Shown: in pieces, positions 1-64,000 of the stretch | How positions within the stretch are numbered: position 1 is the first letter of the stretch | How the letters are laid out: every line of letters starts with the position of its first letter | Assembly (NCBI GenBank): GCA_018652625.1 | Contig: JABIBT010000018.1 | Coordinates: 4,566-68,565 of the forward strand | Length of the DNA stretch: 64,000 nt | Source of the DNA: Candidatus Woesearchaeota archaeon | Lineage (GTDB): Archaea > Nanobdellota > Nanobdellia > SCGC-AAA011-G17 > PNOQ01 | Direction: 5' to 3' | Made by a program: the position numbers and the translations under genes | Notes under the pieces: model-generated | Databases searched by the model: none | What the model was told of the DNA's origin: nothing | Seen by the model: only the letters and a program-made list of their open reading frames with translations

Positions 1-798
1 CATTTGATAGCAGACATGTCAAAATTTGGGTATACTACATTCAGAGTGTACATAAAGTGGCAATATATGACCTTACAAGATAAATCTGATTTCTATACTT
101 ATTTAAAACAAATACCCCAGATATGGACAACAGCACAATTACACGGAAAATGGGATTTGGGTTTCTTCGTCGGAATTAAACATAGTAAAGAATTCAAAAA
201 AATATGGAACCAAATAGAAGCATTATACAAAGAAAAGATAGCTGAATATAAAATAGCAATATACTCTTTAGTTCATAATTTCAATAAAACCTTCCTATTA
301 GACAATTTTGATTGTATACTACAAAGATCCTCCGGAGAACAGTTAGAAATTCCTCATGACGAAACAGATGAAAACATAATATATACTTATGGAAAAGATG
401 TTAGGCAACCACTCCACAAAGTTGCCAAAGAAGTAGGGGTATCTATAGAAACAGTGAGAAAAAGAATAAAAAGATTAGAAAGAGAAGGAGTAATTGTCGG
501 ATACAAAACAGATATGGATTTAAGCAAACTAGGCTATCAAGGTTACAGAGTAGATTTTTATTTAAAATCAACAAAAAGAAATAAAGAAATATTTGAATAT
601 TTAAAAAACCATAAAAACTTTTATCAGATAAATGAATCAATAGGGGGAGCAGATATAGAAACAGAAATAATTATAGAAAATTTAGTTTTATTATTAGAAG
701 AATTAGAAAAAATAGTAAAAAGATTCAAAGATGTAATAAAATACTTTGAACATTATGGATACACTGGGTTTCCATCTTTAAGTATTGTAGCAGATTAG
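1..798 (+). CDS. Lrp/AsnC-family transcriptional regulator (HTH + RAM-like domain); probably 5'-partial, with no in-frame stop upstream within the window
   Basis: C-terminal half has an HTH segment 'VAKEVGVSIETVRKRIKRLEREGVIVGY' followed by a RAM-like segment. The N-terminal 100 aa look like a second RAM-like unit. The reading frame is open to window position 1. Confidence 0.5.
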   Translation, partial: HLIADMSKFGYTTFRVYIKWQYMTLQDKSDFYTYLKQIPQIWTTAQLHGKWDLGFFVGIKHSKEFKKIWNQIEALYKEKIAEYKIAIYSLVHNFNKTFLLDNFDCILQRSSGEQLEIPHDETDENIIYTYGKDVRQPLHKVAKEVGVSIETVRKRIKRLEREGVIVGYKTDMDLSKLGYQGYRVDFYLKSTKRNKEIFEYLKNHKNFYQINESIGGADIETEIIIENLVLLLEELEKIVKRFKDVIKYFEHYGYTGFPSLSIVAD

Positions 799-989
799 AT
801 TTTTAGAAGGGATATATTTTCACCCTGACAACTTGTCATGCACGGTAAGAGTTTTAGATCTCAGTTTGAACTTCTTTGGAAAATAGCTAAGAAATAATAA
901 CATACATAAACAATTAATCTAAATCAATTCTATGCTCAAACTATATGCCTCCTTAACAAGAAAAAAAGTAAACCTTTCAAATAAAAAAC

Positions 990-1511
990 CTAAATTGTCC
1001 TGAATTCCTTTCTAAACTCTCTAACGGACAAATGCTGAGATAGAGTATAAACTAAAAATCTGATAAGTATTAATAAAACAATAATAGAAAAAAACAAGTA
1101 CAATAATTCAATAACACCTCTATCTAAAACAATAAAAGCTATACCTGCAGCAACCGCAGGAGGATGAAAAGAATTTGCCAAAAACATAACGATCCCAATT
1201 AAAAAAACTAACAAAAAGATATTAAAATATAGGGGCACAACTACTAACTTATTTAAGTAATACACTCCCAATGATACTATAATCGTAATAAAGTAAGAAA
1301 TTATTGTAGTTCTTAATTTAGTTAAATGGTGAGATTTAGAATTTGTTAGAATCAAAGCAGAAGCACCAACACTAGAAAACAATAAAATATTAGAGATGGT
1401 AGCTTGATAAAGAAAAGTAATCAATCCAACCAACAAACCGGCTAACAAAGAAGGAATGAAATGATTATGCCATAGAATTTTTTCTCTTTTTATTATCTTA
1501 TCAAAATTCAT
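990..1511 (-). CDS. HPP-family integral membrane protein
   Basis: Multiple TM helices and a conserved 'FHPPAVAAG' (HPP) motif. Confidence 0.5.
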   Translation of the reverse strand: MNFDKIIKREKILWHNHFIPSLLAGLLVGLITFLYQATISNILLFSSVGASALILTNSKSHHLTKLRTTIISYFITIIVSLGVYYLNKLVVVPLYFNIFLLVFLIGIVMFLANSFHPPAVAAGIAFIVLDRGVIELLYLFFSIIVLLILIRFLVYTLSQHLSVREFRKEFRTI

Positions 1512-1588
1512 AATAACAAAAAATAAAAGAAATATTTAAGGTTTTTGGAAAAAATAAATTAAAAAAAAAGAAGGGATTAAATCCCTCT

Positions 1589-2155
1589 TTAAGATGTAGT
1601 TGCCTTCCCTTCCCTGCCAATATGGTCGGAGTCATGTTCCCACAAGTTAATGGCATATTTATGGAATACTACTGGTACACTTGGCCCGCCAGTAAGAACA
1701 ACCTGATTCTCTTCATTTTTTTTAGGCTGCACCTTAAATGAGTCATTTTTAAAGACCGCAGTAACATAGTTATCTGTTAATTTCCCAAAAACCACAATTG
1801 GTTTACCAACAGAATTTTCCATCCTACATGAACCCATAAAATCCCCAGCATCATCTTCAGTTACAGTATAGATAGTAGCTGGACCGTTGGAAATGCCATG
1901 TTTAGACCTAAGGTAATCTACATACCCTAAATCAGTTTCTTCATAATGATCTTCAAAAATATCCAAAAATGTTCTTTTAGGATGAATACCATAACTTGAA
2001 TCTTTTTGAGGTACACTCTTAACCATCCCTGGCACCAATCTTTTTGCAAAACTCAATTTATCATTTAGAGTTGGTTTTGCATTTTCTAAGCTAGGCGATT
2101 GACTTTCTCTTTCCATTTCTTGTAATTTTTTTTGTAATGTATCTTTCATTTTCAT
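1589..2155 (-). CDS. hypothetical protein
   Basis: 188-aa ORF. It overlaps the upstream gene 2152..2787 by 4 nt, suggesting an operon. No recognisable motif. Confidence 0.35.
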   Translation of the reverse strand: MKMKDTLQKKLQEMERESQSPSLENAKPTLNDKLSFAKRLVPGMVKSVPQKDSSYGIHPKRTFLDIFEDHYEETDLGYVDYLRSKHGISNGPATIYTVTEDDAGDFMGSCRMENSVGKPIVVFGKLTDNYVTAVFKNDSFKVQPKKNEENQVVLTGGPSVPVVFHKYAINLWEHDSDHIGREGKATTS

Positions 2156-2787
2156 TCCCCTCCTTCTTTTTTTTGAAGCTCTTTCAATTTCTCTACCTTA
2201 TGCAATTTTTCCCTGTTCCAGCTAAAAAAAGCAAGTGCACATAACGCACCTAGCCCAATTGGATACATAGCCAAATTATTATTATCTGATGGGGTGTCAA
2301 CTCCTTCTACGCTAATATCAACACCATCTTCTCTCAATTCTGTTTCCAAAGAAGGAACGAAATAATCAATCCCATGAAGATTTTCATTCAAAAGACCATA
2401 CAATTCTTTTTGATCTTCAGGCATTTCAATCCCATACTTTCTAGCTCCCCGTACAACTTCATCTAATTGTTTATACAAAGAATCTTGTTCAGCTACACTA
2501 AATTTTCTATCACCAATAAACTCATTAAACTCACCAGTAATCTTTTCTAATCTTGAGTTCATACTACCTCTTGCTTCTTTTAATGCGTCTTCTCTTTCTT
2601 GGTTTGCCTGATATTTTTCCTGTTCAACTTGATATTCAATTTTAGATCTAGTATCTTCATTTACAGGTAAATCTGCTTTTACAGGACTATACAAACTACC
2701 AACTAAAGCAGCACCAATCAAAGCTTTCTTTCCAATATTTTTCATTTTTTCATACATTTTTTTTGTCTCCACCACTTTTTGGTCCAT
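2152..2787 (-). CDS. secreted, C-terminally membrane-anchored hypothetical protein
   Basis: N-terminal signal-like hydrophobic segment (KKALIGAALVGSLYSPVKA), a C-terminal hydrophobic anchor (LAMYPIGLGALCALAFF) and a basic tail. Confidence 0.4.
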   Translation of the reverse strand: MDQKVVETKKMYEKMKNIGKKALIGAALVGSLYSPVKADLPVNEDTRSKIEYQVEQEKYQANQEREDALKEARGSMNSRLEKITGEFNEFIGDRKFSVAEQDSLYKQLDEVVRGARKYGIEMPEDQKELYGLLNENLHGIDYFVPSLETELREDGVDISVEGVDTPSDNNNLAMYPIGLGALCALAFFSWNREKLHKVEKLKELQKKEGGE

Positions 2788-2860
2788 GGTAATGACCTCT
2801 TTTGTTATTACTTACCAGTTAAGACTAACATATAAATAGTGGTATACCTGTACTAGTACT

Positions 2861-3619
2861 ATGATTATAACCCTAAAAAAAGCCGGTTTAACGGACGGAG
2901 AAGCCAGAGTATACCTTGCAGTAACAGAATTAGGAGAATCCTCAGTGGGGAAAATAGTGGAAAAGTCCAAAGTAACAAAGTCTATTATTTACCAAATCCT
3001 AGAAAAACTAACAGATAAAGGATTAATTTCATTCTTCTACAAAGAAAAAACAAAACATTTTCAGGCAGAATCTCCAACAAACCTACTAGAATTCTTAGAA
3101 CAACAAAAAAACACAATAGATGAAACAGAAAAAGAAGTCAAAGAAATAATTCCAAAATTACTAATGCAAAGGGCAACCGCAAAACATAGTATAGTAACCG
3201 TTTATGAAGGTTTCAAAGGCCTAATGACAGCATACACAAAAAGATTTGAAGTACTAAAAGAAGGAGAGGAATACATAAACTGGGGACTTCCTGCAACACA
3301 ACCAAAACACCACCATATTTACTGGGAAAGAGATCACAAAGAAAGAGTAAAAAGAAAAATAAAAGCAAAATTACTCTATAATCATAATGTTCCAGATGAA
3401 ACTCTAAAAGGCAGAAATTCTTTCAAATACATTGACGCAAGAAGAATGCCCTTAGATGTAGAAGCTCCTTCTTGGATAATGGTTTACAAAGATATTGTAG
3501 TTATGGCAATCCCACAAGGAATACATCCAATAACAATAGAAATACATAACCCGGAAATAGCTAATTCTTTCACAAAATATTTTGAATGGTTTTGGAAGAA
3601 AAGCAAGTCATTCAAGTAA
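2861..3619 (+). CDS. TrmB-family (archaeal sugar-responsive) transcriptional regulator
   Basis: N-terminal wHTH typical of TrmB ('LKKAGLTDGEARVYLAVTELGESSVGKIVEKSKVTKSIIYQILEKLTDKGL') plus a C-terminal effector-like domain. Confidence 0.55.
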   Translation: MIITLKKAGLTDGEARVYLAVTELGESSVGKIVEKSKVTKSIIYQILEKLTDKGLISFFYKEKTKHFQAESPTNLLEFLEQQKNTIDETEKEVKEIIPKLLMQRATAKHSIVTVYEGFKGLMTAYTKRFEVLKEGEEYINWGLPATQPKHHHIYWERDHKERVKRKIKAKLLYNHNVPDETLKGRNSFKYIDARRMPLDVEAPSWIMVYKDIVVMAIPQGIHPITIEIHNPEIANSFTKYFEWFWKKSKSFK

Positions 3620-3707
3620 GCCCTTACCCCTACAAATCAAAAAAACACACAAAAACCTTAGCACAACCAATAACTTTATATATTACTTGGTCTTACTTAA
3701 TCTTACC

Positions 3708-3977
3708 ATGGAATCCATCACCATAAAAGTAGATAAAAACTTGGCTAATGAAATAGACCAGATAGTTTCTTCAAGTTATTCAACAAAAACAGAGTTCATA
3801 AGGGGAGCAATACGAGATAAGTTAAAACAAAGAGAAAAAGAAAAGCTAGAATTAATCAAAGAATTGGAAAAATTTAAAGGTGCAGCCAAGGTTCATGTTT
3901 CAGATGAGCAAATACAAGATACCCGAGAAAAAATTGCAAAAGAGTATGCCAAAAAATTTGGAATAAAATTAGATTAA
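3708..3977 (+). CDS. ribbon-helix-helix (CopG/Arc/MetJ-like) DNA-binding protein, putative antitoxin
   Basis: ATG at 3708 within the longer track ORF 3582..3977. The N-terminal beta-strand 'ITIKVDKNLANEIDQIV' followed by two helices fits the RHH fold. The 3582 start is rejected because it overlaps the TrmB gene. Confidence 0.45.
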   Translation: MESITIKVDKNLANEIDQIVSSSYSTKTEFIRGAIRDKLKQREKEKLELIKELEKFKGAAKVHVSDEQIQDTREKIAKEYAKKFGIKLD

Positions 3978-4385
3978 CTCTTCAGGCTTTTTCACAGCTA
4001 CAAAATCAAACTCCAAAAAGTGTTTATCTCTAGTAACCATAACAGCATTATTGTCTCTAGCTAAAATTGCGTGAAGGGCATCACCAAAAGGAACATTTAA
4101 TTTTTTCTTAATCTCAAAAGCTTCCTTGGTTTGGTTTTTATTAATTTCTACTTTTTCTAATAACTCTCTATCAGAAGCAATATTTAAAATATTATTTATA
4201 GTTTTTATATCAAAGTGCCCGGATAGTTCTTTAATAACTAAATCCGAATAAAGGATCTTCTTTTCATCATCTAAAACTTTTTTAAAAAATTCAAAGGCCC
4301 ATTCTCCCAGAGGCCTAAACTTGTCTGTTCTATTTTCGTGCAAATCTCTCCAAATAGCAGTATCAACATAATACTTCTTCTCCAT
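3969..4385 (-). CDS. PIN-domain protein (VapC-like ribonuclease)
   Basis: N-terminal 'YYVDTAIW' acidic motif and a C-terminal 'MVTRDKHF' motif, typical of PIN/VapC. It is convergent with the RHH gene, with a 9-nt 3' overlap. Confidence 0.5.
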   Translation of the reverse strand: MEKKYYVDTAIWRDLHENRTDKFRPLGEWAFEFFKKVLDDEKKILYSDLVIKELSGHFDIKTINNILNIASDRELLEKVEINKNQTKEAFEIKKKLNVPFGDALHAILARDNNAVMVTRDKHFLEFDFVAVKKPEELI

Positions 4386-4485
4386 ATTTTACTAATCACG
4401 GAGTTATTTATAAACCATTTTGCTGTACGTGACAAGTTGACAAGGAAATAATAACATATATAAACAATAAATCTAAATCAAAATC

Positions 4486-5877
4486 ATGCTTAAGTTATAC
4501 AACACTCTAACAAGGAAAAAAGAAAATTTCAAACCAATAAAAGCAGGAACTGCATCTCTTTACGGCTGTGGACCAACTGTGTATTGGTATCAACACATTG
4601 GAAACATGCGTAGATACATCTTTGAAGATATTCTCAGAAGAACGTTACTTTTTAACAATCTAAAAGTAAAACATGTAATTAACATAACCGATGTAGGCCA
4701 TCTAACTTCTGATGCTGATGAAGGTGAAGACAAGATGATGAAGGCAATAAAAAGAGAAAAACTTCCCCCAACTTCAGAATCATTACTAAAAGTAGCAAGA
4801 AAATACGAAGATTCTTTCTTAGATGATGCAAGGAAACTAAACATCCAATCTCCAGATAAGTGGGCAAGAGCAACAGAACACATCAAAGATATGATTAATT
4901 TAATAAAAAAAATAGAAAAAAACGGTTATACTTACAAAACAAAAGTTGGTTTAATTTTTGATACTTCAAAATCAAAAGACTACACGAAATTAGCAAAACT
5001 AAAATTAGAAGATATGAAAGCAGGTTCTCGTGTTGAAGTAGATCCAGAAAGAAAAAACCCTTCAGACTTCGCTTTATGGATTACAAACCAACCAAAACAC
5101 ATTATGCAATGGGATTCTCCCTGGGGCAGAGGTTTTCCTGGCTGGCATATAGAATGTTCTGCAATGTCTTCAAAATATCTTGGAGATCAGTTTGACATCC
5201 ACACCGGAGGAGAAGAACACATTCCAATCCACCATACTAACGAAATAGCCCAGTCAGAAGCAGCTTGTGGAAAACATCCTTGGGTAAAATACTGGCTACA
5301 CATGAGATGGTTAGTCCTAAAAGAAGGAAAGATGTCCAAATCCGAAGGAAAAGTGTTTACAATTTCTGAATTAGAAAAGAAAGGCTACGATCCCCTAGAC
5401 TTTAGATATTTATGTTTACTAACCCACTATAGAAAAAGATTGTTATTTTCACTAGAATCTTTAGATTCTGCAAAGAAAACATATGATAGATTAAAAAATA
5501 TAATTTTAGAATTAAAAACAAAAAAAGATTCTAAAAAATCTAAAAATACTTATGAAAAAGACTTTTTAGAAAGTGTTAACGATGACCTAAACACTTCAAA
5601 AGCACTTTCTGTCTTATGGGCCGTGTTAAGAGATTCAAAACTAGGTTCTAAAGAAAAACTTGAACTTGCTTACGAATTTGACAAAGTTCTTGGTTTATCT
5701 TTAAAGGAATTAAAAGAAGATAAGATTCCAAAAGAAATAAAAGAAATTGCAGAAAAAAGACAAAAAGCAAGAACTGAAAAAGATTGGCCAACTTCAGACA
5801 AACTAAGAGACGAAATTTCTTCTAAAGGTTATGAAATAAAAGATTTAAAAGAAGGATATTTAATAAATAAAAAATAA
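4486..5877 (+). CDS. cysS: cysteinyl-tRNA synthetase
   Basis: Class I aaRS with a HIGH-region 'YQHIGNMRRY' and a 'KMSKSEGK' motif. Length (463 aa) and overall motif pattern match CysRS. Confidence 0.88.
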   Translation: MLKLYNTLTRKKENFKPIKAGTASLYGCGPTVYWYQHIGNMRRYIFEDILRRTLLFNNLKVKHVINITDVGHLTSDADEGEDKMMKAIKREKLPPTSESLLKVARKYEDSFLDDARKLNIQSPDKWARATEHIKDMINLIKKIEKNGYTYKTKVGLIFDTSKSKDYTKLAKLKLEDMKAGSRVEVDPERKNPSDFALWITNQPKHIMQWDSPWGRGFPGWHIECSAMSSKYLGDQFDIHTGGEEHIPIHHTNEIAQSEAACGKHPWVKYWLHMRWLVLKEGKMSKSEGKVFTISELEKKGYDPLDFRYLCLLTHYRKRLLFSLESLDSAKKTYDRLKNIILELKTKKDSKKSKNTYEKDFLESVNDDLNTSKALSVLWAVLRDSKLGSKEKLELAYEFDKVLGLSLKELKEDKIPKEIKEIAEKRQKARTEKDWPTSDKLRDEISSKGYEIKDLKEGYLINKK

Positions 5878-7341
5878 TTACTTCGGTCTTGTAATCGGGA
5901 AAGCAATCACATCCCTTAAATGAGAAGAATCAGTCAATAACATAATAATCCTGTCCATTCCAATTCCTAATCCTCCAGCAGGAGGCATTCCATGTTCAAT
6001 TGCAGTAACAAAATCTTCATCCATAGGATTAGCTTCATCATCTCCATCAACTCTCTCTTTCTCTTGTTCAGCCAGTAATTTTTCTTGAATCAATGGATTA
6101 TTCAATTCAGAGTAAGCATTTCCAACTTCATGTCCATTTATAAAAAATTCAAATCTCTCAATCAATTCAGGATCTCCTCTTTTTTCCTTACAAAGCGGGG
6201 AGGTTTCTTTTGGATAATCTGTAATAAAAGTTGGTTGAATAAGTTTTTCTTCAACTAAAGCCTCAAACAGTTCGTTAATAGCCCAACCCCTAGTAAATTT
6301 CTTAATTTCAAGTTTATGTTTTTTTAATTCTTTTTTTAATTCAGAATCTGTTAACTTATCAACATTTAATTTTCCATACTTCTTTAGGGCACCTTTCATA
6401 GTTAATTTTGTCCACGGTGCCTTAAAATTAATAGTCTTACCTTGATATTTCACACTACTGCCACCAGTAACTTTTTTCGCTAAGTGTTCAACCAAATTTT
6501 CTACCAAGACCATCATATCATTATAATCTTTATACGCCCAATAACATTCCATCATCGTAAATTCAGGATTATGGGTTCTATCTACTCCTTCATTCCTAAA
6601 GTTCTTACCAATAGTATAAACTTGCTCAAATCCACCAACCAATAACCTTTTCAAATAAAGCTCTGGGGAGATACTAAGAAATAAATCTATATTCCAAGCG
6701 TTTATATGGGTTTTAAACGGTCTTGCTGCTGCTCCGCCATAAATAGTTTGTAGTGCAGGTATTTCGACTTCTGTGAAATTTAATTTATCAAGAAAGGTTC
6801 TAGTTTCTTTTAATATTATATTCCTTTTGAAGAAAATATCCTTTTTTTCTGGATTTGCTATAAAATCTAAATATCTCTGCCTATATCTAGTCTCTTCATC
6901 CTTTAATCCTTTATGCTTATCAGGTAGTGGACGTAAACTTTTTGTTAATAAGACAAAATCATTAGCATCAATTGAAACCTCTCCTCTTTTAGTTTTGAAA
7001 ACTTTCCCAACAATACCAATTATGTCTCCGTGATCTACCTTTTTTAATTGATTATAATTATGTAATTTATCTTTAGTTGCAAAAACTTGGATTTTACCTG
7101 CCCGATCAAGGATTGTAAAAAAAGAAGCCTTTCCCATAACCCTACTAGTTAAAACTCTGCCAGCAACACTAACTTTCTTTCTAGTATGCTCCCCATCTTT
7201 TAATTTAGAATATTCTTCTTGAATTTCAGAAGAATCATGTGTTTTATCAAAACTATATGGATAAGGATTGATACCTTCTTCAATTAACCTATTTAATTTT
7301 TCTTTTCTAGATTTAATTAAATCATTTTCTTCTTTTTTCAT
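5878..7341 (-). CDS. lysS: lysyl-tRNA synthetase, class II
   Basis: N-terminal OB anticodon-binding region and class II motif 2 'FRNEGVDRTHNPEFTMMECYWAY', diagnostic of LysRS-II. Its stop abuts the cysS stop. Confidence 0.88.
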   Translation of the reverse strand: MKKEENDLIKSRKEKLNRLIEEGINPYPYSFDKTHDSSEIQEEYSKLKDGEHTRKKVSVAGRVLTSRVMGKASFFTILDRAGKIQVFATKDKLHNYNQLKKVDHGDIIGIVGKVFKTKRGEVSIDANDFVLLTKSLRPLPDKHKGLKDEETRYRQRYLDFIANPEKKDIFFKRNIILKETRTFLDKLNFTEVEIPALQTIYGGAAARPFKTHINAWNIDLFLSISPELYLKRLLVGGFEQVYTIGKNFRNEGVDRTHNPEFTMMECYWAYKDYNDMMVLVENLVEHLAKKVTGGSSVKYQGKTINFKAPWTKLTMKGALKKYGKLNVDKLTDSELKKELKKHKLEIKKFTRGWAINELFEALVEEKLIQPTFITDYPKETSPLCKEKRGDPELIERFEFFINGHEVGNAYSELNNPLIQEKLLAEQEKERVDGDDEANPMDEDFVTAIEHGMPPAGGLGIGMDRIIMLLTDSSHLRDVIAFPITRPK

Positions 7342-7444
7342 AGAACATTATTAATCTAATTAACTTTTAAATCTTTCCACATTTTATTTTTAAACTGAAA
7401 CCAATACAAAACAATTAAAAACCTATATTCTTCCTTTTTAACCA

Positions 7445-7945
7445 ATGAAAGATATAATCTTTATTAGCGGGGCCCCCGGAATTGGAAAAACGTCCATAGG
7501 TAGGATATTAAAGGAAAAATTAAAATCTCCTTACATTGACCTTGCATGGTTAAGAAGCTACCATTTAGATTCAAAATGGAAGAACGCAAATAACAAAGAA
7601 GAAAAAATGTCATTAAGTAATTTAAGATTTATTATAAGAAATTATTTAAAAAATGGCTATAAAAATATTGTTATCACCGATTTAAGGTCTAAAAGTAGAG
7701 AAAAATTAGTAAAAAGTTTCTCAAATACAAATTATCTGATTATAAGATTAGTTATTAATGATGACAAAGAACTTAAAAAAAGAGTTTTAACTGAGTCAAG
7801 AGATTCAGGTTGGAGAGATTATGAAAAATCAATAAAGCTAAACAAAACAATTAAAGAGAGAGATCTATGGAAGAACGAAGTTGAGATAGATAACACCCAC
7901 AACTCTCCAAATAAAACAGTTAAAGAAATACTAAAACATTTATAA
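7445..7945 (+). CDS. P-loop NTPase / small kinase-like protein
   Basis: Walker A 'ISGAPGIGKTS' near the N-terminus. The 166-aa size resembles nucleoside/adenylate-kinase-like proteins. Confidence 0.45.
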   Translation: MKDIIFISGAPGIGKTSIGRILKEKLKSPYIDLAWLRSYHLDSKWKNANNKEEKMSLSNLRFIIRNYLKNGYKNIVITDLRSKSREKLVKSFSNTNYLIIRLVINDDKELKKRVLTESRDSGWRDYEKSIKLNKTIKERDLWKNEVEIDNTHNSPNKTVKEILKHL

Positions 7946-7946
7946 A

Positions 7947-8723
7947 ATGAATTCCCTAATAAACAAAATTAAATCAAAGAAATACGCTTCCTTAGGTGAC
8001 GAAATAATAGAGCAAGAGATAAACAACTTCTTAGGAAAAAAACCCAAAGCAAAAGATAAAGAAATAATTAAAGAAGTAAAAACAAGGTTACACAAAATTT
8101 ATGGTTCTTTTCAAGTAAATAAAAAGAAAAAGAGAGATACTTTACTAGAAGAACTAAAAGAAAACCAAAATTCAATAGAATTACATAGAAAGATTTTAGA
8201 AACAAACTTATCAACAAAAGAAAGACTAAAAGCTTACAATACTTTATACTACAGAATTTTTCAAATAACCGGACAACCAAAATCAATTTTAGACGTAGGT
8301 TCAGGAATAAATCCAATATCTTACCCTTTTTTAGAATGCACCCCAAGTTATACTTCTATAGAAATAGACAAAGAGGACGTAGAGTTTGTGAATGAGTATT
8401 TTAAAATAAAAAACATAAAAGGTGAAGCAATATTAAAAGCAATAAATAAAGATACAATAAAAGATTTGCCAAAAACAGATATAACCTTCTTATTCAAAAT
8501 AATTGATCCTCTAGAGGTAAGAAAAGGACACAAGTTCTCAGAAATGCTACTAAAAGGATTAAAATCAAAATATATTGTAGCTTCTTTTTCAACAAAAACA
8601 ATTTCAAATAAAATGATGAAATACCCAAGAAGAGGATGGTTTGAAAAACTATTAACCAGAATAAACCTTAAATTTAAAATAGTAAAAACGCAGAATGAAT
8701 TTTATTATATAATCGAGAAATAA
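7947..8723 (+). CDS. class I SAM-dependent methyltransferase (possibly FmrO/Rmt-like rRNA methyltransferase fold)
   Basis: Glycine-rich SAM-binding motif I 'ILDVGSGINPISYP'. Translationally coupled to the upstream kinase (2-nt gap). Confidence 0.4.
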   Translation: MNSLINKIKSKKYASLGDEIIEQEINNFLGKKPKAKDKEIIKEVKTRLHKIYGSFQVNKKKKRDTLLEELKENQNSIELHRKILETNLSTKERLKAYNTLYYRIFQITGQPKSILDVGSGINPISYPFLECTPSYTSIEIDKEDVEFVNEYFKIKNIKGEAILKAINKDTIKDLPKTDITFLFKIIDPLEVRKGHKFSEMLLKGLKSKYIVASFSTKTISNKMMKYPRRGWFEKLLTRINLKFKIVKTQNEFYYIIEK

Positions 8724-8766
8724 CAATATTTATATAGGATAACCCACAAATATTTTTTAAAGAGGG

Positions 8767-11700
8767 GTGGGTTATTTGCATAAAAAGAGGATAAAAGATA
8801 GAAGCTATTACTATACTACAATCCGTGAGAAGACCGGTAAAACCAAAACTATCTATTTGGGGGTCAATAGAAGAAAGGCAGTAGAAAAAGAAAAATCTCT
8901 TGGGATAACCCACAAAAAGTCTTCACACTTTATAAGTGTATTTTTAGTTATTTTTGCAATTCTCTCACTAGGATTAATAGGTTTCTCTTTTACTGGTTTT
9001 GTTGTTGAAGACGTAACAATTTCAGATATAACAGAAGTAGATAGCCCCAAAGAATTAGACCTAGAATTTGAAGAAGTAGTAGAAGAAGAAACAGAAGAAA
9101 TAATTTTGGAGGAAGAAGTTGAAACCAATGAAACGGAGATTGTTGAAGAAAAACCAGAAATAACAGAAGAAATAAACGAAACAATAGAACCTGAGATAAA
9201 TCAAACTGAAGTAAACCAAACCGAAGAAATAAACGAAACAGAAATAGTTGAAGAAAAACCAGAAATAACAGAAGAAATAAATGAAACAATAGAAATTAAC
9301 GAAACAATAGCAATAAACCAAACAGAAATAATTCTAAATACAACTAATCAAACAGTAATTAACCAAACCCTAGAACAGAATAAAAATATAACAGAACTAT
9401 ATTATGAAGTAATAGTAAACCAACAAGTAAAATGGGAAAAAGCAGTTGAACTTGAAAAAGAAGCTACCTCCTTAGAAGTAAAAATACCAAAAAAAGCAAA
9501 TAATATCACAATAACAAAAATAAGTGAACAAAAGAAAGAAACAAAAGAACCATATGTTGAAGCAAAAGAAACTAACATAATAACTGGAAATTTTTTCAGA
9601 AATTTAATAACGGGATTTGCAATATTTGAGGAAAAATCAGACGAACAAACCATAAAGATCAAAGGGCCACTAAAGGGAGCAATAGTGGAATATTATATGC
9701 CAGGTCCAAAAACAGAAGAAAAACAAATCTCGCAATGGAAAAAACAAATTATTGTATCAAGTGAAGAACACTATGAAAATATTTTAACATATACAAATAT
9801 ATCTAATTTTCCAGAAGAAGCAATTAACCTATATCATTTAACAGAAAAAGGGAGAGTGAAAACAGAATTTATATCAAATGACAAAGACGAAGATGGGTTA
9901 ATAGATTACATAGAATGGATAACCCCCCATCTAAGTAATGAAACATACGAAATAGAAATAACAATTTTAAATGTACAATCCTACCCTTCAGTTGGTGGAA
10001 ACTGGACTGTTTATTTTAACACAACTGGACAATCCGATTTAACAATAACTGGAATAAATGATACATATTTCGGGATAGATTTAGAACTTATAGAAATAAA
10101 ATGTGGGGACAAACAACTTCCCTACGAAGTAGGAGAAAATTCAATAACAGTAAAAAACTATACTTGTGAAAACACGGGTTCAGAAACAAGTAAAGTATTA
10201 ACTCCCGGAAAACATCACTTGGAATTCAATTTCGGAGGACAAATAGCGCATGCACATAATTTAGCAACAATCTCAACTTGTCAAACTCTAAGCGTAGCAA
10301 ACGAATATTACATATTGGATTCAGATATTCCAAATGATGATGGAACATGTTTTACAATAGGTGCAACAAATATAACTTTAGACTGTGAAGGTCATACAAT
10401 AGATGGAGACGGAGACGCTTCTGGATACGGAGTAATAATAAACAATGCAAACTACGATAATTTAACAATAACAAACTGTACAATTCAACAGTTTGCAAGA
10501 AATGTGTATGTTGGAGCAAGTTCAGATGATATTAGATTAGTTAACTCAAATTTCTTGGAAGGATATTATGATGGAGTTTTAACTTATTCTGTTCAAAATA
10601 TGTTTATAGAAAACAATACCTTTTCAGGATTGAATGAGTATGGTGCTTACTTCTGGCACTCTAGCTCAACATATGGAAATAATTGGACTATAAATAATAA
10701 TACTTTTACTGGAGGAACCACGTCCTCGGATTATGGCGTACAAATTGGATATCTAGATAACTCCACAATAACTAACAATTCATTCATTGGAGGGACAGGA
10801 TCAACATATGGGTATGGCGGAGCATATCAATATGGACACAATGTTATTATAAAAAACAATACCTTCGAAGGGAATTCCGTAGACAGAGATAGAGGATTAT
10901 ATTTACAATATGCAGATAATTTTACAATAACAAATAACACATTTTCTTCTAGCATAAATGATTACGCGTCCTTAGAAATGTATAGTACAACTAATTCAAG
11001 AGTCTTTAATAATTCAATGACCTCTCCTGCATCTTACGGACTAACTATTAGCTATTATTCATCAAATAATCAAATTGAGAATAATAATGTAACCTCTAGA
11101 AATGGAGTATATTTTGCAACATATTCTACAGACAATAATCTAACAAGCAATAGTATAATTTCTTCAACACTTTATGGGGTCTATATGAATAGTTATAATA
11201 CTGGAAACAGAATTGTAAACAATAACATTGTAGGTCAAACTTATACAGTATATGCAACAGCCTATTCTAACAATAATGATTATATTAATAATACGATGGT
11301 GTCGAATGCAAATTATGTCGTATATATGAATGACCATGCAGGAAATAATTTATTTTATAATAACGATATGACAAGCTCAGGTACATATGCTATCAGAGCA
11401 TATCTCGCTTCTGGAGGAAATAATTTTACTAAAAATAACATGACCTCTCCAAATAATGCTTTAAGATTAGAAAGCGATTGTAATGATAATATAGTGGATT
11501 CAAACATTATAAATTCAACAGCAAATATAGGAATTTACATAGTTACTGGATCAAGTGAAAATAACTTAATAAAAAACAATATAGTTTATGGTGGAACAAC
11601 AGCATTTCAGGATTCATCGGTAAATACAAACCTTAGATTAGTAAATAATTCTTTTTTTGCTACAAACGGGTGGGGAGCAGTTATAGTTGCAGGCACAAAT

Positions 11701-14700
11701 GTATCAATAATAAATAATACAATTATATCTGGAACCTCAAATGACAATGGATTGGGACTGAGTGATGTTTCTGTGGGAACTATTGAAAATAATATCATAA
11801 ATGCAACTGCTCACGGGCTATATATTTACACGGGAACAGATAATGTCAATATAACAAACAATAACATTTCTGCAGATCTAGGTAGTGGAAATAATTATTA
11901 TGGTGCCTATTTTACTCAGGAGAGTGTAAATAATAGACTAGAAAACAACACTATAAGCAGTCTTGCTGAAGACGGAATATATATTGATGATTCTCCAAAT
12001 AATATATTTATAGGAAATACTATTACTGCTGGATCTAACGCAGGTTGGACAACAGACGCAGGAATATACTTAACCTACTCAAGTAATAACAATTTCACAG
12101 AAAATATAATAAACAACACAGGGGGACCGGGAGTTTATTCTGCGTATAGTCACAATAATAGTTTTCACGGAAATAAATTCGATTCAAATTATGTTGGAAT
12201 GTACCTTGCATATGGGTCCATGGGGGAAACAGACTTTGCAAGTAACACAATATTAAGTACGTCTCAAGCATACGATTATAGGATATTAGGTAATCTAGCA
12301 GCAAATTCAAATATTTCTTTTTTGAATTGTAGTCTTGATGTAGATGCAGTTTACATGACTGATGATTATAGCTATGTATCTCAATTATGGTATGCAACTA
12401 TCAATGTTTCAAATACAAATGGACAAGTAGAAAATGCAACAGTTTTGGTATATGATGTAAATAGTACACTAGTTTCTACAAAAACAACAAACAGTAAAGG
12501 AATAACAGACAAAGTGCCCTTAAAAGAATTTACATCCGATAGACTAAGCAATTATAATTTAGACAAAACATATTACAATAACCATAGTTTCCAAGCTTCT
12601 GAAGTAGACCATTTTTCAGGATCTAATACTTCAAATATGACGACTAGTAAAATGGTTTATGTCAGATTAGAAGACTGGCCTTTAGTTACAATTCTAACAA
12701 ATTATCCAGAAGTTAAAAGTTATCAAGGGAATAGCCTTTTACAAATAAGAGTAAACGAAACAAGACGTTCTGATTTAATTAATAATACCAATGTATCAAT
12801 AACCTTTGCAAATGGGACTACATTAACTTTTGCAATGGTAAATGGAACGAACGGAGATCCAAATCTATGGGAATATAATTACACAATAAATCTTTCAGAT
12901 GTTGGTGGAACATTCAATATTACTGCAAAAGCCTATAATTCTACAGGATACAATTATATCAATGATACCGACACTGGATTTTATATAGAGCCAAACATAG
13001 TGTGGTTCAAAACTTATAATTTAAGTGATAAAGCTAAATCTTTCTTTGCAGAAAACGAACCATCTAAATTAAAAACTTTAGTACATAATGCTTACGAAAA
13101 TTATCCTCAAGTAGAGGTTAGAGATGCGGAGGGAAGCGTGGTATTAAATAAAACCCCTATGACAAGTGAAGAAGGAACAATATTTAATATTAGCTACATA
13201 ACTAACGGTTCATTAGGTTTTTATAATGTAACAATATATTCTAATGGAACAGACACAGAACAGTTTGAGTATTCATTCTACCGAGGAACAAACTGGCAAA
13301 ATAACTTTACAAATAATGATAGTTCCATTTATGCCTTTTCAAAAGAAATAAATATATCTGAACCAAATATCGGAGAAAGATTCTTTTATCCAGTAGATGC
13401 CAATATAAATTTCACAGAAACAGTAAATTTAGATTCGATAAGAGTTACATTATATAATGGAACAACATATACAGAAATTCCTTCACAAATTTATAATTAT
13501 ACTGCAATAAACAATACGGCAGAAACAGCAAATGTTGTTTGGTTAGCTTCATTAAGTAAGGGAGAGAATAGAACATATCATATTCATTATAATGATGTTA
13601 CTTTAGGAAATGCAACCTACAACACAGACTTAACTACGTATACAACAACAAGTAATTATAGATTTTTTAATACAAGTTATTATAGTATAAGGACCGATTC
13701 CGACGAGGGAGGAGTTATTGATGCTGCCTGGACAAAACAAGGAAATACAGATAATATAGCTGGACAAGACCCTATGCAAAGCTCCCCTTCTATACTTACA
13801 ATAACTTTAGATTCTTATTCCGCACACAAAGATCAAAGTCCAACAATAAGCTTAGAACATTCTGGTCCAGTTTTCAATAAATATACAATTTCTGGATATT
13901 TAAGCTCTTCTGACGGAACTCAAAACACAAATTTACCATTTAACCAAACTTACTGGACCTATGCAAAAAATAATTATTTGATTTATGAAACCAACTTGAA
14001 TTTCTTATCCGCATATAATCTTGAAAACCTAATAAGCCAGTTTGTATCGTACGGGGAAGGATATTTCAATAAATTTTCATGGGGACTTTCCAACGGATCA
14101 TATTATAATTATTCCTTAACTACAGGAAATGGGCCAGATTATACAAATTTAAATATAAGTATGATTTGGTTAGGGGTTTATAATTCAGAGAACAAAACAT
14201 CAATGGCAGATATTTTCTTGAATAGAACAAGTACTACTGAAGAAACCCCGGAAGGATACTTTTATGATCAGGCCTCATTTGAGTTTTACAAAAGATACTT
14301 AATTTCAAGCCCAACAGCAGTAACAAACGGAAGTAATTATACCTCAAAAATAGCAAGAATATTCTGGGATGGGGAAGACAAGTATGAAACCTTGAATGAT
14401 ACCTATTATATCTTACAAAATGATATAACTTATACCACTGGAGGAATAAAATATGGAGATACAACAAAATCATATTTCACACAATATAACCATTCACCTA
14501 CGCTTCCAAATGATAACGAGAGTATTAATTGTTTCTCATACTGGATGGACGAACTGAGATTAAAGGAAGGGTATGTAGAAACAAATGCAACAGGTACAGC
14601 AATCAACCACACCGTGTCAATAACTGGAAATGAAAGTTGGGTTAATTACACAATCCCTGCAGCAGATTTAACACTAAACAGAACATACTGTAAGTTTTTT

Positions 14701-17070
14701 GCTAAAGATATTGGAAATAACATAAATTCAACACCAAGAATATTTTTTAATGTTACAGATGTTTCTCCACCAATAATAGAAAACATAACAAATACTCCAA
14801 ATAGCTCAGATGCTTTGGACCCAGGAGTAATAATAAATGTTACAGCAGACGTTAAAGATAAAATAAATATAGATACTATAGTTTTACAATATCAATATAA
14901 TCATTCTGGAGTGTGGAATGAAACAAATATGGCCATTGTTACAAACAATAGTTACATAGCAAACTTTAGTGCAGCAAATATAGGAAATTATTCTTATAGG
15001 ATTAATGCAACCGATAAAGTAGGAAATAGTAATCTTAGTAGCACAACAAGTGTTACTGTGGACTATGATTTATCCTGGCAAATTTCTCCAGCTTCTTTTG
15101 AAGCAGTTTCAGGACTTATAGGATCTACACTAAATGTATTTAATATTACCGTAAATAATACAGCAGATTTTGAAGCAGATTTCAGTTTCACTTCTACAAG
15201 AGATGGATGGATTTATTATAATAATTCATTAGAAACATACACAATCACACTGGGCCCAAAAAATAGCACAACTTTAGAAATTAATGCAAGTTTACCAGTT
15301 GATATTGGAGAATACCCTTTAACAGTCACAGTTACCCATGGAAACTCAACTGCTGATCCTGCGACGAGAACTGTTTCTGGAGATGTGGTGGCATATCAAG
15401 CAGGACCATATGTATGGACAAGTTTTTCAACTTATAGCGTTTCAGTACTATCTGGAGATTCGAATGTTAACTATACTGTAAGAATTAAGAATTTAGGTAA
15501 TGAAACCGCGGAAAATATAACAAATACCATAACTTTACCGGAGGGGTGGACAACAAGTGAGAACCTAGTTTCAACATTTAGTAGTATAATTGCAAATGCA
15601 TATGAGTATCATAGTATTTTAGTAAATATTCCTTCTAGCGCAGAATCTGAGATTGTAACAATGATAACTACTCCGTTAGCAAATAATACAAATCAATCTC
15701 ACGAAGAAGAATTAGAAATAACAGTTGTAGATCCAACCGTAGCTTCATCTGGATCCGGTGATGGAGGGGGCGGAGGAGGAGGCGGCAGCGGAGGCGGCAG
15801 CGGAGGAGTTCCATTCAACCAAGAAGAGTCTGAAAGATTTTTTAGATCAGAACAAATATTTGAGTTAGTCAGAGGAGAAAATCAAGAATTTATAATTGAG
15901 ATAGAAAATCCATATGAGACGGATGTAATGAAAAATCTAAAACTTAAATTAATGGGATTTGATGAAAACTACTTACATTTCTCTCCAAAAATAATTAGGG
16001 AATTAAATCCTGGAGAAAAAGAAAATATTAGTATAAGGATAACTGCCCCAGCATATTTTGTAAAAGGAGAATATCAACTAGAGTTCAAAATTAATGGAGA
16101 TTTAATAAAAAACACTACAAAAACAATCCCAATAATTTATACTAAACATATTACACTGTATGTTTTTGAGGTTTCAAGATTGGACGCCATTGATTATAGA
16201 AACAACGCAGAAGAACACATTGATGAAATGACTTCAAATGAGTTTAAAACAGAAGAGGCAGAAGGATTATTTCGAGAACTTGGAACAGCATACAACGAAA
16301 CAGAATTCAAACAAGTTGAAGAGCTATATGAACAAATCTATGATCTTTATGTAACTTCAAATGAAGCAAATAAAGGAATAATAGAATTAGAAAATAAGGT
16401 AGAAGAAGCAGAAAATAAAAAAATACTTATAGAAAAAACAAAAAGATTGCTTCACCTAGCAAAATCTTCTTTTGAAAGAGGGGAGTACAAAAGTGCTATA
16501 GACAGGGTAAAGGAAGCAAAGCTAACTCTTGCCTTGGAATATGGTGGAAAATATGTAAAAGAAGCCATTTACTCGATGAAAGAGAATCCAAAAGAAACAA
16601 CAATAGGATTTTCATCTTTCGCATTTTTTGTTATTGGGACTTCAGTCTTCTCGAGATATAGATACTTAAAGAGAAAACTAAAAAAATTGTTGGGAGAAGA
16701 AAATCTTTTAATGGAATTAATGAAAGCAATACAAATAGAAGTATTCGAAAGATCAAAAATGTCTATGAAAGAATATGGCGATGCCATGATGCAGTATGAA
16801 GAAAGATTGAATAAAGTTCTAGAAGATACATTAAAGTTTGAAAATAAGAAAAAGAACTTGATGAAATTTAAATCAAAAGGGAAAAAATTTAGGGAAGAAA
16901 GAGAAAAATTACTTGGACTCATAAAGGAAACTCAAAAAGCATATATCTCGGAAGGAAAATTTGAAACTAGAATTTATGAAAATAAACTAAAGTCTTATTC
17001 AACAAGATTGGCAGATATTGAAGAACAGTTGGCCACAGCAGAAGTTAAAAAAGCATTTAAGAAAAAATAA
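8767..17070 (+). CDS. giant (2767 aa) surface protein with an N-terminal signal-anchor TM, acidic tandem repeats, N-glycosylation-sequon-rich parallel beta-helix repeats, a poly-Gly linker, a C-terminal TM and a cytoplasmic coiled-coil tail
   Basis: Uninterrupted 8.3-kb ORF with a GTG/TTG-type start. TM segments are at aa ~55-78 and at 'IGFSSFAFFVIGTSVF' near aa 2610. 'xNNTF/I..G' repeats recur at ~22-25 aa periodicity, as in right-handed beta-helices. N-x-S/T sequons are very numerous. The C-terminal 150 aa are K/E-rich with a heptad-like pattern. Confidence 0.7.
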   Translation: MGYLHKKRIKDRSYYYTTIREKTGKTKTIYLGVNRRKAVEKEKSLGITHKKSSHFISVFLVIFAILSLGLIGFSFTGFVVEDVTISDITEVDSPKELDLEFEEVVEEETEEIILEEEVETNETEIVEEKPEITEEINETIEPEINQTEVNQTEEINETEIVEEKPEITEEINETIEINETIAINQTEIILNTTNQTVINQTLEQNKNITELYYEVIVNQQVKWEKAVELEKEATSLEVKIPKKANNITITKISEQKKETKEPYVEAKETNIITGNFFRNLITGFAIFEEKSDEQTIKIKGPLKGAIVEYYMPGPKTEEKQISQWKKQIIVSSEEHYENILTYTNISNFPEEAINLYHLTEKGRVKTEFISNDKDEDGLIDYIEWITPHLSNETYEIEITILNVQSYPSVGGNWTVYFNTTGQSDLTITGINDTYFGIDLELIEIKCGDKQLPYEVGENSITVKNYTCENTGSETSKVLTPGKHHLEFNFGGQIAHAHNLATISTCQTLSVANEYYILDSDIPNDDGTCFTIGATNITLDCEGHTIDGDGDASGYGVIINNANYDNLTITNCTIQQFARNVYVGASSDDIRLVNSNFLEGYYDGVLTYSVQNMFIENNTFSGLNEYGAYFWHSSSTYGNNWTINNNTFTGGTTSSDYGVQIGYLDNSTITNNSFIGGTGSTYGYGGAYQYGHNVIIKNNTFEGNSVDRDRGLYLQYADNFTITNNTFSSSINDYASLEMYSTTNSRVFNNSMTSPASYGLTISYYSSNNQIENNNVTSRNGVYFATYSTDNNLTSNSIISSTLYGVYMNSYNTGNRIVNNNIVGQTYTVYATAYSNNNDYINNTMVSNANYVVYMNDHAGNNLFYNNDMTSSGTYAIRAYLASGGNNFTKNNMTSPNNALRLESDCNDNIVDSNIINSTANIGIYIVTGSSENNLIKNNIVYGGTTAFQDSSVNTNLRLVNNSFFATNGWGAVIVAGTNVSIINNTIISGTSNDNGLGLSDVSVGTIENNIINATAHGLYIYTGTDNVNITNNNISADLGSGNNYYGAYFTQESVNNRLENNTISSLAEDGIYIDDSPNNIFIGNTITAGSNAGWTTDAGIYLTYSSNNNFTENIINNTGGPGVYSAYSHNNSFHGNKFDSNYVGMYLAYGSMGETDFASNTILSTSQAYDYRILGNLAANSNISFLNCSLDVDAVYMTDDYSYVSQLWYATINVSNTNGQVENATVLVYDVNSTLVSTKTTNSKGITDKVPLKEFTSDRLSNYNLDKTYYNNHSFQASEVDHFSGSNTSNMTTSKMVYVRLEDWPLVTILTNYPEVKSYQGNSLLQIRVNETRRSDLINNTNVSITFANGTTLTFAMVNGTNGDPNLWEYNYTINLSDVGGTFNITAKAYNSTGYNYINDTDTGFYIEPNIVWFKTYNLSDKAKSFFAENEPSKLKTLVHNAYENYPQVEVRDAEGSVVLNKTPMTSEEGTIFNISYITNGSLGFYNVTIYSNGTDTEQFEYSFYRGTNWQNNFTNNDSSIYAFSKEINISEPNIGERFFYPVDANINFTETVNLDSIRVTLYNGTTYTEIPSQIYNYTAINNTAETANVVWLASLSKGENRTYHIHYNDVTLGNATYNTDLTTYTTTSNYRFFNTSYYSIRTDSDEGGVIDAAWTKQGNTDNIAGQDPMQSSPSILTITLDSYSAHKDQSPTISLEHSGPVFNKYTISGYLSSSDGTQNTNLPFNQTYWTYAKNNYLIYETNLNFLSAYNLENLISQFVSYGEGYFNKFSWGLSNGSYYNYSLTTGNGPDYTNLNISMIWLGVYNSENKTSMADIFLNRTSTTEETPEGYFYDQASFEFYKRYLISSPTAVTNGSNYTSKIARIFWDGEDKYETLNDTYYILQNDITYTTGGIKYGDTTKSYFTQYNHSPTLPNDNESINCFSYWMDELRLKEGYVETNATGTAINHTVSITGNESWVNYTIPAADLTLNRTYCKFFAKDIGNNINSTPRIFFNVTDVSPPIIENITNTPNSSDALDPGVIINVTADVKDKINIDTIVLQYQYNHSGVWNETNMAIVTNNSYIANFSAANIGNYSYRINATDKVGNSNLSSTTSVTVDYDLSWQISPASFEAVSGLIGSTLNVFNITVNNTADFEADFSFTSTRDGWIYYNNSLETYTITLGPKNSTTLEINASLPVDIGEYPLTVTVTHGNSTADPATRTVSGDVVAYQAGPYVWTSFSTYSVSVLSGDSNVNYTVRIKNLGNETAENITNTITLPEGWTTSENLVSTFSSIIANAYEYHSILVNIPSSAESEIVTMITTPLANNTNQSHEEELEITVVDPTVASSGSGDGGGGGGGGSGGGSGGVPFNQEESERFFRSEQIFELVRGENQEFIIEIENPYETDVMKNLKLKLMGFDENYLHFSPKIIRELNPGEKENISIRITAPAYFVKGEYQLEFKINGDLIKNTTKTIPIIYTKHITLYVFEVSRLDAIDYRNNAEEHIDEMTSNEFKTEEAEGLFRELGTAYNETEFKQVEELYEQIYDLYVTSNEANKGIIELENKVEEAENKKILIEKTKRLLHLAKSSFERGEYKSAIDRVKEAKLTLALEYGGKYVKEAIYSMKENPKETTIGFSSFAFFVIGTSVFSRYRYLKRKLKKLLGEENLLMELMKAIQIEVFERSKMSMKEYGDAMMQYEERLNKVLEDTLKFENKKKNLMKFKSKGKKFREEREKLLGLIKETQKAYISEGKFETRIYENKLKSYSTRLADIEEQLATAEVKKAFKKK
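9133..9294 (+). repeat. in-frame tandem repeat (two ~57-nt near-identical units ~105 nt apart) encoding 'ETEIVEEKPEITEEINETIE'
   Basis: Near-identical sequence at 9133-9189 and 9238-9294 ('a-c-r-g-a-r-a-t-w-gttgaagaaaaaccagaaataacagaagaaataaa-y-gaaacaatagaa'). Confidence 0.7.
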
Positions 17071-17099
17071 TCATAATAGCAAAACTTAAAAAAGCAAAA

Positions 17100-18173
17100 A
17101 TGAAAAAGGTATATATGAATAAAAAAGGATTTCTCGGATTGCCCTTTGGATCGGGTAAGAAAAAGGAAGAAAAGAAAGTTGAGAATAAAGAGAATTCTGA
17201 AAAATCGGATATAGAAATTGAAAAGAAAACAGCAAAACCAAAAGAATCCGAAGAAACTATAAAAGATTACAAGGCAGGATTGGGGGAAGATCCCACGATA
17301 GAAACACTCACTGAAGAGATGAAGATTGCAAAAAGAATAGCTAAAGAATATACAGAAGAAGAAGGAGTATCAAAAAAACAAGAGGAATCAGATGAATCAT
17401 CTTCAAAAGAAGTACCAACCTATAAAACAGGTATAGCTGGATTTGATGTTTTATTGGGCGGGGGAGGAATTCCGTGCTCTACAAGTGTATTGGTGGAAGG
17501 GGGCCCGGGGTCTGGAAAGACTATTTTTTGCTTACATGTGGCACAGTCTTTTTGTGAAAAGGGAAAAAAAGTGCTATATATGAGTTTTGAGGAACCAGAA
17601 GAAAGATTAATACAACATATGGAATCATTCGGAATGCCCGCAAAAAAATACGTAGAAAATGGAACATTAATAGTTAGGAGATTCAACGCTTTAGATATTG
17701 CAAGATCGGTAGAAGCCCTATTATCGGAAGCTAAAAAAGAACTGTTAATAGAGGTACAACCTATCTTAATTCCACAAGATATAGAACCAGATTTGGTATT
17801 AATTGACTCTCTTACATCTATTGCTTCAGCATTTTCTGGAGAAGACAATAGATTCAGAATTTATATGGAACAAATGTTTAGATATTTAGAGAATAATAAA
17901 ATGAGCTCCCTATTGATTAGAGAAGTTGCAAATCCCGGACATATAGGGGAGGGACATTCTGCATCTGATGAAGCAACAAGCTTTCTATCAGACGGGATTA
18001 TTGTTTTTTATAATGTGGTTCTCAATACGGGAAAAAGAACAAGGGCTATTGAGATATTAAAACTAAGAGGGCAACCTTTCGACAGAAGAATTGTAGAGGC
18101 AGAAATAATCAACAAAAAAGGGTTGATGGTATATCCCAAAAGAACACTAAAGGGAAAATATACACTAACTTAA
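17100..18173 (+). CDS. KaiC/RadA-like single-domain RecA-superfamily ATPase with a disordered K/E-rich N-terminus
   Basis: 'TGIAGFDVLLGGGGIPCSTSVLVEGGPGSGKT' (Walker A in a KaiC-type context), 'LVLIDSL' (Walker B region) and 'RAIEILKLRGQPFDRR', the KaiC-family signature. Confidence 0.65.
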   Translation: MKKVYMNKKGFLGLPFGSGKKKEEKKVENKENSEKSDIEIEKKTAKPKESEETIKDYKAGLGEDPTIETLTEEMKIAKRIAKEYTEEEGVSKKQEESDESSSKEVPTYKTGIAGFDVLLGGGGIPCSTSVLVEGGPGSGKTIFCLHVAQSFCEKGKKVLYMSFEEPEERLIQHMESFGMPAKKYVENGTLIVRRFNALDIARSVEALLSEAKKELLIEVQPILIPQDIEPDLVLIDSLTSIASAFSGEDNRFRIYMEQMFRYLENNKMSSLLIREVANPGHIGEGHSASDEATSFLSDGIIVFYNVVLNTGKRTRAIEILKLRGQPFDRRIVEAEIINKKGLMVYPKRTLKGKYTLT

Positions 18174-18180
18174 TTAAAAA

Positions 18181-19182
18181 ATGAAAAAAATATATTTATT
18201 TCTTATAGTTGCTCTTATTTTAGTACCATTTGTACAATCTGAAGAGGTCTCAGATATAGAAATAGAGCTACAACTTAAAATAAAAGAAGTAGAAATCATA
18301 GTTTTTGAACTTAGAGATGAAGGATTCAGTATTCAAAGAGTAAACGATACACTCGAAGCAGCAAAAGGAATTTTTGAAGTACAATCTCAAAGAAAAAGTA
18401 GGCAAAAAGATTTTACATTAGTTGACAAATACCTAGACGAAATTTTTGAATTAAAGAAGCAAGCATATGTAACAAGAGATGAGATTAATTATGTTTACGA
18501 ATTTTATAACGATACTAAAAAAAATAAACCGGATATGAACCTATCAGAAGTTGACAAAATTTTAGAAGAGATGCAATTTGAATTTGATAGTGAAAGATAT
18601 GATAGAGCATATGATTTATCAAAAAAGGCATACTCAAGAATAATTGACATAGAGGGGAGCTATACAGCAGTAAATTTAGCGTATCAAGCTACAGCAAGGA
18701 CTCTAAAAAATTTCCTTATAGATAATTGGTTATTATTACTTTCTATTTTAATTGGAGGTACATTCTTATATTTTTTATTTAGAAATAGAATAATTTTCTT
18801 TAAAACCAAACTAAGAATAAGATATTTAGAACGACAAAGAGGAGTATTAGAACAATTAATTAAGGAAACACAAAGCGGATATTTTGAAAAATCAACAATT
18901 GCAGAGTCTACATATAGGATCCGGACAAAAAAATTCTCAGATATGACTAGAGATATAAATAGACAACTACCTTTATTGAAAGAGGAATTGGCTAAAAGAA
19001 AGAAAGGAGAAAAGCCATTTGAGGAGAAAGTTAAAGATCGAAGTAAGAATAATTCAAAGAAAAAAAAGAAAAGAAAAGGGAGTTTCTCTATTTTTAAGAA
19101 GAAAAAACAAAATAAAATAATTAAGAAAAAAGTTGTCAAAAAGAAAGTTACGAAGAAAAAAGTAACAAAAAAGAAGAAATAA
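18181..19182 (+). CDS. bitopic membrane protein with a signal peptide, coiled-coil ectodomain, one TM helix and a poly-lysine cytoplasmic tail
   Basis: N-terminal 'IYLFLIVALILVPFVQS', an internal TM 'WLLLLSILIGGTFLYFLF', and a C-terminal KKK-rich tail. Separated by only 7 nt from the KaiC-like gene. Confidence 0.45.
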   Translation: MKKIYLFLIVALILVPFVQSEEVSDIEIELQLKIKEVEIIVFELRDEGFSIQRVNDTLEAAKGIFEVQSQRKSRQKDFTLVDKYLDEIFELKKQAYVTRDEINYVYEFYNDTKKNKPDMNLSEVDKILEEMQFEFDSERYDRAYDLSKKAYSRIIDIEGSYTAVNLAYQATARTLKNFLIDNWLLLLSILIGGTFLYFLFRNRIIFFKTKLRIRYLERQRGVLEQLIKETQSGYFEKSTIAESTYRIRTKKFSDMTRDINRQLPLLKEELAKRKKGEKPFEEKVKDRSKNNSKKKKKRKGSFSIFKKKKQNKIIKKKVVKKKVTKKKVTKKKK

Positions 19183-20043
19183 TTATTTTCCCTTATGAAA
19201 CTTCAATTGTTTAATTTTTCCATTTTTTATTTCTAATAAAATATTTACATCAGAACCAAAACCAGCATTAACACAAACAGTTTTTCCAATCTTATCTTTT
19301 CCAAAATGTTCATGCATGTGCCCACCGATACAAATTAAAGGATTGTATTTCTCAATTATTTCTCTAGTTATCATAGAACCAAAATGTTGTCCGTTTCGGG
19401 GGGAATACTTATTATTTATTTTATCAATCTTCGTATTAAAGGGAACATTGTGAGAAAGAAAGATAACTGGGAGATTTATATTTTTGAATAAGTTATCTAT
19501 TTTTCCTAAATGTTTTTCATATTTTAACTTTTTTATTTTTAATTCATTTTTTCCATATCTTTCTAAATCCTCTTTATATTGTGGATACTCTGGTCCGGAA
19601 GATATACCGTGGCCAATGAAATTAATGCCATTAAAAATAACTTTTTTTTCATGCAAATTAATAATATTTTTTAATCCAACTACAAGTTTCTTAAAATGGT
19701 CTTTTTTTAAAAAATTCCAATTTATCTCTCTCTCAACAAAAGGAGTCCAATCCCAATTGCCAGGGACAATATAAACTGGAACACCATAAGAATTTAATTT
19801 TTCTAATATTTTCCTTCCATCAGAAAGAGATTTCATAATTATTTTTTTAGCTTCTTTTTTACCAACTATATCATACCATTCAGTTTTTGATTTGGGAGTT
19901 ACTAATCTTTCTTTCAAAGCCCGAAACATATACTTTTTTGATTCATCAGAACAAAAATCTCCTGGAGCAATAATTGCATCAAAATCCTTAAAATGAATCT
20001 TTGGTTTTTTTCCGTGCAAATCTCCAATAATTAAAAATTTCAT
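19183..20043 (-). CDS. calcineurin-like metallophosphoesterase
   Basis: 'IIGDLHGK' and 'GGHMHEHFG' metal-binding motifs. Confidence 0.6.
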   Translation of the reverse strand: MKFLIIGDLHGKKPKIHFKDFDAIIAPGDFCSDESKKYMFRALKERLVTPKSKTEWYDIVGKKEAKKIIMKSLSDGRKILEKLNSYGVPVYIVPGNWDWTPFVEREINWNFLKKDHFKKLVVGLKNIINLHEKKVIFNGINFIGHGISSGPEYPQYKEDLERYGKNELKIKKLKYEKHLGKIDNLFKNINLPVIFLSHNVPFNTKIDKINNKYSPRNGQHFGSMITREIIEKYNPLICIGGHMHEHFGKDKIGKTVCVNAGFGSDVNILLEIKNGKIKQLKFHKGK

Positions 20044-20116
20044 ACCTTACAAGGGAAAATAATTCCTTAAAAACTTTTCCAAAATCTATATAAACAACAT
20101 AGTTTTCAAGATAATT

Positions 20117-21514
20117 ATGTACAAAGATTTAGCAGACTTTTCAATTGAATTTCTACAAAAAAAAGAAGTAGATTACGCAGAAGCAAGGCTAGAAACAAAT
20201 ACTTCAACAGGAATAATACTGAAAGATTCAAACCCAGAAATGACTGGATTTGATCAATCTTGTGGCCTGGGAATAAGATACTTAATAAATAAAAACTTGG
20301 GATTTGTTTCAATAAATGAATTAAGCAAAGAAAAATTAAAAGAGCAATTAGAAAAATCATTAAAACTAACAAGAAAAGCCTCAAAGATATCAGATAAAAT
20401 AGAGTTCTCAGAGAATAAAGCAATAAAGAAAACATACAAAGTAAATCAAAAACAAAATATTCAAGATTTTTCTCAGAAAGAAAAACTAAAATTCTTACAA
20501 GAGATAGATGGCTCAATAGATGCAAACCACAAATATCTTTCACTTTCAGATAATATTATTGAGAAATACTACGTAAATACAGAAGGGTCACAAATAACTT
20601 CAGAGATTCCAAGAGTTAATTTTTTCTATTTTTTAACTTTAGTAGAAAAAAACCAATCAATTCAAAGATATTTACAAAAAGGTGCAACAACAGGGTATGA
20701 AACCTTGAAAAACTGGAATTTAATTAACGAAATACAAAAAGAAGTAAAGGCATTAAGAGAAAATATAACAAAAGGGGTACCCGCTCCAAAAGAAGAGTTA
20801 GATATAGTAGTTGCTCCAGAAGTAACTGGCATAGCAGTTCACGAAGCATGTGGACACCCAACAGAAGCAGACAGAATTTTTGGAAGAGAAGCAGCACAAG
20901 CTGGAGAATCTTTTATAACTCAAGGAATGATAAATGATGAAATAGGTTCAGAAAATGTAACAATAGTAGATGATCCAACATTAGAAAAAAGTTACGGACA
21001 CTACATGTACGATGATGAAGGAATAAGGGCTAGAGAAAGGGTTCTATTCAAAAACGGAAAAATAAATGAATTTCTACATGATAGACAATCTTCACGAAGC
21101 ATGAATATAAAAAGTAATGGTTCATCAAGAGCAAATCATTATTCTGTAGAGCCAATGGTTAGAATGGCAAATACTTATCTTAAACCGGGGAAAATTTCGG
21201 AAGAAGAAATGATTAAAGAAACAAAAAAAGGCGTTTATATTAAGAACTTTATGGAATGGAATATAGATGATAAAAGATACCAACAAAAATATGTTGGTAA
21301 CGAAGCATATTTAATAGAAAATGGAGAATTAACAAAGCCAGTAAAATCTCCAGCTTTAGAATTAACAACACCAAAACTTTGGTCCTCAATAGATATGATT
21401 GGAAATAATTTACAATTTTTTGCAGGTACGTGCGGTAAAGGAGAGCCAATGCAAGGAATACCTGTGTTCATGGGTGGCCCATCTATAAGATTAAGACATA
21501 TCAAGTTATCATAA
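20117..21514 (+). CDS. tldD: TldD-family metalloprotease
   Basis: 'HEACGHPTEADR' zinc-binding motif. Size and pattern match TldD. Confidence 0.75.
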   Translation: MYKDLADFSIEFLQKKEVDYAEARLETNTSTGIILKDSNPEMTGFDQSCGLGIRYLINKNLGFVSINELSKEKLKEQLEKSLKLTRKASKISDKIEFSENKAIKKTYKVNQKQNIQDFSQKEKLKFLQEIDGSIDANHKYLSLSDNIIEKYYVNTEGSQITSEIPRVNFFYFLTLVEKNQSIQRYLQKGATTGYETLKNWNLINEIQKEVKALRENITKGVPAPKEELDIVVAPEVTGIAVHEACGHPTEADRIFGREAAQAGESFITQGMINDEIGSENVTIVDDPTLEKSYGHYMYDDEGIRARERVLFKNGKINEFLHDRQSSRSMNIKSNGSSRANHYSVEPMVRMANTYLKPGKISEEEMIKETKKGVYIKNFMEWNIDDKRYQQKYVGNEAYLIENGELTKPVKSPALELTTPKLWSSIDMIGNNLQFFAGTCGKGEPMQGIPVFMGGPSIRLRHIKLS

Positions 21515-21996
21515 TGGATAGATTTCACAAGGCTTTTGAAATGGCTGTAAAAGCTCATGAAAATCAGATAAGAGAATTAACAGGATCTCCAGTAATAGTT
21601 CATCCTTTAGCAGTTATGGGAATTCTAAGAAATTTTGGAATAAAAGATGAAGATATTTTAATTGCTGCAGTATTACATGATGTTGTTGAAGATTCTTCTA
21701 TAACTTTGGAAGAAGTAAAAAAAGAATTTGGAGACAGAGTAGCAGATTTAGTTGACCAAGTTTCAAAAAAACAAGATAAAACCTATCCAATAAGAGATGA
21801 ATCCGGAGTAGTATTAAAAATGGCAGACCTAATTCACAATGGGCTTTGCATGCCAAAAGACAATGAAAAGAAAATTAATAATTATATAAGGAGAGTAGAC
21901 CTAATAATTAAAAATTACCCCCAATTAATGAATTCTTACCCAGAAATATTCAAATACCTAAAAAAAATTCTGAAAAAAGTCAAAGCCTTGAGATAG
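21514..21996 (+). CDS. HD-domain phosphohydrolase
   Basis: The 'HPLAV' ... 'VLHDVVED' His/Asp pattern of the HD superfamily. The start overlaps the tldD stop. Confidence 0.55.
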   Translation: MDRFHKAFEMAVKAHENQIRELTGSPVIVHPLAVMGILRNFGIKDEDILIAAVLHDVVEDSSITLEEVKKEFGDRVADLVDQVSKKQDKTYPIRDESGVVLKMADLIHNGLCMPKDNEKKINNYIRRVDLIIKNYPQLMNSYPEIFKYLKKILKKVKALR

Positions 21997-22438
21997 AACT
22001 TCCTCTTTTTATTTCTTCTATAGATCTACCACAAGCAGGGCAAACCCTTGGCCACATCTTTATTGGATTATATTTAAAACCAAAACCACATTTATCACAA
22101 ATATATTTTATTCTATCATCTTGTACTTTAGGTTTTACAACTTCTCTTTTTTTAAATTCGCCACTTTTTAAGGCCTCACGTTCATCATAAATAACAATAG
22201 AACTTGGTTTTTCCTCAACTACCTCTTTTTCCTCAACAGATTTATTCGATTCTGCCTTTTTTCCTATTTTTTTAATACCTACACTATGAAAACAATTGCT
22301 GCAAACCATAACTCCCAAATCATCATCTATCTTAAAATCTTTAGCTGGAGCTTTATTCCCACACTTCTTACATTTAGCATATAATTCCTCTTTTGGCTTT
22401 GTATCAAAATAACCTTCATCAAAACTAATCTTTTCCAT
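21980..22438 (-). CDS. double zinc-ribbon protein
   Basis: Two CxxC...CxxC pairs ('CKKCGNK...CSNC', 'CDKCGF...CPACG') separated by an acidic/lysine-rich linker. Confidence 0.4.
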   Translation of the reverse strand: MEKISFDEGYFDTKPKEELYAKCKKCGNKAPAKDFKIDDDLGVMVCSNCFHSVGIKKIGKKAESNKSVEEKEVVEEKPSSIVIYDEREALKSGEFKKREVVKPKVQDDRIKYICDKCGFGFKYNPIKMWPRVCPACGRSIEEIKRGSSISRL

Positions 22439-22573
22439 CTTTTTGGGAGAATACCGTGACTTAAAAAGATTATACTAAGAAAAAACTATATATTGATTAA
22501 CAATATACTACTAACTAATAGTTACAAATAGAAAGATTTATAAACCGGAAATTGTGATTTTTTATTAGATAAA

Positions 22574-23620
22574 ATGGGATTAGAGAGAAAACTAGCGGAA
22601 GTAGAGGTCTTAGCTAGTGATTTAGCTAAAAAAGCTTATTCTGCAGACTATGGAGAAGATAGTTATTTAGGGAGCAGATTAGAAGAATTAAATACAGATG
22701 TTAGAAACTTAGAAATAGCATACCATAGAGCAAAAAAATTACTAAAAAAGAAAGATAAAGCACTTGCTGCAGGAGCATTAGGAGATTTAGTGAAAAGGCA
22801 AAAGAACCTCGCAGATAATTTAAATAGGACTATGCAAATAATTTATTCTGGAACTTCTTTTTATTTTGATGAAGACATAGACTTGAGAAAATTAGAGGAA
22901 AATACAAAATCAGCCCCCCTAATAAATAATAAGTGGAGCATGTATTATTATTTTATGAAATTTCATAGTCCAAAAAATACATTATCAAGAACAAGAAATA
23001 ATGATGGACATGGAAATACACTAAAAACGATTAGAAAAACGGAAAAAGAAGATAGAATAAGTTATGGGATCAAGGAAAGATATCATTTGTTAAGTCGTAC
23101 AGGTGTAGTTGGTGCAACAGATTGGATGCAATCTGAACTAGAAAAATATCTAATTGGAGCAAAAACAATATTGGAAACAATCTCAGAAGATAATTCACAA
23201 AAATTGGCTCCTAACAGAAGTAGACAAAGTGTAACAATAAAAAGAGCTAGAAATTTTTCAAACAGACATAGGGGTGGAATTATAGCCGCAACAATTGGAG
23301 CACTATTGGCAACTGGTTTTGTTGGAGGTACTGCCTATGAAAAGATACAACTGGCAAATGCAGAAAAACAACGAGCAGAACTAAAAGCAGAAAAAGAAGC
23401 AAGCGGAAGGGGCACAGCAGAGCATATGATTGAATTAAATTCTGGAATTAGAACTAGGTTTGATAATTGGGAGATATTTGGGAATCAAGAACAGTATGAA
23501 ATGATACTAAATAAAAGAATAAAATCCCATTTAGAATTGTTTGGAACCAACGGTCTAAATAAAGATAATTTTTATGTAAAGAAATATTTGGAAGAACATC
23601 CAGTTGAGGTGGGGGAATAA
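22574..23620 (+). CDS. uncharacterised bitopic membrane protein, paralog A
   Basis: Shares the N-terminus 'MGLE(R/K)KLAEV', an 'ADNL..MQ..Y' block and a 'KRHRG + TM helix' block with the downstream gene. No known domain recognised. Confidence 0.5.
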   Translation: MGLERKLAEVEVLASDLAKKAYSADYGEDSYLGSRLEELNTDVRNLEIAYHRAKKLLKKKDKALAAGALGDLVKRQKNLADNLNRTMQIIYSGTSFYFDEDIDLRKLEENTKSAPLINNKWSMYYYFMKFHSPKNTLSRTRNNDGHGNTLKTIRKTEKEDRISYGIKERYHLLSRTGVVGATDWMQSELEKYLIGAKTILETISEDNSQKLAPNRSRQSVTIKRARNFSNRHRGGIIAATIGALLATGFVGGTAYEKIQLANAEKQRAELKAEKEASGRGTAEHMIELNSGIRTRFDNWEIFGNQEQYEMILNKRIKSHLELFGTNGLNKDNFYVKKYLEEHPVEVGE

Positions 23621-24678
23621 TGGGTTTAGAAAAAAGATTAGCGGAAGTGGATTTACTAATAGAAGATCTTAGACACAGAGCTAAAGATACCTCCACAATA
23701 GACTATCTTGATGGCTTGTCTGGTAAAATATCTGTATTTCATAATTCATATAGATCTGCTAAAAGGTCGGTTGATTGGGGGGGAAATAATTCAGCTAATT
23801 TAAACGTTGGACAATTTGCCCTAACTGCAAAAAACATAGCAGATAATCTTAGTGGTATGATGCAAACTCTTTATGGGGCACACCCAGTTAAGTTAACAAA
23901 CTTAGAGAGAAATCTAGAAAACGCTCCTAAATCGGAAGAGGGAGAGAGTCTAAAAGATATATTCTTAAAATATCACGATGGAGGAAAAACCTCTCCATTA
24001 ATTCTAGCAAGACATGCATATGGACATGCAGAAGAGAATAAGATTTTACATTTTCCAGGAAATGCTCCTGCACTTATAGGAGACATCTCAGCATCTAGAT
24101 GGTTGAGCACAAATGTTGAAAAATATCTCAGTTTAGTAAAAGATTGTTTAGAAGTAATTTCAGAACAAGATTCAATAAACTTTGATGAAACCAGACTACC
24201 TGCAAATGTAGTTAGAAGAGCTATGAAGAATTATGCTAAGAGGCACAGAGGAACATTGGTAGCCCTTTTATCAGGAGCATCTATAGCCCTTGGTTCTTTA
24301 GGAACCATGTTTGCTAATAATATAGATAAAATGAATGAGTTTGAAGTATTGAAAACCTCCTATGAAGAAGTATACGGTCATGAGAATGCTAAAGGTCTGG
24401 AAGAGGCTGCAAATAAAGTATATGCTTTTGTAGATAGTTGCAATTCTGACAGTATGGGGGAACTATATTGTAGGGGAATGGCCCCTGGAACATTTGATGA
24501 TAGGATTTGGGATGGTGAATTTATAGAATTTAAAAAAAGAGTAGAATCTGGAGAATTATTGGGAGAAGGATTCCCAATGGGATTAGCAGAAGCAATGTTC
24601 ATGAAGGCAATAGAAGAGAAAGGATATGAACCAGAGTACAATATAACTTGGCCAAACAAAAACGAAGGAGACGAATAA
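23620..24678 (+). CDS. uncharacterised bitopic membrane protein, paralog B
   Basis: See paralog A. The start overlaps the stop of the upstream paralog (ATGA-type coupling). Confidence 0.5.
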   Translation: MGLEKRLAEVDLLIEDLRHRAKDTSTIDYLDGLSGKISVFHNSYRSAKRSVDWGGNNSANLNVGQFALTAKNIADNLSGMMQTLYGAHPVKLTNLERNLENAPKSEEGESLKDIFLKYHDGGKTSPLILARHAYGHAEENKILHFPGNAPALIGDISASRWLSTNVEKYLSLVKDCLEVISEQDSINFDETRLPANVVRRAMKNYAKRHRGTLVALLSGASIALGSLGTMFANNIDKMNEFEVLKTSYEEVYGHENAKGLEEAANKVYAFVDSCNSDSMGELYCRGMAPGTFDDRIWDGEFIEFKKRVESGELLGEGFPMGLAEAMFMKAIEEKGYEPEYNITWPNKNEGDE

Positions 24679-24960
24679 ATGGCATTAAAATTAGAGGATA
24701 TACAAGCAGCTAATATGTATGCAGCTGATATTAAAGGATTGGTTGGTGTTAGATTGAAATGGACAGAAATACTAAAATTAGCACACTTACAAAAAGAGCA
24801 TAACATGGAAGCAATGTTTATGGTTCTTAAAGACCATTACGGAATTGATGCATTTGCTCTAAAAAATTCAAACGGACAATCACTTTTGGGAGATCCTGCA
24901 CTTATTAAATATCATCAAAGATATTCTCCAATGTGGAGACAAGAAACAGAATTAGTTTAA
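24679..24960 (+). CDS. small hypothetical protein (93 aa) coupled to the paralog pair
   Basis: Starts immediately after the stop of paralog B. No motif recognised. Confidence 0.35.
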   Translation: MALKLEDIQAANMYAADIKGLVGVRLKWTEILKLAHLQKEHNMEAMFMVLKDHYGIDAFALKNSNGQSLLGDPALIKYHQRYSPMWRQETELV

Positions 24961-26775
24961 GAATTCTCTAACATCATCATAACTTCTACTACCGCGTAAT
25001 TCAATAGACTTAGGAAAATATTGTCTATAATTCTTCCAAGCATATCTTTCATCTAAATAAACAATAACTCCTTTATCAGTTTCACTTCTTATACATCTTC
25101 CAGCATTCTGTAAAACACTTGTAAAAGCAGGAATAACATAGCCATAATCCATCCCCTTTCCAAATTTTTCATCATAATATCTAATTAATTCTTTATTTTC
25201 TAAATCATTTTTGGCAAATGGCAAACCAACAACAATAACTGCTTTCAATTTATCCCCAAGCAAATCAATACTTTCTCCAAAACTACCAGAGCTAACAGCA
25301 ATCAAAGTACATCCTTCTTCTTTCAAATCAGAAAATCTCTTCAATATAGCCTCACGAGATAACTTATCCAAACCTTGCTCTTCAATAAATAAATTCTTGT
25401 CTTCAATTTTATCTTTAATCTTACTTATCAGCCCATAACTTGGAAAAAAGAATATTTTATTCCCTTTAATAATATCAATTAGTTCATTTACACTATCAGA
25501 TATCCTTTCATACATTTCTTCGTTTCTTTGACTATACTTTGTTGTAATGGCAGGAACCACCAAATCTAGTCTATTTTCTTTAGGGAAAGGATTTTCATAT
25601 TCAACTTTTAAGGGAAGATCCAAACCAAAGATTTCCTCATACATTTCTAAAGGATACAAAGTTCCAGACATAAAAATATTAGAATGGGACTCTTTTGTTA
25701 TGTCTTCCAAAACAATACTGGGATCTAAACAATTATAGAACAAAGAAATTATAGCTTTTCCTGTTCTTGTAAAACTTCTTTTCAGAATTCTAGAATATCT
25801 CTTATCTTCATTCTTCCACAAACTCAAAAAACCAGCCAAAGAATTGAGAAAACTTCTTTTTTCTTCTTCCATAACTTTATCGGCAGTATCAAATAAGTCA
25901 CTAATAAAATCCTCTTTTAAAACCTTGAATTCATCCTTACTAACTAAAATTTCATTATTTTCTAAACCCAACTTATCACTTAATAACATTAACTTATTTC
26001 GAATTTCAACTATCTCTGGTTCTAAATCTTGATTAAATCTACCTGCTTCTTTGATAGCAAAATCCAAACCGTACGTGCTAATATTATCACTCATTAAATC
26101 TCTAGCTCTAGAAGGCAAGTTATGCGCTTCATCCCAAATCAAAATGCAATTCTCAAGTTCTTTATTTATTTTTTTAAAAAACGCAGTTCTTGTGGTAGGA
26201 TTCAAAATATGAAAATAATCTACAATAATAACTTTAGCTTTTTTTGCAATATCTGCAGCAGCTTCAAACGCACAAACCTCGGACATCTCACACTTTTCAA
26301 CTAACTCTTCAACGTGAAAAATATTATTTTTTAATTCATCCATTAAAGGTTGAGTTGTAAATATTTTTGATTTATCATGATAATTTCTATAAAACTGACA
26401 TTCTTTATTTTCAATGGCATTTTTACAAAAAACCCTAAACTCATTTGAATTTAAATTTCCAACATCATCTCTAGGACACATCCACCTCTTTCCAATAAAG
26501 TCAGCTACTTGAAAGTTTACACCAGAATTATTTTTTATTTCCCTAAGAGTTTCAATAGCAATTTTATGATGTGTGTGTTTTGAAGTTAAAAAAATAACAC
26601 ATTTATCGTTTTCCAAAGCGTATTTTAAACAAGGTGCCAAGGTAGCAGCAGTTTTACCAACACCAGTAGGAACATTAGCCAAAACATCTTTTTTATGCTT
26701 TAAAGCAGTATTTACAACTTTAATAAAAGAATCTTGTCCCTTTCTATATGAATCAAATGGAAATAAATCTTTCAT
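24952..26775 (-). CDS. xpd: XPD/Rad3-family 5'-3' DNA helicase (Fe-S helicase)
   Basis: Walker A 'PTGVGKT', the DEAH box in 'IWDEAHNL', and an Fe-S domain carrying four Cys (CPRD...C...C..C) between motifs I and II. 607 aa, typical of archaeal XPD. Confidence 0.75.
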   Translation of the reverse strand: MKDLFPFDSYRKGQDSFIKVVNTALKHKKDVLANVPTGVGKTAATLAPCLKYALENDKCVIFLTSKHTHHKIAIETLREIKNNSGVNFQVADFIGKRWMCPRDDVGNLNSNEFRVFCKNAIENKECQFYRNYHDKSKIFTTQPLMDELKNNIFHVEELVEKCEMSEVCAFEAAADIAKKAKVIIVDYFHILNPTTRTAFFKKINKELENCILIWDEAHNLPSRARDLMSDNISTYGLDFAIKEAGRFNQDLEPEIVEIRNKLMLLSDKLGLENNEILVSKDEFKVLKEDFISDLFDTADKVMEEEKRSFLNSLAGFLSLWKNEDKRYSRILKRSFTRTGKAIISLFYNCLDPSIVLEDITKESHSNIFMSGTLYPLEMYEEIFGLDLPLKVEYENPFPKENRLDLVVPAITTKYSQRNEEMYERISDSVNELIDIIKGNKIFFFPSYGLISKIKDKIEDKNLFIEEQGLDKLSREAILKRFSDLKEEGCTLIAVSSGSFGESIDLLGDKLKAVIVVGLPFAKNDLENKELIRYYDEKFGKGMDYGYVIPAFTSVLQNAGRCIRSETDKGVIVYLDERYAWKNYRQYFPKSIELRGSRSYDDVREFLN

Positions 26776-26837
26776 GAAAAATTAAAAAGAACACTCTTTA
26801 TAAAAACTTATATACTAAAAAATAAAAAAAGAAAAAA

Positions 26838-27032
26838 TTAACAAGGATGGCAATGTTTGAAAAACAATACTTTTAGACCCAATATTACAAATACGATTCC
26901 AAAAAATTGTTCTATGCTCAAATAACTGAACCAAACTCCAAGACCTAGTAAAATTGCTATTATTCCAAAGATTAATTTATGATTTTTACTAGGGCAACAT
27001 GTGTTTTTAGTTTCTACTTTTTTTGCTGGCAT
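26838..27032 (-). CDS. small 2-TM membrane protein with Cys/His-rich termini
   Basis: 'TCCPS' at the N-terminus and 'KHCHPC' at the C-terminus. Paralogous to 27048..27236 ('W..L..EQ.F..'). Confidence 0.35.
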   Translation of the reverse strand: MPAKKVETKNTCCPSKNHKLIFGIIAILLGLGVWFSYLSIEQFFGIVFVILGLKVLFFKHCHPC

Positions 27033-27047
27033 ATAGTTTCACCTCCT

Positions 27048-27236
27048 TTATGATTTTATAAATCCTATAATTAGTTTAAAAGCACCAACTACAAACAAAA
27101 GCACTGCAAAAACTTGTTCTAGTGTCCATGCTCCACTCCATAATAAATATCCTAAAAATAGAGATATTAATCCACTAAGTATAAACAAAGCTCTTCCACC
27201 ATGATGTGGATAAATTCTTTGATTCTTTTTTACCAT
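27048..27236 (-). CDS. small 2-TM membrane protein, paralog of 26838..27032
   Basis: Shared 'W..L.(I/L)EQ(F/V)F' core. Confidence 0.35.
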   Translation of the reverse strand: MVKKNQRIYPHHGGRALFILSGLISLFLGYLLWSGAWTLEQVFAVLLFVVGAFKLIIGFIKS

Positions 27237-27324
27237 TAAATAATCACCTCTGAAGTAAATATCGATTTTTTGATTTAAAAGCTTTTCTAATAAAGTTTAT
27301 ATATTCCAAATACAAAAAAAGATT

Positions 27325-27741
27325 ATGAATATTTTATTTATTTGTAAACACAACCGGTTTAGAAGTAAAGTTGCTGAAGCGCTTTTCAAAGAGTTAAATA
27401 AAAACAAAAAAGTAAACGCTTCTTCAGCAGGTTTAATGCAAGGAGATCCAATTTCGAGCAGAATAATAAAGATTACAAAGAGAAATAATATAAAAATAAA
27501 AGGAAAACCAAAATACTTAAGTGACAAATTGATTAGAGAACAAGATATAATTATTAATGTAGCAGAAAATGTCCCATCAAGAGTTTTTAGAGAATATAAG
27601 AAAGTAAAAACGATAAGTTGGAAAACTAGAGATGTTAGTGAAGGGTTGACACTAAGAGGATACAATTTACAAACAACCAGATTAATTGAAAGAATAAGAA
27701 AAAAGGTTGAAAAACTTGTAAAAAAACTAGAAAAGGTCTAA
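27325..27741 (+). CDS. low-molecular-weight protein-tyrosine phosphatase / ArsC-type arsenate reductase family
   Basis: N-terminal 'ILFICKHNRFRS', i.e. the C-X5-R(S/T) P-loop of LMW-PTP/ArsC. Confidence 0.65.
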   Translation: MNILFICKHNRFRSKVAEALFKELNKNKKVNASSAGLMQGDPISSRIIKITKRNNIKIKGKPKYLSDKLIREQDIIINVAENVPSRVFREYKKVKTISWKTRDVSEGLTLRGYNLQTTRLIERIRKKVEKLVKKLEKV

Positions 27742-27794
27742 ACTATATTCTCCACTTAGATAATACTTTTAAAACAAACCGCTCTTTTTCTAGA

Positions 27795-28622
27795 ATGGCT
27801 CAAAGAATACAATCTCCTAGTTCAATAAATACTTACAAACAATGTCCAAGAAAGTATTATTACAACTATATTCTAAAATTACCAACACTAGCTTCTATAC
27901 ACCTAATCAGGGGAAAGATAGTTCATTCAGTTTTAGAGGATTTTTTCAAATTAGATATAGCATCAATACACGGAGACCATAAAGAATTTGAGTTGAATAT
28001 TTTACTTCAAAGTATGCTTAAAGAAAAATGGAATAATTCTATGGGGGAATTATTAAAAATTGGATTAGGACAACACAAATTAGATTTTTATTATGAAGAA
28101 TCTCAGGAAATGATAAACTCCTGGTTTGAATCTTTACTAAATAGAATACAGTTAAAACAAAACCAACATTTAACTTTTGATGAGGCATTCAATATATTAA
28201 AGCCAGAAACTGAAGTTTATTTCAAATCAGAAGAACACAAAGTACAAGGATTCATAGATGCAGTACATAGGATTGAAGGAGAAATTTCTTTAATAGATTA
28301 TAAATCTTCAAAAAAAGATACAATCTCCCCAGAATACAGATTACAATTAGCAATTTATGCCTTACTTTATTATGAAAAATATGGGAAGCATCCAAATATT
28401 GTTGGAGTAGACTTCTTAAGACACGGGATAAAATATCTAAAAGTGGATGAAGAACTAATAGAACTAGCAAAACAAGAATGTTCTTTAATTCAGGAAAATA
28501 CCATTTCAGAAGACTTAGAAGATTACCCTATGAAAACTTCTCCTTTATGTAAATGGTCAACTGGCCAGTGTGATTTTTATGATATTTGTTTTGGACAGAA
28601 AAAAATCGATGATTTTAAATAA
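27795..28622 (+). CDS. Cas4-like / RecB-family PD-(D/E)XK nuclease with a 4-Cys cluster
   Basis: One N-terminal Cys ('QCPRKYYY'), the core 'IDAV...E..LIDYKSSKK' (D...E.K), and three C-terminal Cys ('CKWSTGQCDFYDIC'), the typical Cas4 Fe-S arrangement. Confidence 0.6.
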   Translation: MAQRIQSPSSINTYKQCPRKYYYNYILKLPTLASIHLIRGKIVHSVLEDFFKLDIASIHGDHKEFELNILLQSMLKEKWNNSMGELLKIGLGQHKLDFYYEESQEMINSWFESLLNRIQLKQNQHLTFDEAFNILKPETEVYFKSEEHKVQGFIDAVHRIEGEISLIDYKSSKKDTISPEYRLQLAIYALLYYEKYGKHPNIVGVDFLRHGIKYLKVDEELIELAKQECSLIQENTISEDLEDYPMKTSPLCKWSTGQCDFYDICFGQKKIDDFK

Positions 28623-28644
28623 GTTATTCTAAACTTAAAAAACA

Positions 28645-29943
28645 ATGGAAACACTTTACTCACTAAGAAAAAGATTATTAGAAAAAGGAGCTGAAGATAT
28701 AGTTCTTACTAAATCAGAATCAGATGAATCCATGATTAAATTTGTAAACAACAAGATAGTAAAAACGGGTTTAGAGACAACTCATTCTATAGATATTTTT
28801 GTAGCTAAAGATAAAAAATTAGTAGCTACCTCATTAAAAGAATTTGATGAAAATTCCATAAACAAAATGGTACAAAAAATAATAGAATTTCTAAAAGCCT
28901 CACAAAAAAATAATTCTTACGTAACAATACCCGAAAATAAATTCAAATATCCAAAAATAGAAAATAGTTATGATTCCAAAATAAAAGACTGTGACCCCGT
29001 AGAGATTGTAAACACATCAATCAATGAAGCTTTAAAAAATGCAAAAAGAACGGCTGGAACCTTCCAAAGCTCAACAGGAAAAGTTTCAATTTTAACTTCA
29101 ACAGGGATAGAACAAGAAGATAAGTCTTCTTCATTGTATTTATCTTTGAGAGCGTTTGCAACAAAAGAAGCATCAGGGCATAAAACAGCAACATCTTCAA
29201 TCTTTAAAAAGTTCAATTATGAAAAAGCAGGAGAACAAGCAGGAGAAATAGCAAAACAAGCCTTAAATCCAGAAGAAGGAAAATCAGGAGAGTATGATGT
29301 TGTATTTTCACCATTGGCATTTGCTTCAATCTTAGATAACCTTGGAGAAGCTTCTTCTATTTTTAGTGTAGAATCTGGAATGTCTTTTTTACAAGAAAAA
29401 TTAAATGAAAACTTAGGTAACTTCAATTTAATTGATGATGGAACTTTAAATAATGGAGTAGGATCTTCTAAATTTGATGCAGAAGGACATCCAACCCAAA
29501 GAACAGAAGTAATTAAGGATGGAGTTTTAAAAACATATTTACATAATACTTCTTCTGCTAGTAGATACAAAACAAAATCAACTGGTAACGCCGGAATTAT
29601 TTCTCCTTCACCAACTAACTTAATTTTAGAAGGAAAAGAAGGAAATCCATTTAATATTGACAAGGGAATATACGTTTCGAACGTATGGTATACGCGTTTC
29701 CAAAATTATACTACTGGAGATTTTTCAACAATTCCTAGAGATGGAATGTTTATGATTAAAAACGGAGAAATTGATAAACCAATAAAAAATCTAAGAGTTT
29801 CTGAAAATGTTTTAAACATGTTAAAAAATATTTCTCTTTTTGGAAAAGATAAAGAACAAATTACTTCTTGGGAAGCCTCAATACCTTGTAATCTAGCTCC
29901 ACTATTAATAAAAAAAGTTAGAATGACAAAACCAACTGCGTAA
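28645..29943 (+). CDS. pmbA: TldE/PmbA-family protein (partner of TldD)
   Basis: 432 aa with the TldD/PmbA fold pattern. It lacks HExxH, as expected for the TldE subunit. Confidence 0.65.
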   Translation: METLYSLRKRLLEKGAEDIVLTKSESDESMIKFVNNKIVKTGLETTHSIDIFVAKDKKLVATSLKEFDENSINKMVQKIIEFLKASQKNNSYVTIPENKFKYPKIENSYDSKIKDCDPVEIVNTSINEALKNAKRTAGTFQSSTGKVSILTSTGIEQEDKSSSLYLSLRAFATKEASGHKTATSSIFKKFNYEKAGEQAGEIAKQALNPEEGKSGEYDVVFSPLAFASILDNLGEASSIFSVESGMSFLQEKLNENLGNFNLIDDGTLNNGVGSSKFDAEGHPTQRTEVIKDGVLKTYLHNTSSASRYKTKSTGNAGIISPSPTNLILEGKEGNPFNIDKGIYVSNVWYTRFQNYTTGDFSTIPRDGMFMIKNGEIDKPIKNLRVSENVLNMLKNISLFGKDKEQITSWEASIPCNLAPLLIKKVRMTKPTA

Positions 29944-29952
29944 ATTACTTTT

Positions 29953-30195
29953 TTAACTATTCTTCTTAAAAAAAGACTTAGTCATGCTAGTAATCCAAGA
30001 CCAATGTAAAATTAAATGAATTAAAACAAGAATTCCCATTGCAATGCCGCTTAAATCATGAATCTTATCTATATTCTGGAAATAAAAATCTCTTAATCCA
30101 AATGGAGGAAACTTAATTATTCCAGTAACAAAAACTAACAAGAAGGATATAAACAACCCAATATCTATAAAATAATTTAATTTTGCTTTATTCAT
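29953..30195 (-). CDS. small membrane protein
   Basis: 80 aa with two hydrophobic helices. Confidence 0.3.
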   Translation of the reverse strand: MNKAKLNYFIDIGLFISFLLVFVTGIIKFPPFGLRDFYFQNIDKIHDLSGIAMGILVLIHLILHWSWITSMTKSFFKKNS

Positions 30196-30235
30196 ATCTA
30201 CAACCTCTCTTTACTATTTATAAATTATGTGGATA

Positions 30236-30436
30236 TTACGTCCATTTAACATCTTTAAAATTATATTTAGTAGCAACTAAAATCACATCTACTAACCACC
30301 AAATTCCAAATCCGCCAAATGTAACTAGCTTTAACAAACCAGTTCCTATTTTGCCCATAATAAATCGGTCAACACCAAGGCTCCCAAAAACTACAGACAT
30401 AATAAGAGTCAATGTCCAATCAACTTTTCTTGCCAT
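30236..30436 (-). CDS. TM2-domain membrane protein
   Basis: 'GSLGVDRFIMGKIGTGLLKL..FGGFGIWWLVDVI' matches the TM2 (NINE) domain consensus. Confidence 0.5.
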   Translation of the reverse strand: MARKVDWTLTLIMSVVFGSLGVDRFIMGKIGTGLLKLVTFGGFGIWWLVDVILVATKYNFKDVKWT

Positions 30437-30459
30437 ATTATCTAATCTATTTAATTGGT

Positions 30460-31851
30460 TTATAAATATTTCCTAATCAACTCAGAAACAACCCTGCCTT
30501 CAACTTTTCCCCTATATTTATTCATAACAATTCCCATCAAAGCACCAACTGATAATTTTTTATTCTTCTCCACAATTGCTTTAATATCTTTTTCTAAATC
30601 TTTAAAATCAATTTGTTTATACTTGGACATGTCAATTTTCTTCTCTTGAGCAATATCAGTTAAAACTTCAAATGCACTTTCTTTGTTTAAATTCCCATTA
30701 TCCAAATTCTCTAAAACTAATATAAAATCATCTTTTGAGAAATAATAATCTAAATTAAATCTTTTTTTGATATCTTTAGGCATTTCAACTAAAACAGAAG
30801 CAATTAGATTCTTGTCTAAACTATATTCAAATTCATCTAAAAAAATTCCATCCTTAACTAAAATTCTTGCTAAATCCGGATTTACACCTTGTTTCTCTAA
30901 CTTCAAAACTTTTTCATCTAATAATTCAGGAAGTTCAATACTTTTCAATAATTCTTTAGTAATCAAGATGGGTTTAACGTCAGTTTCTGGATACATTCTA
31001 GCAGCTCCAGGCATCGGTCTCAAAAATGATGTAGAAAAATCAGATTCAGCTTTCCTAACTTCTTTTTTAACATTTCCCTTACTTTGTCTTTTAACTTCAT
31101 TCTCAATAATCTTAATCATACTTCTTAAATCTTGAAAACCTTTTATTTCAACTCTATTTCCATTTTTAATAGAAACATTAACATCTTGCCTGATAGTTCC
31201 TAAACCTCTTTTAACTTTGGCAGTACTACGTAAAATCATTCCTAATTTCTCTGCTGTTTCTTTTGCATGCTCAGGATCTTTAATATCTGGATCCGTAGCA
31301 ATCTCAATTAAAGGAATTCCCAATCTATCTAATCTAAAAGTAACTGAGTTTTTATCATCTTTAATTCTTCTTGCTGCATCTTCTTCAACAGCAACAGAAG
31401 CAATTCCAACTTTTCCTTTTGAAGTTCCTAAATAACCACCATAACCAACTAAAGCCGTCCTCTGAAAACCAGATGTATTAGAACCATCAACAACAACTTT
31501 CCTCATAACTTGGATTTCATCAACTAACTTACATTTTAACAATAAACAAACCTGTAAAACAATCTCTAAAGCGTCTTCATTCATATCGTGTGGCGGCTCT
31601 TCATCATATTCAACAGAACAATTACTATCCTTATATCCTTGATAAATAAATTCTTTATCTTTACTAGTTTCATACTCTGCAGCAACATCTTTCTTTCCAG
31701 ATTCTCCTTCCGAAGATCTTAATTTTCTTTTAATTAAAATATCTGGCTTTTCATCTCTAAGAATAGAAGGACAAGAACAAAATAGTTTATTAGTTTCTAA
31801 TTGCTGATGTATCTCCAAACCAGCCTTAAACTTAAGTTTCTTATAATCCAT
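30460..31851 (-). CDS. gatE: Glu-tRNA(Gln) amidotransferase subunit E (archaeal)
   Basis: 'GLEIHQQLETNKLFCSCPS', 'DEEPPH', 'VVDGSNTSGFQRTALV', 'VEEDAARRI', 'FRLDRLGIPLIEI', and a C-terminal YqeY/GatB-like tail 'GALMGIVMNKYRGKVEGRVV'. These are GatE-specific blocks. Confidence 0.8.
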   Translation of the reverse strand: MDYKKLKFKAGLEIHQQLETNKLFCSCPSILRDEKPDILIKRKLRSSEGESGKKDVAAEYETSKDKEFIYQGYKDSNCSVEYDEEPPHDMNEDALEIVLQVCLLLKCKLVDEIQVMRKVVVDGSNTSGFQRTALVGYGGYLGTSKGKVGIASVAVEEDAARRIKDDKNSVTFRLDRLGIPLIEIATDPDIKDPEHAKETAEKLGMILRSTAKVKRGLGTIRQDVNVSIKNGNRVEIKGFQDLRSMIKIIENEVKRQSKGNVKKEVRKAESDFSTSFLRPMPGAARMYPETDVKPILITKELLKSIELPELLDEKVLKLEKQGVNPDLARILVKDGIFLDEFEYSLDKNLIASVLVEMPKDIKKRFNLDYYFSKDDFILVLENLDNGNLNKESAFEVLTDIAQEKKIDMSKYKQIDFKDLEKDIKAIVEKNKKLSVGALMGIVMNKYRGKVEGRVVSELIRKYL

Positions 31852-31893
31852 TAATTAAAAATATATTAAGTAACTTTTAAAACTAACTGTTCT

Positions 31894-32499
31894 CTAAAAA
31901 AAAGAACTAAAAAAAGGTTGTTTTATTTTATCTACAGCTTCTACACCTACTTCCCAGGACATTGCCTCTTCATAGAAAACGGCTTCAGAAGACATAGGAT
32001 CTCCCCAATCTTCATTCATATGAATCCAATCATTTCCACCATAGCAATAGAACTTTGTAATCTCTCCTCCATGTCCCCACCAATCAAAAATATATACTCT
32101 AAATTTTAAGGTATCTTGATTCCAACATTCAGGAAAGTCAGACATACTATAATTTACATACGCCGGGGTTCCATAATCTGGATGAGATCCACCTTTCAAT
32201 TGCCATTTACTAGAGCTCAAAGCACCAGTGGGTTTTTCATAATCTAAATAAAGAGTCATTTCTGTTATCAATGGTCCGGGGGGGTAAGAATCTGGATCCA
32301 TGATTGAAAGTCTAATATTTGTATCCCAATCTCCATCCGTCATATTGTAACAATAACTCTCATTTCCAAAAGGATAAGTCTCACAATTTGAAAGATTTGC
32401 ATCTTCTTGATATATTGATTCAGTATTTCCTAAAGAATAAACAAAACTACTCATAGAAACAAACAGAACCAATAAAAAAATAATTGATTTATATTTCAT
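31894..32499 (-). CDS. secreted hypothetical protein
   Basis: Signal peptide 'IIFLLVLFVSMSSFVYS'. Trp/Asp-rich mature part. Confidence 0.4.
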   Translation of the reverse strand: MKYKSIIFLLVLFVSMSSFVYSLGNTESIYQEDANLSNCETYPFGNESYCYNMTDGDWDTNIRLSIMDPDSYPPGPLITEMTLYLDYEKPTGALSSSKWQLKGGSHPDYGTPAYVNYSMSDFPECWNQDTLKFRVYIFDWWGHGGEITKFYCYGGNDWIHMNEDWGDPMSSEAVFYEEAMSWEVGVEAVDKIKQPFFSSFF

Positions 32500-32561
32500 C
32501 TTAAATAGGGGAGTGTACAGCTACTTAAAAAACTAACTAAAAAAAGAGACAAGAGGAATGA

Positions 32562-32981
32562 TTACCTCTCATAAGGACCATTTCCAGAAGCAAATCCTCT
32601 TCCAGATGAACCTTTCTGTCTCATTTTATTACCAAAGCCAGTTCCATCTTTTGGACCTTCTCCATTATGTAGACCTAACTCTGCTCTTAGCCTAGTCGCA
32701 GTTTCATAATCTCCATTTTCTGCTGCTTCATGAGCCAATACAAATGTTTCAAAATTTTCTTCTGAGACAACATCTAAAACTCTAGGATTTCTCCCACTTT
32801 CAGACATTAGTTCTATCCATGCATCATAATCTAAGGAATCAAATACTTCCTCCATTTCTGCATGTCTGTCTTCAGAATAGTTTGGACCTTCTTTTGTATA
32901 ATCTCCTTGGTATGCGCTAACAAATCCTGTCATTGCAATTAAACCAATCAAAAACACAACCGCAATATTTGTTTTTTTCAT
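32562..32981 (-). CDS. secreted hypothetical protein
   Basis: Signal peptide 'IAVVFLIGLIAMTGFVSA'. Acidic helical mature region and a Gly-rich tail. Confidence 0.4.
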   Translation of the reverse strand: MKKTNIAVVFLIGLIAMTGFVSAYQGDYTKEGPNYSEDRHAEMEEVFDSLDYDAWIELMSESGRNPRVLDVVSEENFETFVLAHEAAENGDYETATRLRAELGLHNGEGPKDGTGFGNKMRQKGSSGRGFASGNGPYER

Positions 32982-33103
32982 TTTTCTTTTACCTCCTTAA
33001 TTTTTATTTAGTATGATATAAATTCTTTATAAGTCGGGTGGACCTAAAGTCCATGCTATTTAAAAACGCTTAAATAACCATTTTATACACTAAGATTTGT
33101 AAA

Positions 33104-33781
33104 ATGCAACAGCAATTAATGGGCAGAATGGTCCAAATGGGATTAGGGGCAGAGTTAATCTACGCATTCATAATTATAATAAGTAGTTTAATGATTTATT
33201 TTGGTACAAAAGAATTGTACGAACTAACTAAATACAAAGGAATAAAATATTTCCGAGAAGCATTTCTGTTATTTGCAATCGCATTCTTCTTTAGATCTTT
33301 TATAAAATCCATAATGATTCTTTTCGGGTTAAGTAGGCCCCATGATTTTCAATTGTTAGGAATAGTTTCTTTATTCATATTTTTGTATACAATCACTCTT
33401 GCTATGTTTTATTTACTCTATAGCATAATGTGGAAAAAATGGAGAAAATCTCCAAAAATAATTTACTTATTTCATATTTTGGCAATCTTAATAGCTATTT
33501 TGAGTTTAATCACAGGGAATATCACGATAATTTTGTTGGTAAATATATTGCTCTTAATCTTGATTTTAAGTATAACTTACATCGCTCATAAAAATCCAAG
33601 AAAGAAAGGACAGAGTATACACTTAATTTATGTTTTATTATCTCTCTTTTTAATTTTAAATGTTATAGATATACTAATACCAAATTTCTTACAGTTATAT
33701 CAATTAATGATATATTTGCTTTCCATAGGAATATTTTTGTTAATTTTTTACAAAGTACTTAAAAAATCTGGTTCGGACTAA
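33104..33781 (+). CDS. polytopic membrane protein
   Basis: About six hydrophobic helices. Confidence 0.45.
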   Translation: MQQQLMGRMVQMGLGAELIYAFIIIISSLMIYFGTKELYELTKYKGIKYFREAFLLFAIAFFFRSFIKSIMILFGLSRPHDFQLLGIVSLFIFLYTITLAMFYLLYSIMWKKWRKSPKIIYLFHILAILIAILSLITGNITIILLVNILLLILILSITYIAHKNPRKKGQSIHLIYVLLSLFLILNVIDILIPNFLQLYQLMIYLLSIGIFLLIFYKVLKKSGSD

Positions 33782-33782
33782 A

Positions 33783-34046
33783 ATGAAAAAAAGAAGTAAA
33801 TTTGAAATCATGAAAGATATTTTACAAACAGTTCAGAATAATCCAGATATAAAAACAACACCATTGTTAAGAAAATCTAACTTATCTACTTTAAGATTCA
33901 AACAATATTATGAAGATTTATTAAAAAAAGAACTAATAAAAGAAACCGAAAATAAAGGAAAGTTTGTTAATTTAACAGAAAAAGGTTTTAGATTCTTAGA
34001 TAAATATAAAACAATTTTAAACTTTATTGACGAGTTTGATCTGTGA
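33783..34046 (+). CDS. small winged-helix DNA-binding protein
   Basis: 87 aa with a helix-turn-helix-like centre. Coupled to the upstream membrane gene (1-nt gap). Confidence 0.35.
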   Translation: MKKRSKFEIMKDILQTVQNNPDIKTTPLLRKSNLSTLRFKQYYEDLLKKELIKETENKGKFVNLTEKGFRFLDKYKTILNFIDEFDL

Positions 34047-35016
34047 TTTCAGTCTCAACGTTCTCTAAATTGAAATAACCACTTGAGAAATTATAAGCAC
34101 CAGCATTCAAAAAAACAATCTTATCCCCAACCCTAACTTCTTTATCAAAATAAACTTTATATCTAAATATATCCAAAGAATCAGGAGTTATTCCTTTAAT
34201 TGTATAACAAAAACCTTTTTCTCTTTCATCTTCAACTAACAATCTAATATTAGCAACGAAAGTATCCATTGCAGAATTATATACAGAAGCATCCACAATT
34301 ATATTATTATCATAAACATTAACAACTTCAGTTTCTAACCTTATTGAAGGAGCCGCAATAAACCTACCTGGCTCAATTATCATCTTAATCTTTTTAGCAT
34401 TCAAAAACTCTCTTAATTCTTTAATCTTAGTAAAAATATGTTCTGAGACCTCTTTCCTAAAATTCTTATACTCTGCAGGAATTCCGCCCCCAATATTAAC
34501 TAAATCTAATAAAGAAAAATCTTCAATAGAATCTTCTAACTCTTCTTTCAAATTCCACTCTGAAACATTTTGAGTCTTTCTATGGAAATGTATTCCTAAT
34601 TGCTTTATATTTTTATTATTCCTTAATTTTGGAAGTAGGTTATTTATTTCTTTACTTGAAAAACCAAAAACAAAATGCTTCCCTGTATGAATTGTATGTT
34701 CTCTCAATCTAAACCTTAATAATAAGTTTATTTTTCTATCTTCTTTTAACAATAAATTTAAATCATTAATATTATCCACAACAAAATTATCGACTTCTTT
34801 TGGAATTTCTTTATTTCCCTGTAGAAAAAACCAAACATTCTTAGAATTTACTTGTTTTAAATTATTAACAGAATGAATACTCAAAAAACAATTATCTTGT
34901 AAGATCTTTCCTATTTCTGGATTGCTCTTAAAAGAATATGAAATTTCATCAGCTAAGGATTTCATTATCTCCAACTGTTCGAATACTTGCTTTTTACTTA
35001 GTATAAATTTTGCCAT
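34024..35016 (-). CDS. fold-type III PLP-dependent decarboxylase (Orn/DAP/Arg decarboxylase family), compact
   Basis: 'SFKSN' (PLP-Lys context), 'NIGGGIP' (Gly-rich loop), 'EPGRFIAAPS' (the EPGR motif), and a C-terminal 'NAGAY'. Confidence 0.5.
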   Translation of the reverse strand: MAKFILSKKQVFEQLEIMKSLADEISYSFKSNPEIGKILQDNCFLSIHSVNNLKQVNSKNVWFFLQGNKEIPKEVDNFVVDNINDLNLLLKEDRKINLLLRFRLREHTIHTGKHFVFGFSSKEINNLLPKLRNNKNIKQLGIHFHRKTQNVSEWNLKEELEDSIEDFSLLDLVNIGGGIPAEYKNFRKEVSEHIFTKIKELREFLNAKKIKMIIEPGRFIAAPSIRLETEVVNVYDNNIIVDASVYNSAMDTFVANIRLLVEDEREKGFCYTIKGITPDSLDIFRYKVYFDKEVRVGDKIVFLNAGAYNFSSGYFNLENVETEITDQTRQ

Positions 35017-35066
35017 GATTTTAGAGTAAGCATAACCCTTTTAAAGATTGTTTTTGAGTTTAGATT

Positions 35067-35270
35067 ATGAAAAAATCAAAAAAAGACATGAAATGCAATG
35101 TCAAAGATCACGGTTGTGGAGGAGCATTATATTTCGTAGGATTTATTGGGGCAGCCGTTTATTACATCTCAACAGCAACTTCATTTTGGGGAGGAGTTTT
35201 GGGGGTAATAAAAGCAATTGTTTGGCCAGCATTTTTAGTATTTGAAGCAATGAAATTTTTCGTGATGTAA
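35067..35270 (+). CDS. small membrane protein
   Basis: 67 aa with two hydrophobic segments. The overlapping frame 35048..35245 is rejected. Confidence 0.3.
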   Translation: MKKSKKDMKCNVKDHGCGGALYFVGFIGAAVYYISTATSFWGGVLGVIKAIVWPAFLVFEAMKFFVM

Positions 35271-35537
35271 ATAAAAACACATTTAGATTGTAGTACTTGC
35301 TAAATACATTATCAGAAAGAAGATTATCCCAACTAAGTACCAATATTTTACAAGGAAAGAATTAAATTTTGGATATTTATTATAATTCTCTTTTATTAAT
35401 TTAACTTTTGAAGGATTTTTTATTCTATAAGATACAGCAAAACGCAAACCAAGAGCAAAAACCATTGCTAGAATCAAAGATTGCATAAATTCAAAAACCA
35501 TAACAACTTCTAATTTTATAACTATTTAAAACTTACT

Positions 35538-36035
35538 CTAAACAGAAACACAACAAATGTTAGGCGAAATAAAGCCTGTAACATCTCCTACATTTTTTTC
35601 ATCTTCTAAACAAGTATCTCCCCCAACTACATTAACTATTCTTCCACCAAAATTTTCACATTCTTCAGGAGTTAGAGAAGTTTCTTTTACTTCCCAATCT
35701 TCAAGAGTTACCTTAATCCTATCTTTGCCTTTTTCTATTTCAACCACAAAACAACCCGGGCATCTTGCAGAAACAACTTCAATGATTGTAATGCCTTTTT
35801 CATAACCTAAAAATTCAACTGCTATCTTTGCAGCATCTTTCTGATTTTCATTTAATTCCCATTCCCTTAAACAAGCGTTAACATCTTCATTATAACTATA
35901 TCCTGCTGGACCTAAACAACCATTTTCATCTCTTTCTCCACCAACCGGATTTACTTCAACTCTACGTTGGACAGTTAGTAATAAGCCTAGAATGATTAGT
36001 ATAAGTATAATAACAAAGATAGTTATTTTTTTCAT
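35538..36035 (-). CDS. secreted Cys-rich protein
   Basis: Signal/TM 'ITIFVIILILIILGLLLTV'. About 10 Cys. Confidence 0.4.
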   Translation of the reverse strand: MKKITIFVIILILIILGLLLTVQRRVEVNPVGGERDENGCLGPAGYSYNEDVNACLREWELNENQKDAAKIAVEFLGYEKGITIIEVVSARCPGCFVVEIEKGKDRIKVTLEDWEVKETSLTPEECENFGGRIVNVVGGDTCLEDEKNVGDVTGFISPNICCVSV

Positions 36036-36658
36036 AAATCAAACACCTCATAGTCCGTTAAAAGTTTAGTTATTCTTGAATCGGCACAGCTCCCAAAACA
36101 ATCTTCCTCAGTCACACAATGGGAAGTCTCACATTCAATTATCCTAGGTTTAATATTACAATTTTCTTCCACCCAGCCAGTATTAACATATAATCCACGA
36201 ACTTCTTCCCCATTAATCATAAAATACTCATATTCCCTTCTAGCAACCTCTCCAGTAGAAATATCACCATTAAGGTAGGTTACATATCCTCTGTCTTTTA
36301 TCCATTCTTCCGGACAAATTTTTAAATTAGTATATTCAACATCACAACAACAAAGTTTATCTTGTTCTATACAATCCCTTGTTGACCCTCCTGCCCGCGA
36401 TACTTGATTTTTCAAAAGTCCGCACTGCCTTAAACTACAATGCTCCCCAGAAAACTGCTTATTTTCTTCTTGAGACCAAATAGTTTTTGTACACATCTGT
36501 TCACAAGTCAAATCGCCCACCTCGTAGCAAGTATCTGGATCATCTATTAGTTTTATACATTCAGCAGATGAGGGATTGTGGATTTGAGTACAACTAGAAA
36601 TAAAAGTCAAAATAACTATAAAAAAAATCATTACTCTATATTTTCTATACATTTTCAT
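36032..36658 (-). CDS. secreted Cys-rich protein
   Basis: Signal peptide followed by ~20 Cys. Overlaps the downstream gene by 4 nt. Confidence 0.4.
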   Translation of the reverse strand: MKMYRKYRVMIFFIVILTFISSCTQIHNPSSAECIKLIDDPDTCYEVGDLTCEQMCTKTIWSQEENKQFSGEHCSLRQCGLLKNQVSRAGGSTRDCIEQDKLCCCDVEYTNLKICPEEWIKDRGYVTYLNGDISTGEVARREYEYFMINGEEVRGLYVNTGWVEENCNIKPRIIECETSHCVTEEDCFGSCADSRITKLLTDYEVFDL

Positions 36659-36706
36659 AACTAAATCAAATAAAACTAATATAAAAAGATTTGCAAGACT
36701 TTAAAC

Positions 36707-37202
36707 TTATTTCTTCGAATAAATCATGTATTCAATTATTAATGTAAATACTGGAAACAAAACACTCAAAAGAATTGAACTATCTTTTCCAATGCTTGTA
36801 GTTTCTAACAAAAAGAATACTATTAAACCTAAGGTTATTGCTTGCAAGATTCCAAATATCCAAAATATATTTTTATTTGTCATTTTTTTCCTTTCTTAAA
36901 AAAGGTTTTTTGTATTAAGGGATTCAGATTATAACCTAATCCAAATCCAATAAACAGCATTCCAATAAGCTTATTGCTACCTAATAGGGCGATTCCCACT
37001 ACAACCAAACCCGCTCCCAATGTGTCTTGTATTTTCATTTTTCAGAAAAACCTCTCCAAAAAAGAATCCCTATAACAATTCCAATAAAAAATAAAAGTAA
37101 TGGTCCTGGTTGACGTTTAGATAATAATAATCCGGTAATTGCTATCGCCGGTGCTATTCCATACATAGCTTTCTTTGGGATTGTTATACTATTTTTTGCC
37201 AT
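36707..37202 (-). CDS. three tandem, translationally coupled small membrane-protein ORFs (58, 52 and 53 aa) below the ORF-track cutoff
   Basis: Minus-strand ATGs at 37202, 37038 and 36883, with stops at 37042-44, 36880-82 and 36707-09. ORF2's stop overlaps ORF3's start as ATGA. Each encodes one or two hydrophobic helices. Confidence 0.3.
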
Positions 37203-37203
37203 T

Positions 37204-37530
37204 TTATTTCTTTTTCAACTTCACAGCAGTACCAAAAGCTAACATTTCAGAAGCACCTTGCAAAATCATGGAAGTCATAAACCTAGCTCCAATAATTGCA
37301 TCTGCACCAAGATCAATAGCTTGATTCACCATTCTGTTAAAAGCTTCATCTCTAGCATTATTTGCCATATCAGTATAAGTTTTTATTTCTCCACCAACAA
37401 GATTCTTAAAACTAGCACCAATATCTCTACCAACATTTCTTGCTCTTACAGTACTTCCTCTAACCACTCCTAAAATCTCTCCAACGTCATTATTAGGAAC
37501 TTCATTCCCGGTTGTAACAATTATTTTCAT
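37204..37530 (-). CDS. YbjQ/UPF0145 (DUF74) family protein
   Basis: The sequence 'IIVTTGNEVPN..VGEILGVVRGSTVRARNVGRDI..FKNLVGGEIKTYTDM' matches the YbjQ family consensus. Confidence 0.65.
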   Translation of the reverse strand: MKIIVTTGNEVPNNDVGEILGVVRGSTVRARNVGRDIGASFKNLVGGEIKTYTDMANNARDEAFNRMVNQAIDLGADAIIGARFMTSMILQGASEMLAFGTAVKLKKK

Positions 37531-37727
37531 TTTTTTGCCCCCTTAATTTGTTCAATTTTATCTTCTTTATTATTGAATATTAACCAAATCCCTACGATTA
37601 ATGAAGGAACTCCATACATCAAAGTAACCCATTGACTCTCATCAATATAAAAAGAAAGAATTATTAAGAAAATTCCTAAAATTATTAATCCAATACCCGA
37701 CAATATCCTACTTGTTAAATTTGACAT
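37527..37727 (-). CDS. small membrane protein
   Basis: 66 aa with two TM helices. Overlaps the YbjQ gene by 4 nt. Confidence 0.35.
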   Translation of the reverse strand: MSNLTSRILSGIGLIILGIFLIILSFYIDESQWVTLMYGVPSLIVGIWLIFNNKEDKIEQIKGAKK

Positions 37728-37924
37728 AAATATCTTAATAAGGAGAAGTTTTTAAACCTTTTCTTAACAAAAACATATTTAAACAATCCTTCTTTACCTT
37801 AACCATGAAAATAACAAAATTCGCTCAATCTTGCATTTTACTAGAAACAAAAGGAAAAAGAAAAGAGTTAAATATAAAAAGCCTTCCGAAAAAATGTCAG
37901 CTCGACGGCGTTTGAGTCTACAAC

Positions 37925-38200
37925 CTAACCTTCTTGTAATCTCTTAATAGGTCTATACCCATCAAAAGAATTCAAATTTTTTAAGTCTGCATAAATCTTT
38001 CCATCTAAGTCTCTAGTTTGACAGGCCACTAAAAAATTCTCTCCACTATCTAAATAATTAAAGACTACACCACCCACATATAACGGAAAAAATAATCTCC
38101 CACTTCTAACTTCTCCTAATTCAAAGGGGTCAAAATCTGCATCAATTGTTTCCCCCTCCAATCTTGGTAAGTGTGCCACATCCTCTAATGTAATTGCCAT
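37925..38200 (-). CDS. hypothetical protein
   Basis: 91-aa ORF with no motif. Confidence 0.3.
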   Translation of the reverse strand: MAITLEDVAHLPRLEGETIDADFDPFELGEVRSGRLFFPLYVGGVVFNYLDSGENFLVACQTRDLDGKIYADLKNLNSFDGYRPIKRLQEG

Positions 38201-38239
38201 GTATTTCGAGAATTATCAATCGTTTTTAAAGCTAACGAT

Positions 38240-38926
38240 TTACTCCAACAACCCCTCAGAACTCAACTCCTCCAAAACACTAACCATCACCAAAGGAAAA
38301 GTAACACTAACATCACCAATAACAGTAACAGCATCCGAATCATCTTTAATCTTACCCCAACTTTTAGCTTCATTAGTCGAAGCACCAGACATAGAACCAG
38401 AGTAAGAACTAGCAGTTGTCATATAAACAGCATAATCCAATCCACCATTCAACAAACAAGCCAAAATAGCATGATGCTTACTAATACTCCCTCCTAAAGA
38501 TATCAAACCTTTCTTCTCATCCTGTGAAGTACTAAACAATATATTACTAAAATCCTTAACTACATCAACTATAAAATCAGAATGATCCTGCTGAAACATA
38601 AACAAATGAAAACCAAAAGCCCCATCAGTCACAGCCGGACAAAATATTGGAACTTTCTTCTTAGCAGCCTGAAATAAGATAGAATCCTCATCCTCTAACT
38701 TTAAACCTATTTCATTAAATATCTCAGAAGGAGTAACTCTCTTTTTAGAAGAATAAATATCTTTCAAATAAGGTTTCATCAAATCTTCAAACTTAGCATA
38801 AGATTCTGTTCTAATAAACAAATTTCCAACCCTATTAACTCCTTTTTCATATAATTCAACATCATCCTCTGAAAAGCTTCCTATTACGAAGTCTTCATTA
38901 TGAGCTTTCATAATATCTTCTTCCAA
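38240..38926 (-). pseudogene. deoxyhypusine synthase fragment (C-terminal ~70%; N-terminal ~95 aa missing), a recent duplicate of 39284..40225
   Basis: Protein is ~95% identical to residues ~97-313 of the downstream full-length DHS. The nucleotide sequences are near-identical. The only start available is an internal TTG. Confidence 0.55.
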
Positions 38927-38955
38927 ACCACCAACAGTCGTAACAACAACAACAA

Positions 38956-39267
38956 TTAGCCAAAGTTTAACAAAATGAGCGAGAAAAAACCTATAAGTAA
39001 ATACCTAGCAATAAGGTATCCTAAAATCAAGCTTACTGCCACTAAAATAATTTTTTTTGGAGTACCACTAATACCCACTTTTATATAACTCAATATGCCA
39101 TAGAATACCAAAGCCAAACCAATAAATGGAACACCAATAATCCAATACTTAACCAAACCATTAATTAAAGGAGACTGAAAAATCCATGGCCCAACTAACC
39201 AAATAGCAACAAAACTAAAAACAAGAACTATTACTCCCCATAAAATAAATTTATTATTTGTATTCAT
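38956..39267 (-). CDS. small 3-TM membrane protein
   Basis: 103 aa. A distant paralog of 40266..40532. Confidence 0.4.
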   Translation of the reverse strand: MNTNNKFILWGVIVLVFSFVAIWLVGPWIFQSPLINGLVKYWIIGVPFIGLALVFYGILSYIKVGISGTPKKIILVAVSLILGYLIARYLLIGFFSLILLNFG

Positions 39268-39283
39268 ACACTAATTATTTATT

Positions 39284-40225
39284 TTACTCCTTTAATAAAT
39301 TTTCCTTCTCCAACGCCTCAAGAACCGAAACCATTACCAAAGGAAAAGTCACAGAAACATCACCAATTACAGTTACAGCATCCGAATCATCCTTTATCTT
39401 TCCCCACGACTTAGCTTCATTTGTCGAAGCCCCAGACATAGAACCACTAGAACTAGAAGCAGTTGTCATATAAACAGCATAATCCAATCCACCATTCAAC
39501 AAACAAGCCAAAATAGCATGATGCTTACTAATACTCCCCCCTAAAGATATCAAACCTTTCTTCTCATCCTGTGAAGTACTAAACAATATATTAGAAAAAT
39601 CCTTAACCACATCAACTACAAAATCAGAATGATCCTGCTGAAACATAAACAAATGAAAACCAAAAGCCCCATCAGTCACAGCCGGACAAAATATTGGAAC
39701 TTTCTTCTTAGCAGCCTGAAATAATATTGAATCCTCATCATCTAACTTTAAACCTATTTCATTAAATATCTCAGAAGGAGTAACCCTTTTCTTCTTAGAA
39801 TAAATATCTTTCAAATAAGGTTTCATCAAATCCTCAAACTTTGCATAAGATTCTGACCTAATAAACAAATTTCCAACCCTATTTACTCCTTTTTCATATA
39901 ATTCAACATCATTACTATTAAAATCACCAATTACAAAATCCTCCTTATGGGCCTTCATGATATCTTCCTCAATACCGCCTACAGTAGTTACAACAACATC
40001 AACCAAACCTAATTTTATCAACTGCGCAAAAAACCCACGTAAACCAGAAGTAACCATATTCGAAGTAAAAGTCAAATAAATCTTACAACCATCTTTTTTC
40101 ATTTTAATTATAGTCTCCTTAGCCCTCTCCAAATGAATTGCTTGAAAACCAACTTTACCTAGAGAATTAACTAACGTAGCTACATCCATTCCTTTCTTCC
40201 ACTTCAAATCTTTAACTAAATCCAT
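39284..40225 (-). CDS. dys: deoxyhypusine synthase
   Basis: 'VDVVVTTVGGIEEDIMK' (the DHS signature region) and the N-terminal NAD-binding segment 'YLTFTSNMVTSGLRG'. 313 aa, the archaeal DHS size. Confidence 0.75.
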   Translation of the reverse strand: MDLVKDLKWKKGMDVATLVNSLGKVGFQAIHLERAKETIIKMKKDGCKIYLTFTSNMVTSGLRGFFAQLIKLGLVDVVVTTVGGIEEDIMKAHKEDFVIGDFNSNDVELYEKGVNRVGNLFIRSESYAKFEDLMKPYLKDIYSKKKRVTPSEIFNEIGLKLDDEDSILFQAAKKKVPIFCPAVTDGAFGFHLFMFQQDHSDFVVDVVKDFSNILFSTSQDEKKGLISLGGSISKHHAILACLLNGGLDYAVYMTTASSSSGSMSGASTNEAKSWGKIKDDSDAVTVIGDVSVTFPLVMVSVLEALEKENLLKE

Positions 40226-40265
40226 TAAAAAAGAAGAAAAGAACTAATTTTTAAACCTTTCCTTG

Positions 40266-40532
40266 CTAATAGAATGAAAATGCCAACATAAATAGTAAAG
40301 CAACCAGGGCCCAGGCCAAAATTAATCCAATTACAACGGCTAATATAGTCATTACCCCTTTCTTCCAAAAAGAGCCTTTTGAGGAATCCAGTAAACCATA
40401 GAAAACCATTCCGAATCCTATAGTTAAAATCCCAATATGTAAAAATAGGTTGAAACTAAGGACAAATCCAAGAATCAGTGATAAGACAATCAGCCCTACG
40501 CCCCAAACTAATAAATTTTTGTTTGATTTCAT
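40266..40532 (-). CDS. small 3-TM membrane protein
   Basis: 88 aa. Same architecture as 38956..39267. Confidence 0.4.
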   Translation of the reverse strand: MKSNKNLLVWGVGLIVLSLILGFVLSFNLFLHIGILTIGFGMVFYGLLDSSKGSFWKKGVMTILAVVIGLILAWALVALLFMLAFSFY

Positions 40533-40609
40533 AAAAATAAACTGATAAATAAACTATATAAAACTATTCTTTAACTAAATCCCTTAGAAAAGAAGAAAAT
40601 AACTAACTT

Positions 40610-41305
40610 TTAAGGGTTTGCTTCACCACATATCCCCCTAGTTGGCGGGCCAGACGGGCAGTCCATTCCTGCAGGACATCCACTCGGAATATAGTGGTTG
40701 TTAGAACAACAATCATTACAGCTAGGTTCAGAACCAGGAGATAATTGACAGTATTCTCCATCCCCTATACAATCTTCTTTAAAGCCACAACAATAATCGG
40801 GAACACATCCTTCACATTCCAATGGTTCCGAATCGCAAAACGTATATCCTCCAGAGCAACATTTTTCCTCACATGCATCTGGAAGGTGACACTTCTCTCC
40901 ATCGGCCAAACAATAAGAAGAACCCCCACCGGGGCAGATAATTTCACATTGATTATCTATACAATCAACAACTGTACAATGCGCACAAGAATACTCACAA
41001 AAACTACTCTTTGGCATATATGAATCAACCAATTCCCTTATTCTATATTCTTCATTAATATTAACAGAAACATAACAACCAAAAGGACACTTCCCACCAA
41101 AACTCACACAATCCTCTTTAACATTACAATAATTAGCATCATCAATTTCTCCCTTTATATTTGATTCATGAATTGGCAATATTAAAATATCATATAAAAT
41201 CGGAGACAACATCCAAAAAATAATAATAAAAACCAAAACAACCCAAAACCACCACTTCTTAAGTAGATTCATTCTTCCTCCTTTTAAAAAAGTAAATTGC
41301 CCCAA
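40610..41305 (-). CDS. secreted, extremely Cys-rich protein (~40 Cys in 231 aa)
   Basis: Signal-anchor 'WWFWVVLVFIIIFWMLSPIL'. Repeated CxxxC, CC and CxxC spacing. Confidence 0.45.
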   Translation of the reverse strand: MGQFTFLKGGRMNLLKKWWFWVVLVFIIIFWMLSPILYDILILPIHESNIKGEIDDANYCNVKEDCVSFGGKCPFGCYVSVNINEEYRIRELVDSYMPKSSFCEYSCAHCTVVDCIDNQCEIICPGGGSSYCLADGEKCHLPDACEEKCCSGGYTFCDSEPLECEGCVPDYCCGFKEDCIGDGEYCQLSPGSEPSCNDCCSNNHYIPSGCPAGMDCPSGPPTRGICGEANP

Positions 41306-41705
41306 TAAAAATAACTAAAAGAACAACAATAGGAAATATCATTCGGGAAACTTTAAAAAAATCAATAGAAGTAACCATATTTCCCACAGTAATTGGCTTA
41401 CACATGGGTTGCCCAATATATCCTCCCTTTATGTGAGACATAAGACCATCACAACATTCCTCAAAATGAAAAACAAACTCCCCAGATTCTACACAAGGAA
41501 AATCCTTAACATATTCAACACCACAATCACCACTATAAAAATCTCCAATATCACAAGAGTTCCCATCATCAAAAACACATTTTAGATTTTCTCTGTCAAT
41601 AGCATATCCCTGGTGCTCACAAAATGGAGTAACAGCATCCATTGCAGCATAAGAACTAAAAGATAATATAAAAACAAACATCAAAATTAAAATACTTTTT
41701 TTCAT
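41259..41705 (-). CDS. Cys-rich secreted protein with a C-terminal TM anchor
   Basis: Signal peptide, ~12 Cys, and a C-terminal 'IFPIVVLLVIFIGAIYFF' anchor. Confidence 0.4.
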   Translation of the reverse strand: MKKSILILMFVFILSFSSYAAMDAVTPFCEHQGYAIDRENLKCVFDDGNSCDIGDFYSGDCGVEYVKDFPCVESGEFVFHFEECCDGLMSHIKGGYIGQPMCKPITVGNMVTSIDFFKVSRMIFPIVVLLVIFIGAIYFFKRRKNEST

Positions 41706-41783
41706 AATTTTCCTTAGATTTTCTAATTATTAAATCTTTCTAAGACTTTAATCTTATTTTAAAAAAGAAGAAAAAGTTTTTTT

Positions 41784-42191
41784 TTAAATCACTCTTCCAT
41801 CAACTATCTTTTCTAGCACCCTGTAACTATCCAATTTAGAAATTTCTATGTTCAAGGGGTGTACGGAAGGCAAATAAATTGTACCACTCTTACTAACTCC
41901 TTGACAACAAACCAACCTATGATCTTTACATTCATCTGCTTCAATTTCGCCCCCATATTTTGCCTTTTTCCCCTGGAGCAATAGTCCCAAAACATATACC
42001 AAATGATATTCTGGTCCCAAAATCCCTTCCCCCAATAAAGGTATTATTTCAGTTGTTTCAACTTCAACAATCTCTACAATATTCCTTATTGGGCCATGGT
42101 CATCATTGGTAAACAACCAACTACCCCCATCAAGAATTGGCAAATGTTCTAAACCTTTTAAATCCATTTTATCCATAACCCAACTTACCAT
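41784..42191 (-). CDS. hypothetical protein
   Basis: 135-aa ORF. Confidence 0.3.
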   Translation of the reverse strand: MVSWVMDKMDLKGLEHLPILDGGSWLFTNDDHGPIRNIVEIVEVETTEIIPLLGEGILGPEYHLVYVLGLLLQGKKAKYGGEIEADECKDHRLVCCQGVSKSGTIYLPSVHPLNIEISKLDSYRVLEKIVDGRVI

Positions 42192-42263
42192 TTAAAAGTC
42201 TTTTTCCACAATCTTTTTAATATGAGGAAAACACACCATATTGTAACTTATTTTTAAGAATTC

Positions 42264-42860
42264 TCATTTATATTCTTCTAACTCTTTTAACGGTATCGAA
42301 TGGGTTATCTCTCCGTGTCCAAATTTATCTCTTATCCATCTTTCATCGGGATAAACAAACAAGCTAAACCCAGAGGAACAATAATTCTTGGAAGTATCTA
42401 AAGAATCTTTAAATCCCTCTTGAAGTCCCAACTCATTTACTATAGATTGATCTCTAACTTCAAAGCTCTTTCTCGATTCCCTAGTTTCAATAACAACCGG
42501 TTCACTTTCAATATACAATACTCCACAATTAAACTTTCCTTCATGAATACAAAAATCATAATTTCCAGGAGTCTGCACTTTAATCCCACTTCCATCAAAT
42601 AAATCTAAACCAAACTCTTTCAATTCTTCTGGAACAAAAATACCAGGTTTTGGAACAATCATATACCTCAGATAAAGTCCACCGGACCTACCCTCGCTTA
42701 ATAATACATTATCAGTTTTTAAATTTCTTCGAATAACAACAACCCCCGGATTAGATTCCAAAATATTTTCTATTTTCTGTCTTGTTTCACTAAAATTCAT
42801 TAAAAAAGAAAAAAATACTAAACTTTTAAGACTTTCCTTCCAAAAAGAATATAAACTCAA
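42264..42860 (-). CDS. hypothetical protein
   Basis: 198-aa ORF. Confidence 0.3.
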   Translation of the reverse strand: MSLYSFWKESLKSLVFFSFLMNFSETRQKIENILESNPGVVVIRRNLKTDNVLLSEGRSGGLYLRYMIVPKPGIFVPEELKEFGLDLFDGSGIKVQTPGNYDFCIHEGKFNCGVLYIESEPVVIETRESRKSFEVRDQSIVNELGLQEGFKDSLDTSKNYCSSGFSLFVYPDERWIRDKFGHGEITHSIPLKELEEYK

Positions 42861-42878
42861 AAATAATATAATCTAATT

Positions 42879-43454
42879 ATGGAATTCATAGCATTTTTAG
42901 ATTCAAATTTATACGCTTTAGTAATTCTACCCTTATTTATTTTTCTAGCCAGAATCATAGATGTTAGTATGGGCACAGTAAGAGTAATTTTTATATCAAA
43001 AGGTTTCAAAAAGTATGCAACAATAATAGGATTTTTTGAAGTTCTAATCTGGTTAGCAGCAATAAACCAAATCATGAGCAATTTAACTAATTATTTCTAT
43101 TATTTTGCTTATGCAGGAGGATTTGCAATGGGAACGCTAGTTGGAATGGCAATAGAAGAAAAAATTTCTTTTGGAAAAGTAACTTTAAGAGTAATCACAA
43201 GAAAAGATGCATCTGAACTTTTAGAAGAATTAAGAATGAACAAATATACAGTAACAAGTTTAGGGGCAGATGGAAAAGATGGAAAAGTAAAACTAATTCT
43301 AACAATAATAAATAGAAAAGATATTAAAAAAATTACAAAAATAATTAAAAAACACAATCCTAAAGCATTCTACTCGATCGAAGATGTAAGATATGTTCAT
43401 GATGATTCTCCAATAAAAAAGAAGAACTTTTTCAAACTAACAAATAGAAAATAA
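42879..43454 (+). CDS. UPF0316/DUF2179-family membrane protein
   Basis: Two N-terminal TM helices and a C-terminal 'KVTLRVITRK...YTVTSLGADGKDGKVKLILTI' DUF2179-like domain. Confidence 0.5.
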   Translation: MEFIAFLDSNLYALVILPLFIFLARIIDVSMGTVRVIFISKGFKKYATIIGFFEVLIWLAAINQIMSNLTNYFYYFAYAGGFAMGTLVGMAIEEKISFGKVTLRVITRKDASELLEELRMNKYTVTSLGADGKDGKVKLILTIINRKDIKKITKIIKKHNPKAFYSIEDVRYVHDDSPIKKKNFFKLTNRK

Positions 43455-43508
43455 ACTAAAAAAAAAGAAAAATAAAATTTTAAGAATCATAATAATGAAA
43501 ACTTAATT

Positions 43509-43700
43509 TTACTCTTTAACTACGTTAACAGCTTTTGGACCTCTGTCGCCTTCTTCGACGTCAAAAGTAACAGCATCGCCTTCGTTTAACCTTGTTCCTT
43601 CAGCTAAACCTGATTGATGTACGAAATATTCTGTACCATCTTCTCCAGCAACAAATCCAAAACCTTTCTGTTCATTGAAAAATTTTACTGTACCTTTCAT
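43509..43700 (-). CDS. cold-shock protein (CspA family)
   Basis: '[32 protein letters not shown]', the RNP1/RNP2 motifs of the cold-shock domain. Confidence 0.85.
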
Positions 43701-43753
43701 TTGGAAACCTCCATATTGATTATCAACTATATACTCCTTTTAAACCTTTCTAA

Positions 43754-44941
43754 TTACCTTTTTCTCCAGGTTTTCTTACGACTTCTGAAGGGTTTTTTAC
43801 CATAAGAGCTTTCTACTCTAATTGCAATTACCCTTTCTACGTGTGGTTTTTCCATTTTTTCAACAGATAACTCACTATAGTCTCTTTGAATTCTCCTAAA
43901 GTTGTCGTAATCAAACTCACAAAGTAAATTAATTACTTTTCCTGCTTCTCCAGCACGAGCGGTTCTTCCAATTCTGTGGACATAATCCTTAGAATCTGAA
44001 GGAATTTCATAGTTGTAAACATGAGAAACATTATCTATATGCAATCCTCTAGCAGCAACGTCAGTACATACTAAAACTCCAAATTTGGCCCTATTAAAGA
44101 AATCCAAACTTCGAGATCTTTTGTTCTGAGTAAATCCACCATGTATTGCAATCGCATCTATTTTATTAGCTTTTAAATTTTTAACAACAAAGTCTGTATT
44201 CATTCTTGTATTGCAAAAAACCATAGCTAATCCGGATTTTTCTTCCTTCAATAGATGAACTAACATAGATAACTTCATATTTTTTGTAACATCATAATAA
44301 ACTTGTTTAAGCTTACTAGGATCAACTTGTTTTCCAGCCATAATAATTTCAGGACTAACCATATATTTATTAGCTAAACTTTTAATTCTTGAATCAATTG
44401 TAGCAGAAAAAAACATAGTTTGCCTTTCTCTAGGACAACTTCTAACAATTCTTTCAACATCATCTACAAATCCCATATCAAGCATTCTATCTGCTTCATC
44501 TAGAACTAATATTCTAATTTTTGAAAGATCAATAGTTCTCCTTTGTAAATGGTCTAATAATCTTCCCGGAGTTGCAACAACAACTTCGGCCCTAGTTAAC
44601 TCATGAATCTGATTAGTAATTGAAACGCCTCCATAAACACTAGCCGTTCTCAAAGAATTTCCACTAGAAAATTGATCAATAGCTTTCATAACTTGTTCAG
44701 CTAACTCTCTTGTTGGAGTTAAAACCAAAGCTTGTAATCCTTCTTTTGGAACAACTTTTTCAATTATTCCTGCGCCAAAAGCCAACGTCTTTCCAGAACC
44801 AGTTTCTGATTCTCCTACTACATCTTTTCCTTGCATAATGAAAGGAATAGACTTTTCTTGAATTTGTGTGGGCTTACTAAAACCCATTTCTTTTATAGTC
44901 TTAAATAGATTAGTATTTAGACCTAAATCTTCAAATATCAT
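43754..44941 (-). CDS. DEAD-box ATP-dependent RNA helicase
   Basis: Q-motif, 'GSGKT', 'LVLDEADRMLDMGF', 'SAT', and 'HRIGRTARAG'. Confidence 0.85.
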   Translation of the reverse strand: MIFEDLGLNTNLFKTIKEMGFSKPTQIQEKSIPFIMQGKDVVGESETGSGKTLAFGAGIIEKVVPKEGLQALVLTPTRELAEQVMKAIDQFSSGNSLRTASVYGGVSITNQIHELTRAEVVVATPGRLLDHLQRRTIDLSKIRILVLDEADRMLDMGFVDDVERIVRSCPRERQTMFFSATIDSRIKSLANKYMVSPEIIMAGKQVDPSKLKQVYYDVTKNMKLSMLVHLLKEEKSGLAMVFCNTRMNTDFVVKNLKANKIDAIAIHGGFTQNKRSRSLDFFNRAKFGVLVCTDVAARGLHIDNVSHVYNYEIPSDSKDYVHRIGRTARAGEAGKVINLLCEFDYDNFRRIQRDYSELSVEKMEKPHVERVIAIRVESSYGKKPFRSRKKTWRKR

Positions 44942-45085
44942 TTTTTAATTTTCTCCTAATATTTCAGCACTCTTATAGAAAAAGCGAAATGTTCATAAAA
45001 TGTTCAAGTGCTTTCTCACATATTCATACTTATATTAAATAGAAACAAAAATCCAGTGTTTATAAAACTTTCTATTTGTAATCAC

Positions 45086-46234
45086 TTAAGAATCATTACA
45101 AATGCCTGGACAAAAAGGAGATAATTTAGCAACAAGATCAGAATATTTTCTAAAGAAAGAATCAACAAAAGGGTATAATTTCCCACCCTGCCTACTTTTA
45201 TTAATTTCCCGACTAAGCTGCCTAAAATCCCTCTCTAATCCAGATAGAACTTTATTAAATCTAAAACCATTCATATCAGAAATATATTTTTCATCTTCAC
45301 AAAAAGCAATATTTCTTTCAGAGAAACCATTGTTTTGAAAGAAAGTTCCCAAATTATCAACCAAATTAACAAATTTCTTTCCCCCATCTAACAACCCTTT
45401 TTTAACATCAACTGATTGTCTAGAAAAAGAAAGGCTTTTTGCAAAAGTATACCTTAAAGGATCAGAACCATCTTGAAGAAGTTTATCCATGTCCCATTCA
45501 CCAAATCCCCCTTCCGGATTGATACGATTAAAAATAAAAACATTTTTCATAGGAAGTTTATCTGAAATTCCGGTTTGAGAGTAAAATCTTAATAATAAAT
45601 ATCTGGCTATCTCTTTTTCTGAACATGACATAAAATCTATCTCATTATCAAAATAAGCCTCCCACATATTTGCAACTGTGAAGATTGGAGATATGTTTTC
45701 TCCGCCCAAGGGGTTTGAAGCAGCATATTTTCTAGGCTTTGATATTTTAATTGCATCAGAACTTTTTCTAATCATTCTCAAAAATTCACTTTTAGCTCTT
45801 CCAGGGAAGAAATTTATTTTTTCTACAACTCCCTCTAAATCTTTTTCAGAAGAAATTTTTCCAACATTCAAATAAGTTTCATCTCCACTTCTAATAATAT
45901 ATCCTTTTTTATCTAATTCTACAAGAACTTCCTGAGATTTTTCCATTGATTCTGGAACACAATCTAAAATTTCCCCTTCAAAAGACAAATTCAACTTATC
46001 TCTCAATTGGCCTTCTTCAATCATGTTTCTAACATGGTCTTCCAAAGGAATATTTAGTCCTAAATTTTCTGCCCTTTTACCCAGGGCATTCAAACTATAT
46101 TTATGACAAACTACATCTTCTCCCAAATTATTCAAAAACCTTGCATGAATATCCAATAAAGTATGGTAGTAAGCATAACCTAATGGAAGATCTCCATTGT
46201 AGATTCCTGCAGGCGGATTAGCTATTACCTTCAT
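45086..46234 (-). CDS. class Ia aminoacyl-tRNA-synthetase-like protein (MetRS-like catalytic core) with degenerate HIGH and KMSKS motifs
   Basis: Aligns with the MetRS N-terminal Rossmann region, but HIGH is replaced by 'LPLG' ('YNGDLPLGYAYY'). The KMSKS-equivalent reads 'KISKPRK'. A 'DPLRYTF' (MetRS 'DxLRYYL'-like) block is present. Confidence 0.45.
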   Translation of the reverse strand: MKVIANPPAGIYNGDLPLGYAYYHTLLDIHARFLNNLGEDVVCHKYSLNALGKRAENLGLNIPLEDHVRNMIEEGQLRDKLNLSFEGEILDCVPESMEKSQEVLVELDKKGYIIRSGDETYLNVGKISSEKDLEGVVEKINFFPGRAKSEFLRMIRKSSDAIKISKPRKYAASNPLGGENISPIFTVANMWEAYFDNEIDFMSCSEKEIARYLLLRFYSQTGISDKLPMKNVFIFNRINPEGGFGEWDMDKLLQDGSDPLRYTFAKSLSFSRQSVDVKKGLLDGGKKFVNLVDNLGTFFQNNGFSERNIAFCEDEKYISDMNGFRFNKVLSGLERDFRQLSREINKSRQGGKLYPFVDSFFRKYSDLVAKLSPFCPGICNDS

Positions 46235-46997
46235 TTTCCATTTTCCATATCCAAGATATAACTGCCGGGATAGAATTCTCCTTTATACGGCTGTGATTAT
46301 CTTCAGTTTCTTTATACACACTTTTTTCAGAATTCAATTTTTCATAAAATTCTTTTGTTCTATTACAACTCACAGAATTGTCATTTTTTCCATGGATTAA
46401 TAGAATTCTTTTGTTCCTTAAGTTATCAACATAATCTACAGGATTTACATCAATTCCAGTTTCACAAAAATTATCCCATTCCATTTTATTCATTTTCCTA
46501 TAAGTATTCTCAAAACCAAATTTCATAAAATCAAATAATCCAGATAAATTTTCTTCTCTTATATTTGGATCTTTAGCATGCACGGAATAGTCCACAACGG
46601 GAGCTAGAGCTACAATTCCATCAATATCTAATTCAGCACCAGTAGATAAAGCAATACTCCCGCCAAAGCTATGACCCACTAAAAATATTTTTTTAGGAGA
46701 AACATCAAAAGAATTATTAAAAACAGTTTTAATTTTTCCTGCTTTCAACCCACCAACAAAAGAAATAATAGTTTCTTTACATTTGGTAATACTAAAATTT
46801 CCATAACTTTCCCACGAACCAATATACTTTGGGTGGATGAATGTAAATCCTTCATCAACATACCTTTTTGCTAATTCTAAGTAGTTGGACTTTCCAGGAA
46901 TTCCAGCACAAAATATAATAACTGCACCATTATTTTTTTCAGATGGATAGTATGAATCAGCAACTATCTTTCCATATCTTAATTTATTTTTTCTCAT
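46218..46997 (-). CDS. alpha/beta-hydrolase
   Basis: Nucleophile elbow 'GHSFGG', and downstream Asp/His candidates. Confidence 0.55.
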   Translation of the reverse strand: MRKNKLRYGKIVADSYYPSEKNNGAVIIFCAGIPGKSNYLELAKRYVDEGFTFIHPKYIGSWESYGNFSITKCKETIISFVGGLKAGKIKTVFNNSFDVSPKKIFLVGHSFGGSIALSTGAELDIDGIVALAPVVDYSVHAKDPNIREENLSGLFDFMKFGFENTYRKMNKMEWDNFCETGIDVNPVDYVDNLRNKRILLIHGKNDNSVSCNRTKEFYEKLNSEKSVYKETEDNHSRIKENSIPAVISWIWKMENEGNS

Positions 46998-47919
46998 TAT
47001 ATAGCCCCAAGGAATGATTAAAATCTCTCTTTAAATCACCAATATCTCCCTCCATAGGTTTCAAAAAATAGGAAGGAGTAAATAAATAATTACCATTTCT
47101 CCCACCAATCCAATATCTTCCATCTAATAATATTTTTCTTTCTTTTCCTTGTAAATGGTCCACCAAATCAGGAGTGGCAGGAGCTATTCTAAAAAAGAAA
47201 TCATCAAAATTATATACACTCCCATATACTTTTTCAATTTTTTCACTCATTGGCATAGATCCCCTCTCAGAAAGCCAGTTTTCCATAAGTTCAGTTATCT
47301 CTGTTTCATTAATCTGATCTTTTTTCATATTTACTTCTTCTATTAATTTTAAGTTAATTTTTCTATCATAACAAAAACTCATTAATTCTGGAAGGCTATC
47401 TAAATTTACTCTTGTGACAGGAGTATTAAATTCGACCCTTACATTGTTTCTCTTACAATATTCAGAAGTCTCGATTATGTTGATAAGTTCTCTTCTAACT
47501 TTTTTTCTTATTGTATCTTCAAAAACCGATCTATTAAGAGAAGGAACATGTATATGCAAGGCCCCAAGGCCAGCATCAGCTAAATTAGAGATATCTCTAC
47601 CATCCACATTTGAACAATTTGTAGTTAGGCCAATGTCATCAATACCATTATGGCTTAAAAGTTTGACAATATCTAATAAGTCGGTTCTCATAGAAGGTTC
47701 TCCACCAGTAAGCCGAACATGAAGGTTATTTTCTTTAGCCAACCCGCTAATACCTTCAACTTGATCTAAACCAAAATTTGCATATCCATTATCATGCTTA
47801 CCATCAGAAAATGGCCCACAATAAAAACAATCATGATTACATGCCCCGGTAACAGATATTCTTATTTCATATAGAGGCATACTAACTTTGATATCTGAAG
47901 TGGTTAGATTTTCTTCCAT
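46984..47919 (-). CDS. radical-SAM enzyme, MoaA-like fold but without the C-terminal second-cluster cysteines
   Basis: 'VTGACNHDCFYCGP' (Cx3Cx2C), 'RLTGGEPSMR', 'GLTTNCSN' and 'GLGALHIHVPSLN' parallel the MoaA blocks. No C-terminal Cx2Cx13C is present. Confidence 0.65.
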   Translation of the reverse strand: MEENLTTSDIKVSMPLYEIRISVTGACNHDCFYCGPFSDGKHDNGYANFGLDQVEGISGLAKENNLHVRLTGGEPSMRTDLLDIVKLLSHNGIDDIGLTTNCSNVDGRDISNLADAGLGALHIHVPSLNRSVFEDTIRKKVRRELINIIETSEYCKRNNVRVEFNTPVTRVNLDSLPELMSFCYDRKINLKLIEEVNMKKDQINETEITELMENWLSERGSMPMSEKIEKVYGSVYNFDDFFFRIAPATPDLVDHLQGKERKILLDGRYWIGGRNGNYLFTPSYFLKPMEGDIGDLKRDFNHSLGLYNEKK

Positions 47920-48698
47920 GTAATGATATCTCCTATTTTTGCACCAAGTTTTTTTGCTGAACTTAATTCTCTAACTTTCCCAATTTCTGGAAGGTTATTT
48001 AGTGAACTTCCCGGATAAATTGCCCAGGTGCTGTCTTCTAGATCCTTCATAGAATAAGAAAAAACAGCAACAATTTTTCTTTCTCCATTAACAAATATAT
48101 CTAATTTATCTCCCTCTTCTAAATTTTCCAAACTTCCATTTATTTTTAAAACACCAAAATTATCAATATGGACAACACATCCATCTTCGACTCTATAATC
48201 GCATAAAAATTCTTCACTTCTTTCTTCCCCAAGTCCTGAAAAATTAACACCTTTAGCAACTTTAGCTACGGCGGGGGAATGCACATGTTTTCCACCAAAT
48301 GAAATAAAATCTTTTCCCATTAATCCAGACGCATTTAATTCATATAAGTTTTTCAATCCAAAATCTTTTATGAGCCAATTTAATGTTCCAGTGTTGGCCC
48401 CAACAAATTTAAAACCATTTTTAGTTTCTCCAATAATTCTTGCTCTATCTTTTCTATTTGTCCTTAAAGAATTTAAAACAACTAAGAAAATTGTATTCGA
48501 AGGATCATAAACTTCTCCCATAAGTCTAACAAGAAAAGAACCATTCTCAATGGAAAATTCTTTTGCCTTTACTAAGGGTTCAACAGAAATGTTTTGGCTA
48601 GTATCCCCTAATTCACTCAGAATAGTAGCTCTCATCTCGTTATATGCTACATCGGAACAATCCGAAACTATAACGATTCTTTTGGCCACGCCAATCAT
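47904..48698 (-). CDS. DUF62 / SAM hydroxide adenosyltransferase-family protein (fluorinase/chlorinase superfamily)
   Basis: 'FGGKHVHSPAVAKVAKGV' and 'VVHIDNFGVLKING' match the conserved DUF62 blocks. The N-terminal 'RIVIVSDCSD' is in the 'TDFG..D' position. Confidence 0.6.
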   Translation of the reverse strand: MIGVAKRIVIVSDCSDVAYNEMRATILSELGDTSQNISVEPLVKAKEFSIENGSFLVRLMGEVYDPSNTIFLVVLNSLRTNRKDRARIIGETKNGFKFVGANTGTLNWLIKDFGLKNLYELNASGLMGKDFISFGGKHVHSPAVAKVAKGVNFSGLGEERSEEFLCDYRVEDGCVVHIDNFGVLKINGSLENLEEGDKLDIFVNGERKIVAVFSYSMKDLEDSTWAIYPGSSLNNLPEIGKVRELSSAKKLGAKIGDIITWKKI

Positions 48699-48846
48699 AT
48701 TTTTTTGTCTTTAATTTATCCTTATAAACTTTTCTATTTGTAACCACTATAGAAAAATAACATTATCTCGGAATCTTTTTCCAATAATCTTTTAAAGCTT
48801 TCCTAGTCCAGAAAGCTTTAAATACTCAAAAACTTGACCGCAAACC

Positions 48847-49947
48847 ATGGTTCAAGAGAAAAAAACCGCCTCATTTATAGATACATTAAAAGGGTATAAA
48901 GGAAAACAATTAGCAGTTATTTCTCAAGGCTCACCGGACCCAGATTGGATTTCTTCAGCCTTTGCCACACAATTTATAGGTAAACAATATGGGGTAGAGA
49001 TAGATATAATATATGATGAAGAAATAGACCGTAATGAAAACAATGCATTAGTAAAAATATTAGGAATTGATTTAATAAAACTTTCTGATGATACAGATTT
49101 TTCACAATATGGAGGAATATGCTTAGTTGATTCCCAAGGTTATGATGATATTTTTTCAAAAAGAGTTAAAGGATTAGAAGTAATCTCAATAGTAGATCAC
49201 CATGATAAAAAAACAGAAGGAGGTCTAGAATCCAAGTTTTCTGATATAGATCAAAAGACTGGAGCAGCTGCTACAATCTATGCTGGATATTTAGAAAAGG
49301 CAAATTTACTAAAAAAAGCCGGAGAAGACGAAGTAAATGTATCAATTGCCCTAATGCACGGAATTTTAAGTGATACTGGATTAAAAACAGAAAAAGCATT
49401 AACTGCTAATTCTAGAGACTACTTAGCGTTAGCTTATTTGGATACAATTGCAAATACCTCTGTTCTTTCTCAGATTTTATCTCAACCTTTGTCCTCGGCA
49501 GAGATAGATGCACTAGCGCTATCAATAAGAAATAGAGATACAAAAGATAATTATTTAATCTCCAATGTGGGAATTTTAGGAACTGGAGACAGGGGAGCAA
49601 TCTCGATTTCAGCAGATTATTTAATACAAAAACTTAGTGCAAAAACTGTTTTGGTCTGGGGGGTCCGTGGGGAAAAAGTAAGAGGTTCCATAAGAACGAC
49701 AGATGATAGCATAAGTTTAGATAAATTTCTAAAAGAAATGATAGGAAGTATACCCGGGAGCAGTTTTGGAACAAAAGACGCAACAAACGAAGGAGGATTT
49801 GAATTTCCTTTAGGTTGGGGGAAAGATCTAACAAAAGGCATAGAAAACGAAGAGGCATTAATAGAAAGTTTAGACAAATGTATAAAACCAAGATATCATA
49901 GTGCTGCTGGTGTAAAAGATAAAACTCCTTCTAAAATAGAAAAATAA
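48847..49947 (+). CDS. DHH-family phosphoesterase (NrnA-like)
   Basis: The 'VISIVDHHDKK' DHH motif and an N-terminal Asp-rich motif. Confidence 0.55.
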   Translation: MVQEKKTASFIDTLKGYKGKQLAVISQGSPDPDWISSAFATQFIGKQYGVEIDIIYDEEIDRNENNALVKILGIDLIKLSDDTDFSQYGGICLVDSQGYDDIFSKRVKGLEVISIVDHHDKKTEGGLESKFSDIDQKTGAAATIYAGYLEKANLLKKAGEDEVNVSIALMHGILSDTGLKTEKALTANSRDYLALAYLDTIANTSVLSQILSQPLSSAEIDALALSIRNRDTKDNYLISNVGILGTGDRGAISISADYLIQKLSAKTVLVWGVRGEKVRGSIRTTDDSISLDKFLKEMIGSIPGSSFGTKDATNEGGFEFPLGWGKDLTKGIENEEALIESLDKCIKPRYHSAAGVKDKTPSKIEK

Positions 49948-49949
49948 TT

Positions 49950-51206
49950 TTAATTAAATTCATCTCCAAAATAAACCGACATAAAATTTACTCTTTCTTC
50001 AGGTTTACTCTTTTCTCTATTATCATCAAATCCGCTACAACCAAAATCTTTGCCAAAGAATAAATATCCCCCATAATCAATCAACCCATCTCCATCATTA
50101 TCTATTCTATCAGAACACTCTGGGCATCCTTCAGGGACATCTTGTGGGCACCAAGAACAATCTTCTCCTTCATCAAAGATTCCATCTCCACAACAGGCAT
50201 AATCTCTTCCGCCAGGACGATAACAATCTTGGAAACAATCACCATTTGGTTCTCCAACATAGCAAGCTTCCCAATTATCACAAACTCCATCACCACAACT
50301 AAATTCGCATCCATGGATATCATAATTCCCATCATCACAATCAGGAATTTCTCTTGAACAACCTAAACCATCACAACTATCTGGTTTTTCCAGTCCAGAA
50401 TGGAATGCTGCAATTCCCCAAAAACAATAAGCATCTCCATCATTATTTTGGCAATCTCCAGAATATTGATATTTCAGACCAATTAAACCGACCGGCATAG
50501 CATCAGTTTCATAAAAATTTTGACCATATTCTAATCTAGCGCTATCTTTCACAAAAAGCCTTCCGTCAGAATTGTCCTCATCATATCCATAAATTAAAAC
50601 AGAATGAAATACATCTCCAGCAGCATAAGTAGCTTCAACAGGGCCATAAATCCATAAAACTTTCCTTATAAGTTTCATTCCTTCATTATAATCCATATTA
50701 AATAAAGAAAAATAATCATAATCATCTATACTTGGAGCACTTGAACCACAGCTATAGTTTCCACCAACAGTCCAACAATTAACATCAGTACCAATTAAAT
50801 TAGAGTAAGGATAACAATCACTTTCTTCCTGAAAAGAAATTGAACTAATTAAAAACTCAGCAGCGTAAACAGAACTTCCACCATTATACACACATCCTAT
50901 TGGGCCTTCCCAACATTCTTCACAGTTTTCAATAAGGTAAAGCTCAGCTAAATCAATACTATCAACATTTACTCTTGTTAGCAAATATTGGGATTCAAGA
51001 GCAGCAATAGTACCAAAAGCCCAACATGTTCCAATACCATATTGATTTGTTGAGTGTTCAGGAATCCATGATTTTCCATGTATATTATCCCAAACTATAC
51101 TATCAAAAAAATCTCTATCTTTTGTTTTAGCAAGAGAACCTACACTAAATAAACTAATGAAAACTAACGCAAACACCAAAAATGAAAAAAAGTTAAGTGA
51201 TTTCAT
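49950..51206 (-). CDS. secreted papain-like (C1) cysteine peptidase with a Cys/Asp-rich C-terminal domain
   Basis: Signal peptide. 'NQYGIGTCWAFGTIAALE' (oxyanion Gln plus the catalytic Cys context 'CWAF'). 'FHSVLIYGYDED' (catalytic His context). The C-terminal ~150 aa are Cys-rich with a 'DNDGDGLIDY' Ca-binding-like motif. Confidence 0.55.
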   Translation of the reverse strand: MKSLNFFSFLVFALVFISLFSVGSLAKTKDRDFFDSIVWDNIHGKSWIPEHSTNQYGIGTCWAFGTIAALESQYLLTRVNVDSIDLAELYLIENCEECWEGPIGCVYNGGSSVYAAEFLISSISFQEESDCYPYSNLIGTDVNCWTVGGNYSCGSSAPSIDDYDYFSLFNMDYNEGMKLIRKVLWIYGPVEATYAAGDVFHSVLIYGYDEDNSDGRLFVKDSARLEYGQNFYETDAMPVGLIGLKYQYSGDCQNNDGDAYCFWGIAAFHSGLEKPDSCDGLGCSREIPDCDDGNYDIHGCEFSCGDGVCDNWEACYVGEPNGDCFQDCYRPGGRDYACCGDGIFDEGEDCSWCPQDVPEGCPECSDRIDNDGDGLIDYGGYLFFGKDFGCSGFDDNREKSKPEERVNFMSVYFGDEFN

Positions 51207-51213
51207 AGTTCAG

Positions 51214-51471
51214 TTATCCATATATTGTTTTTAATTCACTAAGGGAAATTGAATAATAAATTCCTCCGCCCCCACATGCAGTTCCTTGTCCAGAACATGC
51301 AGAACCATCTGAAGAACAGCTGCAACAAATTTCTTGCCCAGTTTCAGGGTCTATGCTACAATTACAAGTCCCTCCAGAACCAAATGCTTGAACAAAAGAA
51401 GCATTCCAAAAAATAAATCCAGCAAGCAAAACCGCTAATACTGCTCCAAAAATAATAATTCCTTTTTTCAT
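51214..51471 (-). CDS. small secreted Cys/Gly-rich peptide (85 aa)
   Basis: Signal peptide followed by 'GTCNCSIDPETGQEICCSCSSDGSACSGQGTACGGGG'. Confidence 0.35.
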   Translation of the reverse strand: MKKGIIIFGAVLAVLLAGFIFWNASFVQAFGSGGTCNCSIDPETGQEICCSCSSDGSACSGQGTACGGGGIYYSISLSELKTIYG

Positions 51472-52112
51472 TCTTCATTACCTCCATAAGTATAAAAATG
51501 AATAAGATCAAATAAATCTTGATTATAAGTAGGATCAGATAAAGACTCTTTTAATTCTTCAGTACACTCCAACCCACCCAAATAATCTTGAATATCATAT
51601 TCTATCATATTAGTTACATAAGGGGCCTGTGAAGTATTCCCAAGAAATTCTACAACTTCCCCCAAATCAGAAAAACTATAATCATGATTTTGTTCTCTAA
51701 GTAAGTGTAAATCTTTTTGCCATGTATAAGATTCTTTTGGAGAACTAGTCAAAGAAGACCCAGAACACCTAAAATCAATGCCTTTCAAATTGTAAGGAAG
51801 TTGAAAAATAGCACTTCCATTTTCAAACTTAACATTATTAAGATATATATCCTCTAAATTTCCAAAACCTCCACCAAAACCAACTTGTGTAGAATCGGCA
51901 TCTAAAGGGTAAAATTCTCCTTCTCCAGTTTTATCATAAATTAACCTTGTTCCTTGATCATTCATTTTACCTCTAGCTTCAATTTTAGTGCCTTTTTCTT
52001 TAAACCAATATCCAGGAATTTCTGCTTTTGAAGAAACAGCTCCGCCCAAAGAAGCGGCTAAAACTAAAGGCAGTACTGCCTTACCAATATTTTTTAAATA
52101 ATTATTAACCAT
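51468..52112 (-). CDS. secreted hypothetical protein
   Basis: Signal peptide 'VLPLVLAASLGGAVSSKA'. The stop overlaps the start of the downstream small peptide gene. Confidence 0.4.
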   Translation of the reverse strand: MVNNYLKNIGKAVLPLVLAASLGGAVSSKAEIPGYWFKEKGTKIEARGKMNDQGTRLIYDKTGEGEFYPLDADSTQVGFGGGFGNLEDIYLNNVKFENGSAIFQLPYNLKGIDFRCSGSSLTSSPKESYTWQKDLHLLREQNHDYSFSDLGEVVEFLGNTSQAPYVTNMIEYDIQDYLGGLECTEELKESLSDPTYNQDLFDLIHFYTYGGNEE

Positions 52113-52211
52113 AAATTTATAGGGTTGTAAAAGACTATATAAATATTCCTAATCAGTAATAACAAATGAATTCTAGAAACTTTTATAAAAAAACGATGTA
52201 TTCAAAATTTA

Positions 52212-53003
52212 ATGGAAACTTTCATGAACCTCCCAAATTTCGAAGAAGCCAAGGTAGCTATACTCCCAGTTCCTTATGAAAAAACAACTTCTTACAAAAA
52301 AGGAACAAAAAATGCTCCAAAAGCAATACTAAAAGCTTCAAATGAATTAGAACTTTATGATGAAGAGCTCCAAAAAGAACCCTATCAAGTGGGAATTACA
52401 ACTCTAGACGAAATAAAAACTCTAGAAGAATTAGAAAAATTAGAAACAGACAAATTCATAATAGCAATTGGGGGAGAACATATAATCTCTCTTCCTTTAA
52501 TAAAAAGACATTCTCAAGAAAATCTTTCAATTTTACAAATAGATGCTCATGCAGACTTAAAAGATTCCTTTGAAAACAACAAAATGTCTCACGCTTGTGT
52601 AATGAGAAGAGTTTTTGAAATAAATAAAAATATAACTCAAGTGGGAATAAGATCTTTAGAAAAAAAAGAACATGAATTCATAAAACATAACAAAATAAAT
52701 ACTTTTTTTATGAAGGATTTAATCTACAATAAAAATTATATTCAAGAAATACTACAAACACTAAAAGAAAACGTCTATTTAACCATAGATTTAGATGCAC
52801 TAGATCCAAGTATAATGCCCGATGTGGGAACACCCGAACCGGGGGGAGTAAGATGGTATCAATTATTAAGTCTATTAAAACAACTATTCAAAGAAAAAAA
52901 TGTAGTTGGAGTTGACATAGTAGAACTTTGTCCAAATAAGACCACAAACTCAGACTATATAGTTTCAAAATTAATATATAAAATCATAGGTTATAAATTC
53001 TAA
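52212..53003 (+). CDS. speB: agmatinase/arginase-family ureohydrolase
   Basis: 'IAIGGEHIISLP' (GGDH-like) and 'ILQIDAHADL' (DAHxD), the Mn-binding motifs. Confidence 0.65.
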   Translation: METFMNLPNFEEAKVAILPVPYEKTTSYKKGTKNAPKAILKASNELELYDEELQKEPYQVGITTLDEIKTLEELEKLETDKFIIAIGGEHIISLPLIKRHSQENLSILQIDAHADLKDSFENNKMSHACVMRRVFEINKNITQVGIRSLEKKEHEFIKHNKINTFFMKDLIYNKNYIQEILQTLKENVYLTIDLDALDPSIMPDVGTPEPGGVRWYQLLSLLKQLFKEKNVVGVDIVELCPNKTTNSDYIVSKLIYKIIGYKF

Positions 53004-53444
53004 CTATTTCTGCTCTATATAGCCAAATTCTAGATCTTTTTCTAATCTTACCTCATAATCTATTCCTAAATTATCTAAAGCAACACAAATATAATAAGAA
53101 TCTCCTTCTTCAACAATATCAACAGAAGTATTTTCAAGAGATGCAACAACACAATTTCCATCTACTTTAAGCCTGCCCGTATCTCTCCAGACTAAATCAA
53201 AAGCAATTGCTACATAATCTACTCCACTTAAGGCACCACTATGATATTCTCTATAAGTTGATAATCTCTTTTTTGTGAGATAAGACATTTCGATTTCCTT
53301 AATCTCAAGTCTTTGGTGAATATCACAACTATTCTCTAAACTTTTATTATGAGAACTACATCCTGCTAGAGCAGTAGCACCAATAAATGCACCAACTAAA
53401 CCAAGTTTTTTCAAATTATCCATAATAAATAAGAAGGATATCAC
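53004..53444 (-). CDS. putative lipoprotein
   Basis: 'LVGAFIGATALAGCSS' lipobox-like sequence. Confidence 0.35.
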   Translation of the reverse strand: MISFLFIMDNLKKLGLVGAFIGATALAGCSSHNKSLENSCDIHQRLEIKEIEMSYLTKKRLSTYREYHSGALSGVDYVAIAFDLVWRDTGRLKVDGNCVVASLENTSVDIVEEGDSYYICVALDNLGIDYEVRLEKDLEFGYIEQK

Positions 53445-53506
53445 AATATATAAACATTATTATTTAATTCATAAAAATTATAAGCTACAAATAACTCCAC
53501 AAAAAC

Positions 53507-53968
53507 ATGACAGAATCAAAATATGGGCTTTCACATGTAATTGCAGCGTATTTAATGATTAATGGAGTAAGAAGTCATCCCCAATATGGGGATATAAACA
53601 GCAGATACACCCAAACCTTTCTTAAAGACCATTTTGATTTTCCACACGTTCCATACAGAAACGATGCAATGATAAAATTAACATTAGATGACAAAATTGG
53701 AGCAGAGTTTAAACATAATCCAGGCAATTTTGATCTTTCTATAGAAATAGATTTCGAAGGAGGAAAAAGAAGAGGGATACACTCAAAAGAATATGGCATA
53801 GATGGGATTCCTTTCAGTTTTACAATCTTTGATACTGATGATATGCCAATTGAGTTCATAGAAGAAGCAGATAAAATGCTATCAGATTTCAAAAAACAAT
53901 GGGAACAAACTCAATACACAAGATTTCTAGATAGGATATTTGAAGAACTTTTTATTCCATCTCGCTAA
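53507..53968 (+). CDS. hypothetical protein
   Basis: 153-aa ORF. Confidence 0.3.
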   Translation: MTESKYGLSHVIAAYLMINGVRSHPQYGDINSRYTQTFLKDHFDFPHVPYRNDAMIKLTLDDKIGAEFKHNPGNFDLSIEIDFEGGKRRGIHSKEYGIDGIPFSFTIFDTDDMPIEFIEEADKMLSDFKKQWEQTQYTRFLDRIFEELFIPSR

Positions 53969-54278
53969 CTAAAATTTTCTTATGATCAAAACCTAAAGTG
54001 ATAACATATTTATTCCCATCTTCGCCAGTAGTTTCCAAAACATAGTCTAAATAATCATAGTACTTTTTATTTATATCATAAGAATAAAAACCTAGACTAT
54101 CATCAACAACTTTTAAAAATCTATTAAAACCAATGGCATTAGGAACAAAACCATCAAATTCCCCATTAGAAATAACCAAACTATCAACAACAACAGGTTT
54201 TTCAACAGAAACAAATTCTTCTGTAGAACCACACCCAACTAAAGACAACAAAACTAACCCGACTAAACTTTTTTTCAT
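53952..54278 (-). CDS. putative lipoprotein
   Basis: 'LVLLSLVGCGS' lipobox-like sequence. Confidence 0.35.
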   Translation of the reverse strand: MKKSLVGLVLLSLVGCGSTEEFVSVEKPVVVDSLVISNGEFDGFVPNAIGFNRFLKVVDDSLGFYSYDINKKYYDYLDYVLETTGEDGNKYVITLGFDHKKILVSEME

Positions 54279-55528
54279 TATAAAAACTCATCCGAAATTC
54301 TTTTGTTTATTTCTCCTTTCAGATCTTCTCTAATTAAACTATTAACCTCTTTCTTAAAATTACTTAACAAAAAAGCCAATTTAATAAATGCAACTTCAGT
54401 TAACATGTCTTCTCCAGAAATAACAAACTCTTGTAATTCTCTTCCAGTTGAATAAACATCCATATTAACTCTACCAAAAACTGTCTGAGATGTCATAACC
54501 AACGGCATTTCTTTACTTAATTTCTTCAATTCCTTAAAAATTCCTTTATTGCTTTCATGAATTGGAAAATGACCTAAACCAGTTCCTTCTAGAATTAAAC
54601 CATCAAACCCGGAAAAGCAACTAACTTCCTTAACATTCATGTGAGGATGGCCCCTAAGAATTCCAACTTTCAGATTTTCCTTAAGTAAATGTACTTTTAA
54701 CTTACCTTCAACCTTACTAAATTTACTTTTTCCAGATAGAATCTTACCTTTTATATCAATCTCAGAAATTGGAATATCATTTACAGCTTTGAAAGCATCC
54801 CTACGAGAACTGTGTAACTTCCTTGCCTTTACTCCAGAAATTATTAAACAAGAATTATCATCCATAGATTTATGCATACACACACAAACACCAGAATAAT
54901 TAGTATTAACTATAAATTGAGCAGCACAAATTAGATTTAAAGAAGCATCAGAACTTCCCCTATCAGAACTTCTTTGAGCACCAACAAAAACAACTGGGAT
55001 AGGTAAATTCTCAAACATAAAAGACAAAGCAGCAGAGGAATAATGCAAGGTATCCGTCCCGTGAGTAATAATGACTCCTTTAACACCCCTTTTAACTTCT
55101 TTTTCAATTTCTTTAGCTAATTTATTATAATCTTTAAATGTCAAATCCTCAGAAAATATGTTTGAGATTAACTTGCACTCCAGATTAGCTATTTTTCCCA
55201 GCTCTGGAACATTTTTCAGTATTTCTGAAGGAGTAAACTGTGCACTAACACCTCCAGTTTCATAATCAATTTTTGAAGCAATAGTTCCACCAGTATGTAA
55301 AATAGATATAGTTGGCAACTTAGAATTTTTCTTAACTCTTTTAGAAATTTCCTTTTTCACTCTAGACTTTTCTAAAACTTTGATGCTTTTAACCTTTTTC
55401 TTCTCAATTCCAACATTATAACCAGACTCTAACTTCAAAACTAACTTGTTATTTATAGAATCGGGCATTAAAACTCCAACAAATTCTTCTTTAGAAGTTT
55501 TTACTTTAACTTTATCACAAACTGCCAT
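54278..55528 (-). CDS. gatD: Glu-tRNA(Gln) amidotransferase subunit D (asparaginase-like)
   Basis: 'TISILHTGGTIAS', 'IITHGTDTLHYS', and the N-terminal extra domain characteristic of GatD. 416 aa. Confidence 0.75.
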   Translation of the reverse strand: MAVCDKVKVKTSKEEFVGVLMPDSINNKLVLKLESGYNVGIEKKKVKSIKVLEKSRVKKEISKRVKKNSKLPTISILHTGGTIASKIDYETGGVSAQFTPSEILKNVPELGKIANLECKLISNIFSEDLTFKDYNKLAKEIEKEVKRGVKGVIITHGTDTLHYSSAALSFMFENLPIPVVFVGAQRSSDRGSSDASLNLICAAQFIVNTNYSGVCVCMHKSMDDNSCLIISGVKARKLHSSRRDAFKAVNDIPISEIDIKGKILSGKSKFSKVEGKLKVHLLKENLKVGILRGHPHMNVKEVSCFSGFDGLILEGTGLGHFPIHESNKGIFKELKKLSKEMPLVMTSQTVFGRVNMDVYSTGRELQEFVISGEDMLTEVAFIKLAFLLSNFKKEVNSLIREDLKGEINKRISDEFL

Positions 55529-55559
55529 GAAACAAAAATAATAAAACTAGTATAAAAAA

Positions 55560-56354
55560 CTAATGATTTCTACCAAGTTCTCTAACCCTTTCTAAGGGAT
55601 CTTCAACTTGGGTAAACTTTTTAACAGTACACATATCTAATTTTTTTGGATCAAACTGATTAACTAAACTCTCAATTCTTACCATGGTTTTTCCAGTGTC
55701 AACCATATCATCTATGATAAGAACTTTTTTCTCATTCAATAACTTTTCAGGGTATGAAGAATCTCCATTATCCAAAAATCTAGGATATTTATCATTTCTG
55801 GATACCCTTGAATGTCGTATTGGTAGAACATCATCTATTTCTAAGATATCCATGGCTAAAAAAGCAGGTTCAAAAGCCCCGGTGGCCACTGCAACTAAGG
55901 TATCAGGATGTCCTATTTCTTCTATAAAGTTTGGCAAATTTCTCCCAAAGTGGTATACACTTCTATACCTATAAATACAATGTCTAAAGGTACTCTCTAA
56001 ATTGCCCGTTCCTTCTATGGATTCAATTATATCTCCTAAATTTGGTACTAAGAAAGTATTTACTGCATCATAATTTACTCCTTGATTTCTATAAAAAGAA
56101 CCCGTAATAGCCTTTCCAGCAAGACATACATCTTTCCATACCTTTTCTTGGTCGGGAGTTACGCTACCTCTCTCAATTAAAGAGTCATAATAAAGTTGAG
56201 TGAGGGCAAAATACATCTCTCTAACTAAAATTGGGTCATTCTCGAAGGAAATATTTTTAGCAACATCCCCTATTCTAATATCAAGAATTTTTTTCCCATA
56301 ATCAAAAGGATCTCCATACATTTCTGATAATCTTATTTCTTCTAAAGGTTTCAT
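55560..56354 (-). CDS. type I phosphoribosyltransferase-domain protein with an N-terminal extension
   Basis: PRPP-binding loop 'KVLIIDDMVDTGKTM' near the C-terminus. The N-terminal ~150 aa are not recognised. Confidence 0.45.
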   Translation of the reverse strand: MKPLEEIRLSEMYGDPFDYGKKILDIRIGDVAKNISFENDPILVREMYFALTQLYYDSLIERGSVTPDQEKVWKDVCLAGKAITGSFYRNQGVNYDAVNTFLVPNLGDIIESIEGTGNLESTFRHCIYRYRSVYHFGRNLPNFIEEIGHPDTLVAVATGAFEPAFLAMDILEIDDVLPIRHSRVSRNDKYPRFLDNGDSSYPEKLLNEKKVLIIDDMVDTGKTMVRIESLVNQFDPKKLDMCTVKKFTQVEDPLERVRELGRNH

Positions 56355-56411
56355 TTTCTTATAATAACTAAAAAAATAACCATATATAAACCTTACTATT
56401 TGTAACTACTG

Positions 56412-56726
56412 TTAAGAAATAAAACTAAGAGCCAACTTAACAATATCTGGCCTTTGGCTAACATAATATTGAGTCTCCTTTTCTATAAATACTTCATCAG
56501 TTCCATCACCAATTTTTTTATCATAATGGGCATGTAAAATTTCATGGATCAATGTAGCACCCAACTCATTTTCTGGTTGAGTTGGATCAATAATAATCTC
56601 TAAAGTATCCCAATCAACTTCTCCTAAGTTTTTTTTATTTTTTGGCTTTCCAAACTTTAAATCAAAGTCATAACAACAGATATCAATAACATCTTTATAC
56701 TTTATCAAAATCTTTGGTTTATCCAT
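56412..56726 (-). CDS. small zincin-like (HExxH) protein
   Basis: 'LIHEILHAH' motif in a 104-aa protein. Confidence 0.35.
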   Translation of the reverse strand: MDKPKILIKYKDVIDICCYDFDLKFGKPKNKKNLGEVDWDTLEIIIDPTQPENELGATLIHEILHAHYDKKIGDGTDEVFIEKETQYYVSQRPDIVKLALSFIS

Positions 56727-56959
56727 AAAAAGTAAGAATCATCGTCGATATAAAAAGAAATTATAAACTAAAAACTATATATTACACTCTAAAAATACTT
56801 ATATACTAAAACAGTGAAAATACTATTAGGTTATTACTTAGATTCGTGTTGGCGAACTGAATCTATCGCGTGTATTTTCTTATGTACTAGTTTAGGTTAT
56901 CTCGAAAAAGCAGTTTATTTTGGCGAAATATAAGCTTTCTCTATGGAAGATTTACACTT

Positions 56960-56976
56960 CCGTATATATAAAGATT
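56960..56976 (+). promoter_or_regulatory. candidate TATA-like box for ftsZ
   Basis: 'cgtatatataaagatt', ~50 nt upstream of the ftsZ ATG. A weak call. Confidence 0.25.
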
Positions 56977-57022
56977 ATTGTAGTAAAAAACAATAAAACT
57001 CTATGGGGGAAAAAGAAAAAAA

Positions 57023-58099
57023 ATGGAATTTATTATACAAGACGCATTAAAAAACGCAGACAATCAAGAAGTAAACAACATTGAAGTGGGACAGGCTAAC
57101 ATTAAAGTTATAGGTGCAGGTGGAGCCGGAAATAATATTGTTTCGTGGCTCTATAAGAAGGGTATTTCTGGAGCAGAAGTTGTAGCTGTAAATACAGACA
57201 AACAACATCTAGATATTTCTTCTGCAGATAGAAAACTGCTAATTGGAAGAGATCTTACAAGAGGTCTTGGATGTGGTGGATTTATAGATATGGGAAGAGA
57301 ATCCGCTAAAGAATCTATTCAAGAGTTAAAAGAAACACTAAAAGGTTCAGATATGGTATTTGTTTGCTCAGGAATGGGTGGAGGAACTGGAACTGGAAGT
57401 GCACCAATAATAGCTCAAATTGCTAAAGAAATGGGAGCAATAGTTATTGGAACAGTAACAATGCCTTTTGAAATAGAAAAAGCAAGAGTAGACAAAGCAG
57501 AATTTGGATTACAACAATTAAGACAAGTATCTGATACAGTAATTGTAATAGATAATAATAGGTTGGTTCAAATTGCTGGAAATTTACCTCTAAAACAAGC
57601 ATTTGCAGTTGCAAATGAACTACTTTCTACAATGATTAAAGGAATAGTAGAAATAATTGCAATTCCATCTTTGGTAAACTTAGATTATGCAGATGTTAGA
57701 GCAATTATGACGGACGGAGGAGTTTCAGTAATGGGTATTGGAGAGTCAACATCTGAGAGAAGAGTAGAAGAATCTGTAAAAAGAGCTCTAACAAATCCAT
57801 TATTAGATGTGGATTATAGGGGAGCAACTGGAGCGCTAATACATGTAGCAGGAGGAGAAGACTTACTTTTGGAAGAAATAGATGCAATTGGTCAGGCCAT
57901 AACAGAACATCTTGACCCGGATGCAAATGTAATCTGGGGAGCAAGAATCGAGCCAGGAATGGAAGGCAGGTTAAGAGTTATGACTATTGTAACTGGAGTA
58001 AAATCTCCTTATGTGCTTGGAAAAGTAGATAGGCTTCAAGAACAAGCAGAAAAAGCCGAACAAATGAAATCAGATTTCGGCATAGACATAGTCAAGTGA
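57023..58099 (+). CDS. ftsZ: cell-division GTPase FtsZ
   Basis: 'GAGGAGNN', 'NTDKQHL' and the tubulin signature '[10 protein letters not shown]'. Confidence 0.88.
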
Positions 58100-58209
58100 T
58101 TTGATCAAACATTCTTTAACCCCCAACACATTTGATCAATCACTTTACATTGCTTTTTGAGGGGAAAAAGAGGTGATACTTTCTTTTTCCTCTTTTGTTT
58201 TTTTTAAAA

Positions 58210-58794
58210 TTAATTTCTATTGCGAACAAAATAATCTGTGGCGTTTACTACAGAACTATTCCCATTTAAACTAGAAAATTCATTAACTATATTCCATAAA
58301 AGAAACTTTTCCAAATTTACTCCTTTTTTATCTAAAAAACAAAGGGCAATAACATTTTGTCTCAATTCTTCTGGTAATTTGGATGGTTTCATCCCCCAAC
58401 CACACTCAACAAAGGAATATAGGATTTCTTTTGGACTTCCTCCAATGTATTCAATGGCATGTGCCTCTTCATGCATTCTAGTAAATAGTTCAAAATCTTC
58501 AAAATCATTCTTGTGATAGGCAATATGAGTAAATTGTTCTACATCTTCTCTTGTTTGACCGATTGATTTAAGGGAGAAGGTCACCCCGTGAGTAAAAAAA
58601 GAAGCATATTCTGGCAAATCAGCATCCAATCTTTCATTTATTGCGGATTCTTCCACTCCAAAGTCTAATGCCAATTTCCTATAATGGGATCTAAAATCAT
58701 CAACATAACCATCATCAGAATATTCTACAACAAATCCCTCTCTAGAAGGATTAGGTAATTCTAAATCCAGAGCTTTGAAATATAAATTTTCCAT
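58210..58794 (-). CDS. hypothetical protein with an HExxH motif
   Basis: 'TRMHEEAHAIEY'. Confidence 0.3.
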   Translation of the reverse strand: MENLYFKALDLELPNPSREGFVVEYSDDGYVDDFRSHYRKLALDFGVEESAINERLDADLPEYASFFTHGVTFSLKSIGQTREDVEQFTHIAYHKNDFEDFELFTRMHEEAHAIEYIGGSPKEILYSFVECGWGMKPSKLPEELRQNVIALCFLDKKGVNLEKFLLWNIVNEFSSLNGNSSVVNATDYFVRNRN

Positions 58795-58826
58795 AAAAAA
58801 AGCAAAATTACACCACTTATAAAGCT

Positions 58827-59375
58827 TTATTTCTTAATTAAAGGCAAAGGATCTCTCCGATATTTTCCAAATTCATTAAAACTAATAACTTTTTGAGTAT
58901 CTAATCTTAAGGGCATCTCTGGTTTATCTTTAAAGTAACCAAAAGCAACTATGGCGTGCAAACTTATTTTTTCAGGTATTTTTAAAATAGCTCTAATTTT
59001 ATCTTCATCATAAGTACGAATCCAACAGCTACCTACTTTCATAGAATAAGCTTTTAACATCATGTTTTGAATTCCTGCAGCAGTATTTTGAATTCCAAAA
59101 AACTTGCCTTTTTCTTTGTAGGATATAACTAAATCAGAATCATCACTACAAACAGCAACCAAAAAATTACTTTCTACAACAGAGCTTTGACTATGACAAG
59201 CCTTATTCAATTTTCCATCATTCTTAAAAACAATCAATCTAAAGTTTTGAATATCTCCCGCACAAGGGGCATAAGTAAAACTTTCAAGAATTTCATTTAT
59301 TTTTTTCCAAGGAATATCTTTCTTTTTAAAATGTCGAATACTTCTTCTTTCTTTGATAATGTTATCAATATCCAT
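58827..59375 (-). CDS. nitroreductase-family protein
   Basis: N-terminal 'IIKERRSIRHFKKKDIP', the FMN-binding RSxR context. Confidence 0.6.
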   Translation of the reverse strand: MDIDNIIKERRSIRHFKKKDIPWKKINEILESFTYAPCAGDIQNFRLIVFKNDGKLNKACHSQSSVVESNFLVAVCSDDSDLVISYKEKGKFFGIQNTAAGIQNMMLKAYSMKVGSCWIRTYDEDKIRAILKIPEKISLHAIVAFGYFKDKPEMPLRLDTQKVISFNEFGKYRRDPLPLIKK

Positions 59376-59420
59376 GATAATAGATTCTACTAAGAACTTT
59401 TAAATGTTTTCATAGTAAAC

Positions 59421-59432
59421 TTAATAAATACA
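59421..59432 (+). promoter_or_regulatory. TATA box for tRNA-Trp
   Basis: 'cttaataaatac' centred ~-28 relative to the tRNA 5' end. Confidence 0.5.
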
Positions 59433-59454
59433 TAATCTTCTTACTTTTACACAA

Positions 59455-59528
59455 GGGGTCGTAGTATAAGCTGGTTAGTATGAGAGGCTCCAACCCTCTA
59501 GATCCCGGTTCAAATCCGGGCGACCTCA
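59455..59528 (+). tRNA. tRNA-Trp (anticodon CCA), 74 nt, intronless, CCA not encoded
   Basis: Hand-folded cloverleaf. The acceptor stem GGGGTCG/CGACCTC is 7 bp with one G-U. The D stem is 4 bp, with a GG-containing D loop. The anticodon stem AGAGG/CCTCT has loop CTCCAAC (U33, anticodon CCA, A37). The T arm CCCGG-TTCAAAT-CCGGG is present, and the discriminator is A. Confidence 0.85.
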
Positions 59529-60184
59529 TTTTTCTCAATCTTAAGTCTAGTCATGTTTCTTTCATTATTTGAGCCTATAATCTCAATCCAATTGTTCAAA
59601 GAGTCTGATCTTCTAATTACCAAATCACAGTTTCGAGGATTAGGACCTTTTTTACAAATATATGATCTTATTTCAATTTCTTCCAATTTATTTTTCAACT
59701 CAACTGCTAATTTTTTTAAACAAGCTATTTTAATCAAAGTATACTGATATTTATCTTGTTTCTGAAAAACAACGCAGCCATCTGTATCAAATAACCCGCG
59801 AATAAAACATACAAATAATTCATTTTGATTTAATATCCAATCTGGGATTTTAAGATCTAGTTTTGGTGAGTAAGGCACCTCTAATTCGTTATTAAGAAAT
59901 TCGCAGAGAGTTCTAGAACAAACCCGCACCCTAATAGTATTATCAGCAAGATGGCCAGATATTTTCACATTTCTCAATCCAAATAGTTTTTTCAATAATT
60001 CACCAAGATATTCAAAATAGACTTTATCTTTTTTCAAATTTCCATATAACCTAAGATGAAAACCTTTGCTTACCGAGTTATTCATAGAACCATCTCCAAA
60101 AATAGCACCAACAAGTTCTGCTAATTCTTTTGATCTATCTTCTGGTAAAACCAATCCATTTTTCTTATCCCATCTACGATTCAT
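59510..60184 (-). CDS. two-motif LAGLIDADG-family homing-endonuclease-like protein (free-standing)
   Basis: 'LAELVGAIFGDGS' and 'FIRGLFDTDGCV' are two LAGLIDADG motifs ~100 aa apart in a 224-aa protein. The last 6 codons overlap the tRNA-Trp 3' end on the opposite strand. Confidence 0.55.
   Translation of the reverse strand: MNRRWDKKNGLVLPEDRSKELAELVGAIFGDGSMNNSVSKGFHLRLYGNLKKDKVYFEYLGELLKKLFGLRNVKISGHLADNTIRVRVCSRTLCEFLNNELEVPYSPKLDLKIPDWILNQNELFVCFIRGLFDTDGCVVFQKQDKYQYTLIKIACLKKLAVELKNKLEEIEIRSYICKKGPNPRNCDLVIRRSDSLNNWIEIIGSNNERNMTRLKIEKNEVARI
59529..59535 (+). terminator. T-tract terminator after the tRNA
   Basis: 'tttttct' immediately 3' of the discriminator base. Confidence 0.5.
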
Positions 60185-60285
60185 ACAACAACATCAATCA
60201 AAATAAGTATATAAATAATCTGTCCGTGCATGGCAAGCTGGCAAGAAGAGTAACCTTTAAATAAGCTAATTCTAAAATTAACCTT

Positions 60286-61362
60286 ATGAAAATTACACCG
60301 TACAAAGTGGAAGGAGAAGTAGATTACAACAAAGTAATCAAAGAGTTTGGCGCCTCCAAAATAGATAGTTCTCTAAAGAAAAAATTCAAAAATATAAAAT
60401 TAATAGAAAAAGAGTACTTCTTCGCACATAGAGATTTAGATAAAATAACAAGTAAAAAGTTTGCAATTGTTTCTGGCCGTGGACCAAGCAATAAAATGCA
60501 CCTGGCCCATTTATTAAATTTCAAATTCGTAAAAGAAATGCAGGATAAATTTGACTGTTTTGTTTTCATACCCTTTTCAGACGATGAAAAATTCTTAGTA
60601 AATAGTAAACTAACTATGGAAGAAACACAAAAATTAGCTTATGATAATGCTTTAGATATAATAGCTCTAGGGTTTAATCCTAAAAAAACAGAATTCATGT
60701 TCGATTTTACAAATATTAATCAAGATTTTTACAACTTAACTATAAAATGTGCAAAGGCAACAACTTATGGTACAGTAAAAGCAGCATTAGGTCTAACAAA
60801 CGATAAAAATATAGGTCAATCTTTTTACACAGCCATACAAGCAGCACATATACTTTACCCAACTTACAAATACAAACTTCCTTCTTTGGTTGTAGTTGGA
60901 ATAGATCAAGATGTATTCATAAAATTATCAAGAGACATTGCACACAAATTAAAACTTGAAAAACCAAGTTCAGTAATGTCAAAATTCATGCCAGGACTCT
61001 TAGGAACAGCAAAGATGTCCTCTTCTAATGAATTATCTGCAATTTTCACAACAGATTCACAGAAAGATATTGAAAAGAAGTTAAAAAGAGCATTTTCTGG
61101 AGGAAAAGAAACTATAGAAGAGCATAGAAAGCATGGAGGAAATCCGGATGTGGACGTATGTTTCCAGTATCTTAACTTATTATTAGAAGAAAATGATAAA
61201 AAACTTGAAAAAATTCATAAAGATTACAAATCTGGCAAGATGCTGACTTCAGAATTAAAAGCCTACACAATAAAAAAAGCTCAGAAATTCTTAAAAGAGC
61301 ACCAAAAGAAAAGAGAAAAAGCTAAGAAACAGTTATCTAAGTTTGTAACTACTGCTAAATAA
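60286..61362 (+). CDS. trpS: tryptophanyl-tRNA synthetase (archaeal/eukaryal type)
   Basis: 'SGRGPSNKMHLAHLLNF' (the HIGH-equivalent context of archaeal/eukaryal TrpRS) and 'KMSSS' (the KMSAS-type motif). Confidence 0.8.
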   Translation: MKITPYKVEGEVDYNKVIKEFGASKIDSSLKKKFKNIKLIEKEYFFAHRDLDKITSKKFAIVSGRGPSNKMHLAHLLNFKFVKEMQDKFDCFVFIPFSDDEKFLVNSKLTMEETQKLAYDNALDIIALGFNPKKTEFMFDFTNINQDFYNLTIKCAKATTYGTVKAALGLTNDKNIGQSFYTAIQAAHILYPTYKYKLPSLVVVGIDQDVFIKLSRDIAHKLKLEKPSSVMSKFMPGLLGTAKMSSSNELSAIFTTDSQKDIEKKLKRAFSGGKETIEEHRKHGGNPDVDVCFQYLNLLLEENDKKLEKIHKDYKSGKMLTSELKAYTIKKAQKFLKEHQKKREKAKKQLSKFVTTAK

Positions 61363-61412
61363 TAAATATAGAAAACCTTATAAACCAATTTCTATTCAGA
61401 TTTTTACGTAAA

Positions 61413-62657
61413 ATGTTAGAAAAACTATTACAAAATAAAGTTATAAGAAGAGTGGCCTTACCCATCTTAGCAACTACTTTGTTAACAGCTTGCGCACCAA
61501 GTGCTCTAGCTTCAACTCAAAAACCAAAAACAAGTTTTAATACCCAAAAACCAAGTAGAAATTCAACAAGGCTTGAATCAAGATTAGAAACAGAATTAAA
61601 AGAAGATCCACATTATTTTTTTAATAATCCTTCAGCTCATGAAGGAAACATTGACATCACTTTATTTAAATTTGACAGAACAACAAAGAATCAATATAAG
61701 GTAACTACTAGGGTAACAACCAGCCCATCTGGAGAAGTCCTAAGAAGAGAATTGGTTAATAGGGAGCTAGTAGATTCTGATAGGGGAATATTAAGTGGAA
61801 GAATTCCAGTAGATGGAATAGAAATTAGAGTTTACCAAGAAAAAGGCAAAAAGGTAAGTGATCCATCAATATGGTTTGGGAATAGAGAAAGACAAAGAAT
61901 AAAAAGAACAGATGAAAATGGAAAAGTTAGTTTCTTTTATACTACTGAAAATGAAATATCAAGAGAAAAAGCAAAGAAAGCTACTTTTGATGTTTTAAGA
62001 AAAGATTATGTTTTAGGAACTACTGCTGAATTTTTTTCAGATCTAGAATTGATATTTGGTTCAACAGAAGGAGAATTTAATATTGAAGCAACAAATGAAG
62101 AGGGAGAGGTTCTAGCAACAAAGACCATTAATTTTATGGACCATAAACCTCGTAGTTATAGTCCAATTACAAGCAGGGCAGATAAAGCAATAAGGGCCAG
62201 ATTAGAAAATTATGTACAAGCTACTTTTAAAATGGAGAGAATAGCTGTTGAAGTTAGAGACTTAGAAACAGAATATCCATTAAGTGGAGCACTATTAGAA
62301 TTTAAACCAGTTGAACCATCGGTAAAAGGATTTTCAGATTTACAATATGAATTTTTAAGTAAATATCTAAAAAACCCAAGAGAACATAGCAGATTCTTAG
62401 TTCCTTTAGATCATATAGAAGGAGTTCACTTCATTAGAGAAAGAGATTCTACAAATTCTAGAGGGGTAGTATATGGAAAATCAATAGTGCCATGTTCATA
62501 TGAGGTAAGAGCAATGCATCCAGATTATGGACCTGTTAAAGGAGTTGTAAGATTTGACAAAAAGAGTTTAGAAAAAGAGATATTCTTGCCAAAACAAGCC
62601 CAAACAATAAGATTTAAATTTGGAAAAGGAAAGAAAGGACAAATAAGAGACAAGTAA
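61413..62657 (+). CDS. putative secreted/lipoprotein, function unknown
   Basis: 'LATTLLTACAPSALAS' signal/lipobox-like sequence. Confidence 0.4.
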   Translation: MLEKLLQNKVIRRVALPILATTLLTACAPSALASTQKPKTSFNTQKPSRNSTRLESRLETELKEDPHYFFNNPSAHEGNIDITLFKFDRTTKNQYKVTTRVTTSPSGEVLRRELVNRELVDSDRGILSGRIPVDGIEIRVYQEKGKKVSDPSIWFGNRERQRIKRTDENGKVSFFYTTENEISREKAKKATFDVLRKDYVLGTTAEFFSDLELIFGSTEGEFNIEATNEEGEVLATKTINFMDHKPRSYSPITSRADKAIRARLENYVQATFKMERIAVEVRDLETEYPLSGALLEFKPVEPSVKGFSDLQYEFLSKYLKNPREHSRFLVPLDHIEGVHFIRERDSTNSRGVVYGKSIVPCSYEVRAMHPDYGPVKGVVRFDKKSLEKEIFLPKQAQTIRFKFGKGKKGQIRDK

Positions 62658-62698
62658 TACCAAAACCTTTATAATTTTCTCTGATTAATTTACCAATA

Positions 62699-64000
62699 TG
62701 GATTATTCTAAGCTAGTAAAATATTATCAAGAACTTGAAAAGACCACGAAAAGATTAGAAAAAACAAAAATTATAGCAGAACTTCTAAAAAAAACTCCAG
62801 ATGAACACTTAGAAAAAATTATTTTTTTATTAGAAGGGAGAATTTTTCCAAAATGGGATGAAAGGAAGACAGGAATTTCTTCAAGATTATTAATTAAAGC
62901 CATAAATTCATCTACAGGAGTACCCAATGAAAAAATTGAAAAAGAATGGGTAAAAAAAGGAGATCTTGGAGAAGTAGTTGAGGAATTAATCAAAACAAAA
63001 AAGCAAACAACATTATTCTCAAAGAAATTAACAATAACAAAAGTTTTCGAGAACATAAGAAAGCTATCAGAATTAGAAGGACAAGGAACAATTTCTAAAA
63101 AGATTCAGCTAATAACAGAACTATTTACTTCATCTACTCCGGAAGAGGCAAGATTCATAGCAAGAACAGTAATTGAAGATTTAAGAATAGGGGTAAAAGA
63201 AGGAGTAATCAGAGATGCAATTGTTTGGGCATTTCTTCCAAGAGTAAAGGGAATCAATGAAGAAGGTACAAAAACAAAACCAAAAAAAATAACAAAACTA
63301 AAAAATTCAGATTTAAAATTTAAGTTAATAGAAACAGAAGACCCAAGAAAAACATACAATGAATTATCATCAAAAGTAGAACATGCATATAATTTAACAA
63401 ATGATTATGCAGAAGTTGCTTTAGCTGCAAAGAAACACAAACTAAACAAATTATTTATGCAAGTCGGTAAACCAATAAACCCAATGCTAGCAATAAAAGC
63501 AGAATCTCCTGAAGATGCGTTCAAACATCTAGGAAAGCCAGCTTTATTAGAATATAAATTAGATGGGTTCAGATTACAGATTCATAAAAATGGAGACGAA
63601 ATAAAACTATTCACAAGAAGATTAGAAAATGTAACAAAACAATTTGAAGAAATAATGCCAACAATAAGATCACATGTGAAAGTAAAAAGCTGTATTTTAG
63701 ACTCAGAATTAGTTGGATTTGATCCAAAAACAAAACATTACCTCCCTTTCCAAAATATTTCAAAAAGAATAAAAAGAAAATATGATATAGGTAAAAAATC
63801 AAAAGAACTTCCTGTAGAGATAAATGTTTTTGATATAATTCAAAAAGACAATGAAACTTTAATAGATAAAACACAAGAAGAAAGAAGAAAGATATTAGAA
63901 AAAATAATTAAACAAGAAAAAACAAAAATTATACTAACAAAAAAGTTAGTAACTTCTTCAGAAAAAGAATTAAATAAATTTTACAAAGAATCACTAAAAA
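62699..64000 (+). CDS. lig: ATP-dependent DNA ligase (3'-partial)
   Basis: The ORF is open to the window end. It has adenylation motif I 'EYKLDGFRLQIHK' (KxDGxR), and the N-terminal DNA-binding-domain pattern of archaeal Lig. Confidence 0.75.

Follow-up and report, generated by a model that had tools for sequence, protein, structure and literature searches.

A three-gene module of a giant surface protein, a KaiC-family ATPase and a membrane partner in DPANN archaea

Three adjacent genes and the architecture of their products

The window, by which we mean the whole 64-kb stretch of a Woesearchaeota genome that was analysed, carries three co-directional open reading frames on the (+) strand between positions 8767 and 19182, and the ORF list and translations bear out both the coordinates and the spacings of 29 nt and then 7 nt given in an earlier sequence-only reading of this DNA (Table 1). 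For the giant gene, TTG 8776 (M-HKKRIK...) is a more likely start than GTG 8767, because it matches the ATG-YKKR starts of the related loci L008 and L009. The trio is flanked by genes for CysS, an AsnS/AspS-type synthetase, a kinase-like P-loop protein, FmrO, a metallophosphoesterase and TldD (Pfam), of which CysS, FmrO and TldD are common to the window and its closest relatives. An assembly chimera, which had been raised as a concern, can be ruled out, as the giants of L010 (an independent MAG) and of the window align in a single HSP (aa 45-2767 vs 1-2693, 2765 alignment columns at 56% identity) and another contig carries an orthologue of 2765 aa in the same synteny as in the window. A viral or mobile origin was rejected since no relatives were found in IMG/VR, and an anti-phage defence system received no PADLOC support, the ATPase returning only weak P-loop-level matches (best E 5e-6, 24 bits) and the giant module none.

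Table 1. Coordinates of the genes and sequence features at the locus
Feature	Position	Strand	Remarks
9-mer TAACCCACA, first copy	8740..8748	+	just 3' of TATA-like TTTATATA, ~28 nt 5' of TTG start
Giant surface glycoprotein gene	8767..17070	+	2767 aa as listed, GTG start; probable start TTG 8776
Clade-specific basic N-terminal cytoplasmic peptide HKKRIKDRSYYYTTIREKTGKTKTIYLG...	8776..8898	+	in-frame conservation in L002, L008, L009
9-mer TAACCCACA, second copy	8906..8914	+	within G-I-T-H-K codons just ahead of first TM
N-terminal hydrophobic segment, aa ~51-81	8917..9009	+	KD 19-mer peak 2.75
Acidic sequon-bearing repeat region, aa 82-200	9010..9366	+	42 D/E, 3 K/R
Right-handed beta-helix region, aa ~521-1250	10327..12516	+	Pfam; bounds are our own segmentation
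NEW3/NPCBM-associated beta-sandwich domain, aa 2231-2293	15457..15645	+	Pfam PF10633, E 1.6e-10
Gly/Ser hinge SSGSGDGGGGGGGGSGGGSGG	15745..15807	+	joins variable ectodomain to conserved module
Conserved C-terminal module, aa 2357-2767 (~410 aa)	15835..17067	+	beta-sandwich, helical stalk, TM, two cytoplasmic helical hairpins
Giant C-terminal TM helix, aa ~2611-2630	16597..16656	+	KD 1.43 (modest); lines up with partner TM; helical in model
Giant cytoplasmic tail	16657..17067	+	two repeats of Q..[YF]......EY......Y..RL hairpin motif
Single-domain KaiC/RecA-family ATPase gene	17100..18173	+	357 aa
Partner membrane protein gene	18181..19182	+	333 aa

The 9-mer TAACCCACA occurs only twice in the window, against 0.41 copies expected, and its two copies are spaced 166-167 nt apart, likewise in L002 and L010. 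The first 50 aa of the giant are basic (15 K/R vs 4 D/E); the basic N-terminal peptide gave no match in a Pfam scan, is encoded as a separate small ORF in L010, and shows many synonymous differences across relatives. The hydrophobic segment at aa 51-81 may act either as a signal anchor or as a signal peptide. Its combination with the basic peptide is restricted to one Woesearchaeota subclade (the window, L002, L008 and L009, with the elements split in L010), and most other members of the giant family have ordinary short signal peptides. The C-terminal TM is weaker by hydropathy (KD 1.43 vs 2.75) but family-wide, and we accordingly assign to it, from the alignments, the role of conserved anchor of the family, the N-terminal anchor being clade-specific. 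The earlier description of a TM helix at each end may hold for the window giant, with its strong N-terminal hydrophobic segment and conserved C-terminal helix, but the term "double-anchored" overstated the case for the family, and of the two ends described as coiled-coil-like the C-terminal tail fits and the N-terminal peptide does not.

The acidic region that follows includes degenerate 18-21-nt tandem repeats (9145-9327). Repeated matches above cut-off to Pfam Beta_helix (PF13229; E 8.6e-48, 162 bits, six stretches, best at aa 995-1162) and NosD (PF05048; E 6.3e-27, 94.8 bits, five stretches, best at aa 680-837) place the giant among right-handed parallel beta-helix proteins, so that a beta-helix-rich middle was correctly foreseen, but it is confined to roughly aa 520-1250 and the rest is beta-sandwich-like. 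The sequon richness noted earlier is borne out by 123 N-X-S/T sequons in the ectodomain, compared with 59 +/- 7 in composition-preserving shuffles, and the giant is probably heavily N-glycosylated; Cys accounts for 10 of its 2767 residues. A GGAGGCGGCAGC repeat at 15778-15806 lies within the hinge that leads into the C-terminal module. Ectodomains are non-homologous between lineages, with the beta-helix in the window, Laminin_G_3 in L004 and L005, and FG-GAP-like repeats in the family member P0191, the last being Asp-rich and assigned by eye. A SPEARE protein combines serine protease, adhesion and restriction-endonuclease domains in a single giant chain; the Pfam scans found neither a protease nor a nuclease domain in the window giant, which on this count is not of SPEARE type.

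The partner consists of a signal peptide (aa 1-20), a helical stalk (23-181), a single TM (182-203), a cytoplasmic hairpin (204-276) and a Lys-rich tail (277-333), with 34 K/R in its last 65 aa, in line with its earlier description as a signal-peptide/TM protein with a poly-Lys tail. No Pfam, NCBIfam or PADLOC model matches it, its AF2 model has a pLDDT of 87, and a profile search recovered 1310 representatives (50% identity clusters, E<=1e-3). The giant's C-terminal tail, which is basic, helical and ~137 aa long, matches the partner tail by BLASTP (E 0.002), and HHalign of the two families extends the match to 211 columns covering stalk, TM and first hairpin (99.5%, E 2e-22). Giant-module and partner HMMs match reciprocally, with E values of 1.5e-5 and 5.8e-8 for the window's own proteins, and the AF2 models show the same five-helix stalk pattern in both, the giant model being confident for its helical part alone as the beta-sandwich had no alignment depth. 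By these comparisons the 333-aa partner is a paralogue of the final ~300 aa of the giant's C-terminal module, and the window giant ends in a stalk-TM-hairpin segment homologous to a stand-alone protein. Within the giant module conservation peaks in the cytoplasmic hairpins (median pairwise identity 0.39 vs 0.29 for the stalk), and in the partner the hairpin stands at 0.43 vs 0.26 for the ectodomain. That the giant's tail is both conserved and homologous to the partner tail argues against a purely passive adhesin, a point on which the sequence-only reading is upheld. Partner-ATPase fusions were absent from the nine longer partner-family matches scanned, in which the extra length is a 300-600-aa E/K/R-rich cytoplasmic tail. 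We give little weight to a correlation between the length of the ATPase N-terminal extension and that of the partner's basic tail (Spearman 0.59, n=33, taking longest-ORF starts and uncorrected for phylogeny).

The ATPase comprises a K/E-rich N-terminal stretch of ~105 aa and a core (aa 106-357) that matches Pfam KaiC PF06745 over aa 109-347 (E 6.5e-42, 143.9 bits vs a cut-off of 26.6), as had been proposed; in the PDB the ATPase comes closest in sequence to KaiC domains (E 1e-37). Its catalytic motifs are all preserved (Walker A G134GPGSGKT, the catalytic Glu pair E164-E165, Walker B D236 in LVLID236S, and K321-L-R-G), and all are invariant in a 27-sequence alignment. By analogy with solved relatives the protein presumably forms a hexamer. 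It is not circadian KaiC proper, having a single domain in place of CI + CII and scoring 101.7 bits against a cut-off of 408 for NF006799 and 60 against 546 for TIGR02655. The suggested analogy to ArlH reduces to a shared superfamily, since the ATPase falls short of the ArlH/FlaH models (NF052589, 53.1 bits vs cut-off 215; PRK06067, 54.3 vs 194), no ArlH structure appears among its PDB sequence matches at E<=1e-5, and no ArlI/ArlJ-type Pfam family occurs among the window neighbour genes scanned or the genes listed for related contigs. The family ends strictly in [YF]-x-L-T-COOH (T is the last residue in 84 of 86 sequences; Y-T-L-T in the window), which is likely a docking peptide. Carrying this terminus and the clade motif RSVEALLSE between the giant and partner genes, the window ATPase belongs to what its scores and alignments delineate as a separate and highly conserved DPANN clade that stays under all NCBIfam cut-offs, with a median pairwise core identity of 0.665 across the DPANN lineages sampled.

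Conservation of the trio across DPANN genomes

We compared 84 related DPANN loci, 47 of which have at least 1.5 kb and 22 at least 9 kb on both sides. The partner adjoins the ATPase in most of the 84, being present in 40/47 of the former set, and at the 22 well-flanked loci a partner or fusion was detected in 19 and a giant module in 17. A local search with the C-module HMM found the module in large ORFs of 36/84 loci, and complete large proteins that end in it span 1063-3068 aa. Three well-flanked loci lack a detectable partner. Five lack a nearby giant, and because three of these five retain the partner, we take partner plus ATPase to be the constant core; the sequence-only reading had held that such giant-free occurrences would count against it, and they are in part what we see.

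Gene order varies (giant-partner-ATPase, giant-ATPase-partner or ATPase-giant-partner) and the genomic surroundings differ from locus to locus, yet the trio stays clustered and is found in at least seven labelled DPANN lineages. Giant and partner genes frequently overlap by 4 nt, and the two are fused in one ORF as giant-then-partner in L074, L034, L084, P0146, P0161 and P0214 and as partner-then-giant in P0191, with a consistent membrane topology in either order. The co-occurrence, overlaps and fusions confirm that the three genes are a genuine module, conserved across lineages and not a chance neighbourhood. Small wHTH genes lie 5' of the giant in only two inspected loci, and no consistently linked transcription factor, kinase or phosphatase was seen at the loci inspected. 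Some MAGs hold two modules (L015 with L025; L072 with L079), and this, together with the uniformity of the ATPase, leaves ATPase-partner specificity in doubt.

The comparison defines two protein families that have no Pfam, NCBIfam or PADLOC model, namely the partner and the giant C-terminal module, and these can be used to find surface or host-interaction genes in any DPANN genome even where the ectodomain is unrecognizable. In the literature covered, which dealt with KaiC in DPANN archaea or Woesearchaeota, with giant surface proteins and with organelles of attachment (a body that does not extend to the 2017 KaiC paper or the Micrarchaeon and Nanobdella S-layer papers), no account of the module was found.

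Candidate functions of the module

With slightly better than even confidence, we favor a three-part membrane complex in which a KaiC-like hexamer docks on the cytoplasmic tails of a heteromeric surface receptor or adhesin and serves in signaling or control. Its computed footing is the gene linkage, paralogy, fusions and conservation pattern; pairing, docking and coupling are what we infer from them. One part would be the giant, in which a glycine-rich hinge joins the lineage-variable ectodomain to the conserved beta-sandwich, stalk, TM and two-hairpin module. Another would be the ~300-aa paralogue of that module minus the beta-sandwich and big ectodomain, contributing a signal peptide, five-helix stalk, TM, one hairpin and basic tail, and the third the cytoplasmic single-domain KaiC-family ATPase, presumably as a hexamer. 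Giant and partner would pair through their stalks and TM helices, their conserved hairpins would dock the ATPase, and ATP binding, hydrolysis or autophosphorylation could be coupled to the state of the surface protein, either outside-in, by reporting host or surface contact inward, or inside-out, by controlling adhesin clustering, conformation or turnover. Such coupling fits the role proposed for archaeal KaiC-like ATPases as signaling hubs, and the surface protein probably connects with the cell interior and is more than a passive coat or glue. Against this reading count the five well-flanked loci with no giant nearby and the three with no partner, the doubled modules of some MAGs, and the failure to find partner-ATPase fusions among the nine matches scanned or a consistently linked downstream signaling component at the loci inspected.

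A very large secreted protein whose gene is tightly linked, in many cases through translational coupling, to those of an ATPase and a membrane protein would also be expected of a dedicated biogenesis machine, in which ATPase and partner handle the export, insertion, folding or quality control of the giant, for instance as a motor that translocates or extracts it after translation, and have no role once it is on the surface; RecA-fold hexamers are commonly translocases, and archaea have, to our knowledge, no SecA. We consider this unlikely, since the stalk, TM and tail are permanent parts of the mature giant and are copied by the partner, as expected of a stable complex more than of a transient chaperone, most giants have ordinary Sec signal peptides, several genomes encode partner and ATPase without a nearby giant, and no SecY/YidC-type or pore-forming component is linked to the single-TM partner. 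The secretion and mechanochemical roles put forward in the sequence-only reading found no support in any of the analyses run. For the latter, the hairpins would act as a shaft or lever in or against the ATPase ring, with hydrolysis moving, retracting or tensioning the surface protein, an idea whose appeal lies in the resemblance of helical hairpins, a presumed RecA-fold hexamer and a helix modeled by AF2 as continuous from stalk through membrane to cytoplasm to FliJ or the F1 gamma subunit in RecA-fold hexamers. Such a device is very improbable given that no stator, pore or further motor component is linked and that the ATPase, whose nearest sequence matches are KaiC-type domains, themselves slow ATPases, fails the ArlH model.

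A structural envelope is also conceivable, as a signal peptide, sequons, few Cys and a helical stalk leading into a C-terminal TM make up the layout of several archaeal S-layer proteins, and the giant has all of these, with its sequons at high density. It would then form an S-layer-like or tetrabrachion-like coat with the partner as a SlaB-like stalk or anchor and the ATPase as a loosely connected, conserved housekeeping neighbor, and S-layer anchoring in DPANN archaea has been described as unknown in a cultured Micrarchaeon (PMC8975820). A housekeeping neighbor would not, however, stay linked through shifting gene orders and contexts in at least seven lineages, the best conservation of both membrane proteins in their cytoplasmic hairpins points to a cytoplasmic ligand, and wholesale ectodomain replacement and paired modules within some MAGs would be commoner in adhesins or receptors than in a coat that forms a lattice, all of which leaves the envelope a rather unlikely explanation. 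That the genes form no functional unit and are adjacent through shared ancestry or synteny alone is hardly credible: the flanking genes shared with the closest relatives would allow it, but the trio is kept in unrelated contexts, in rearranged orders and as gene fusions.

Extending the receptor or adhesin reading, we raise as a tentative and rather doubtful proposal a previously unrecognized DPANN-wide adhesion and signaling apparatus, an "archaeal integrin" driven or read by a KaiC-like hexamer. If true, exchangeable giant ectodomains would recognize hosts or surfaces, the invariant ATPase would turn contact into a response or control attachment, and the apparatus would be a central molecular player in the episymbiotic lifestyle. 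DPANN archaea account for much of the diversity of their domain, and a life attached to other cells is assumed for most of them; the molecules that mediate or regulate this attachment are largely unknown, with surface-layer anchoring an open question (PMC8975820). The module offers a concrete, testable candidate for attachment in its variable giant ectodomain, conserved membrane-spanning pair and ~66% identical ATPase core, and it places one clade of the enigmatic archaeal KaiC-like ATPases in a defined membrane setting.

Comparison with known systems

KaiC-like ATPases have been proposed as archaeal signaling hubs (Makarova, Galperin and Koonin 2017, as cited in PMC5847659 and PMC6393860), and in Haloferax volcanii the KaiC-like protein CirA regulates a surface structure (PMC10983859). 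With archaeal single-domain proteins such as CirA the window ATPase shares one KaiC/RecA domain with Walker A, catalytic EE, Walker B and KxRG, a position beside surface-structure genes and a plausibly regulatory role. It differs from the hubs, as the 2017 survey is represented in the papers citing it, in belonging to a distinct DPANN clade with its own [YF]xLT, and in being linked to a paralogous single-pass membrane pair and not to archaellum or pilus genes or REC/PAS-type domains. ArlH (FlaH) of the archaellum is likewise a KaiC-like single-domain ATPase in a membrane-associated surface machine. The arCOG01314, MoxR and vWA secretion system (Makarova 2015) was rejected as a match since its components differ, comprising an AAA+ MoxR ATPase and vWA proteins.

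Judged by hydropathy, sequons and AF2, the giant has the C-terminally anchored S-layer-type layout of signal sequence, sequon-rich ectodomain, stalk and TM. SlaA/SlaB of the Sulfolobales and tetrabrachion of Staphylothermus share with it a Sec signal peptide, heavy glycosylation potential, a beta-rich ectodomain, a helical stalk and a C-terminal TM anchor, and SlaA/SlaB has a separate, smaller stalk/anchor subunit comparable to the partner. In the window, by contrast, the giant's own C-terminus and the anchor subunit are paralogues, conserved cytoplasmic hairpins are present on both, a dedicated ATPase is co-encoded and the ectodomain is exchangeable between lineages. Integrin-type heterodimeric receptors are similar by analogy only, in their two single-pass subunits, large ectodomain and short conserved cytoplasmic tails able to recruit a regulator, with the FG-GAP-like repeats seen by eye in P0191 an added likeness in one family member; the two are related neither in sequence nor in fold, and the proposed cytoplasmic partner here is a RecA-fold ATPase. 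The SPEARE proteins of Nanohaloarchaeota, giant proteins of episymbionts mentioned in PMC9563170 as having "several domains", and giant adhesins such as SiiE (PMC6272769) are also very large, repeat- and beta-rich extracellular proteins thought to mediate cell-cell contact. The window giant differs from them in its lack of detected protease or nuclease domains and in secretion that is not by a type I system, and its defining feature is the conserved stalk-TM-tail module together with a paralogous partner and an ATPase.

Three adjacent genes and the architecture of the giant

The sequence-only reading had described three co-directional ORFs separated by spacers of 29 and 7 nt in this AT-rich window (about 30% GC), and both the coordinates and the spacers proved exact, with no obvious promoter seen in either spacer. 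The genes encode a giant surface protein, a KaiC-family ATPase and a membrane partner, here called the module or trio; the latter two proteins are identical to deposited entries annotated 'hypothetical protein [Candidatus Woesearchaeota archaeon]'. The possibility that the large ORF is an assembly chimera was ruled out by its alignment, as a single HSP with 56% identity, to the giant (2693 aa) of the independent MAG L010 (L-handles denote related DPANN loci), and by a 2765-aa orthologue on another contig that shares the window's synteny (CysS-FmrO-giant-ATPase-partner-TldD).

The giant begins with a basic stretch of 50 residues, followed by a strongly hydrophobic segment (aa 51-81) and an acidic repeat region bearing sequons (aa 82-200). 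Beta_helix and NosD matches are present in the ~2500-aa middle, which had been read as beta-helix-repeat-rich, but they are confined to about aa 520-1250 (bounds from our own sequence segmentation); the remainder is beta-sandwich-like, with a NEW3 domain at aa 2231-2293, and is followed by a Gly/Ser hinge. Hereafter, C-module denotes the final ~410 residues, which contain a second, weaker TM helix (aa ~2611-2630) and a basic helical tail. The ectodomain is as extremely sequon-rich as claimed, with 123 N-X-S/T sites compared with 59 ± 7 in shuffles. The label 'double-anchored' is apt for the window ORF if its first TM helix is uncleaved, but describes no family trait, as the N-termini across the giant family are mostly ordinary short signal peptides.

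The basic N-terminal peptide of the window giant (HKKRIKDRSYYYTTIREKTGKTKTIYLG...) is limited to one Woesearchaeota subclade and found no match in Pfam; it resembles Arm-type beta-sheet DNA-binding domains. The peptide is truly coding, as many differences among the subclade sequences are synonymous. An ATG precedes it in L008 and L009, where it shares the frame of the TM helix; together with the subclade comparison, this points to TTG 8776 as the probable start of the window giant. The peptide is also in frame with the TM helix in L002, where the ectodomain is missing and an out-of-frame junction leads to the C-module; this 375-aa form is either a population variant without the ectodomain or an assembly collapse. 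The L002 contig carries an ATPase identical to P0004 (a database representative) beside the same DEAD_2 helicase neighbour, and a 2723-aa version of the giant lies on another contig. In L010 the peptide occupies a small ORF in another frame, its stop overlapping the giant's TTG start, whereas the window, L002, L008 and L009 have it fused in frame; a true split, a frameshift or an error in sequencing could explain the separation. Two copies of the 9-mer TAACCCACA, the only ones in the 64-kb window (0.41 expected by chance), flank the peptide's coding region, and their spacing of 166-167 nt is conserved in two related genomes (L002 and L010). The pair may be a regulatory or recombination site.

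Elsewhere in the window, the C-terminal two-thirds of a 313-aa gene, deoxyhypusine synthase-like by sequence alone, recur almost unchanged in a neighbouring truncated copy, an ORF of 228 aa. Between the copies lies a small membrane-protein ORF, and the pair is a partial tandem duplication. Clustered Cys-rich proteins, predicted to be secreted or membrane-bound, fall in a stretch of unusually negative GC skew.

Coordinates of features in the window and in related DPANN loci
Feature	Location	Strand	Remarks
Giant ORF	window 8767-17070	+	2767 aa as listed; probable start TTG 8776
ATPase ORF	window 17100-18173	+	357 aa
ATPase C-terminal motif	window 18159-18170		
Partner ORF	window 18181-19182	+	333 aa
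N-terminal peptide ORF	L010 1743-1868		separate ORF, ~41 codons
Equivalent of L010 small ORF	window 8776-8898		
9-mer copies	window 8740-8748 and 8906-8914		either side of N-terminal peptide
9-mer copies	L002 769-777 and 936-944		
9-mer copies	L010 1705-1713 and 1871-1879		
Giant lacking ectodomain	L002 800-2121		375 aa
Truncated gene copy	window 38240-38926	-	228 aa
Deoxyhypusine synthase-like gene	window 39284-40225	-	313 aa
Cys-rich proteins	window 36032-36658, 40610-41305, 41259-41705	-	
Copy of giant's C-terminal end	L005 1568-2086		172 aa
Winged-helix-like proteins	L004 3066-3284; L005 1354-1566		70-72 aa
Beta-rich protein	L040 8945-9400; L050 4082-4534; L065 2690-3127; L069 8679-9167		~150 aa; seven more loci
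Second KaiC-like ATPase and vWA protein	L003 3805-7154		311 aa; 799 aa

The ATPase and the paralogy of giant and partner

In line with its earlier assignment to the KaiC/RecA superfamily, the ATPase has a Pfam KaiC match at E 6.5e-42; its N-terminal extension of ~105 aa is K/E-rich. Walker A, the catalytic EE pair, Walker B and KxRG are all kept, many core positions are invariant, and the core of this very conserved clade shows 55-71% identity in MAGs with the labels Woese-, Pace-, Nano-, Micr-, Aenigmat-, Iain- and 'Nanohal'-archaeota; no relative was found in IMG/VR. The protein ends in a strict [YF]-x-L-T-COOH motif (Thr last in 84/86, Leu at -2 in 83/86), which suggests a C-terminal docking peptide. 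Identity with circadian KaiC was ruled out by the single domain and by scores far below the equivalog cut-offs. The analogy to ArlH did not hold either, as evidenced by a score of 53 bits against a cut-off of 215 and by the lack of any ArlI/ArlJ-type family among the neighbour genes examined.

The partner has the signal peptide, single TM helix and Lys-rich tail attributed to it, and its cytoplasmic part (LIKETQSGYFEKSTIAESTYRIRTKKFSDMTRDINRQL) resembles the tail of the giant (LIKETQKAYISEGKFETRIYENKLKSYSTRLADIEEQL), with a BLASTP E of 0.002 for the pair. Family HMMs of the two match each other reciprocally, including the window's two proteins (E 1.5e-5 and 5.8e-8), and a profile-profile comparison of 27 C-modules with 55 partners gave 99.5% probability (E 2e-22) over 211 columns that reach from the extracellular helical domain through the TM helix to the first cytoplasmic hairpin. 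For the partner, AF2 predicts (pLDDT 87) a fold made of helices only: five extracellular ones, a TM helix continuing into the cytoplasm and a return helix. The AF2 model of the C-module, which covers the helical part and leaves off the N-terminal beta-sandwich because alignment depth was too low, predicts the same five-helix pattern (pLDDT ~90), then the TM helix and two long cytoplasmic helices. Once homologues are included, the kinship of the two is solid, and the giant's C-terminus is a copy of the partner gene. Partners P0235, P0257 and P0225 (database representatives) bear E/K/R-rich cytoplasmic extensions of 300-600 aa that are single alpha-helix- or coiled-coil-like, and the Lys-rich tail of the window partner resembles a shortened form of this variable charged tail.

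Distribution and conservation of the trio in DPANN

All ORFs of 80 genome loci and five metagenome loci were scanned with local HMMs. Of 47 loci with 1.5 kb or more on each side of the ATPase, 40 had a partner, stand-alone or fused; among the 22 with 9 kb or more on each side, 19 had a partner and 17 a large C-module ORF, so the co-occurrence with giant ORFs that had been proposed as a check is seen in most. Setting aside the 375-aa L002 remnant, complete C-module proteins are 1063 to 3068 aa long. The commonest order is giant-partner-ATPase, that of the window's clade is giant-ATPase-partner, and ATPase-giant-partner and divergent arrangements also occur; flanking genes vary by lineage. Giant and partner frequently overlap by 4 nt, and form one ORF in L074, L034, L084 and several database representatives, in both orders and with consistent membrane topology each time. 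A HMMER search with the partner profile, run in full over 1.84 billion representatives, returned 1310 proteins at the E<=1e-3 threshold and 324 at E<=1e-30.

Several loci hold further genes. Directly upstream of the giant in the Pacearchaeota-type loci L004 and L005 lie winged-helix-like proteins with weak Pfam HTH matches and no counterpart in the window, which are possible dedicated regulators. L005 also has, just upstream of its giant, an ORF comprising a signal peptide and a near-copy of the final ~90 aa of the giant's cytoplasmic tail, which looks like a remnant of recombination or cassette exchange. In an ATPase subclade with a very basic N-terminal extension and the C-terminus ...NF[NS]LT, a divergently encoded, signal-anchored beta-rich protein adjoins the ATPase, and in some loci the giant comes after it; this fourth recurrent component is absent in the window. 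In the Micrarchaeota locus L003, a second, different KaiC-like ATPase adjoins a vWA-domain protein 3 kb from the partner-ATPase pair.

For the ATPase core, the median pairwise identity is 0.665; the partner reaches 0.43 in the hairpin and 0.26 in the ectodomain, the giant 0.39 in the hairpins and 0.29 in the stalk. The cytoplasmic hairpins are thus the best-conserved parts within the conserved module, and contain most of the invariant residues (Q, Y/F, E, Y, R). Ectodomains are unconserved: beyond the closest relative, only short beta-helix or Ig-like stretches match the window's, and other giants carry Laminin_G_3, FG-GAP-like repeats or no Pfam domain at all. The outside is variable, the membrane-spanning pair is conserved, and conservation peaks on the cytoplasmic face beside an almost invariant ATPase; this pattern is the main basis of our functional inference.

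Proposed role and comparison with known systems

Beyond the directly observed gene linkage, paralogy, fusions and conservation pattern, we propose that giant and partner would hetero-oligomerize via their homologous stalks and TM helices, and that the cytoplasmic hairpins would dock the ATPase, which, like its solved relative PH0284 with six chains in the structure entry, is presumably a hexamer. The nucleotide or phosphorylation state of the ATPase would be linked to the state of the surface protein. In our judgement, a role of the module in signalling or control is somewhat more likely than not. We favour it because a signalling-hub function has been put forward for archaeal KaiC-like ATPases (as cited in PMC5847659) and CirA regulates a surface structure (PMC10983859), because what is conserved forms part of the mature complex, and because no translocon-like component is linked. 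Counted against it are the lack of any ATPase fusion among the nine longer partner-family hits scanned, the loci without a nearby giant or detectable partner, and the presence of two modules in some MAGs.

The same observations bear on the alternatives. A dedicated biogenesis or export machine is unlikely, given the conservation of mature parts and that no translocon-like component is linked. The giant's layout is like that of C-terminally anchored archaeal S-layer glycoproteins, and its reading as a structural, S-layer-like protein that has a SlaB-like anchor and only a loose tie to the ATPase is doubtful, slightly less credible still, given the conserved cytoplasmic face. A true mechanochemical device we consider improbable. 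Mere synteny, set against the linkage and the giant-partner fusions, is very improbable.

The module is a concrete, widely conserved and directly testable candidate for a DPANN host/surface interaction apparatus. Our literature search found no description of it, although the supplements of a 2017 KaiC survey may mention it, and no paper combining KaiC with Woesearchaeota. The arCOG01314 'secretion system' (Makarova 2015) was ruled out as a match, being built from different parts. In size the giant is like episymbiont giant adhesins, and it is without the defining domains of SPEARE proteins. The module involves two protein families, partner and C-module, for which Pfam, NCBIfam and PADLOC hold no model; the coupling of a KaiC-like ATPase with proteins of the surface or membrane is known in kind.

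Follow-up and report, generated by a model that had tools for sequence, protein, structure and literature searches.

A truncated deoxyhypusine synthase copy beside its intact counterpart in a marine Woesearchaeota population: sequence exchange, deletion and possible mobility around an orphan membrane-protein gene

Deoxyhypusine synthase (DHS) is the single enzyme that starts the hypusination of aIF5A, and for that reason a partial second copy of its gene invites speculation about regulation. Such a copy lies in a 64,000-nucleotide stretch of DNA (hereafter the window) from a marine Woesearchaeota genome with a GC content of 31%. What is this copy, how did it come to stand beside an intact gene, and does it matter as a protein or as DNA? 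The locus comprises a full DHS gene (FULL) and an N-terminally truncated second DHS copy (FRAG), and this arrangement is confirmed as real. On the minus strand, FULL is followed after 16 nt by the start of an orphan membrane-protein gene, TM1, and then by the 5'-truncated FRAG, which is thus downstream of FULL in gene orientation (Table 1). The original prediction had placed near-identical direct repeats here, the downstream-coordinate one inside an intact 313-aa DHS and each preceded by a small transmembrane-protein gene. These elements were all recovered: gapped alignment, BLASTN and protein comparison find the repeats far beyond chance, and the small genes are the hydrophobic ORFs TM1 and TM2, which have 3-4 hydrophobic segments each and are 25% identical (pairwise E=1e-4). 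No family was found in Pfam, NCBIfam or PADLOC for TM1, TM2, o91 or the cysteine-rich protein of the region. Rfam detected no RNA genes or structured elements in the DHS repeat, its sole match being a tRNA-Trp at 59455-59528.

Table 1. Elements of the DHS locus, with positions counted from the first nucleotide of the window
Feature	Position	Strand	Basis or remark
FULL, intact deoxyhypusine synthase, 313 aa	39284-40225	-	PF01916, matches to P. horikoshii and human DHS, AF2 model
FRAG, 5'-truncated DHS copy	38240-38926	-	PF01916 profile positions 70-286 only
TM1, orphan 103-aa hydrophobic protein gene between the DHS repeats	38956-39267	-	hydropathy, junction analysis
TM2, 88-aa hydrophobic protein gene directly upstream of FULL	40266-40532	-	weak TM1 paralog
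Direct repeat, FRAG-side copy	38264-38991		gapped alignment
Direct repeat, FULL-side copy	39311-40035		offset 1,047 bp from the FRAG-side copy
DHS promoter-like region (TTTAAAA + ~23 nt) and first 5-6 FULL codons	40209-40264	-	motif conserved in a relative
Decayed duplicate of DHS promoter and first 5-6 codons, ATG -> AGG	40568-40623	-	repeat family D3, 86%
o91, 91-aa ORF directly downstream of FRAG	37925-38200	-	marks the right boundary

An assembly artefact had been named as an outcome that would refute the prediction, and for the two-copy arrangement it is excluded by the contigs that span both junctions at 99.9-100% identity: these number at least eight, are independent of one another, come from JGI and ENA samples, and were built by megahit and SPAdes. 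It is extremely unlikely that variants of one DHS gene from different strains were mis-assembled into this locus. Contigs from several assemblies do break off within the repeat (L002, L007 and L181, the last being the NCBI MAG contig), and single-gene versions of DHS exist; however, the unique TM1 joins a FULL-type 3' end to a FRAG-type 5' junction, each strongly diverged from the other copy, the whole locus is covered in different samples by two assemblers, and the longest exact runs shared by the repeats, 105-116 nt, fall below k=141. For genome reconstruction the repeat is a hazard: it breaks MAG contigs, and the NCBI contig for the host genome ends within it.

FULL matches PF01916 over profile positions 2-286 of 288 (334.2 bits for a cut-off of 27; E 8e-100), as well as the DHS of P. 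horikoshii (7cmc, 1e-63) and human DHS (2e-59), and its AF2 model has a pLDDT of 83 and a pTM of 0.85. Aligned to the human and P. horikoshii enzymes, it has the NAD-binding motifs TSNxxSSG and TTxGGxEED, the catalytic Lys (human K329) and the His (H288), all of which are invariant across a 20-sequence alignment. The host being an archaeon, promoters were sought with the clade's own TATA/start motif, which is conserved upstream of both DHS genes, DHS-A and DHS-B, of a relative genome. At our locus this motif is present only at 40210-40238 and, decayed, at 40569-40597; its spacing from the FULL start codon implies that the predicted mRNA is leaderless.

How old is the relationship between the two copies? 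The repeats had been described as >90% identical, offset by ~1045 bp and the product of a recent segmental duplication. Offset (1,047 bp) and overall identity (~89%) come close to that description, but identity is very uneven, ranging from 63 to 98% by segment. The gapped alignment has 652 identical columns out of 735 (89%), BLASTN gives 90.6% over 678 nt, and the two proteins share 212 of 228 residues (93%, E=1e-160) across FULL residues 85-312. Along the gene, identity is 63-66% at nt 191-313, 93% at nt 314-500, 98% at nt 501-768 and 74-75% at nt 769-939, so that the near-identical part is confined to the central ~450 nt. In the flanks of the repeat, divergence is 25-37%, dS is saturated and Ser codons have often switched between TCN and AGY; in the core, dS is 0.16-0.36. 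Compared with R_A, a DHS gene from another genome, the FRAG flanks reach identities of 0.81 and 0.85, versus 0.66 and 0.74 with the neighbouring FULL. The 93-98% identity of the core is equalled in comparisons between different genomes of the clade, throughout which the core is near-identical; at residues 101-105, 124 and 162, FRAG carries the clade consensus and FULL deviates from it. Because the flanks are saturated and closer to the DHS of other genomes, and because core similarity is clade-wide, the repeat is not a recent in-situ duplication and the dating first given to it has to be dropped. On these divergences, FRAG and FULL are shown to be two different DHS lineages of the Woesearchaeota clade, not fresh copies of each other.

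FRAG is longer than it had seemed. It was thought to encode residues ~97-313 and to have no ATG start, but its DHS homology begins at about residue 61-64 and its frame is open from a stop codon just upstream of 39001, running uninterrupted for ~250 codons. Candidate start codons are a TTG at 38926 (228 aa) and an in-frame ATG at 38911 (223 aa), which corresponds to the conserved Met90 and is preceded by a purine-rich stretch; gene callers predict products of 223, 228 or 238 aa. The loss at the 5' end amounts to ~60-85 codons, and the ORF begins at residue 85 or 90. FRAG scores below the NCBIfam equivalog cut-offs (250.8 versus 350 for NF002294, 222 versus 304 for TIGR00321). In the alignment to human DHS, TSNxxSSG (TSNMVTSG, residues 54-61) is missing, TTxGGxEED is also lost if translation starts at the ATG, and residues 61-75, which lie under the TM1 overlap, are degenerate. 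The AF2 model places strands beta1 (48-53) and beta2 (77-80) upstream of the FRAG ORF start, and a product of FRAG would have neither of the N-terminal NAD-binding motifs and would be short of two central-sheet strands and four helices. Both catalytic residues, Lys and His, are kept, in SWGK and SKHH segments identical to those of FULL; the retained part has no stops or frameshifts, nor any disabling substitution downstream of residue 76, and overall omega against FULL is ~0.24. FRAG is probably co-transcribed with FULL and TM1, to judge from the short gaps and the lack of a T-run terminator.

Despite its intact ORF, FRAG most likely has no function and is a remnant, since the clade's DHS promoter/start motif was not found upstream of it and the first beta-alpha-beta unit is gone along with both N-terminal NAD motifs. 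Two things would have preserved the ORF: the truncation is young compared with the divergence, which would have built up while both sequences were working genes, and conversion with FULL keeps refreshing the sequence. The suggestion that a copy without the NAD-binding N-terminus is probably a pseudogene is thus supported, both by the loss of motifs and by the partial profile match, and FRAG should be flagged as partial or pseudo in annotations. FRAG also looks dispensable: a fragment of its type occurs in none of 168 relatives screened, and FRAG is absent from sibling haplotypes (L093, L094, L095, L183 and L184) despite identical flanks, although some of these hybrids might be assembly collapse. 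Sibling contigs whose flanks match at 100% over 8 kb carry neither TM1 nor FRAG. A FRAG-specific 43-mer had no exact match in metagenome_contigs, a collection without the relevant samples. A -1 frameshift fusion of TM1 and FRAG, in which the heptamer T TTT TTC of the TM1 frame would lead into the DHS frame, was considered and rejected: the heptamer occurs 96 times in the window versus 81 expected, conserved GFF codons account for it, and the RNA structure downstream of it (z = -0.97) is nothing unusual.

TM1 is narrowly distributed: among 5.8 billion sequences its homologs make up only one protein cluster, whose members come from this population and from one further contig, L096, described below. 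TM1 occurs on 31 contigs, and at its 3' end ~15 codons run, in another frame, over sequence derived from DHS. TM2 is bracketed by 56-nt direct repeats, 359 nt apart (0 expected by chance), which are the two promoter-containing segments of Table 1. The equivalent slot in a relative has the same breakpoint and holds unrelated cargo, and toxin-antitoxin remnants in relatives likewise lie between repeats made of the DHS promoter and initial codons. No transmembrane-protein genes were found beside DHS in the screened relatives.

Within the population, the repeats exchange sequence. All three population SNPs inside the repeat (FULL nt 607 and 687, FRAG nt 618) switch the site to the state of the other copy. 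There are three single-gene hybrids, with crossover intervals at nt 441-486, 501-631 and 632-687, known from assembled contigs, so that part of them could be repeat collapse; o91 directly adjoins the single hybrid DHS in these deletion variants. Empty-site alleles in the same population (L093, L183 and L184) have 100% identical flanks and crossovers within the repeat, L184 being a 2.6x SPAdes contig whose crossover falls in a 54-nt identical run, that is, k-1 for k=55. Taken together, these sequence variants show that the DHS repeats recombine actively, through two-way gene conversion and recurrent deletion to single hybrid genes. The gene tables list no integrase or other recombinase within +-10 kb of the locus.

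A different background is provided by L096, a single 1.6-kb contig in which the unit sits within a divergent DHS gene: a stretch of about 1.1 kb matches the window at 100%, and the sequence on either side of it at only ~60-70%. Its first DHS copy runs from a Z'-type 5' end into FRAG-type sequence at nt 237-632, then FULL-type sequence at nt 687-942 and TM1; the second has the FRAG junction (nt 189-276) followed by Z-type sequence, Z being an independent DHS lineage. When a composite query was used to look for a Z gene without interruption, it retrieved partial proteins only, the best being P0169 (96% identity over the 3' two-thirds), and no sequence elsewhere matched the Z 5' end at high identity. 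FRAG itself was not derived from the Z lineage, an origin rejected because its flanks match Z at just 0.61-0.70. The crossover of one deletion hybrid (nt 632-687) coincides with the internal switch in the first L096 copy, as expected for a circle excising and reintegrating. The SNP swaps, the three hybrid crossovers and the identical unit in a divergent DHS gene together suggest that a unit made of the DHS 3' part and TM1 moves by homologous recombination.

The reading that we favour, and hold to be somewhat more probable than its negation, joins insertion-duplication, a remnant FRAG and a role at the DNA level. A unit consisting of DHS nt ~190-942 and TM1 would have recombined homologously into a resident DHS gene. 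As the unit brings a DHS 3' end with it, integration would always regenerate one complete DHS and leave one 5'-truncated copy. Any present 'function' would lie in the DNA: the DHS repeats would turn TM1 into an excisable, transferable cassette, and FRAG could serve as a donor of sequence variants for the working DHS gene. A bolder extension, which we regard as rather unlikely, makes the 1,047-bp unit an integrase-free mini-cassette with the essential and highly conserved DHS gene as its landing pad. The unit would leave as a circle through recombination between the DHS repeats and would re-enter, again by homologous recombination, at the conserved patch coding for VVTTVGGxEEDIMKA in other, even fairly divergent, Woesearchaeota DHS genes, and the DHS 5' end would be a second slot, occupied by TM2 here and by toxin-antitoxin remnants in relatives.

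Two other histories would leave the same pair of genes. An older duplication of a transmembrane-protein gene with DHS, followed by gene conversion, had been mentioned alongside the recent one; it lies nearer the data, but its in-situ version is for us no more than a rival, and an improbable one. In that version, [small TM gene - promoter - DHS] was duplicated in tandem long ago, a later deletion took away the second promoter together with the 3' end of TM1 and DHS codons 1-~63, and conversion homogenised the core. Conversion is demonstrably active, the diverged flanks suit an old event, and TM1 and TM2 are weak paralogs of the same topology, each before a DHS copy. However, TM2 sits in a slot of its own, between 56-nt repeats, which in a relative holds unrelated cargo; relatives have no TM genes beside DHS, TM1 has no homolog outside this population, the FRAG flanks are nearer to DHS-A of another genome than to FULL, and L096 has the unit in a foreign DHS background. 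We also doubt, to a similar degree, that FRAG is what is left of a second chromosomal paralog. In close relatives, those of the L090/L016 lineage, two full-length DHS paralogs, A and B, lie ~6.8 kb apart, and a rearrangement could have joined the two and deleted the 5' end of A. Gene neighbourhoods agree with this: a cysteine-rich gene and a promoter remnant are found before FULL and also before DHS-B, the 66-aa ORF and YbjQ that follow FRAG have counterparts after DHS-A, and CSD is upstream in both genomes. The FRAG 3' segment is 85-89% identical to DHS-A versus 82% to DHS-B, and A and B likewise have a more similar core. Yet FULL resembles A in its C-terminal tail, its 5' end is 86% identical to A versus 83% to B, the difference in gene order between the genomes exceeds one rearrangement, and TM1 and L096 are left unexplained. 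An assignment of FULL to B and FRAG to A by sequence failed through mosaicism, and synteny alone supports it.

Very unlikely, finally, is a functional FRAG, an N-terminally truncated subunit that would co-assemble with FULL in a regulatory or dominant-negative manner or act alone. The intact ORF, the catalytic Lys and His, the clade-consensus residues over 85-313, the in-frame Met90 and the likely co-transcription with FULL and TM1 all speak for it, as do the formation of DHS active sites between subunits and the existence of regulatory paralogs (PMC3663545). Weighing against it are the missing strands, helices and NAD motifs, the absence of FRAG from haplotypes of the same clonal population and from 168/168 relatives, the full length of the known regulatory paralogs, and a low omega that is explained by pre-truncation divergence and conversion. 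Nothing supports the dominant-negative role once proposed for this copy, which varies in presence within its own population and occurs in none of the relatives. Trypanosomatids pair an active DHS with a catalytically dead paralog in a heterotetramer (DHSc/DHSp; PMC3663545), and Entamoeba has two DHS genes, DHS1 and DHS2, in one genome (PMC7909649). The likeness lies in two DHS-derived genes per genome, with interface active sites that permit modulation in principle. Those paralogs, however, are full-length, have lost catalytic residues, and are lineage-conserved and essential, whereas FRAG has lost ~85-90 residues but not the catalytic Lys, and occurs in only some haplotypes of one population and in none of the relatives. 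FRAG as a dead paralog of the 'prozyme' type was rejected on this reverse pattern of a truncated fold with kept catalytic residues and on its lack of lineage conservation.

Closer parallels to the favoured insertion-duplication come from mobile DNA. Prophage e14 and phage 21, in the icd gene of E. coli, are integrative elements bearing a copy of the 3' end of their target gene. Here as there, an intact hybrid target gene, cargo and a displaced partial copy forming a direct repeat are found together, and the essential gene survives. In contrast to icd, no integrase or recombinase lies within +-10 kb, the cargo is one 312-nt ORF, a ~730-nt repeat with variable crossovers takes the place of a short att core, and the displaced copy is 5'-truncated since the incoming unit brings the 3' part. 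The minimal mobile elements (MMEs) or replacement islands of Neisseria are swapped by homologous recombination between conserved flanks, and our locus resembles them, and Campbell-type insertion-duplication, in having cargo between homologous sequences, empty-site alleles and the same unit in a divergent background. It differs from MMEs in that a single essential gene supplies both flanks, its parts standing in permuted order, and from MME or Campbell-type cases in that transfer is suggested here by one short contig, L096, known from assembled sequence. We know of no cassette flanked by permuted parts of one essential gene documented in DPANN archaea. The tufA and tufB genes of Salmonella are an example of concerted evolution of duplicated genes by gene conversion, and share with the DHS pair a homogenised core, edges that have diverged and polymorphisms that change a site to the state of the paralog; unlike tufA/tufB, one partner here is truncated and probably non-functional, and the homogenised core is common to several genomes of the clade, which therefore points to inter-genome recombination too.

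The evidence on FRAG most likely speaks of genome dynamics rather than regulation, and of no new kind of biology. In an uncultivated DPANN population, an essential gene has become a recombination substrate around an orphan membrane-protein gene: DHS swaps sequence with a truncated neighbour, collapses recurrently, and apparently took its cargo into a divergent DHS gene. To our knowledge, the mechanisms of gene flow in DPANN archaea are poorly known, and this locus, if confirmed, would be a clean natural example there of cassette mobility driven by homologous recombination together with concerted evolution.

All relevant genes of the deoxyhypusine synthase (DHS) locus lie on the minus strand (Table). 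The sequence comes from a marine Candidatus Woesearchaeota (DPANN) population, and the protein of FULL, the intact and ordinary archaeal DHS gene, carries that annotation in NCBI. FULL is followed by TM1, a small hydrophobic-protein gene, and by FRAG, a 5'-truncated second DHS copy; gene nt and residues are numbered after FULL. The spacing between TTTAAAA and ATG at FULL implies a leaderless mRNA. The FRAG frame is open from a stop codon just upstream of 39001, with first canonical start codons at 38926 (TTG, residue 85) and 38911 (ATG, the conserved Met90), and its product has 223, 228 or 238 aa depending on the gene caller. The 238-aa call, on NCBI contig JABHWC010000022.1, starts at an ATT that overlaps the stop codon of TM1 and is annotated as an ordinary DHS-family protein.

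Table. Features of the DHS locus, in 5' to 3' order for the minus strand, followed by antisense ORFs, repeats in a relative, and sites of recombination (window coordinates unless a contig or gene nt is named)
Feature	Position	Strand	Remark
Cysteine-rich ORF, 231 aa	40610-41305	-	
Decayed copy of DHS promoter and first 5-6 DHS codons	40568-40623	-	Directly after cysteine-rich gene; ATG changed to AGG
TM2, hydrophobic ORF, 88 aa	40266-40532	-	
Real promoter-like region of FULL	40209-40264	-	TTTAAAA + ~23 nt + ATG
FULL, intact DHS, 313 aa	39284-40225	-	PF01916, 8e-100
TM1, hydrophobic ORF, 103 aa	38956-39267	-	16 nt past FULL
FRAG, second DHS sequence	Own stop codon at 38240	-	Homology from ~DHS residue 61-64
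o91 (91-aa ORF), 66-aa ORF, YbjQ-family gene		-	In this order after FRAG
Antisense ORFs over DHS 3' ends	38199-38405, 39258-39473	+	Also L090 10753-11001, L098 5483-5737
Promoter and 5'-codon repeats in L090	L090 9535-9563 vs 9988-10016		
SNP in FULL, G->A	Gene nt 687		L007/L008
SNP in FULL, V203I	Gene nt 607		P0002
SNP in FRAG, A->G	Gene nt 618		L005
Hybrid crossover	Gene nt 441-486		L183 (private SNPs too); shared exact run 44 nt
Hybrid crossover	Gene nt 501-631		L093-L095; shared exact run 105 nt
Hybrid crossover	Gene nt 632-687		L184, 2.6x SPAdes contig; shared exact run 54 nt

At least eight contigs, drawn from different JGI and ENA samples and built by two assemblers, carry the whole arrangement with 99.9-100% identity. 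TM1, present on 31 contigs, is unique sequence and joins the repeat on either side where the two copies have diverged strongly; FULL and FRAG share no exact run longer than 105 nt. Taken together, these observations exclude mis-assembly of the two-copy arrangement, an artefact against which the original prediction had been hedged. A MAG contig (L181, JABHWC010000022.1, NCBI GCA_018657985.1) matches window 32956-39505 at 100% identity and stops at 39505, inside the repeat and within FULL; the DHS repeat breaks assemblies.

Population SNPs inside the repeat switch the site to the other copy's state in three cases out of three, which indicates gene conversion in both directions between FULL and FRAG; across the 2.8-kb region, eight contigs show only one further SNP, in the promoter remnant. 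A single hybrid DHS, with the 5' part of FULL and the 3' part of FRAG, occurs on five contigs from five samples, with TM2 upstream, o91 downstream, neither TM1 nor FRAG, and flanks 100% identical to the window for 8 kb on each side. Since the exact runs at the crossovers are shorter than the final megahit k of 141, most hybrids are probably real deletions; that of L184 could be an assembly collapse. Crossovers at several distinct points speak for a two-copy state that is ancestral in this population and collapses recurrently.

The direct repeat originally seen by eye is borne out by gapped alignment (38264-38991 vs 39311-40035, offset 1,047 bp, 89% identity), and the two proteins are 93% identical over 228 residues. 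The claim that the duplication is recent is not supported. Identity between FULL and FRAG is very uneven, being 63-66% at gene nt 191-313, 93% at nt 314-500, 98% at nt 501-768 and 74-75% at nt 769-939, and synonymous sites are saturated in either flank and diverge by 0.16-0.36 in the core. At least seven Ser codons have switched between TCN and AGY with the protein unaltered, and overall omega is ~0.24; with the saturated flanks, this implies that the differences accrued while FULL and FRAG were both working genes. The FRAG flanks are nearer to DHS-A of contig L090 (0.81 and 0.85), from a relative, genome R, that carries DHS paralogs A and B, than to those of the neighbouring FULL (0.66 and 0.74). 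The core (nt 501-768) is 0.94-0.98 identical among FULL, FRAG, L090 A and B, L098 and L113, and the FULL/FRAG core identity is not above that between genes of different clade genomes. Comparison of the window genome with genome R gives 81-94% nucleotide identity for neighbouring genes and, for third codon positions of DHS, an identity of ~0.90 in the core and 0.65-0.70 in the flanks. On this pattern, FULL and FRAG are two DHS lineages of the clade gene pool, with a core homogenised clade-wide. The central ~450 nt of DHS (gene nt 314-768) are 93-98% identical across the window, L090, L016, L098 and L113, with third positions at ~0.90, as against only 81-94% for flanking genes, which suggests that the DHS core is subject to inter-genome recombination sweeps.

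FRAG is very probably a remnant, in line with the pseudogene reading of the original prediction, and a functional subunit is most improbable. Alignment with DHS from human and P. horikoshii shows that FRAG, read from residue 85 or 90, is without the NAD-binding motif TSNxxSSG, and that the ATG start (residue 90) leaves out TTxGGxEED as well; according to an AlphaFold model of FULL (pLDDT 83, pTM 0.85), FRAG begins only after strands beta1 (48-53) and beta2 (77-80) and four helices. No clade-type DHS promoter/start motif was found upstream of FRAG, which scores under the NCBIfam equivalog cut-offs and is missing from sibling haplotypes and from all 168 relatives screened. Degeneracy of its DHS frame is confined to residues 61-75, where 9 non-conservative changes stand in a stretch invariant across the clade; these residues coincide exactly with the other-frame overlap by the last ~15 codons of TM1. 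For a functional subunit speak the intact ORF, the retained catalytic Lys and His, a clade-consensus sequence throughout residues 85-313 (at residues 101-105 FULL is the deviant copy) and probable co-transcription with FULL and TM1; the ORF would still be intact because the truncation is recent and because of gene conversion. The dead DHS paralog of trypanosomatids is full-length, catalytically dead and conserved (PMC3663545), and FRAG is not comparable to it.

The end of TM1 (RYLLIGFFSLILLNFG*; 38956-39001) overlaps, in a different frame, sequence derived from DHS, which may be overprinting; the equivalent alternative frame of FULL likewise ends ...RFG* at the matching position, and at the nucleotide level the overlap shows weak homology (20/43 ungapped, top 1.2% of background). 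Every DHS copy has an antisense ORF of 68-84 aa (…TITKGKVTETSPITVTASESS…) across its 3' end; these ORFs are conserved in relatives and probably result from the composition of the DHS coding sequence. Paralogous cysteine-rich, signal-peptide-like ORFs (165, 208, 231 and 148 aa) flank the locus at 35538-36658 and 40610-41705; they have no family match, and homologs in a relative are 61-79% identical. Five very small hydrophobic ORFs (52-66 aa) stand in a row around a YbjQ_1 gene at 36707-37727, each preceded by a similar TATA-like motif, of which that at 37740-37765, for example, resembles the DHS promoter. An ornithine/arginine/DAP decarboxylase-family gene (polyamine synthesis; ~34024-35016, minus strand; L003 5280-6272 in the gene table) lies ~3 kb downstream and is a plausible functional neighbour of the spermidine-using DHS.

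Contig L096 (1,616 bp) begins with a full-length DHS that changes type along its length: up to nt ~236 (with an upstream region of its own, ~64-70% identical to FULL) it is of Z' type, a type related to the independent DHS lineage Z, between nt 237 and 632 it is FRAG-type, and from nt 687 it is FULL-type; a spacer, TM1 and the FRAG junction (nt 189-276) follow, then divergent, in-frame DHS sequence from nt 277. Some 1.1 kb matches the window at 100% identity and sits between flanks that are ~60-70% identical. Both divergent parts, 5' and 3', have their best matches in the same distant loci, and an uninterrupted lineage Z gene from another sample (P0169/L182) is 96% identical to the 3' part. 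The shared sequence at the junctions is a few tens of nt long, making a de Bruijn chimera unlikely. Campbell-type integration of an excised 1,047-bp circle, postulated as FULL(c-942)-TM1-FRAG(189-c) with c in 633-686, into the Z' gene at nt ~237-276 would give this structure, and the interval of c coincides with the L184 crossover interval; linear DNA of a converted donor, entering by double crossover, would fit equally well. By either route, this one short contig points to transfer of the TM1-bearing unit into a divergent DHS gene by homologous recombination.

Among 168 relatives (flanks of ±6-8 kb), a second DHS is found nearby in only one lineage (L016, L089-L092; ~90% amino acid identity), as two full-length paralogs ~6.8 kb apart. 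Another relative (JGI 3300072015, contig with P0009) has a full DHS and, ~10 kb away, a separate 130-aa ORF with a DS (PF01916) match; with the paralog pair, this makes DHS duplication and fragmentation recurrent in the clade. The DHS 5' end looks like a second insertion slot: in the window and the L090 lineage alike, the promoter and 5'-codon remnant downstream of the cysteine-rich gene has its breakpoint after GTTAAAG, and different cargo follows it, namely TM2 in the window, bracketed by 56-nt direct repeats 359 nt apart, and a VapC/PIN 3' remnant with a 78-aa antisense ORF in the L090 lineage. Toxin-antitoxin-like genes (NTP_transf_2, DUF2283) and an rve_3 fragment lie near the two paralogs (L090 of JGI 3300007512, L016, L089, L091, L092), with RecQ, MutS_I and a phage-type integrase downstream; the CSD-YbjQ region is a rearrangement hot spot.

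The most likely origin of the locus is insertion-duplication, in which a unit made of the 3' three-quarters of DHS plus TM1 would have recombined into the resident DHS gene, regenerating one complete DHS and leaving a 5'-truncated copy; the ~730-nt direct repeats would now mediate conversion, excision and, occasionally, transfer. A possible but less likely origin is an old in-situ duplication of a TM-DHS pair with later deletion; another is that paralogs A and B were brought into juxtaposition. Synteny links the L016/L089-L092 lineage to the window in two blocks, cysteine-rich gene/promoter remnant/DHS-B corresponding to cysteine-rich gene/promoter remnant/FULL, and DHS-A/59-aa ORF/YbjQ to FRAG/66-aa ORF/YbjQ; assignment of FULL and FRAG to A or B by sequence is blurred by mosaicism. 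An integrase-free cassette that targets DHS by homology is rather unlikely. The integrative element e14 duplicates the end of its target gene, icd, and the architecture here is like that of such elements; unlike them, the DHS locus has no integrase within ±10 kb. It also resembles the minimal mobile elements of Neisseria, cassettes exchanged by homologous recombination between conserved flanks, with the difference that here both flanks are parts of one essential gene. Our literature search found no description of DHS duplicates or fragments in DPANN archaea. The locus itself is of a known type, a partial gene copy, or pseudogene, that undergoes gene conversion.

What the first reader, a model, noticed from the sequence alone, without database searches (positions are those of the whole stretch)
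45086..48698. Overlapping four-gene operon: DUF62 SAM hydrolase-like, MoaA-like radical SAM without its second cluster, alpha/beta hydrolase, and a catalytically degenerate MetRS-like protein
The four minus-strand genes overlap by 16, 14 and 17 nt, which indicates translational coupling. Two of them are SAM-consuming enzyme families whose by-product is methionine. The radical-SAM enzyme yields Met plus 5'-dA, and DUF62 enzymes cleave SAM to Met plus adenosine, or to a 5'-halo-adenosine in fluorinase/chlorinase relatives. The fourth gene is a class Ia aaRS-like protein closest to the MetRS catalytic core. Its HIGH motif is replaced by LPLG, and its KMSKS motif is degraded to KISKPRK. So it probably binds Met or an adenylate analogue but does not aminoacylate. 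The radical-SAM protein has every MoaA block except the C-terminal Cys triad that binds GTP. The window contains no other molybdopterin-synthesis genes, so it is unlikely to be a true MoaA. Together this resembles a small, unreported SAM/Met-centred modification or natural-product cassette.
Basis: partly seen in the sequence, partly recalled or inferred. Interest (0 to 1): 0.75.

Follow-up and report, generated by a model that had tools for sequence, protein, structure and literature searches.

The report
SAM-adenosyl cassette with dead MetRS-like protein
A conserved four-gene operon of tiny symbiotic archaea and bacteria combines two SAM-using enzymes, a hydrolase and a catalytically dead tRNA-synthetase look-alike; it belongs to a larger undescribed set of gene clusters that most likely make amino-acid-linked adenosine analogues aimed at tRNA synthetases.

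Summary
The four overlapping minus-strand genes are real and their family assignments hold. It aligns to the class Ia "W-x-ISR" motif. The true KMSKS loop is deleted, HIGH reads PLGY, and the amino-group-binding Asp is Asn.

A confident model (pLDDT 95) matches full-length MetRS (TM 0.74-0.77). The radical SAM enzyme resembles MoaA over only about 200 N-terminal residues and is not MoaA. The DUF62 protein belongs to a CPR/DPANN subfamily that lacks the water-activating Asp and His. The hydrolase has an intact Ser-Asp-His triad.

The quartet recurs in DPANN archaea. In some CPR bacteria an S66 (MccF/LdcA-type) peptidase replaces the hydrolase. In about 90 surveyed loci this DUF62 subfamily usually sits beside a serine hydrolase and a synthetase: pseudo-MetRS, IleRS, TyrRS or TrpRS. 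One sister cluster adds PAPS synthesis, a sulfotransferase and an amidotransferase, as in nucleoside-sulfamate antibiotic pathways.

Best reading (confidence about 0.4) is a SAM-derived aminoacyl-nucleoside pathway in which the pseudo-synthetase acts like AcmF or SbzA and the hydrolase like AcmE. The "methionine-centred" idea is not supported. No description of these clusters was found.

The parts
47904..48698 (-). DUF62-fold SAM adenosyl-transfer enzyme of a CPR/DPANN-specific subfamily ('DUF62s'), 264 aa. The positions of the hydrolase triad read N76 / R87 / G135 instead of Asp / Arg / His.
   Evidence: Pfam PF01887 scores 39.9 bits against a cut-off of 26.3. The C-domain PF20257 is below its cut-off. 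NCBIfam (R)-SAM hydrolase scores 26 bits against a cut-off of 470. The subfamily has at least 161 clusters in CPR and DPANN. Aligned to PH0463 (1wu8), D68 becomes N and H127 becomes G. Coordinates verified.
46984..47919 (-). Radical SAM enzyme, 311 aa. It is MoaA/viperin-related in the N-terminal core (CNHDCFYC at 47818-47841) and has a family-specific C-terminal domain with no auxiliary-cluster cysteines.
   Evidence: PF04055 4.1e-17. MoaA NCBIfam models score 99-102 bits against cut-offs of 231-325 and match only residues 15-220. The profile hits S. aureus MoaA 1tv7 at 6.8e-26 over positions 10-200 only. About 74 family clusters are separated from true MoaA by a gap from E 1e-51 to 1e-14. 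Alignment.
46218..46997 (-). Alpha/beta-fold serine hydrolase, 259 aa, with a GHSFGG nucleophile elbow (S110), D206 and H235.
   Evidence: Pfam Hydrolase_4, Peptidase_S9 and BD-FAE hits. The triad is 97-100% conserved in 35 orthologues. Orthologues sit next to aaRS-like proteins or DUF62s in 44 loci.
45086..46234 (-). MetRS-fold pseudo-aminoacyl-tRNA-synthetase, 382 aa, with a Rossmann core and a C-terminal anticodon-binding-type helical domain. HIGH reads PLGY (46175-46186), the conserved Asp is N49, and the KMSKS loop is deleted (PEGGFGEW, 45494-45517).
   Evidence: motif mapping. (pLDDT 94.9). (top 47 PDB hits are all MetRS, best 2csx at E 5e-15). (coordinates).
45728..45748 (-). It is the counterpart of the class Ia 'W-x-ISR-x-x-WG' motif.
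   Evidence: In alignment A2 it aligns with WEISRSIWWG and WNISRERDFG of genuine short class Ia synthetases.
48699..48846 (-). Intergenic region upstream of the operon, shared with the divergent DHH/DHHA1 gene. A TATA-like TTTATAA lies about 24-30 nt before the DUF62 start codon (about 48722-48728).
   Evidence: Sequence read. Assigning it as a promoter is inference only; no archaeal promoter tool was available.

Best explanation
The operon most likely encodes a short pathway that turns SAM into an amino-acid-conjugated adenosine analogue, that is, a mimic of an aminoacyl-adenylate.

Step 1 (fold shown, chemistry inferred). The DUF62-fold enzyme attacks C5' of SAM, releases methionine and yields adenosine or a 5'-substituted 5'-deoxyadenosine. 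The water-activating Asp and His of SAM hydrolases are Asn and Gly here. The nucleophile is therefore probably not simply activated water.

Step 2 (inferred). The MoaA/viperin-related radical SAM enzyme has no auxiliary cluster. It remodels the ribose or nucleoside part.

Step 3 (loss of activation shown, role inferred). The MetRS-fold protein cannot form an aminoacyl-adenylate. It keeps the synthetase scaffold and an anticodon-binding-type domain. By analogy with AcmF (ascamycin) and SbzA (SB-203208), it would take an aminoacyl group from a charged tRNA and put it on the nucleoside. Alternatively it binds or sequesters the product.

Step 4 (active site shown, substrate inferred). The serine hydrolase removes that aminoacyl or acyl group, for activation or self-protection, as AcmE and MccF do. 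In CPR versions an S66 (MccF/LdcA-type) peptidase takes its place.

The cassette is one variant of a modular family of CPR/DPANN clusters. These are built from this DUF62 subfamily, a serine hydrolase and a synthetase or pseudo-synthetase, plus variable tailoring genes.
For: The quartet is conserved with varying gene order in DPANN. A variant with an S66 peptidase occurs in CPR.

The cassette is modular. The hydrolase is orthologous (E 1e-43 to 1e-45) to hydrolases next to more aaRS-like relatives in loci that lack DUF62 and radical SAM genes. The DUF62 of the window matches the one in the sulfotransferase-type clusters at 1e-75.

In 93 DUF62s loci, 60 have an aaRS or aaRS-like gene within 4 genes. 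Among loci well covered on both sides the figure is 31 of 41, and it is 18 of 22 lineages at 70% identity. The partners are pseudo-class-Ia, IleRS, TyrRS (bacterial and archaeal types) and TrpRS, all above equivalog cut-offs. Several overlap DUF62s by 4-32 nt in one operon (L059, L084, L129).

TyrRS and TrpRS alternate at the same position beside the same hydrolase-DUF62s unit. Each comes with a homologous unknown partner (hhalign 98.7%).

The sister cluster (L008-L010, L014, L015, L075-L082) adds CysD, CysN/APS kinase, a sulfotransferase, an AsnB-type amidotransferase, a TauE exporter and IleRS. This parallels the acm and nuc nucleoside-sulfamate clusters (PMC4257720, PMC10946740).

Precedents exist. 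AcmF is an aaRS-like protein without ATP-site residues that uses aa-tRNA. AcmE is an alpha/beta hydrolase that de-alanylates. SbzA is IleRS-like (PMC12945691).

HIGH, KMSKS and the Asp are all lost. The MetRS fold is confident. The hydrolase triad is intact. The DUF62 triad is lost.

Distribution is patchy: 5 loci among 185,579 species genomes with the patterns used. It spans both domains of life, which argues against a housekeeping role.
Against: No product, substrate or activity is known for any of the four proteins.

The window cassette has no sulfur-activation, aminotransferase or exporter gene, so the acceptor nucleophile for an aminoacyl group is unidentified.

The aaRS genes beside DUF62s in sister clusters pass equivalog thresholds and may be the only, housekeeping copies. 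Copy number could not be tested.

In the commonest cluster type the aaRS is convergent to DUF62s, not co-transcribed. DUF62s also neighbours enolase in 9 loci, so part of the adjacency may be lineage synteny.

The window's pseudo-synthetase is acidic (pI 6.0) while the family median is 9.1. This weakens a tRNA-binding argument for this particular copy.

Antibiotic production by genome-reduced symbionts is unusual.
Confidence: 0.4

Rival explanations
1. RNA-modification complex. The MetRS-fold protein is a catalytically dead tRNA-recognition subunit. It presents a tRNA to the radical SAM enzyme, which modifies a nucleotide. The DUF62 enzyme and the hydrolase supply or trim a SAM-derived group.
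For: The best structural match is the MetRS-tRNAMet complex, and the anticodon-binding-type domain is retained. Many Arg and Lys residues are invariant and the family median pI is 9.1. The genes overlap, which suggests a complex. From general knowledge, radical SAM enzymes commonly modify RNA, and small-genome organisms invest heavily in translation.
Against: Sister clusters carry PAPS synthesis, a sulfotransferase, an amidotransferase and an exporter, which fits small-molecule chemistry. The partner synthetases are of four different specificities and are intact enzymes. A serine hydrolase or an MccF-type peptidase is an odd part of an RNA-modification system. Distribution is patchy. The window copy is acidic.
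Confidence: 0.2
2. One reading: SAM/methionine housekeeping. The two SAM-consuming enzymes release methionine (plus adenosine or 5'-deoxyadenosine). The MetRS-like protein binds or channels methionine. The hydrolase clears by-products.
For: Both enzyme families release methionine (established chemistry; PMC10491745). The fold is closest to MetRS. Canonical DUF62 proteins are now named (R)-SAM hydrolases, a repair function.
Against: The Asp that binds the amino-acid ammonium group in class Ia synthetases is Asn in all members. The DUF62 hydrolytic triad is lost. Sister clusters use IleRS, TyrRS or TrpRS, not anything Met-related. The cassette is rare and patchy. A radical SAM enzyme with no substrate has no housekeeping rationale.
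Confidence: 0.1
3. Resistance or detoxification cassette against aaRS-targeting aminoacyl-nucleoside antibiotics made by others. The pseudo-synthetase is a decoy that soaks up the inhibitor. The hydrolase (or MccF-type peptidase) cleaves it.
For: MccF-family S66 peptidases replace the alpha/beta hydrolase in CPR versions. The pseudo-synthetase plus hydrolase pair also occurs without DUF62 and radical SAM genes. From general knowledge, aa-AMP mimics bind synthetase pockets very tightly.
Against: It gives no role to the tightly coupled DUF62 and radical SAM genes in the window operon. The pocket residues that make adenylate mimics bind tightly (HIGH, KMSKS, Asp) are the very ones lost.
Confidence: 0.12
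4. The radical SAM gene is a genuine MoaA and the cluster is part of molybdenum-cofactor synthesis.
For: The best-scoring named families are MoaA models, and source annotations call relatives MoaA.
Against: Scores are less than half the equivalog cut-offs. There is no PF06463 domain, no auxiliary-cluster cysteines and no C-terminal Gly-Gly. No MoaC, MoaE or MoCF_biosynth family appears in any of the annotated neighbourhoods or among the window ORFs scanned.
Confidence: 0.02

Closest known systems
AcmF / AcmE / AcmD module of ascamycin biosynthesis (Streptomyces; PMC12945691, PMC4257720)
   Same: It has an aaRS-derived protein that has lost the ATP and amino-acid activation residues, encoded next to an alpha/beta-fold hydrolase, in a cluster acting on an adenosine-derived nucleoside. 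The acm cluster also holds a radical SAM gene and a UbiE-type methyltransferase, as some cassette variants do (L003). The sister CPR cluster shares CysD, APS kinase and a sulfotransferase with acm.
   Different: AcmF is class II (AlaRS-like), whereas this protein is class Ia (MetRS fold), so there is no homology. The window has no sulfate-activation or sulfamate genes and no cognate full aaRS in the operon. acm has no DUF62 enzyme. The hosts are DPANN and CPR rather than actinomycetes. No activity was tested here.
SbzA, the IleRS-like aminoacyl transferase and self-resistance protein of SB-203208 biosynthesis (PMC12945691)
   Same: It is a class Ia synthetase scaffold used for aa-tRNA-dependent aminoacylation of a small molecule. 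The sister CPR clusters carry a full IleRS beside DUF62s, the radical SAM gene and the sulfotransferase.
   Different: SbzA keeps HYGH and AMSKA motifs, an editing domain and weak canonical activity. The window protein has lost HIGH, KMSKS and the CP/editing insertions and is only 382 aa.
MetRS (class Ia aminoacyl-tRNA synthetase)
   Same: The overall fold and domain order match: Rossmann core, stem-contact region and helical anticodon-binding domain. TM is 0.74-0.77 to many MetRS structures.
   Different: HIGH reads PLGY, the KMSKS loop is deleted, the Asp is Asn, and there is no zinc knuckle or CP insertion. There is no Pfam or NCBIfam MetRS hit. Sequence identity is 12-18%.
DUF62 SAM hydroxide adenosyltransferase / (R)-SAM hydrolase, and the FlA fluorinase and SalL chlorinase
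   Same: It has the same fold and, by motif conservation, a similar SAM site (TD.., HIDNFG, PGSS). Like the halogenases, it lacks the His-Arg-Asp water-activating triad.
   Different: Asn and Gly replace Asp and His. Scores are far below the hydrolase equivalog cut-offs. The match to SalL (E 3e-4) and FlA (E 0.02-0.2) is only weak. The nucleophile is unknown.
MoaA (GTP 3',8-cyclase) and viperin-type nucleotide radical SAM enzymes
   Same: It has the same N-terminal radical SAM core. Several MoaA core motifs are kept (R20, TGGEP, TTN, N165, K191 in LKLIEE).
   Different: There is no auxiliary 4Fe-4S cluster and no Mob_synth_C domain. The C-terminal domain is family-specific (LLDGRYWIGG, FTPSYF). 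The gene is never found with Moco genes.
MccF (S66) self-immunity peptidase of microcin C
   Same: An S66 peptidase occupies the hydrolase slot of the cassette in CPR versions (L005, L006 and the P0003 locus). MccF cleaves aminoacyl-nucleotide amide bonds.
   Different: It is not present in the window. S66 also includes LD-carboxypeptidases of cell-wall recycling, and the specificity was not tested.

Membership tests
MoaA (GTP 3',8-cyclase) | N-terminal CX3CX2C radical SAM cluster | tested here: met
   C27-N-H-D-C31-F-Y-C34
MoaA (GTP 3',8-cyclase) | C-terminal auxiliary 4Fe-4S cluster (three Cys) within the Mob_synth_C domain (PF06463) | tested here: not met
   No PF06463 hit. The cysteines are absent in all 17 family members aligned with two true MoaA. 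All true MoaA hits carry PF06463.
MoaA (GTP 3',8-cyclase) | Score above the curated equivalog cut-off | tested here: not met
   102.3 against 231, 101.4 against 284 and 98.7 against 325 bits
MoaA (GTP 3',8-cyclase) | Genomic association with other Moco genes | tested here: not met
   None in the annotated neighbourhoods or in the window ORFs scanned. The whole genome was not available.
DUF62 SAM hydroxide adenosyltransferase / (R)-SAM hydrolase | SAM_HAT N- and C-domains | tested here: inconclusive
   The N-domain scores 39.9 bits against a cut-off of 26.3. The C-domain scores 18.4 against 25.5, below the cut-off. The profile hits DUF62 structures at 7e-16 to 5e-9 over the full length.
DUF62 SAM hydroxide adenosyltransferase / (R)-SAM hydrolase | [quoted passage not shown] | tested here: not met
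   PH0463 D68 aligns with invariant N76 and H127 with invariant G135. An Arg (R87) is kept.
DUF62 SAM hydroxide adenosyltransferase / (R)-SAM hydrolase | Score above the NCBIfam equivalog cut-off | tested here: not met
   26.2 against 470 and 19 against 350 bits
SAM-dependent fluorinase / chlorinase | Halide-binding pocket residues and halogenase activity | not tested
   There is only weak profile similarity to SalL (3e-4) and FlA (0.02-0.2). Pocket residues were not mapped.
Class Ia aaRS / MetRS (as an enzyme) | Rossmann catalytic fold plus helical anticodon-binding domain | tested here: met
   AF2 pLDDT 94.9. Foldseek top 47 hits are all MetRS, with E down to 5e-15 and TM 0.74-0.77.
Class Ia aaRS / MetRS (as an enzyme) | HIGH motif | tested here: not met
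   PLGY aligns with HLGH and HMGH of genuine enzymes. Neither His is kept in the family.
Class Ia aaRS / MetRS (as an enzyme) | KMSKS loop | tested here: not met
   The loop is shortened by about 7 residues and reads PEGGFGEW where genuine enzymes have G-x-KMSKS-x-GN.
Class Ia aaRS / MetRS (as an enzyme) | Conserved Asp binding the substrate alpha-ammonium group (role stated from general knowledge) | tested here: not met
   N49 is invariant in 61 family members and aligns with the Asp of GTDHAG and GFDVTG.
aa-tRNA-dependent aaRS-like transferases (AcmF / SbzA type) | aaRS scaffold with lost or weak activation chemistry, in a small-molecule gene cluster | tested here: met
   Cluster context.
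aa-tRNA-dependent aaRS-like transferases (AcmF / SbzA type) | Transfers an aminoacyl group from aa-tRNA to a nucleoside or sulfonamide acceptor | not testable with these tools
   This needs biochemistry. There is no sequence homology to AcmF (class II).
Alpha/beta-fold serine hydrolase | Nucleophile elbow GxSxG with an Asp and a His | tested here: met
   G108-H-S110-F-G, D206 and H235 are 97-100% conserved in 35 orthologues.
Prokaryotic viperin (pVip) defence | Score at family level | tested here: not met
   PADLOC pVip scores 51.8 bits. NCBIfam viperin scores 37 bits against a cut-off of 180, weaker than the MoaA match.

The most novel reading that the evidence does not exclude
CPR bacteria and DPANN archaea share a widespread, unrecognised family of modular 'adenosyl-transfer' clusters. 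In them a new kind of DUF62 enzyme would transfer the adenosyl group of SAM to an amino-acid-derived nucleophile, for example a carboxylate, giving 5'-O-aminoacyl-adenosine, a phosphate-free isostere of the aminoacyl-adenylate. The co-encoded synthetase or pseudo-synthetase would set the amino-acid specificity. A dedicated esterase would provide immunity or turnover. Episymbionts would use these compounds to interfere with translation in their hosts or competitors.
Probability: 0.15. Interest if true: 0.9.

Novelty: new variant of a known kind. Interest (0 to 1): 0.78.

Why it matters
If the reading is right, four things follow.

- It would be the first nucleoside-type, synthetase-targeting secondary metabolism assigned to the ultra-small CPR and DPANN symbionts. 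These organisms are usually thought to have almost no biosynthetic capacity.
- It would add a third class of nucleophile to SAM adenosyl-transfer chemistry, which so far is known only for water and halides.
- It would define a new family of class Ia pseudo-synthetases. About 80 representatives at 50% identity have lost all three activation signatures while keeping the full MetRS architecture.
- It would give a concrete genomic marker (triad-less DUF62 plus serine hydrolase plus aaRS) for mining such clusters.

Even if the mechanism proves wrong, the association of this DUF62 subfamily with synthetases of several specificities is a robust pattern that needs an explanation.

Tried and rejected
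- Direct Pfam, NCBIfam and PDB sequence searches of the 382-aa protein gave nothing significant, alone or as a 23-sequence profile. The profile's best PDB hits were spurious dehydroquinase matches.
- The first AF2 model, built from 23 close homologues, was poor (pLDDT 67.7). It was replaced by a 61-sequence model.
- The hypothesis that the ~560-aa unknown protein of the sulfotransferase-type clusters is a hidden relative of the pseudo-synthetase was rejected (hmmsearch; hhalign; no PDB, Pfam or NCBIfam hit).
- hhalign among all unknown partner families found only u205~u262 and hyd~Ser_hydrolase.
- A known anti-phage defence system was rejected. PADLOC gave only a weak pVip hit to the radical SAM core.
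- No riboswitch or T-box regulation was found in eight loci at Rfam gathering thresholds.
- True MoaA was rejected (see the membership test).
- A frameshift or sequencing artefact was rejected, because length and motifs are conserved across 24 clusters.
- The genome-contig scan with strict peptide patterns found only 5 family loci, so taxonomic breadth rests mainly on metagenome contigs.
- The afdb50 fold library was unavailable.
- I could not determine whether the cluster-linked IleRS, TyrRS and TrpRS are second copies.

Full report
**1. What is in the window**

The region holds four minus-strand ORFs:
- 48698-47904 (264 aa)
- 47919-46984 (311 aa)
- 46997-46218 (259 aa)
- 46234-45086 (382 aa)

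They overlap by 16, 14 and 17 nt. G+C is about 0.31-0.32, the same as the rest of the window. The identical 382-aa protein is recorded from a Candidatus Woesearchaeota MAG.

The operon lies between a DEAD-box helicase gene downstream and a divergent DHH/DHHA1 phosphoesterase gene upstream. Other genes within about 10 kb are deoxyhypusine synthase, agmatinase, GatD and FtsZ. Elsewhere the window carries canonical CysRS, a class II Asp/Asn/Lys-type synthetase, TrpRS preceded by tRNA-Trp, and GatB. No molybdenum-cofactor gene was seen among the ORFs scanned.

**2. The four proteins**

*(a) DUF62 protein.* Pfam SAM_HAT_N is significant and the C-domain is sub-threshold. NCBIfam (R)-SAM hydrolase models score 26 and 19 bits against cut-offs of 470 and 350. 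It belongs to a well-defined subfamily of at least 161 clusters (90% identity), named from Woesearchaeota, Micrarchaeota, Marsarchaeota, Woesebacteria, Paceibacterota and Wolfebacteria. Its signature motifs are TDCxDVAYNE, LNP, FGGK[Y/H]VH, HIDNFG and PGSSL.

A profile alignment to the solved hydrolases puts invariant N76 opposite PH0463 Asp68 and invariant G135 opposite His127. An Arg (R87) is retained. A review states that the His-Arg-Asp triad is strictly conserved in DUF62 hydrolases, activates the nucleophilic water, and is absent in the halogenases (PMC10491745). So the fold and probably the SAM site are kept, but the water-activating machinery is not.

*(b) Radical SAM protein.* It has CNHDCFYC and TGGEP. 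It matches MoaA models only over residues about 15-220, at less than half the equivalog cut-offs. The profile hits S. aureus MoaA 1tv7 only over positions 10-200. The C-terminal third has family-specific motifs (LLDGRYWIGG, FTPSYF), no cysteines and no PF06463 domain. About 74 family clusters are separated from true MoaA by a gap from E 1e-51 to 1e-14.

*(c) Hydrolase.* It is an alpha/beta-fold enzyme with GHSFGG (S110), D206 and H235. These residues are 97-100% conserved in 35 orthologues.

*(d) The 382-aa protein.* It has no Pfam hit. Its 24 close homologue clusters are 382-404 aa and highly conserved, which excludes a frameshift artefact.

An exhaustive profile search found 81 representatives. 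Among them are 448-480-aa intermediates (E 1e-39 to 1e-31) that pass PF00133 (class I I/L/M/V synthetases). At E about 1e-4 the search also reaches genuine short class Ia synthetases. The joint alignment shows:
- HIGH (HLGH, HMGH) corresponds to P17-L18-G19-Y20.
- The Asp of the G-x-D-x-x-G element corresponds to invariant N49.
- The G-x-KMSKS-x-GN loop corresponds to a shortened PEGGFGEW (residues 240-247).

With a 61-sequence alignment AlphaFold2 gives pLDDT 94.9 and pTM 0.92. The top 47 Foldseek PDB hits are all MetRS. The best is the A. aeolicus MetRS-tRNAMet complex (E 5e-15). TM is 0.74-0.77 over the whole chain, including the helical anticodon-binding-type domain. The protein is therefore a full-architecture MetRS-fold pseudo-synthetase that has lost all three activation signatures.

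**3. Conservation of the quartet**

The same four families occur together in the window, L001, L003 (plus a UbiE-type methyltransferase), L007, L012, L013 and L067, and partly in L011. All are DPANN-type contigs, and the position of the DUF62 gene varies.

On bacterial contigs the order is radical SAM, DUF62, pseudo-synthetase, then an S66 (MccF/LdcA-type) peptidase in place of the alpha/beta hydrolase. Bacterial markers on these contigs include EF-Ts, L31 and two-component genes, and a related radical SAM protein is named Falkowbacteria.

**4. The cassette is built from modules that recur elsewhere**

I surveyed 93 loci that carry the DUF62 subfamily. I used my own HMMs and BLAST clustering, and Pfam and NCBIfam on representatives. 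The recurrent architectures are listed below (> and < mark gene direction).

- **T1:** the window type.
- **T2:** P-loop kinase, AsnB-type amidotransferase, a ~560-aa unknown, DUF62s, the same radical SAM family, a sulfotransferase, and often CysD, CysN/APS kinase, TauE and a full IleRS. It is seen in Moraniibacteria, Falkowbacteria and others. IleRS stays adjacent despite rearrangements (L008-L010, L014, L015, L075-L082).
- **T3:** longer pseudo-synthetase relatives (with a zinc knuckle), the orthologous hydrolase, an unknown protein and a methyltransferase, without DUF62 or radical SAM genes (L050-L053; hydrolase E 1e-43 to 1e-45).
- **T4 (about 35 loci):** PPDK_N-type ATP-grasp/phosphotransferase > hydrolase > DUF62s >, followed convergently by either < u205 < TyrRS or < u262 < TrpRS. 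u205 and u262 are homologous (hhalign 98.7%). Some loci also carry a B12-radical SAM gene.
- **T5:** Ser_hydrolase > a weak HisRS/HisZ-like protein > DUF62s > enolase.

In L059, L084 and L129, TyrRS and DUF62s overlap by 4-32 nt in one operon. In L059 the T1-type radical SAM gene and a B12-radical SAM gene follow.

Overall, 60 of 93 loci have a synthetase or pseudo-synthetase within four genes of DUF62s. The figure is 31 of 41 for loci with at least 3 genes on both sides, and 52 of 93 have a serine hydrolase. After collapsing DUF62s at 70% identity, 18 of 22 informative lineages keep the association. My rough chance expectation is about 18% for an 8-gene neighbourhood in a genome where about 2.5% of genes are aaRS genes. 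The formal binomial value (1e-15) overstates significance because the loci are related.

Three caveats apply:
- In T4 the aaRS is convergent, not co-transcribed.
- DUF62s also neighbours enolase in 9 loci.
- The aaRS genes pass equivalog cut-offs and keep HIGH and KMSKS, so they may be housekeeping copies.

**5. Mechanistic reading**

T2 contains the parts list of nucleoside-sulfamate pathways: PAPS synthesis, a sulfotransferase and an amidotransferase. To these it adds an enzyme that makes an adenosine-type nucleoside from SAM, and an IleRS.

The ascamycin cluster has CysD, APS kinase, a sulfotransferase, a radical SAM gene, a UbiE-type methyltransferase, an AlaRS (AcmD), an AlaRS-like protein (AcmF) and a hydrolase (AcmE) (PMC4257720). 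Nucleocidin sulfamylation needs PAPS genes and sulfotransferases (PMC10946740).

According to PMC12945691:
- AcmF is a truncated synthetase-like protein that lacks ATP-binding residues and transfers alanine from Ala-tRNA to the nucleoside sulfamate.
- AcmE is an alpha/beta hydrolase proposed to remove that alanine.
- SbzA is an IleRS-like enzyme and self-resistance protein that uses Ile-tRNA.

Adenosine sulfamate is also conjugated to amino acids by target synthetases themselves ('reaction hijacking', PMC7613620).

The window cassette shares the DUF62s plus radical SAM pair with T2. It shares the pseudo-synthetase plus hydrolase pair with T3. It can therefore be read as nucleoside formation (DUF62s), tailoring (radical SAM), aminoacyl handling (pseudo-synthetase) and deacylation (hydrolase).

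What is shown: the folds, the lost and retained catalytic residues, the conservation and the modular co-occurrence. What is inferred: every substrate and product, the use of aa-tRNA, and the biological target. I put this at about 0.4.

**6. Rivals**

- **tRNA/rRNA modification complex (about 0.2).** The pseudo-synthetase would act as the tRNA adaptor. This fits the MetRS-tRNA-like architecture and the basic pI of most members (median 9.1, although the window copy is 6.0). It does not explain PAPS genes, sulfotransferase, exporter and hydrolase, or the varied intact synthetases.
- **Resistance or decoy cassette (about 0.12).** This explains T3 and the S66 swap but gives no role to DUF62s and the radical SAM enzyme.
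It is weakened by N49, by the lost hydrolase triad, by the Ile, Tyr and Trp partners, and by rarity (5 loci among 185,579 species genomes with the patterns used).
- **True MoaA (about 0.02).** It fails every specific test.
- **Known defence systems.** No match.
- **Riboswitch or T-box regulation.** None found.

**7. Novelty**

I found no paper that describes these clusters, the triad-less DUF62 subfamily or this pseudo-synthetase family. The review states that adenosyl transfer from SAM is known only for hydrolysis and 5'-halogenation.

The closest known systems are the AcmF/AcmE and SbzA modules. The resemblance is functional logic, not family membership: AcmF is class II, and SbzA keeps its motifs. 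I classify the finding as a new variant of a known kind, namely aaRS-like-containing nucleoside clusters. A smaller chance remains that the DUF62 chemistry is categorically new.

Noticed in passing
L092:3246-19883 (also L087, L093, L095, L115): The hydrolase-DUF62s-TyrRS cluster (T4) lies between the 16S (3246-4733) and 23S (16750-19714) rRNA genes. It sits directly next to two tRNA genes (5592-5754) and a large serine recombinase (5710-7260). This suggests that this cluster type, including its TyrRS, may ride on an integrative element.
   Followed up: partly
L092:10804-11451 (u205) and L104:10795-11583 (u262): An unknown protein family with no Pfam, NCBIfam or PADLOC hit always sits next to the cluster-linked TyrRS (u205 form) or TrpRS (u262 form). 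The two forms are homologous (hhalign 98.7%). It may relate to the 'ORF1' reported to co-evolve with non-canonical TrpRS in CPR and DPANN (PMC5370408). This link was not tested.
   Followed up: partly
L051:8001-11942 (and L052, L050): Longer relatives of the pseudo-synthetase (448-480 aa) carry a CxxC...CxxC zinc knuckle and a half-degraded KMSKS (for example KRMSKANKN). They sit with the orthologous hydrolase, a 307-aa unknown protein and a methyltransferase, between DnaJ and NusA/IF-2 in a bacterial genome. They look like evolutionary intermediates between real class Ia synthetases and the window protein.
   Followed up: partly
L059:9049-13168: An archaeal contig carries an overlapping operon of TyrRS (archaeal type), DUF62s, the T1-type radical SAM gene and a B12-binding radical SAM gene, with no hydrolase or pseudo-synthetase.
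   Followed up: no
window:48847-49947 (+): A DHH/DHHA1-family phosphoesterase (weak hits only) is transcribed divergently from the operon. Enzymes of this family include pAp and nanoRNA phosphatases. It is not conserved next to the cassette in other loci.
   Followed up: partly
window:8767-17070 (+): A giant 2767-aa ORF has repeated right-handed beta-helix / NosD domains and an NPCBM-associated domain. It is probably a surface protein.
   Followed up: no
window:40610-41705 and 49950-51471 (-): Several cysteine-rich, signal-peptide-like proteins are present. They include a papain-family (C1) protease with a Cys-rich C-terminal extension, directly upstream of the divergent DHH gene.
   Followed up: no
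window:20117-21514 and 28645-29943 (+): Two TldD/PmbA-family metallopeptidase genes lie about 7 kb apart.
   Followed up: no
window:59455-61362 (+): tRNA-Trp (CCA) is followed, after a gap with a minus-strand RtcB-related fragment ORF, by an archaeal-type TrpRS (TIGR00233 scores 234 bits against a cut-off of 176.75). The u205/u262 family is not present here.
   Followed up: yes
window:45086-46234 (-): The window's pseudo-synthetase is acidic (pI 6.0), whereas the family median is 9.1 (range 5.1-9.6). It is also slightly closer in sequence to the bacterial S66-linked versions (53-54% identity) than to other DPANN versions (48-51%). This hints at transfer between the two domains of life.
   Followed up: no
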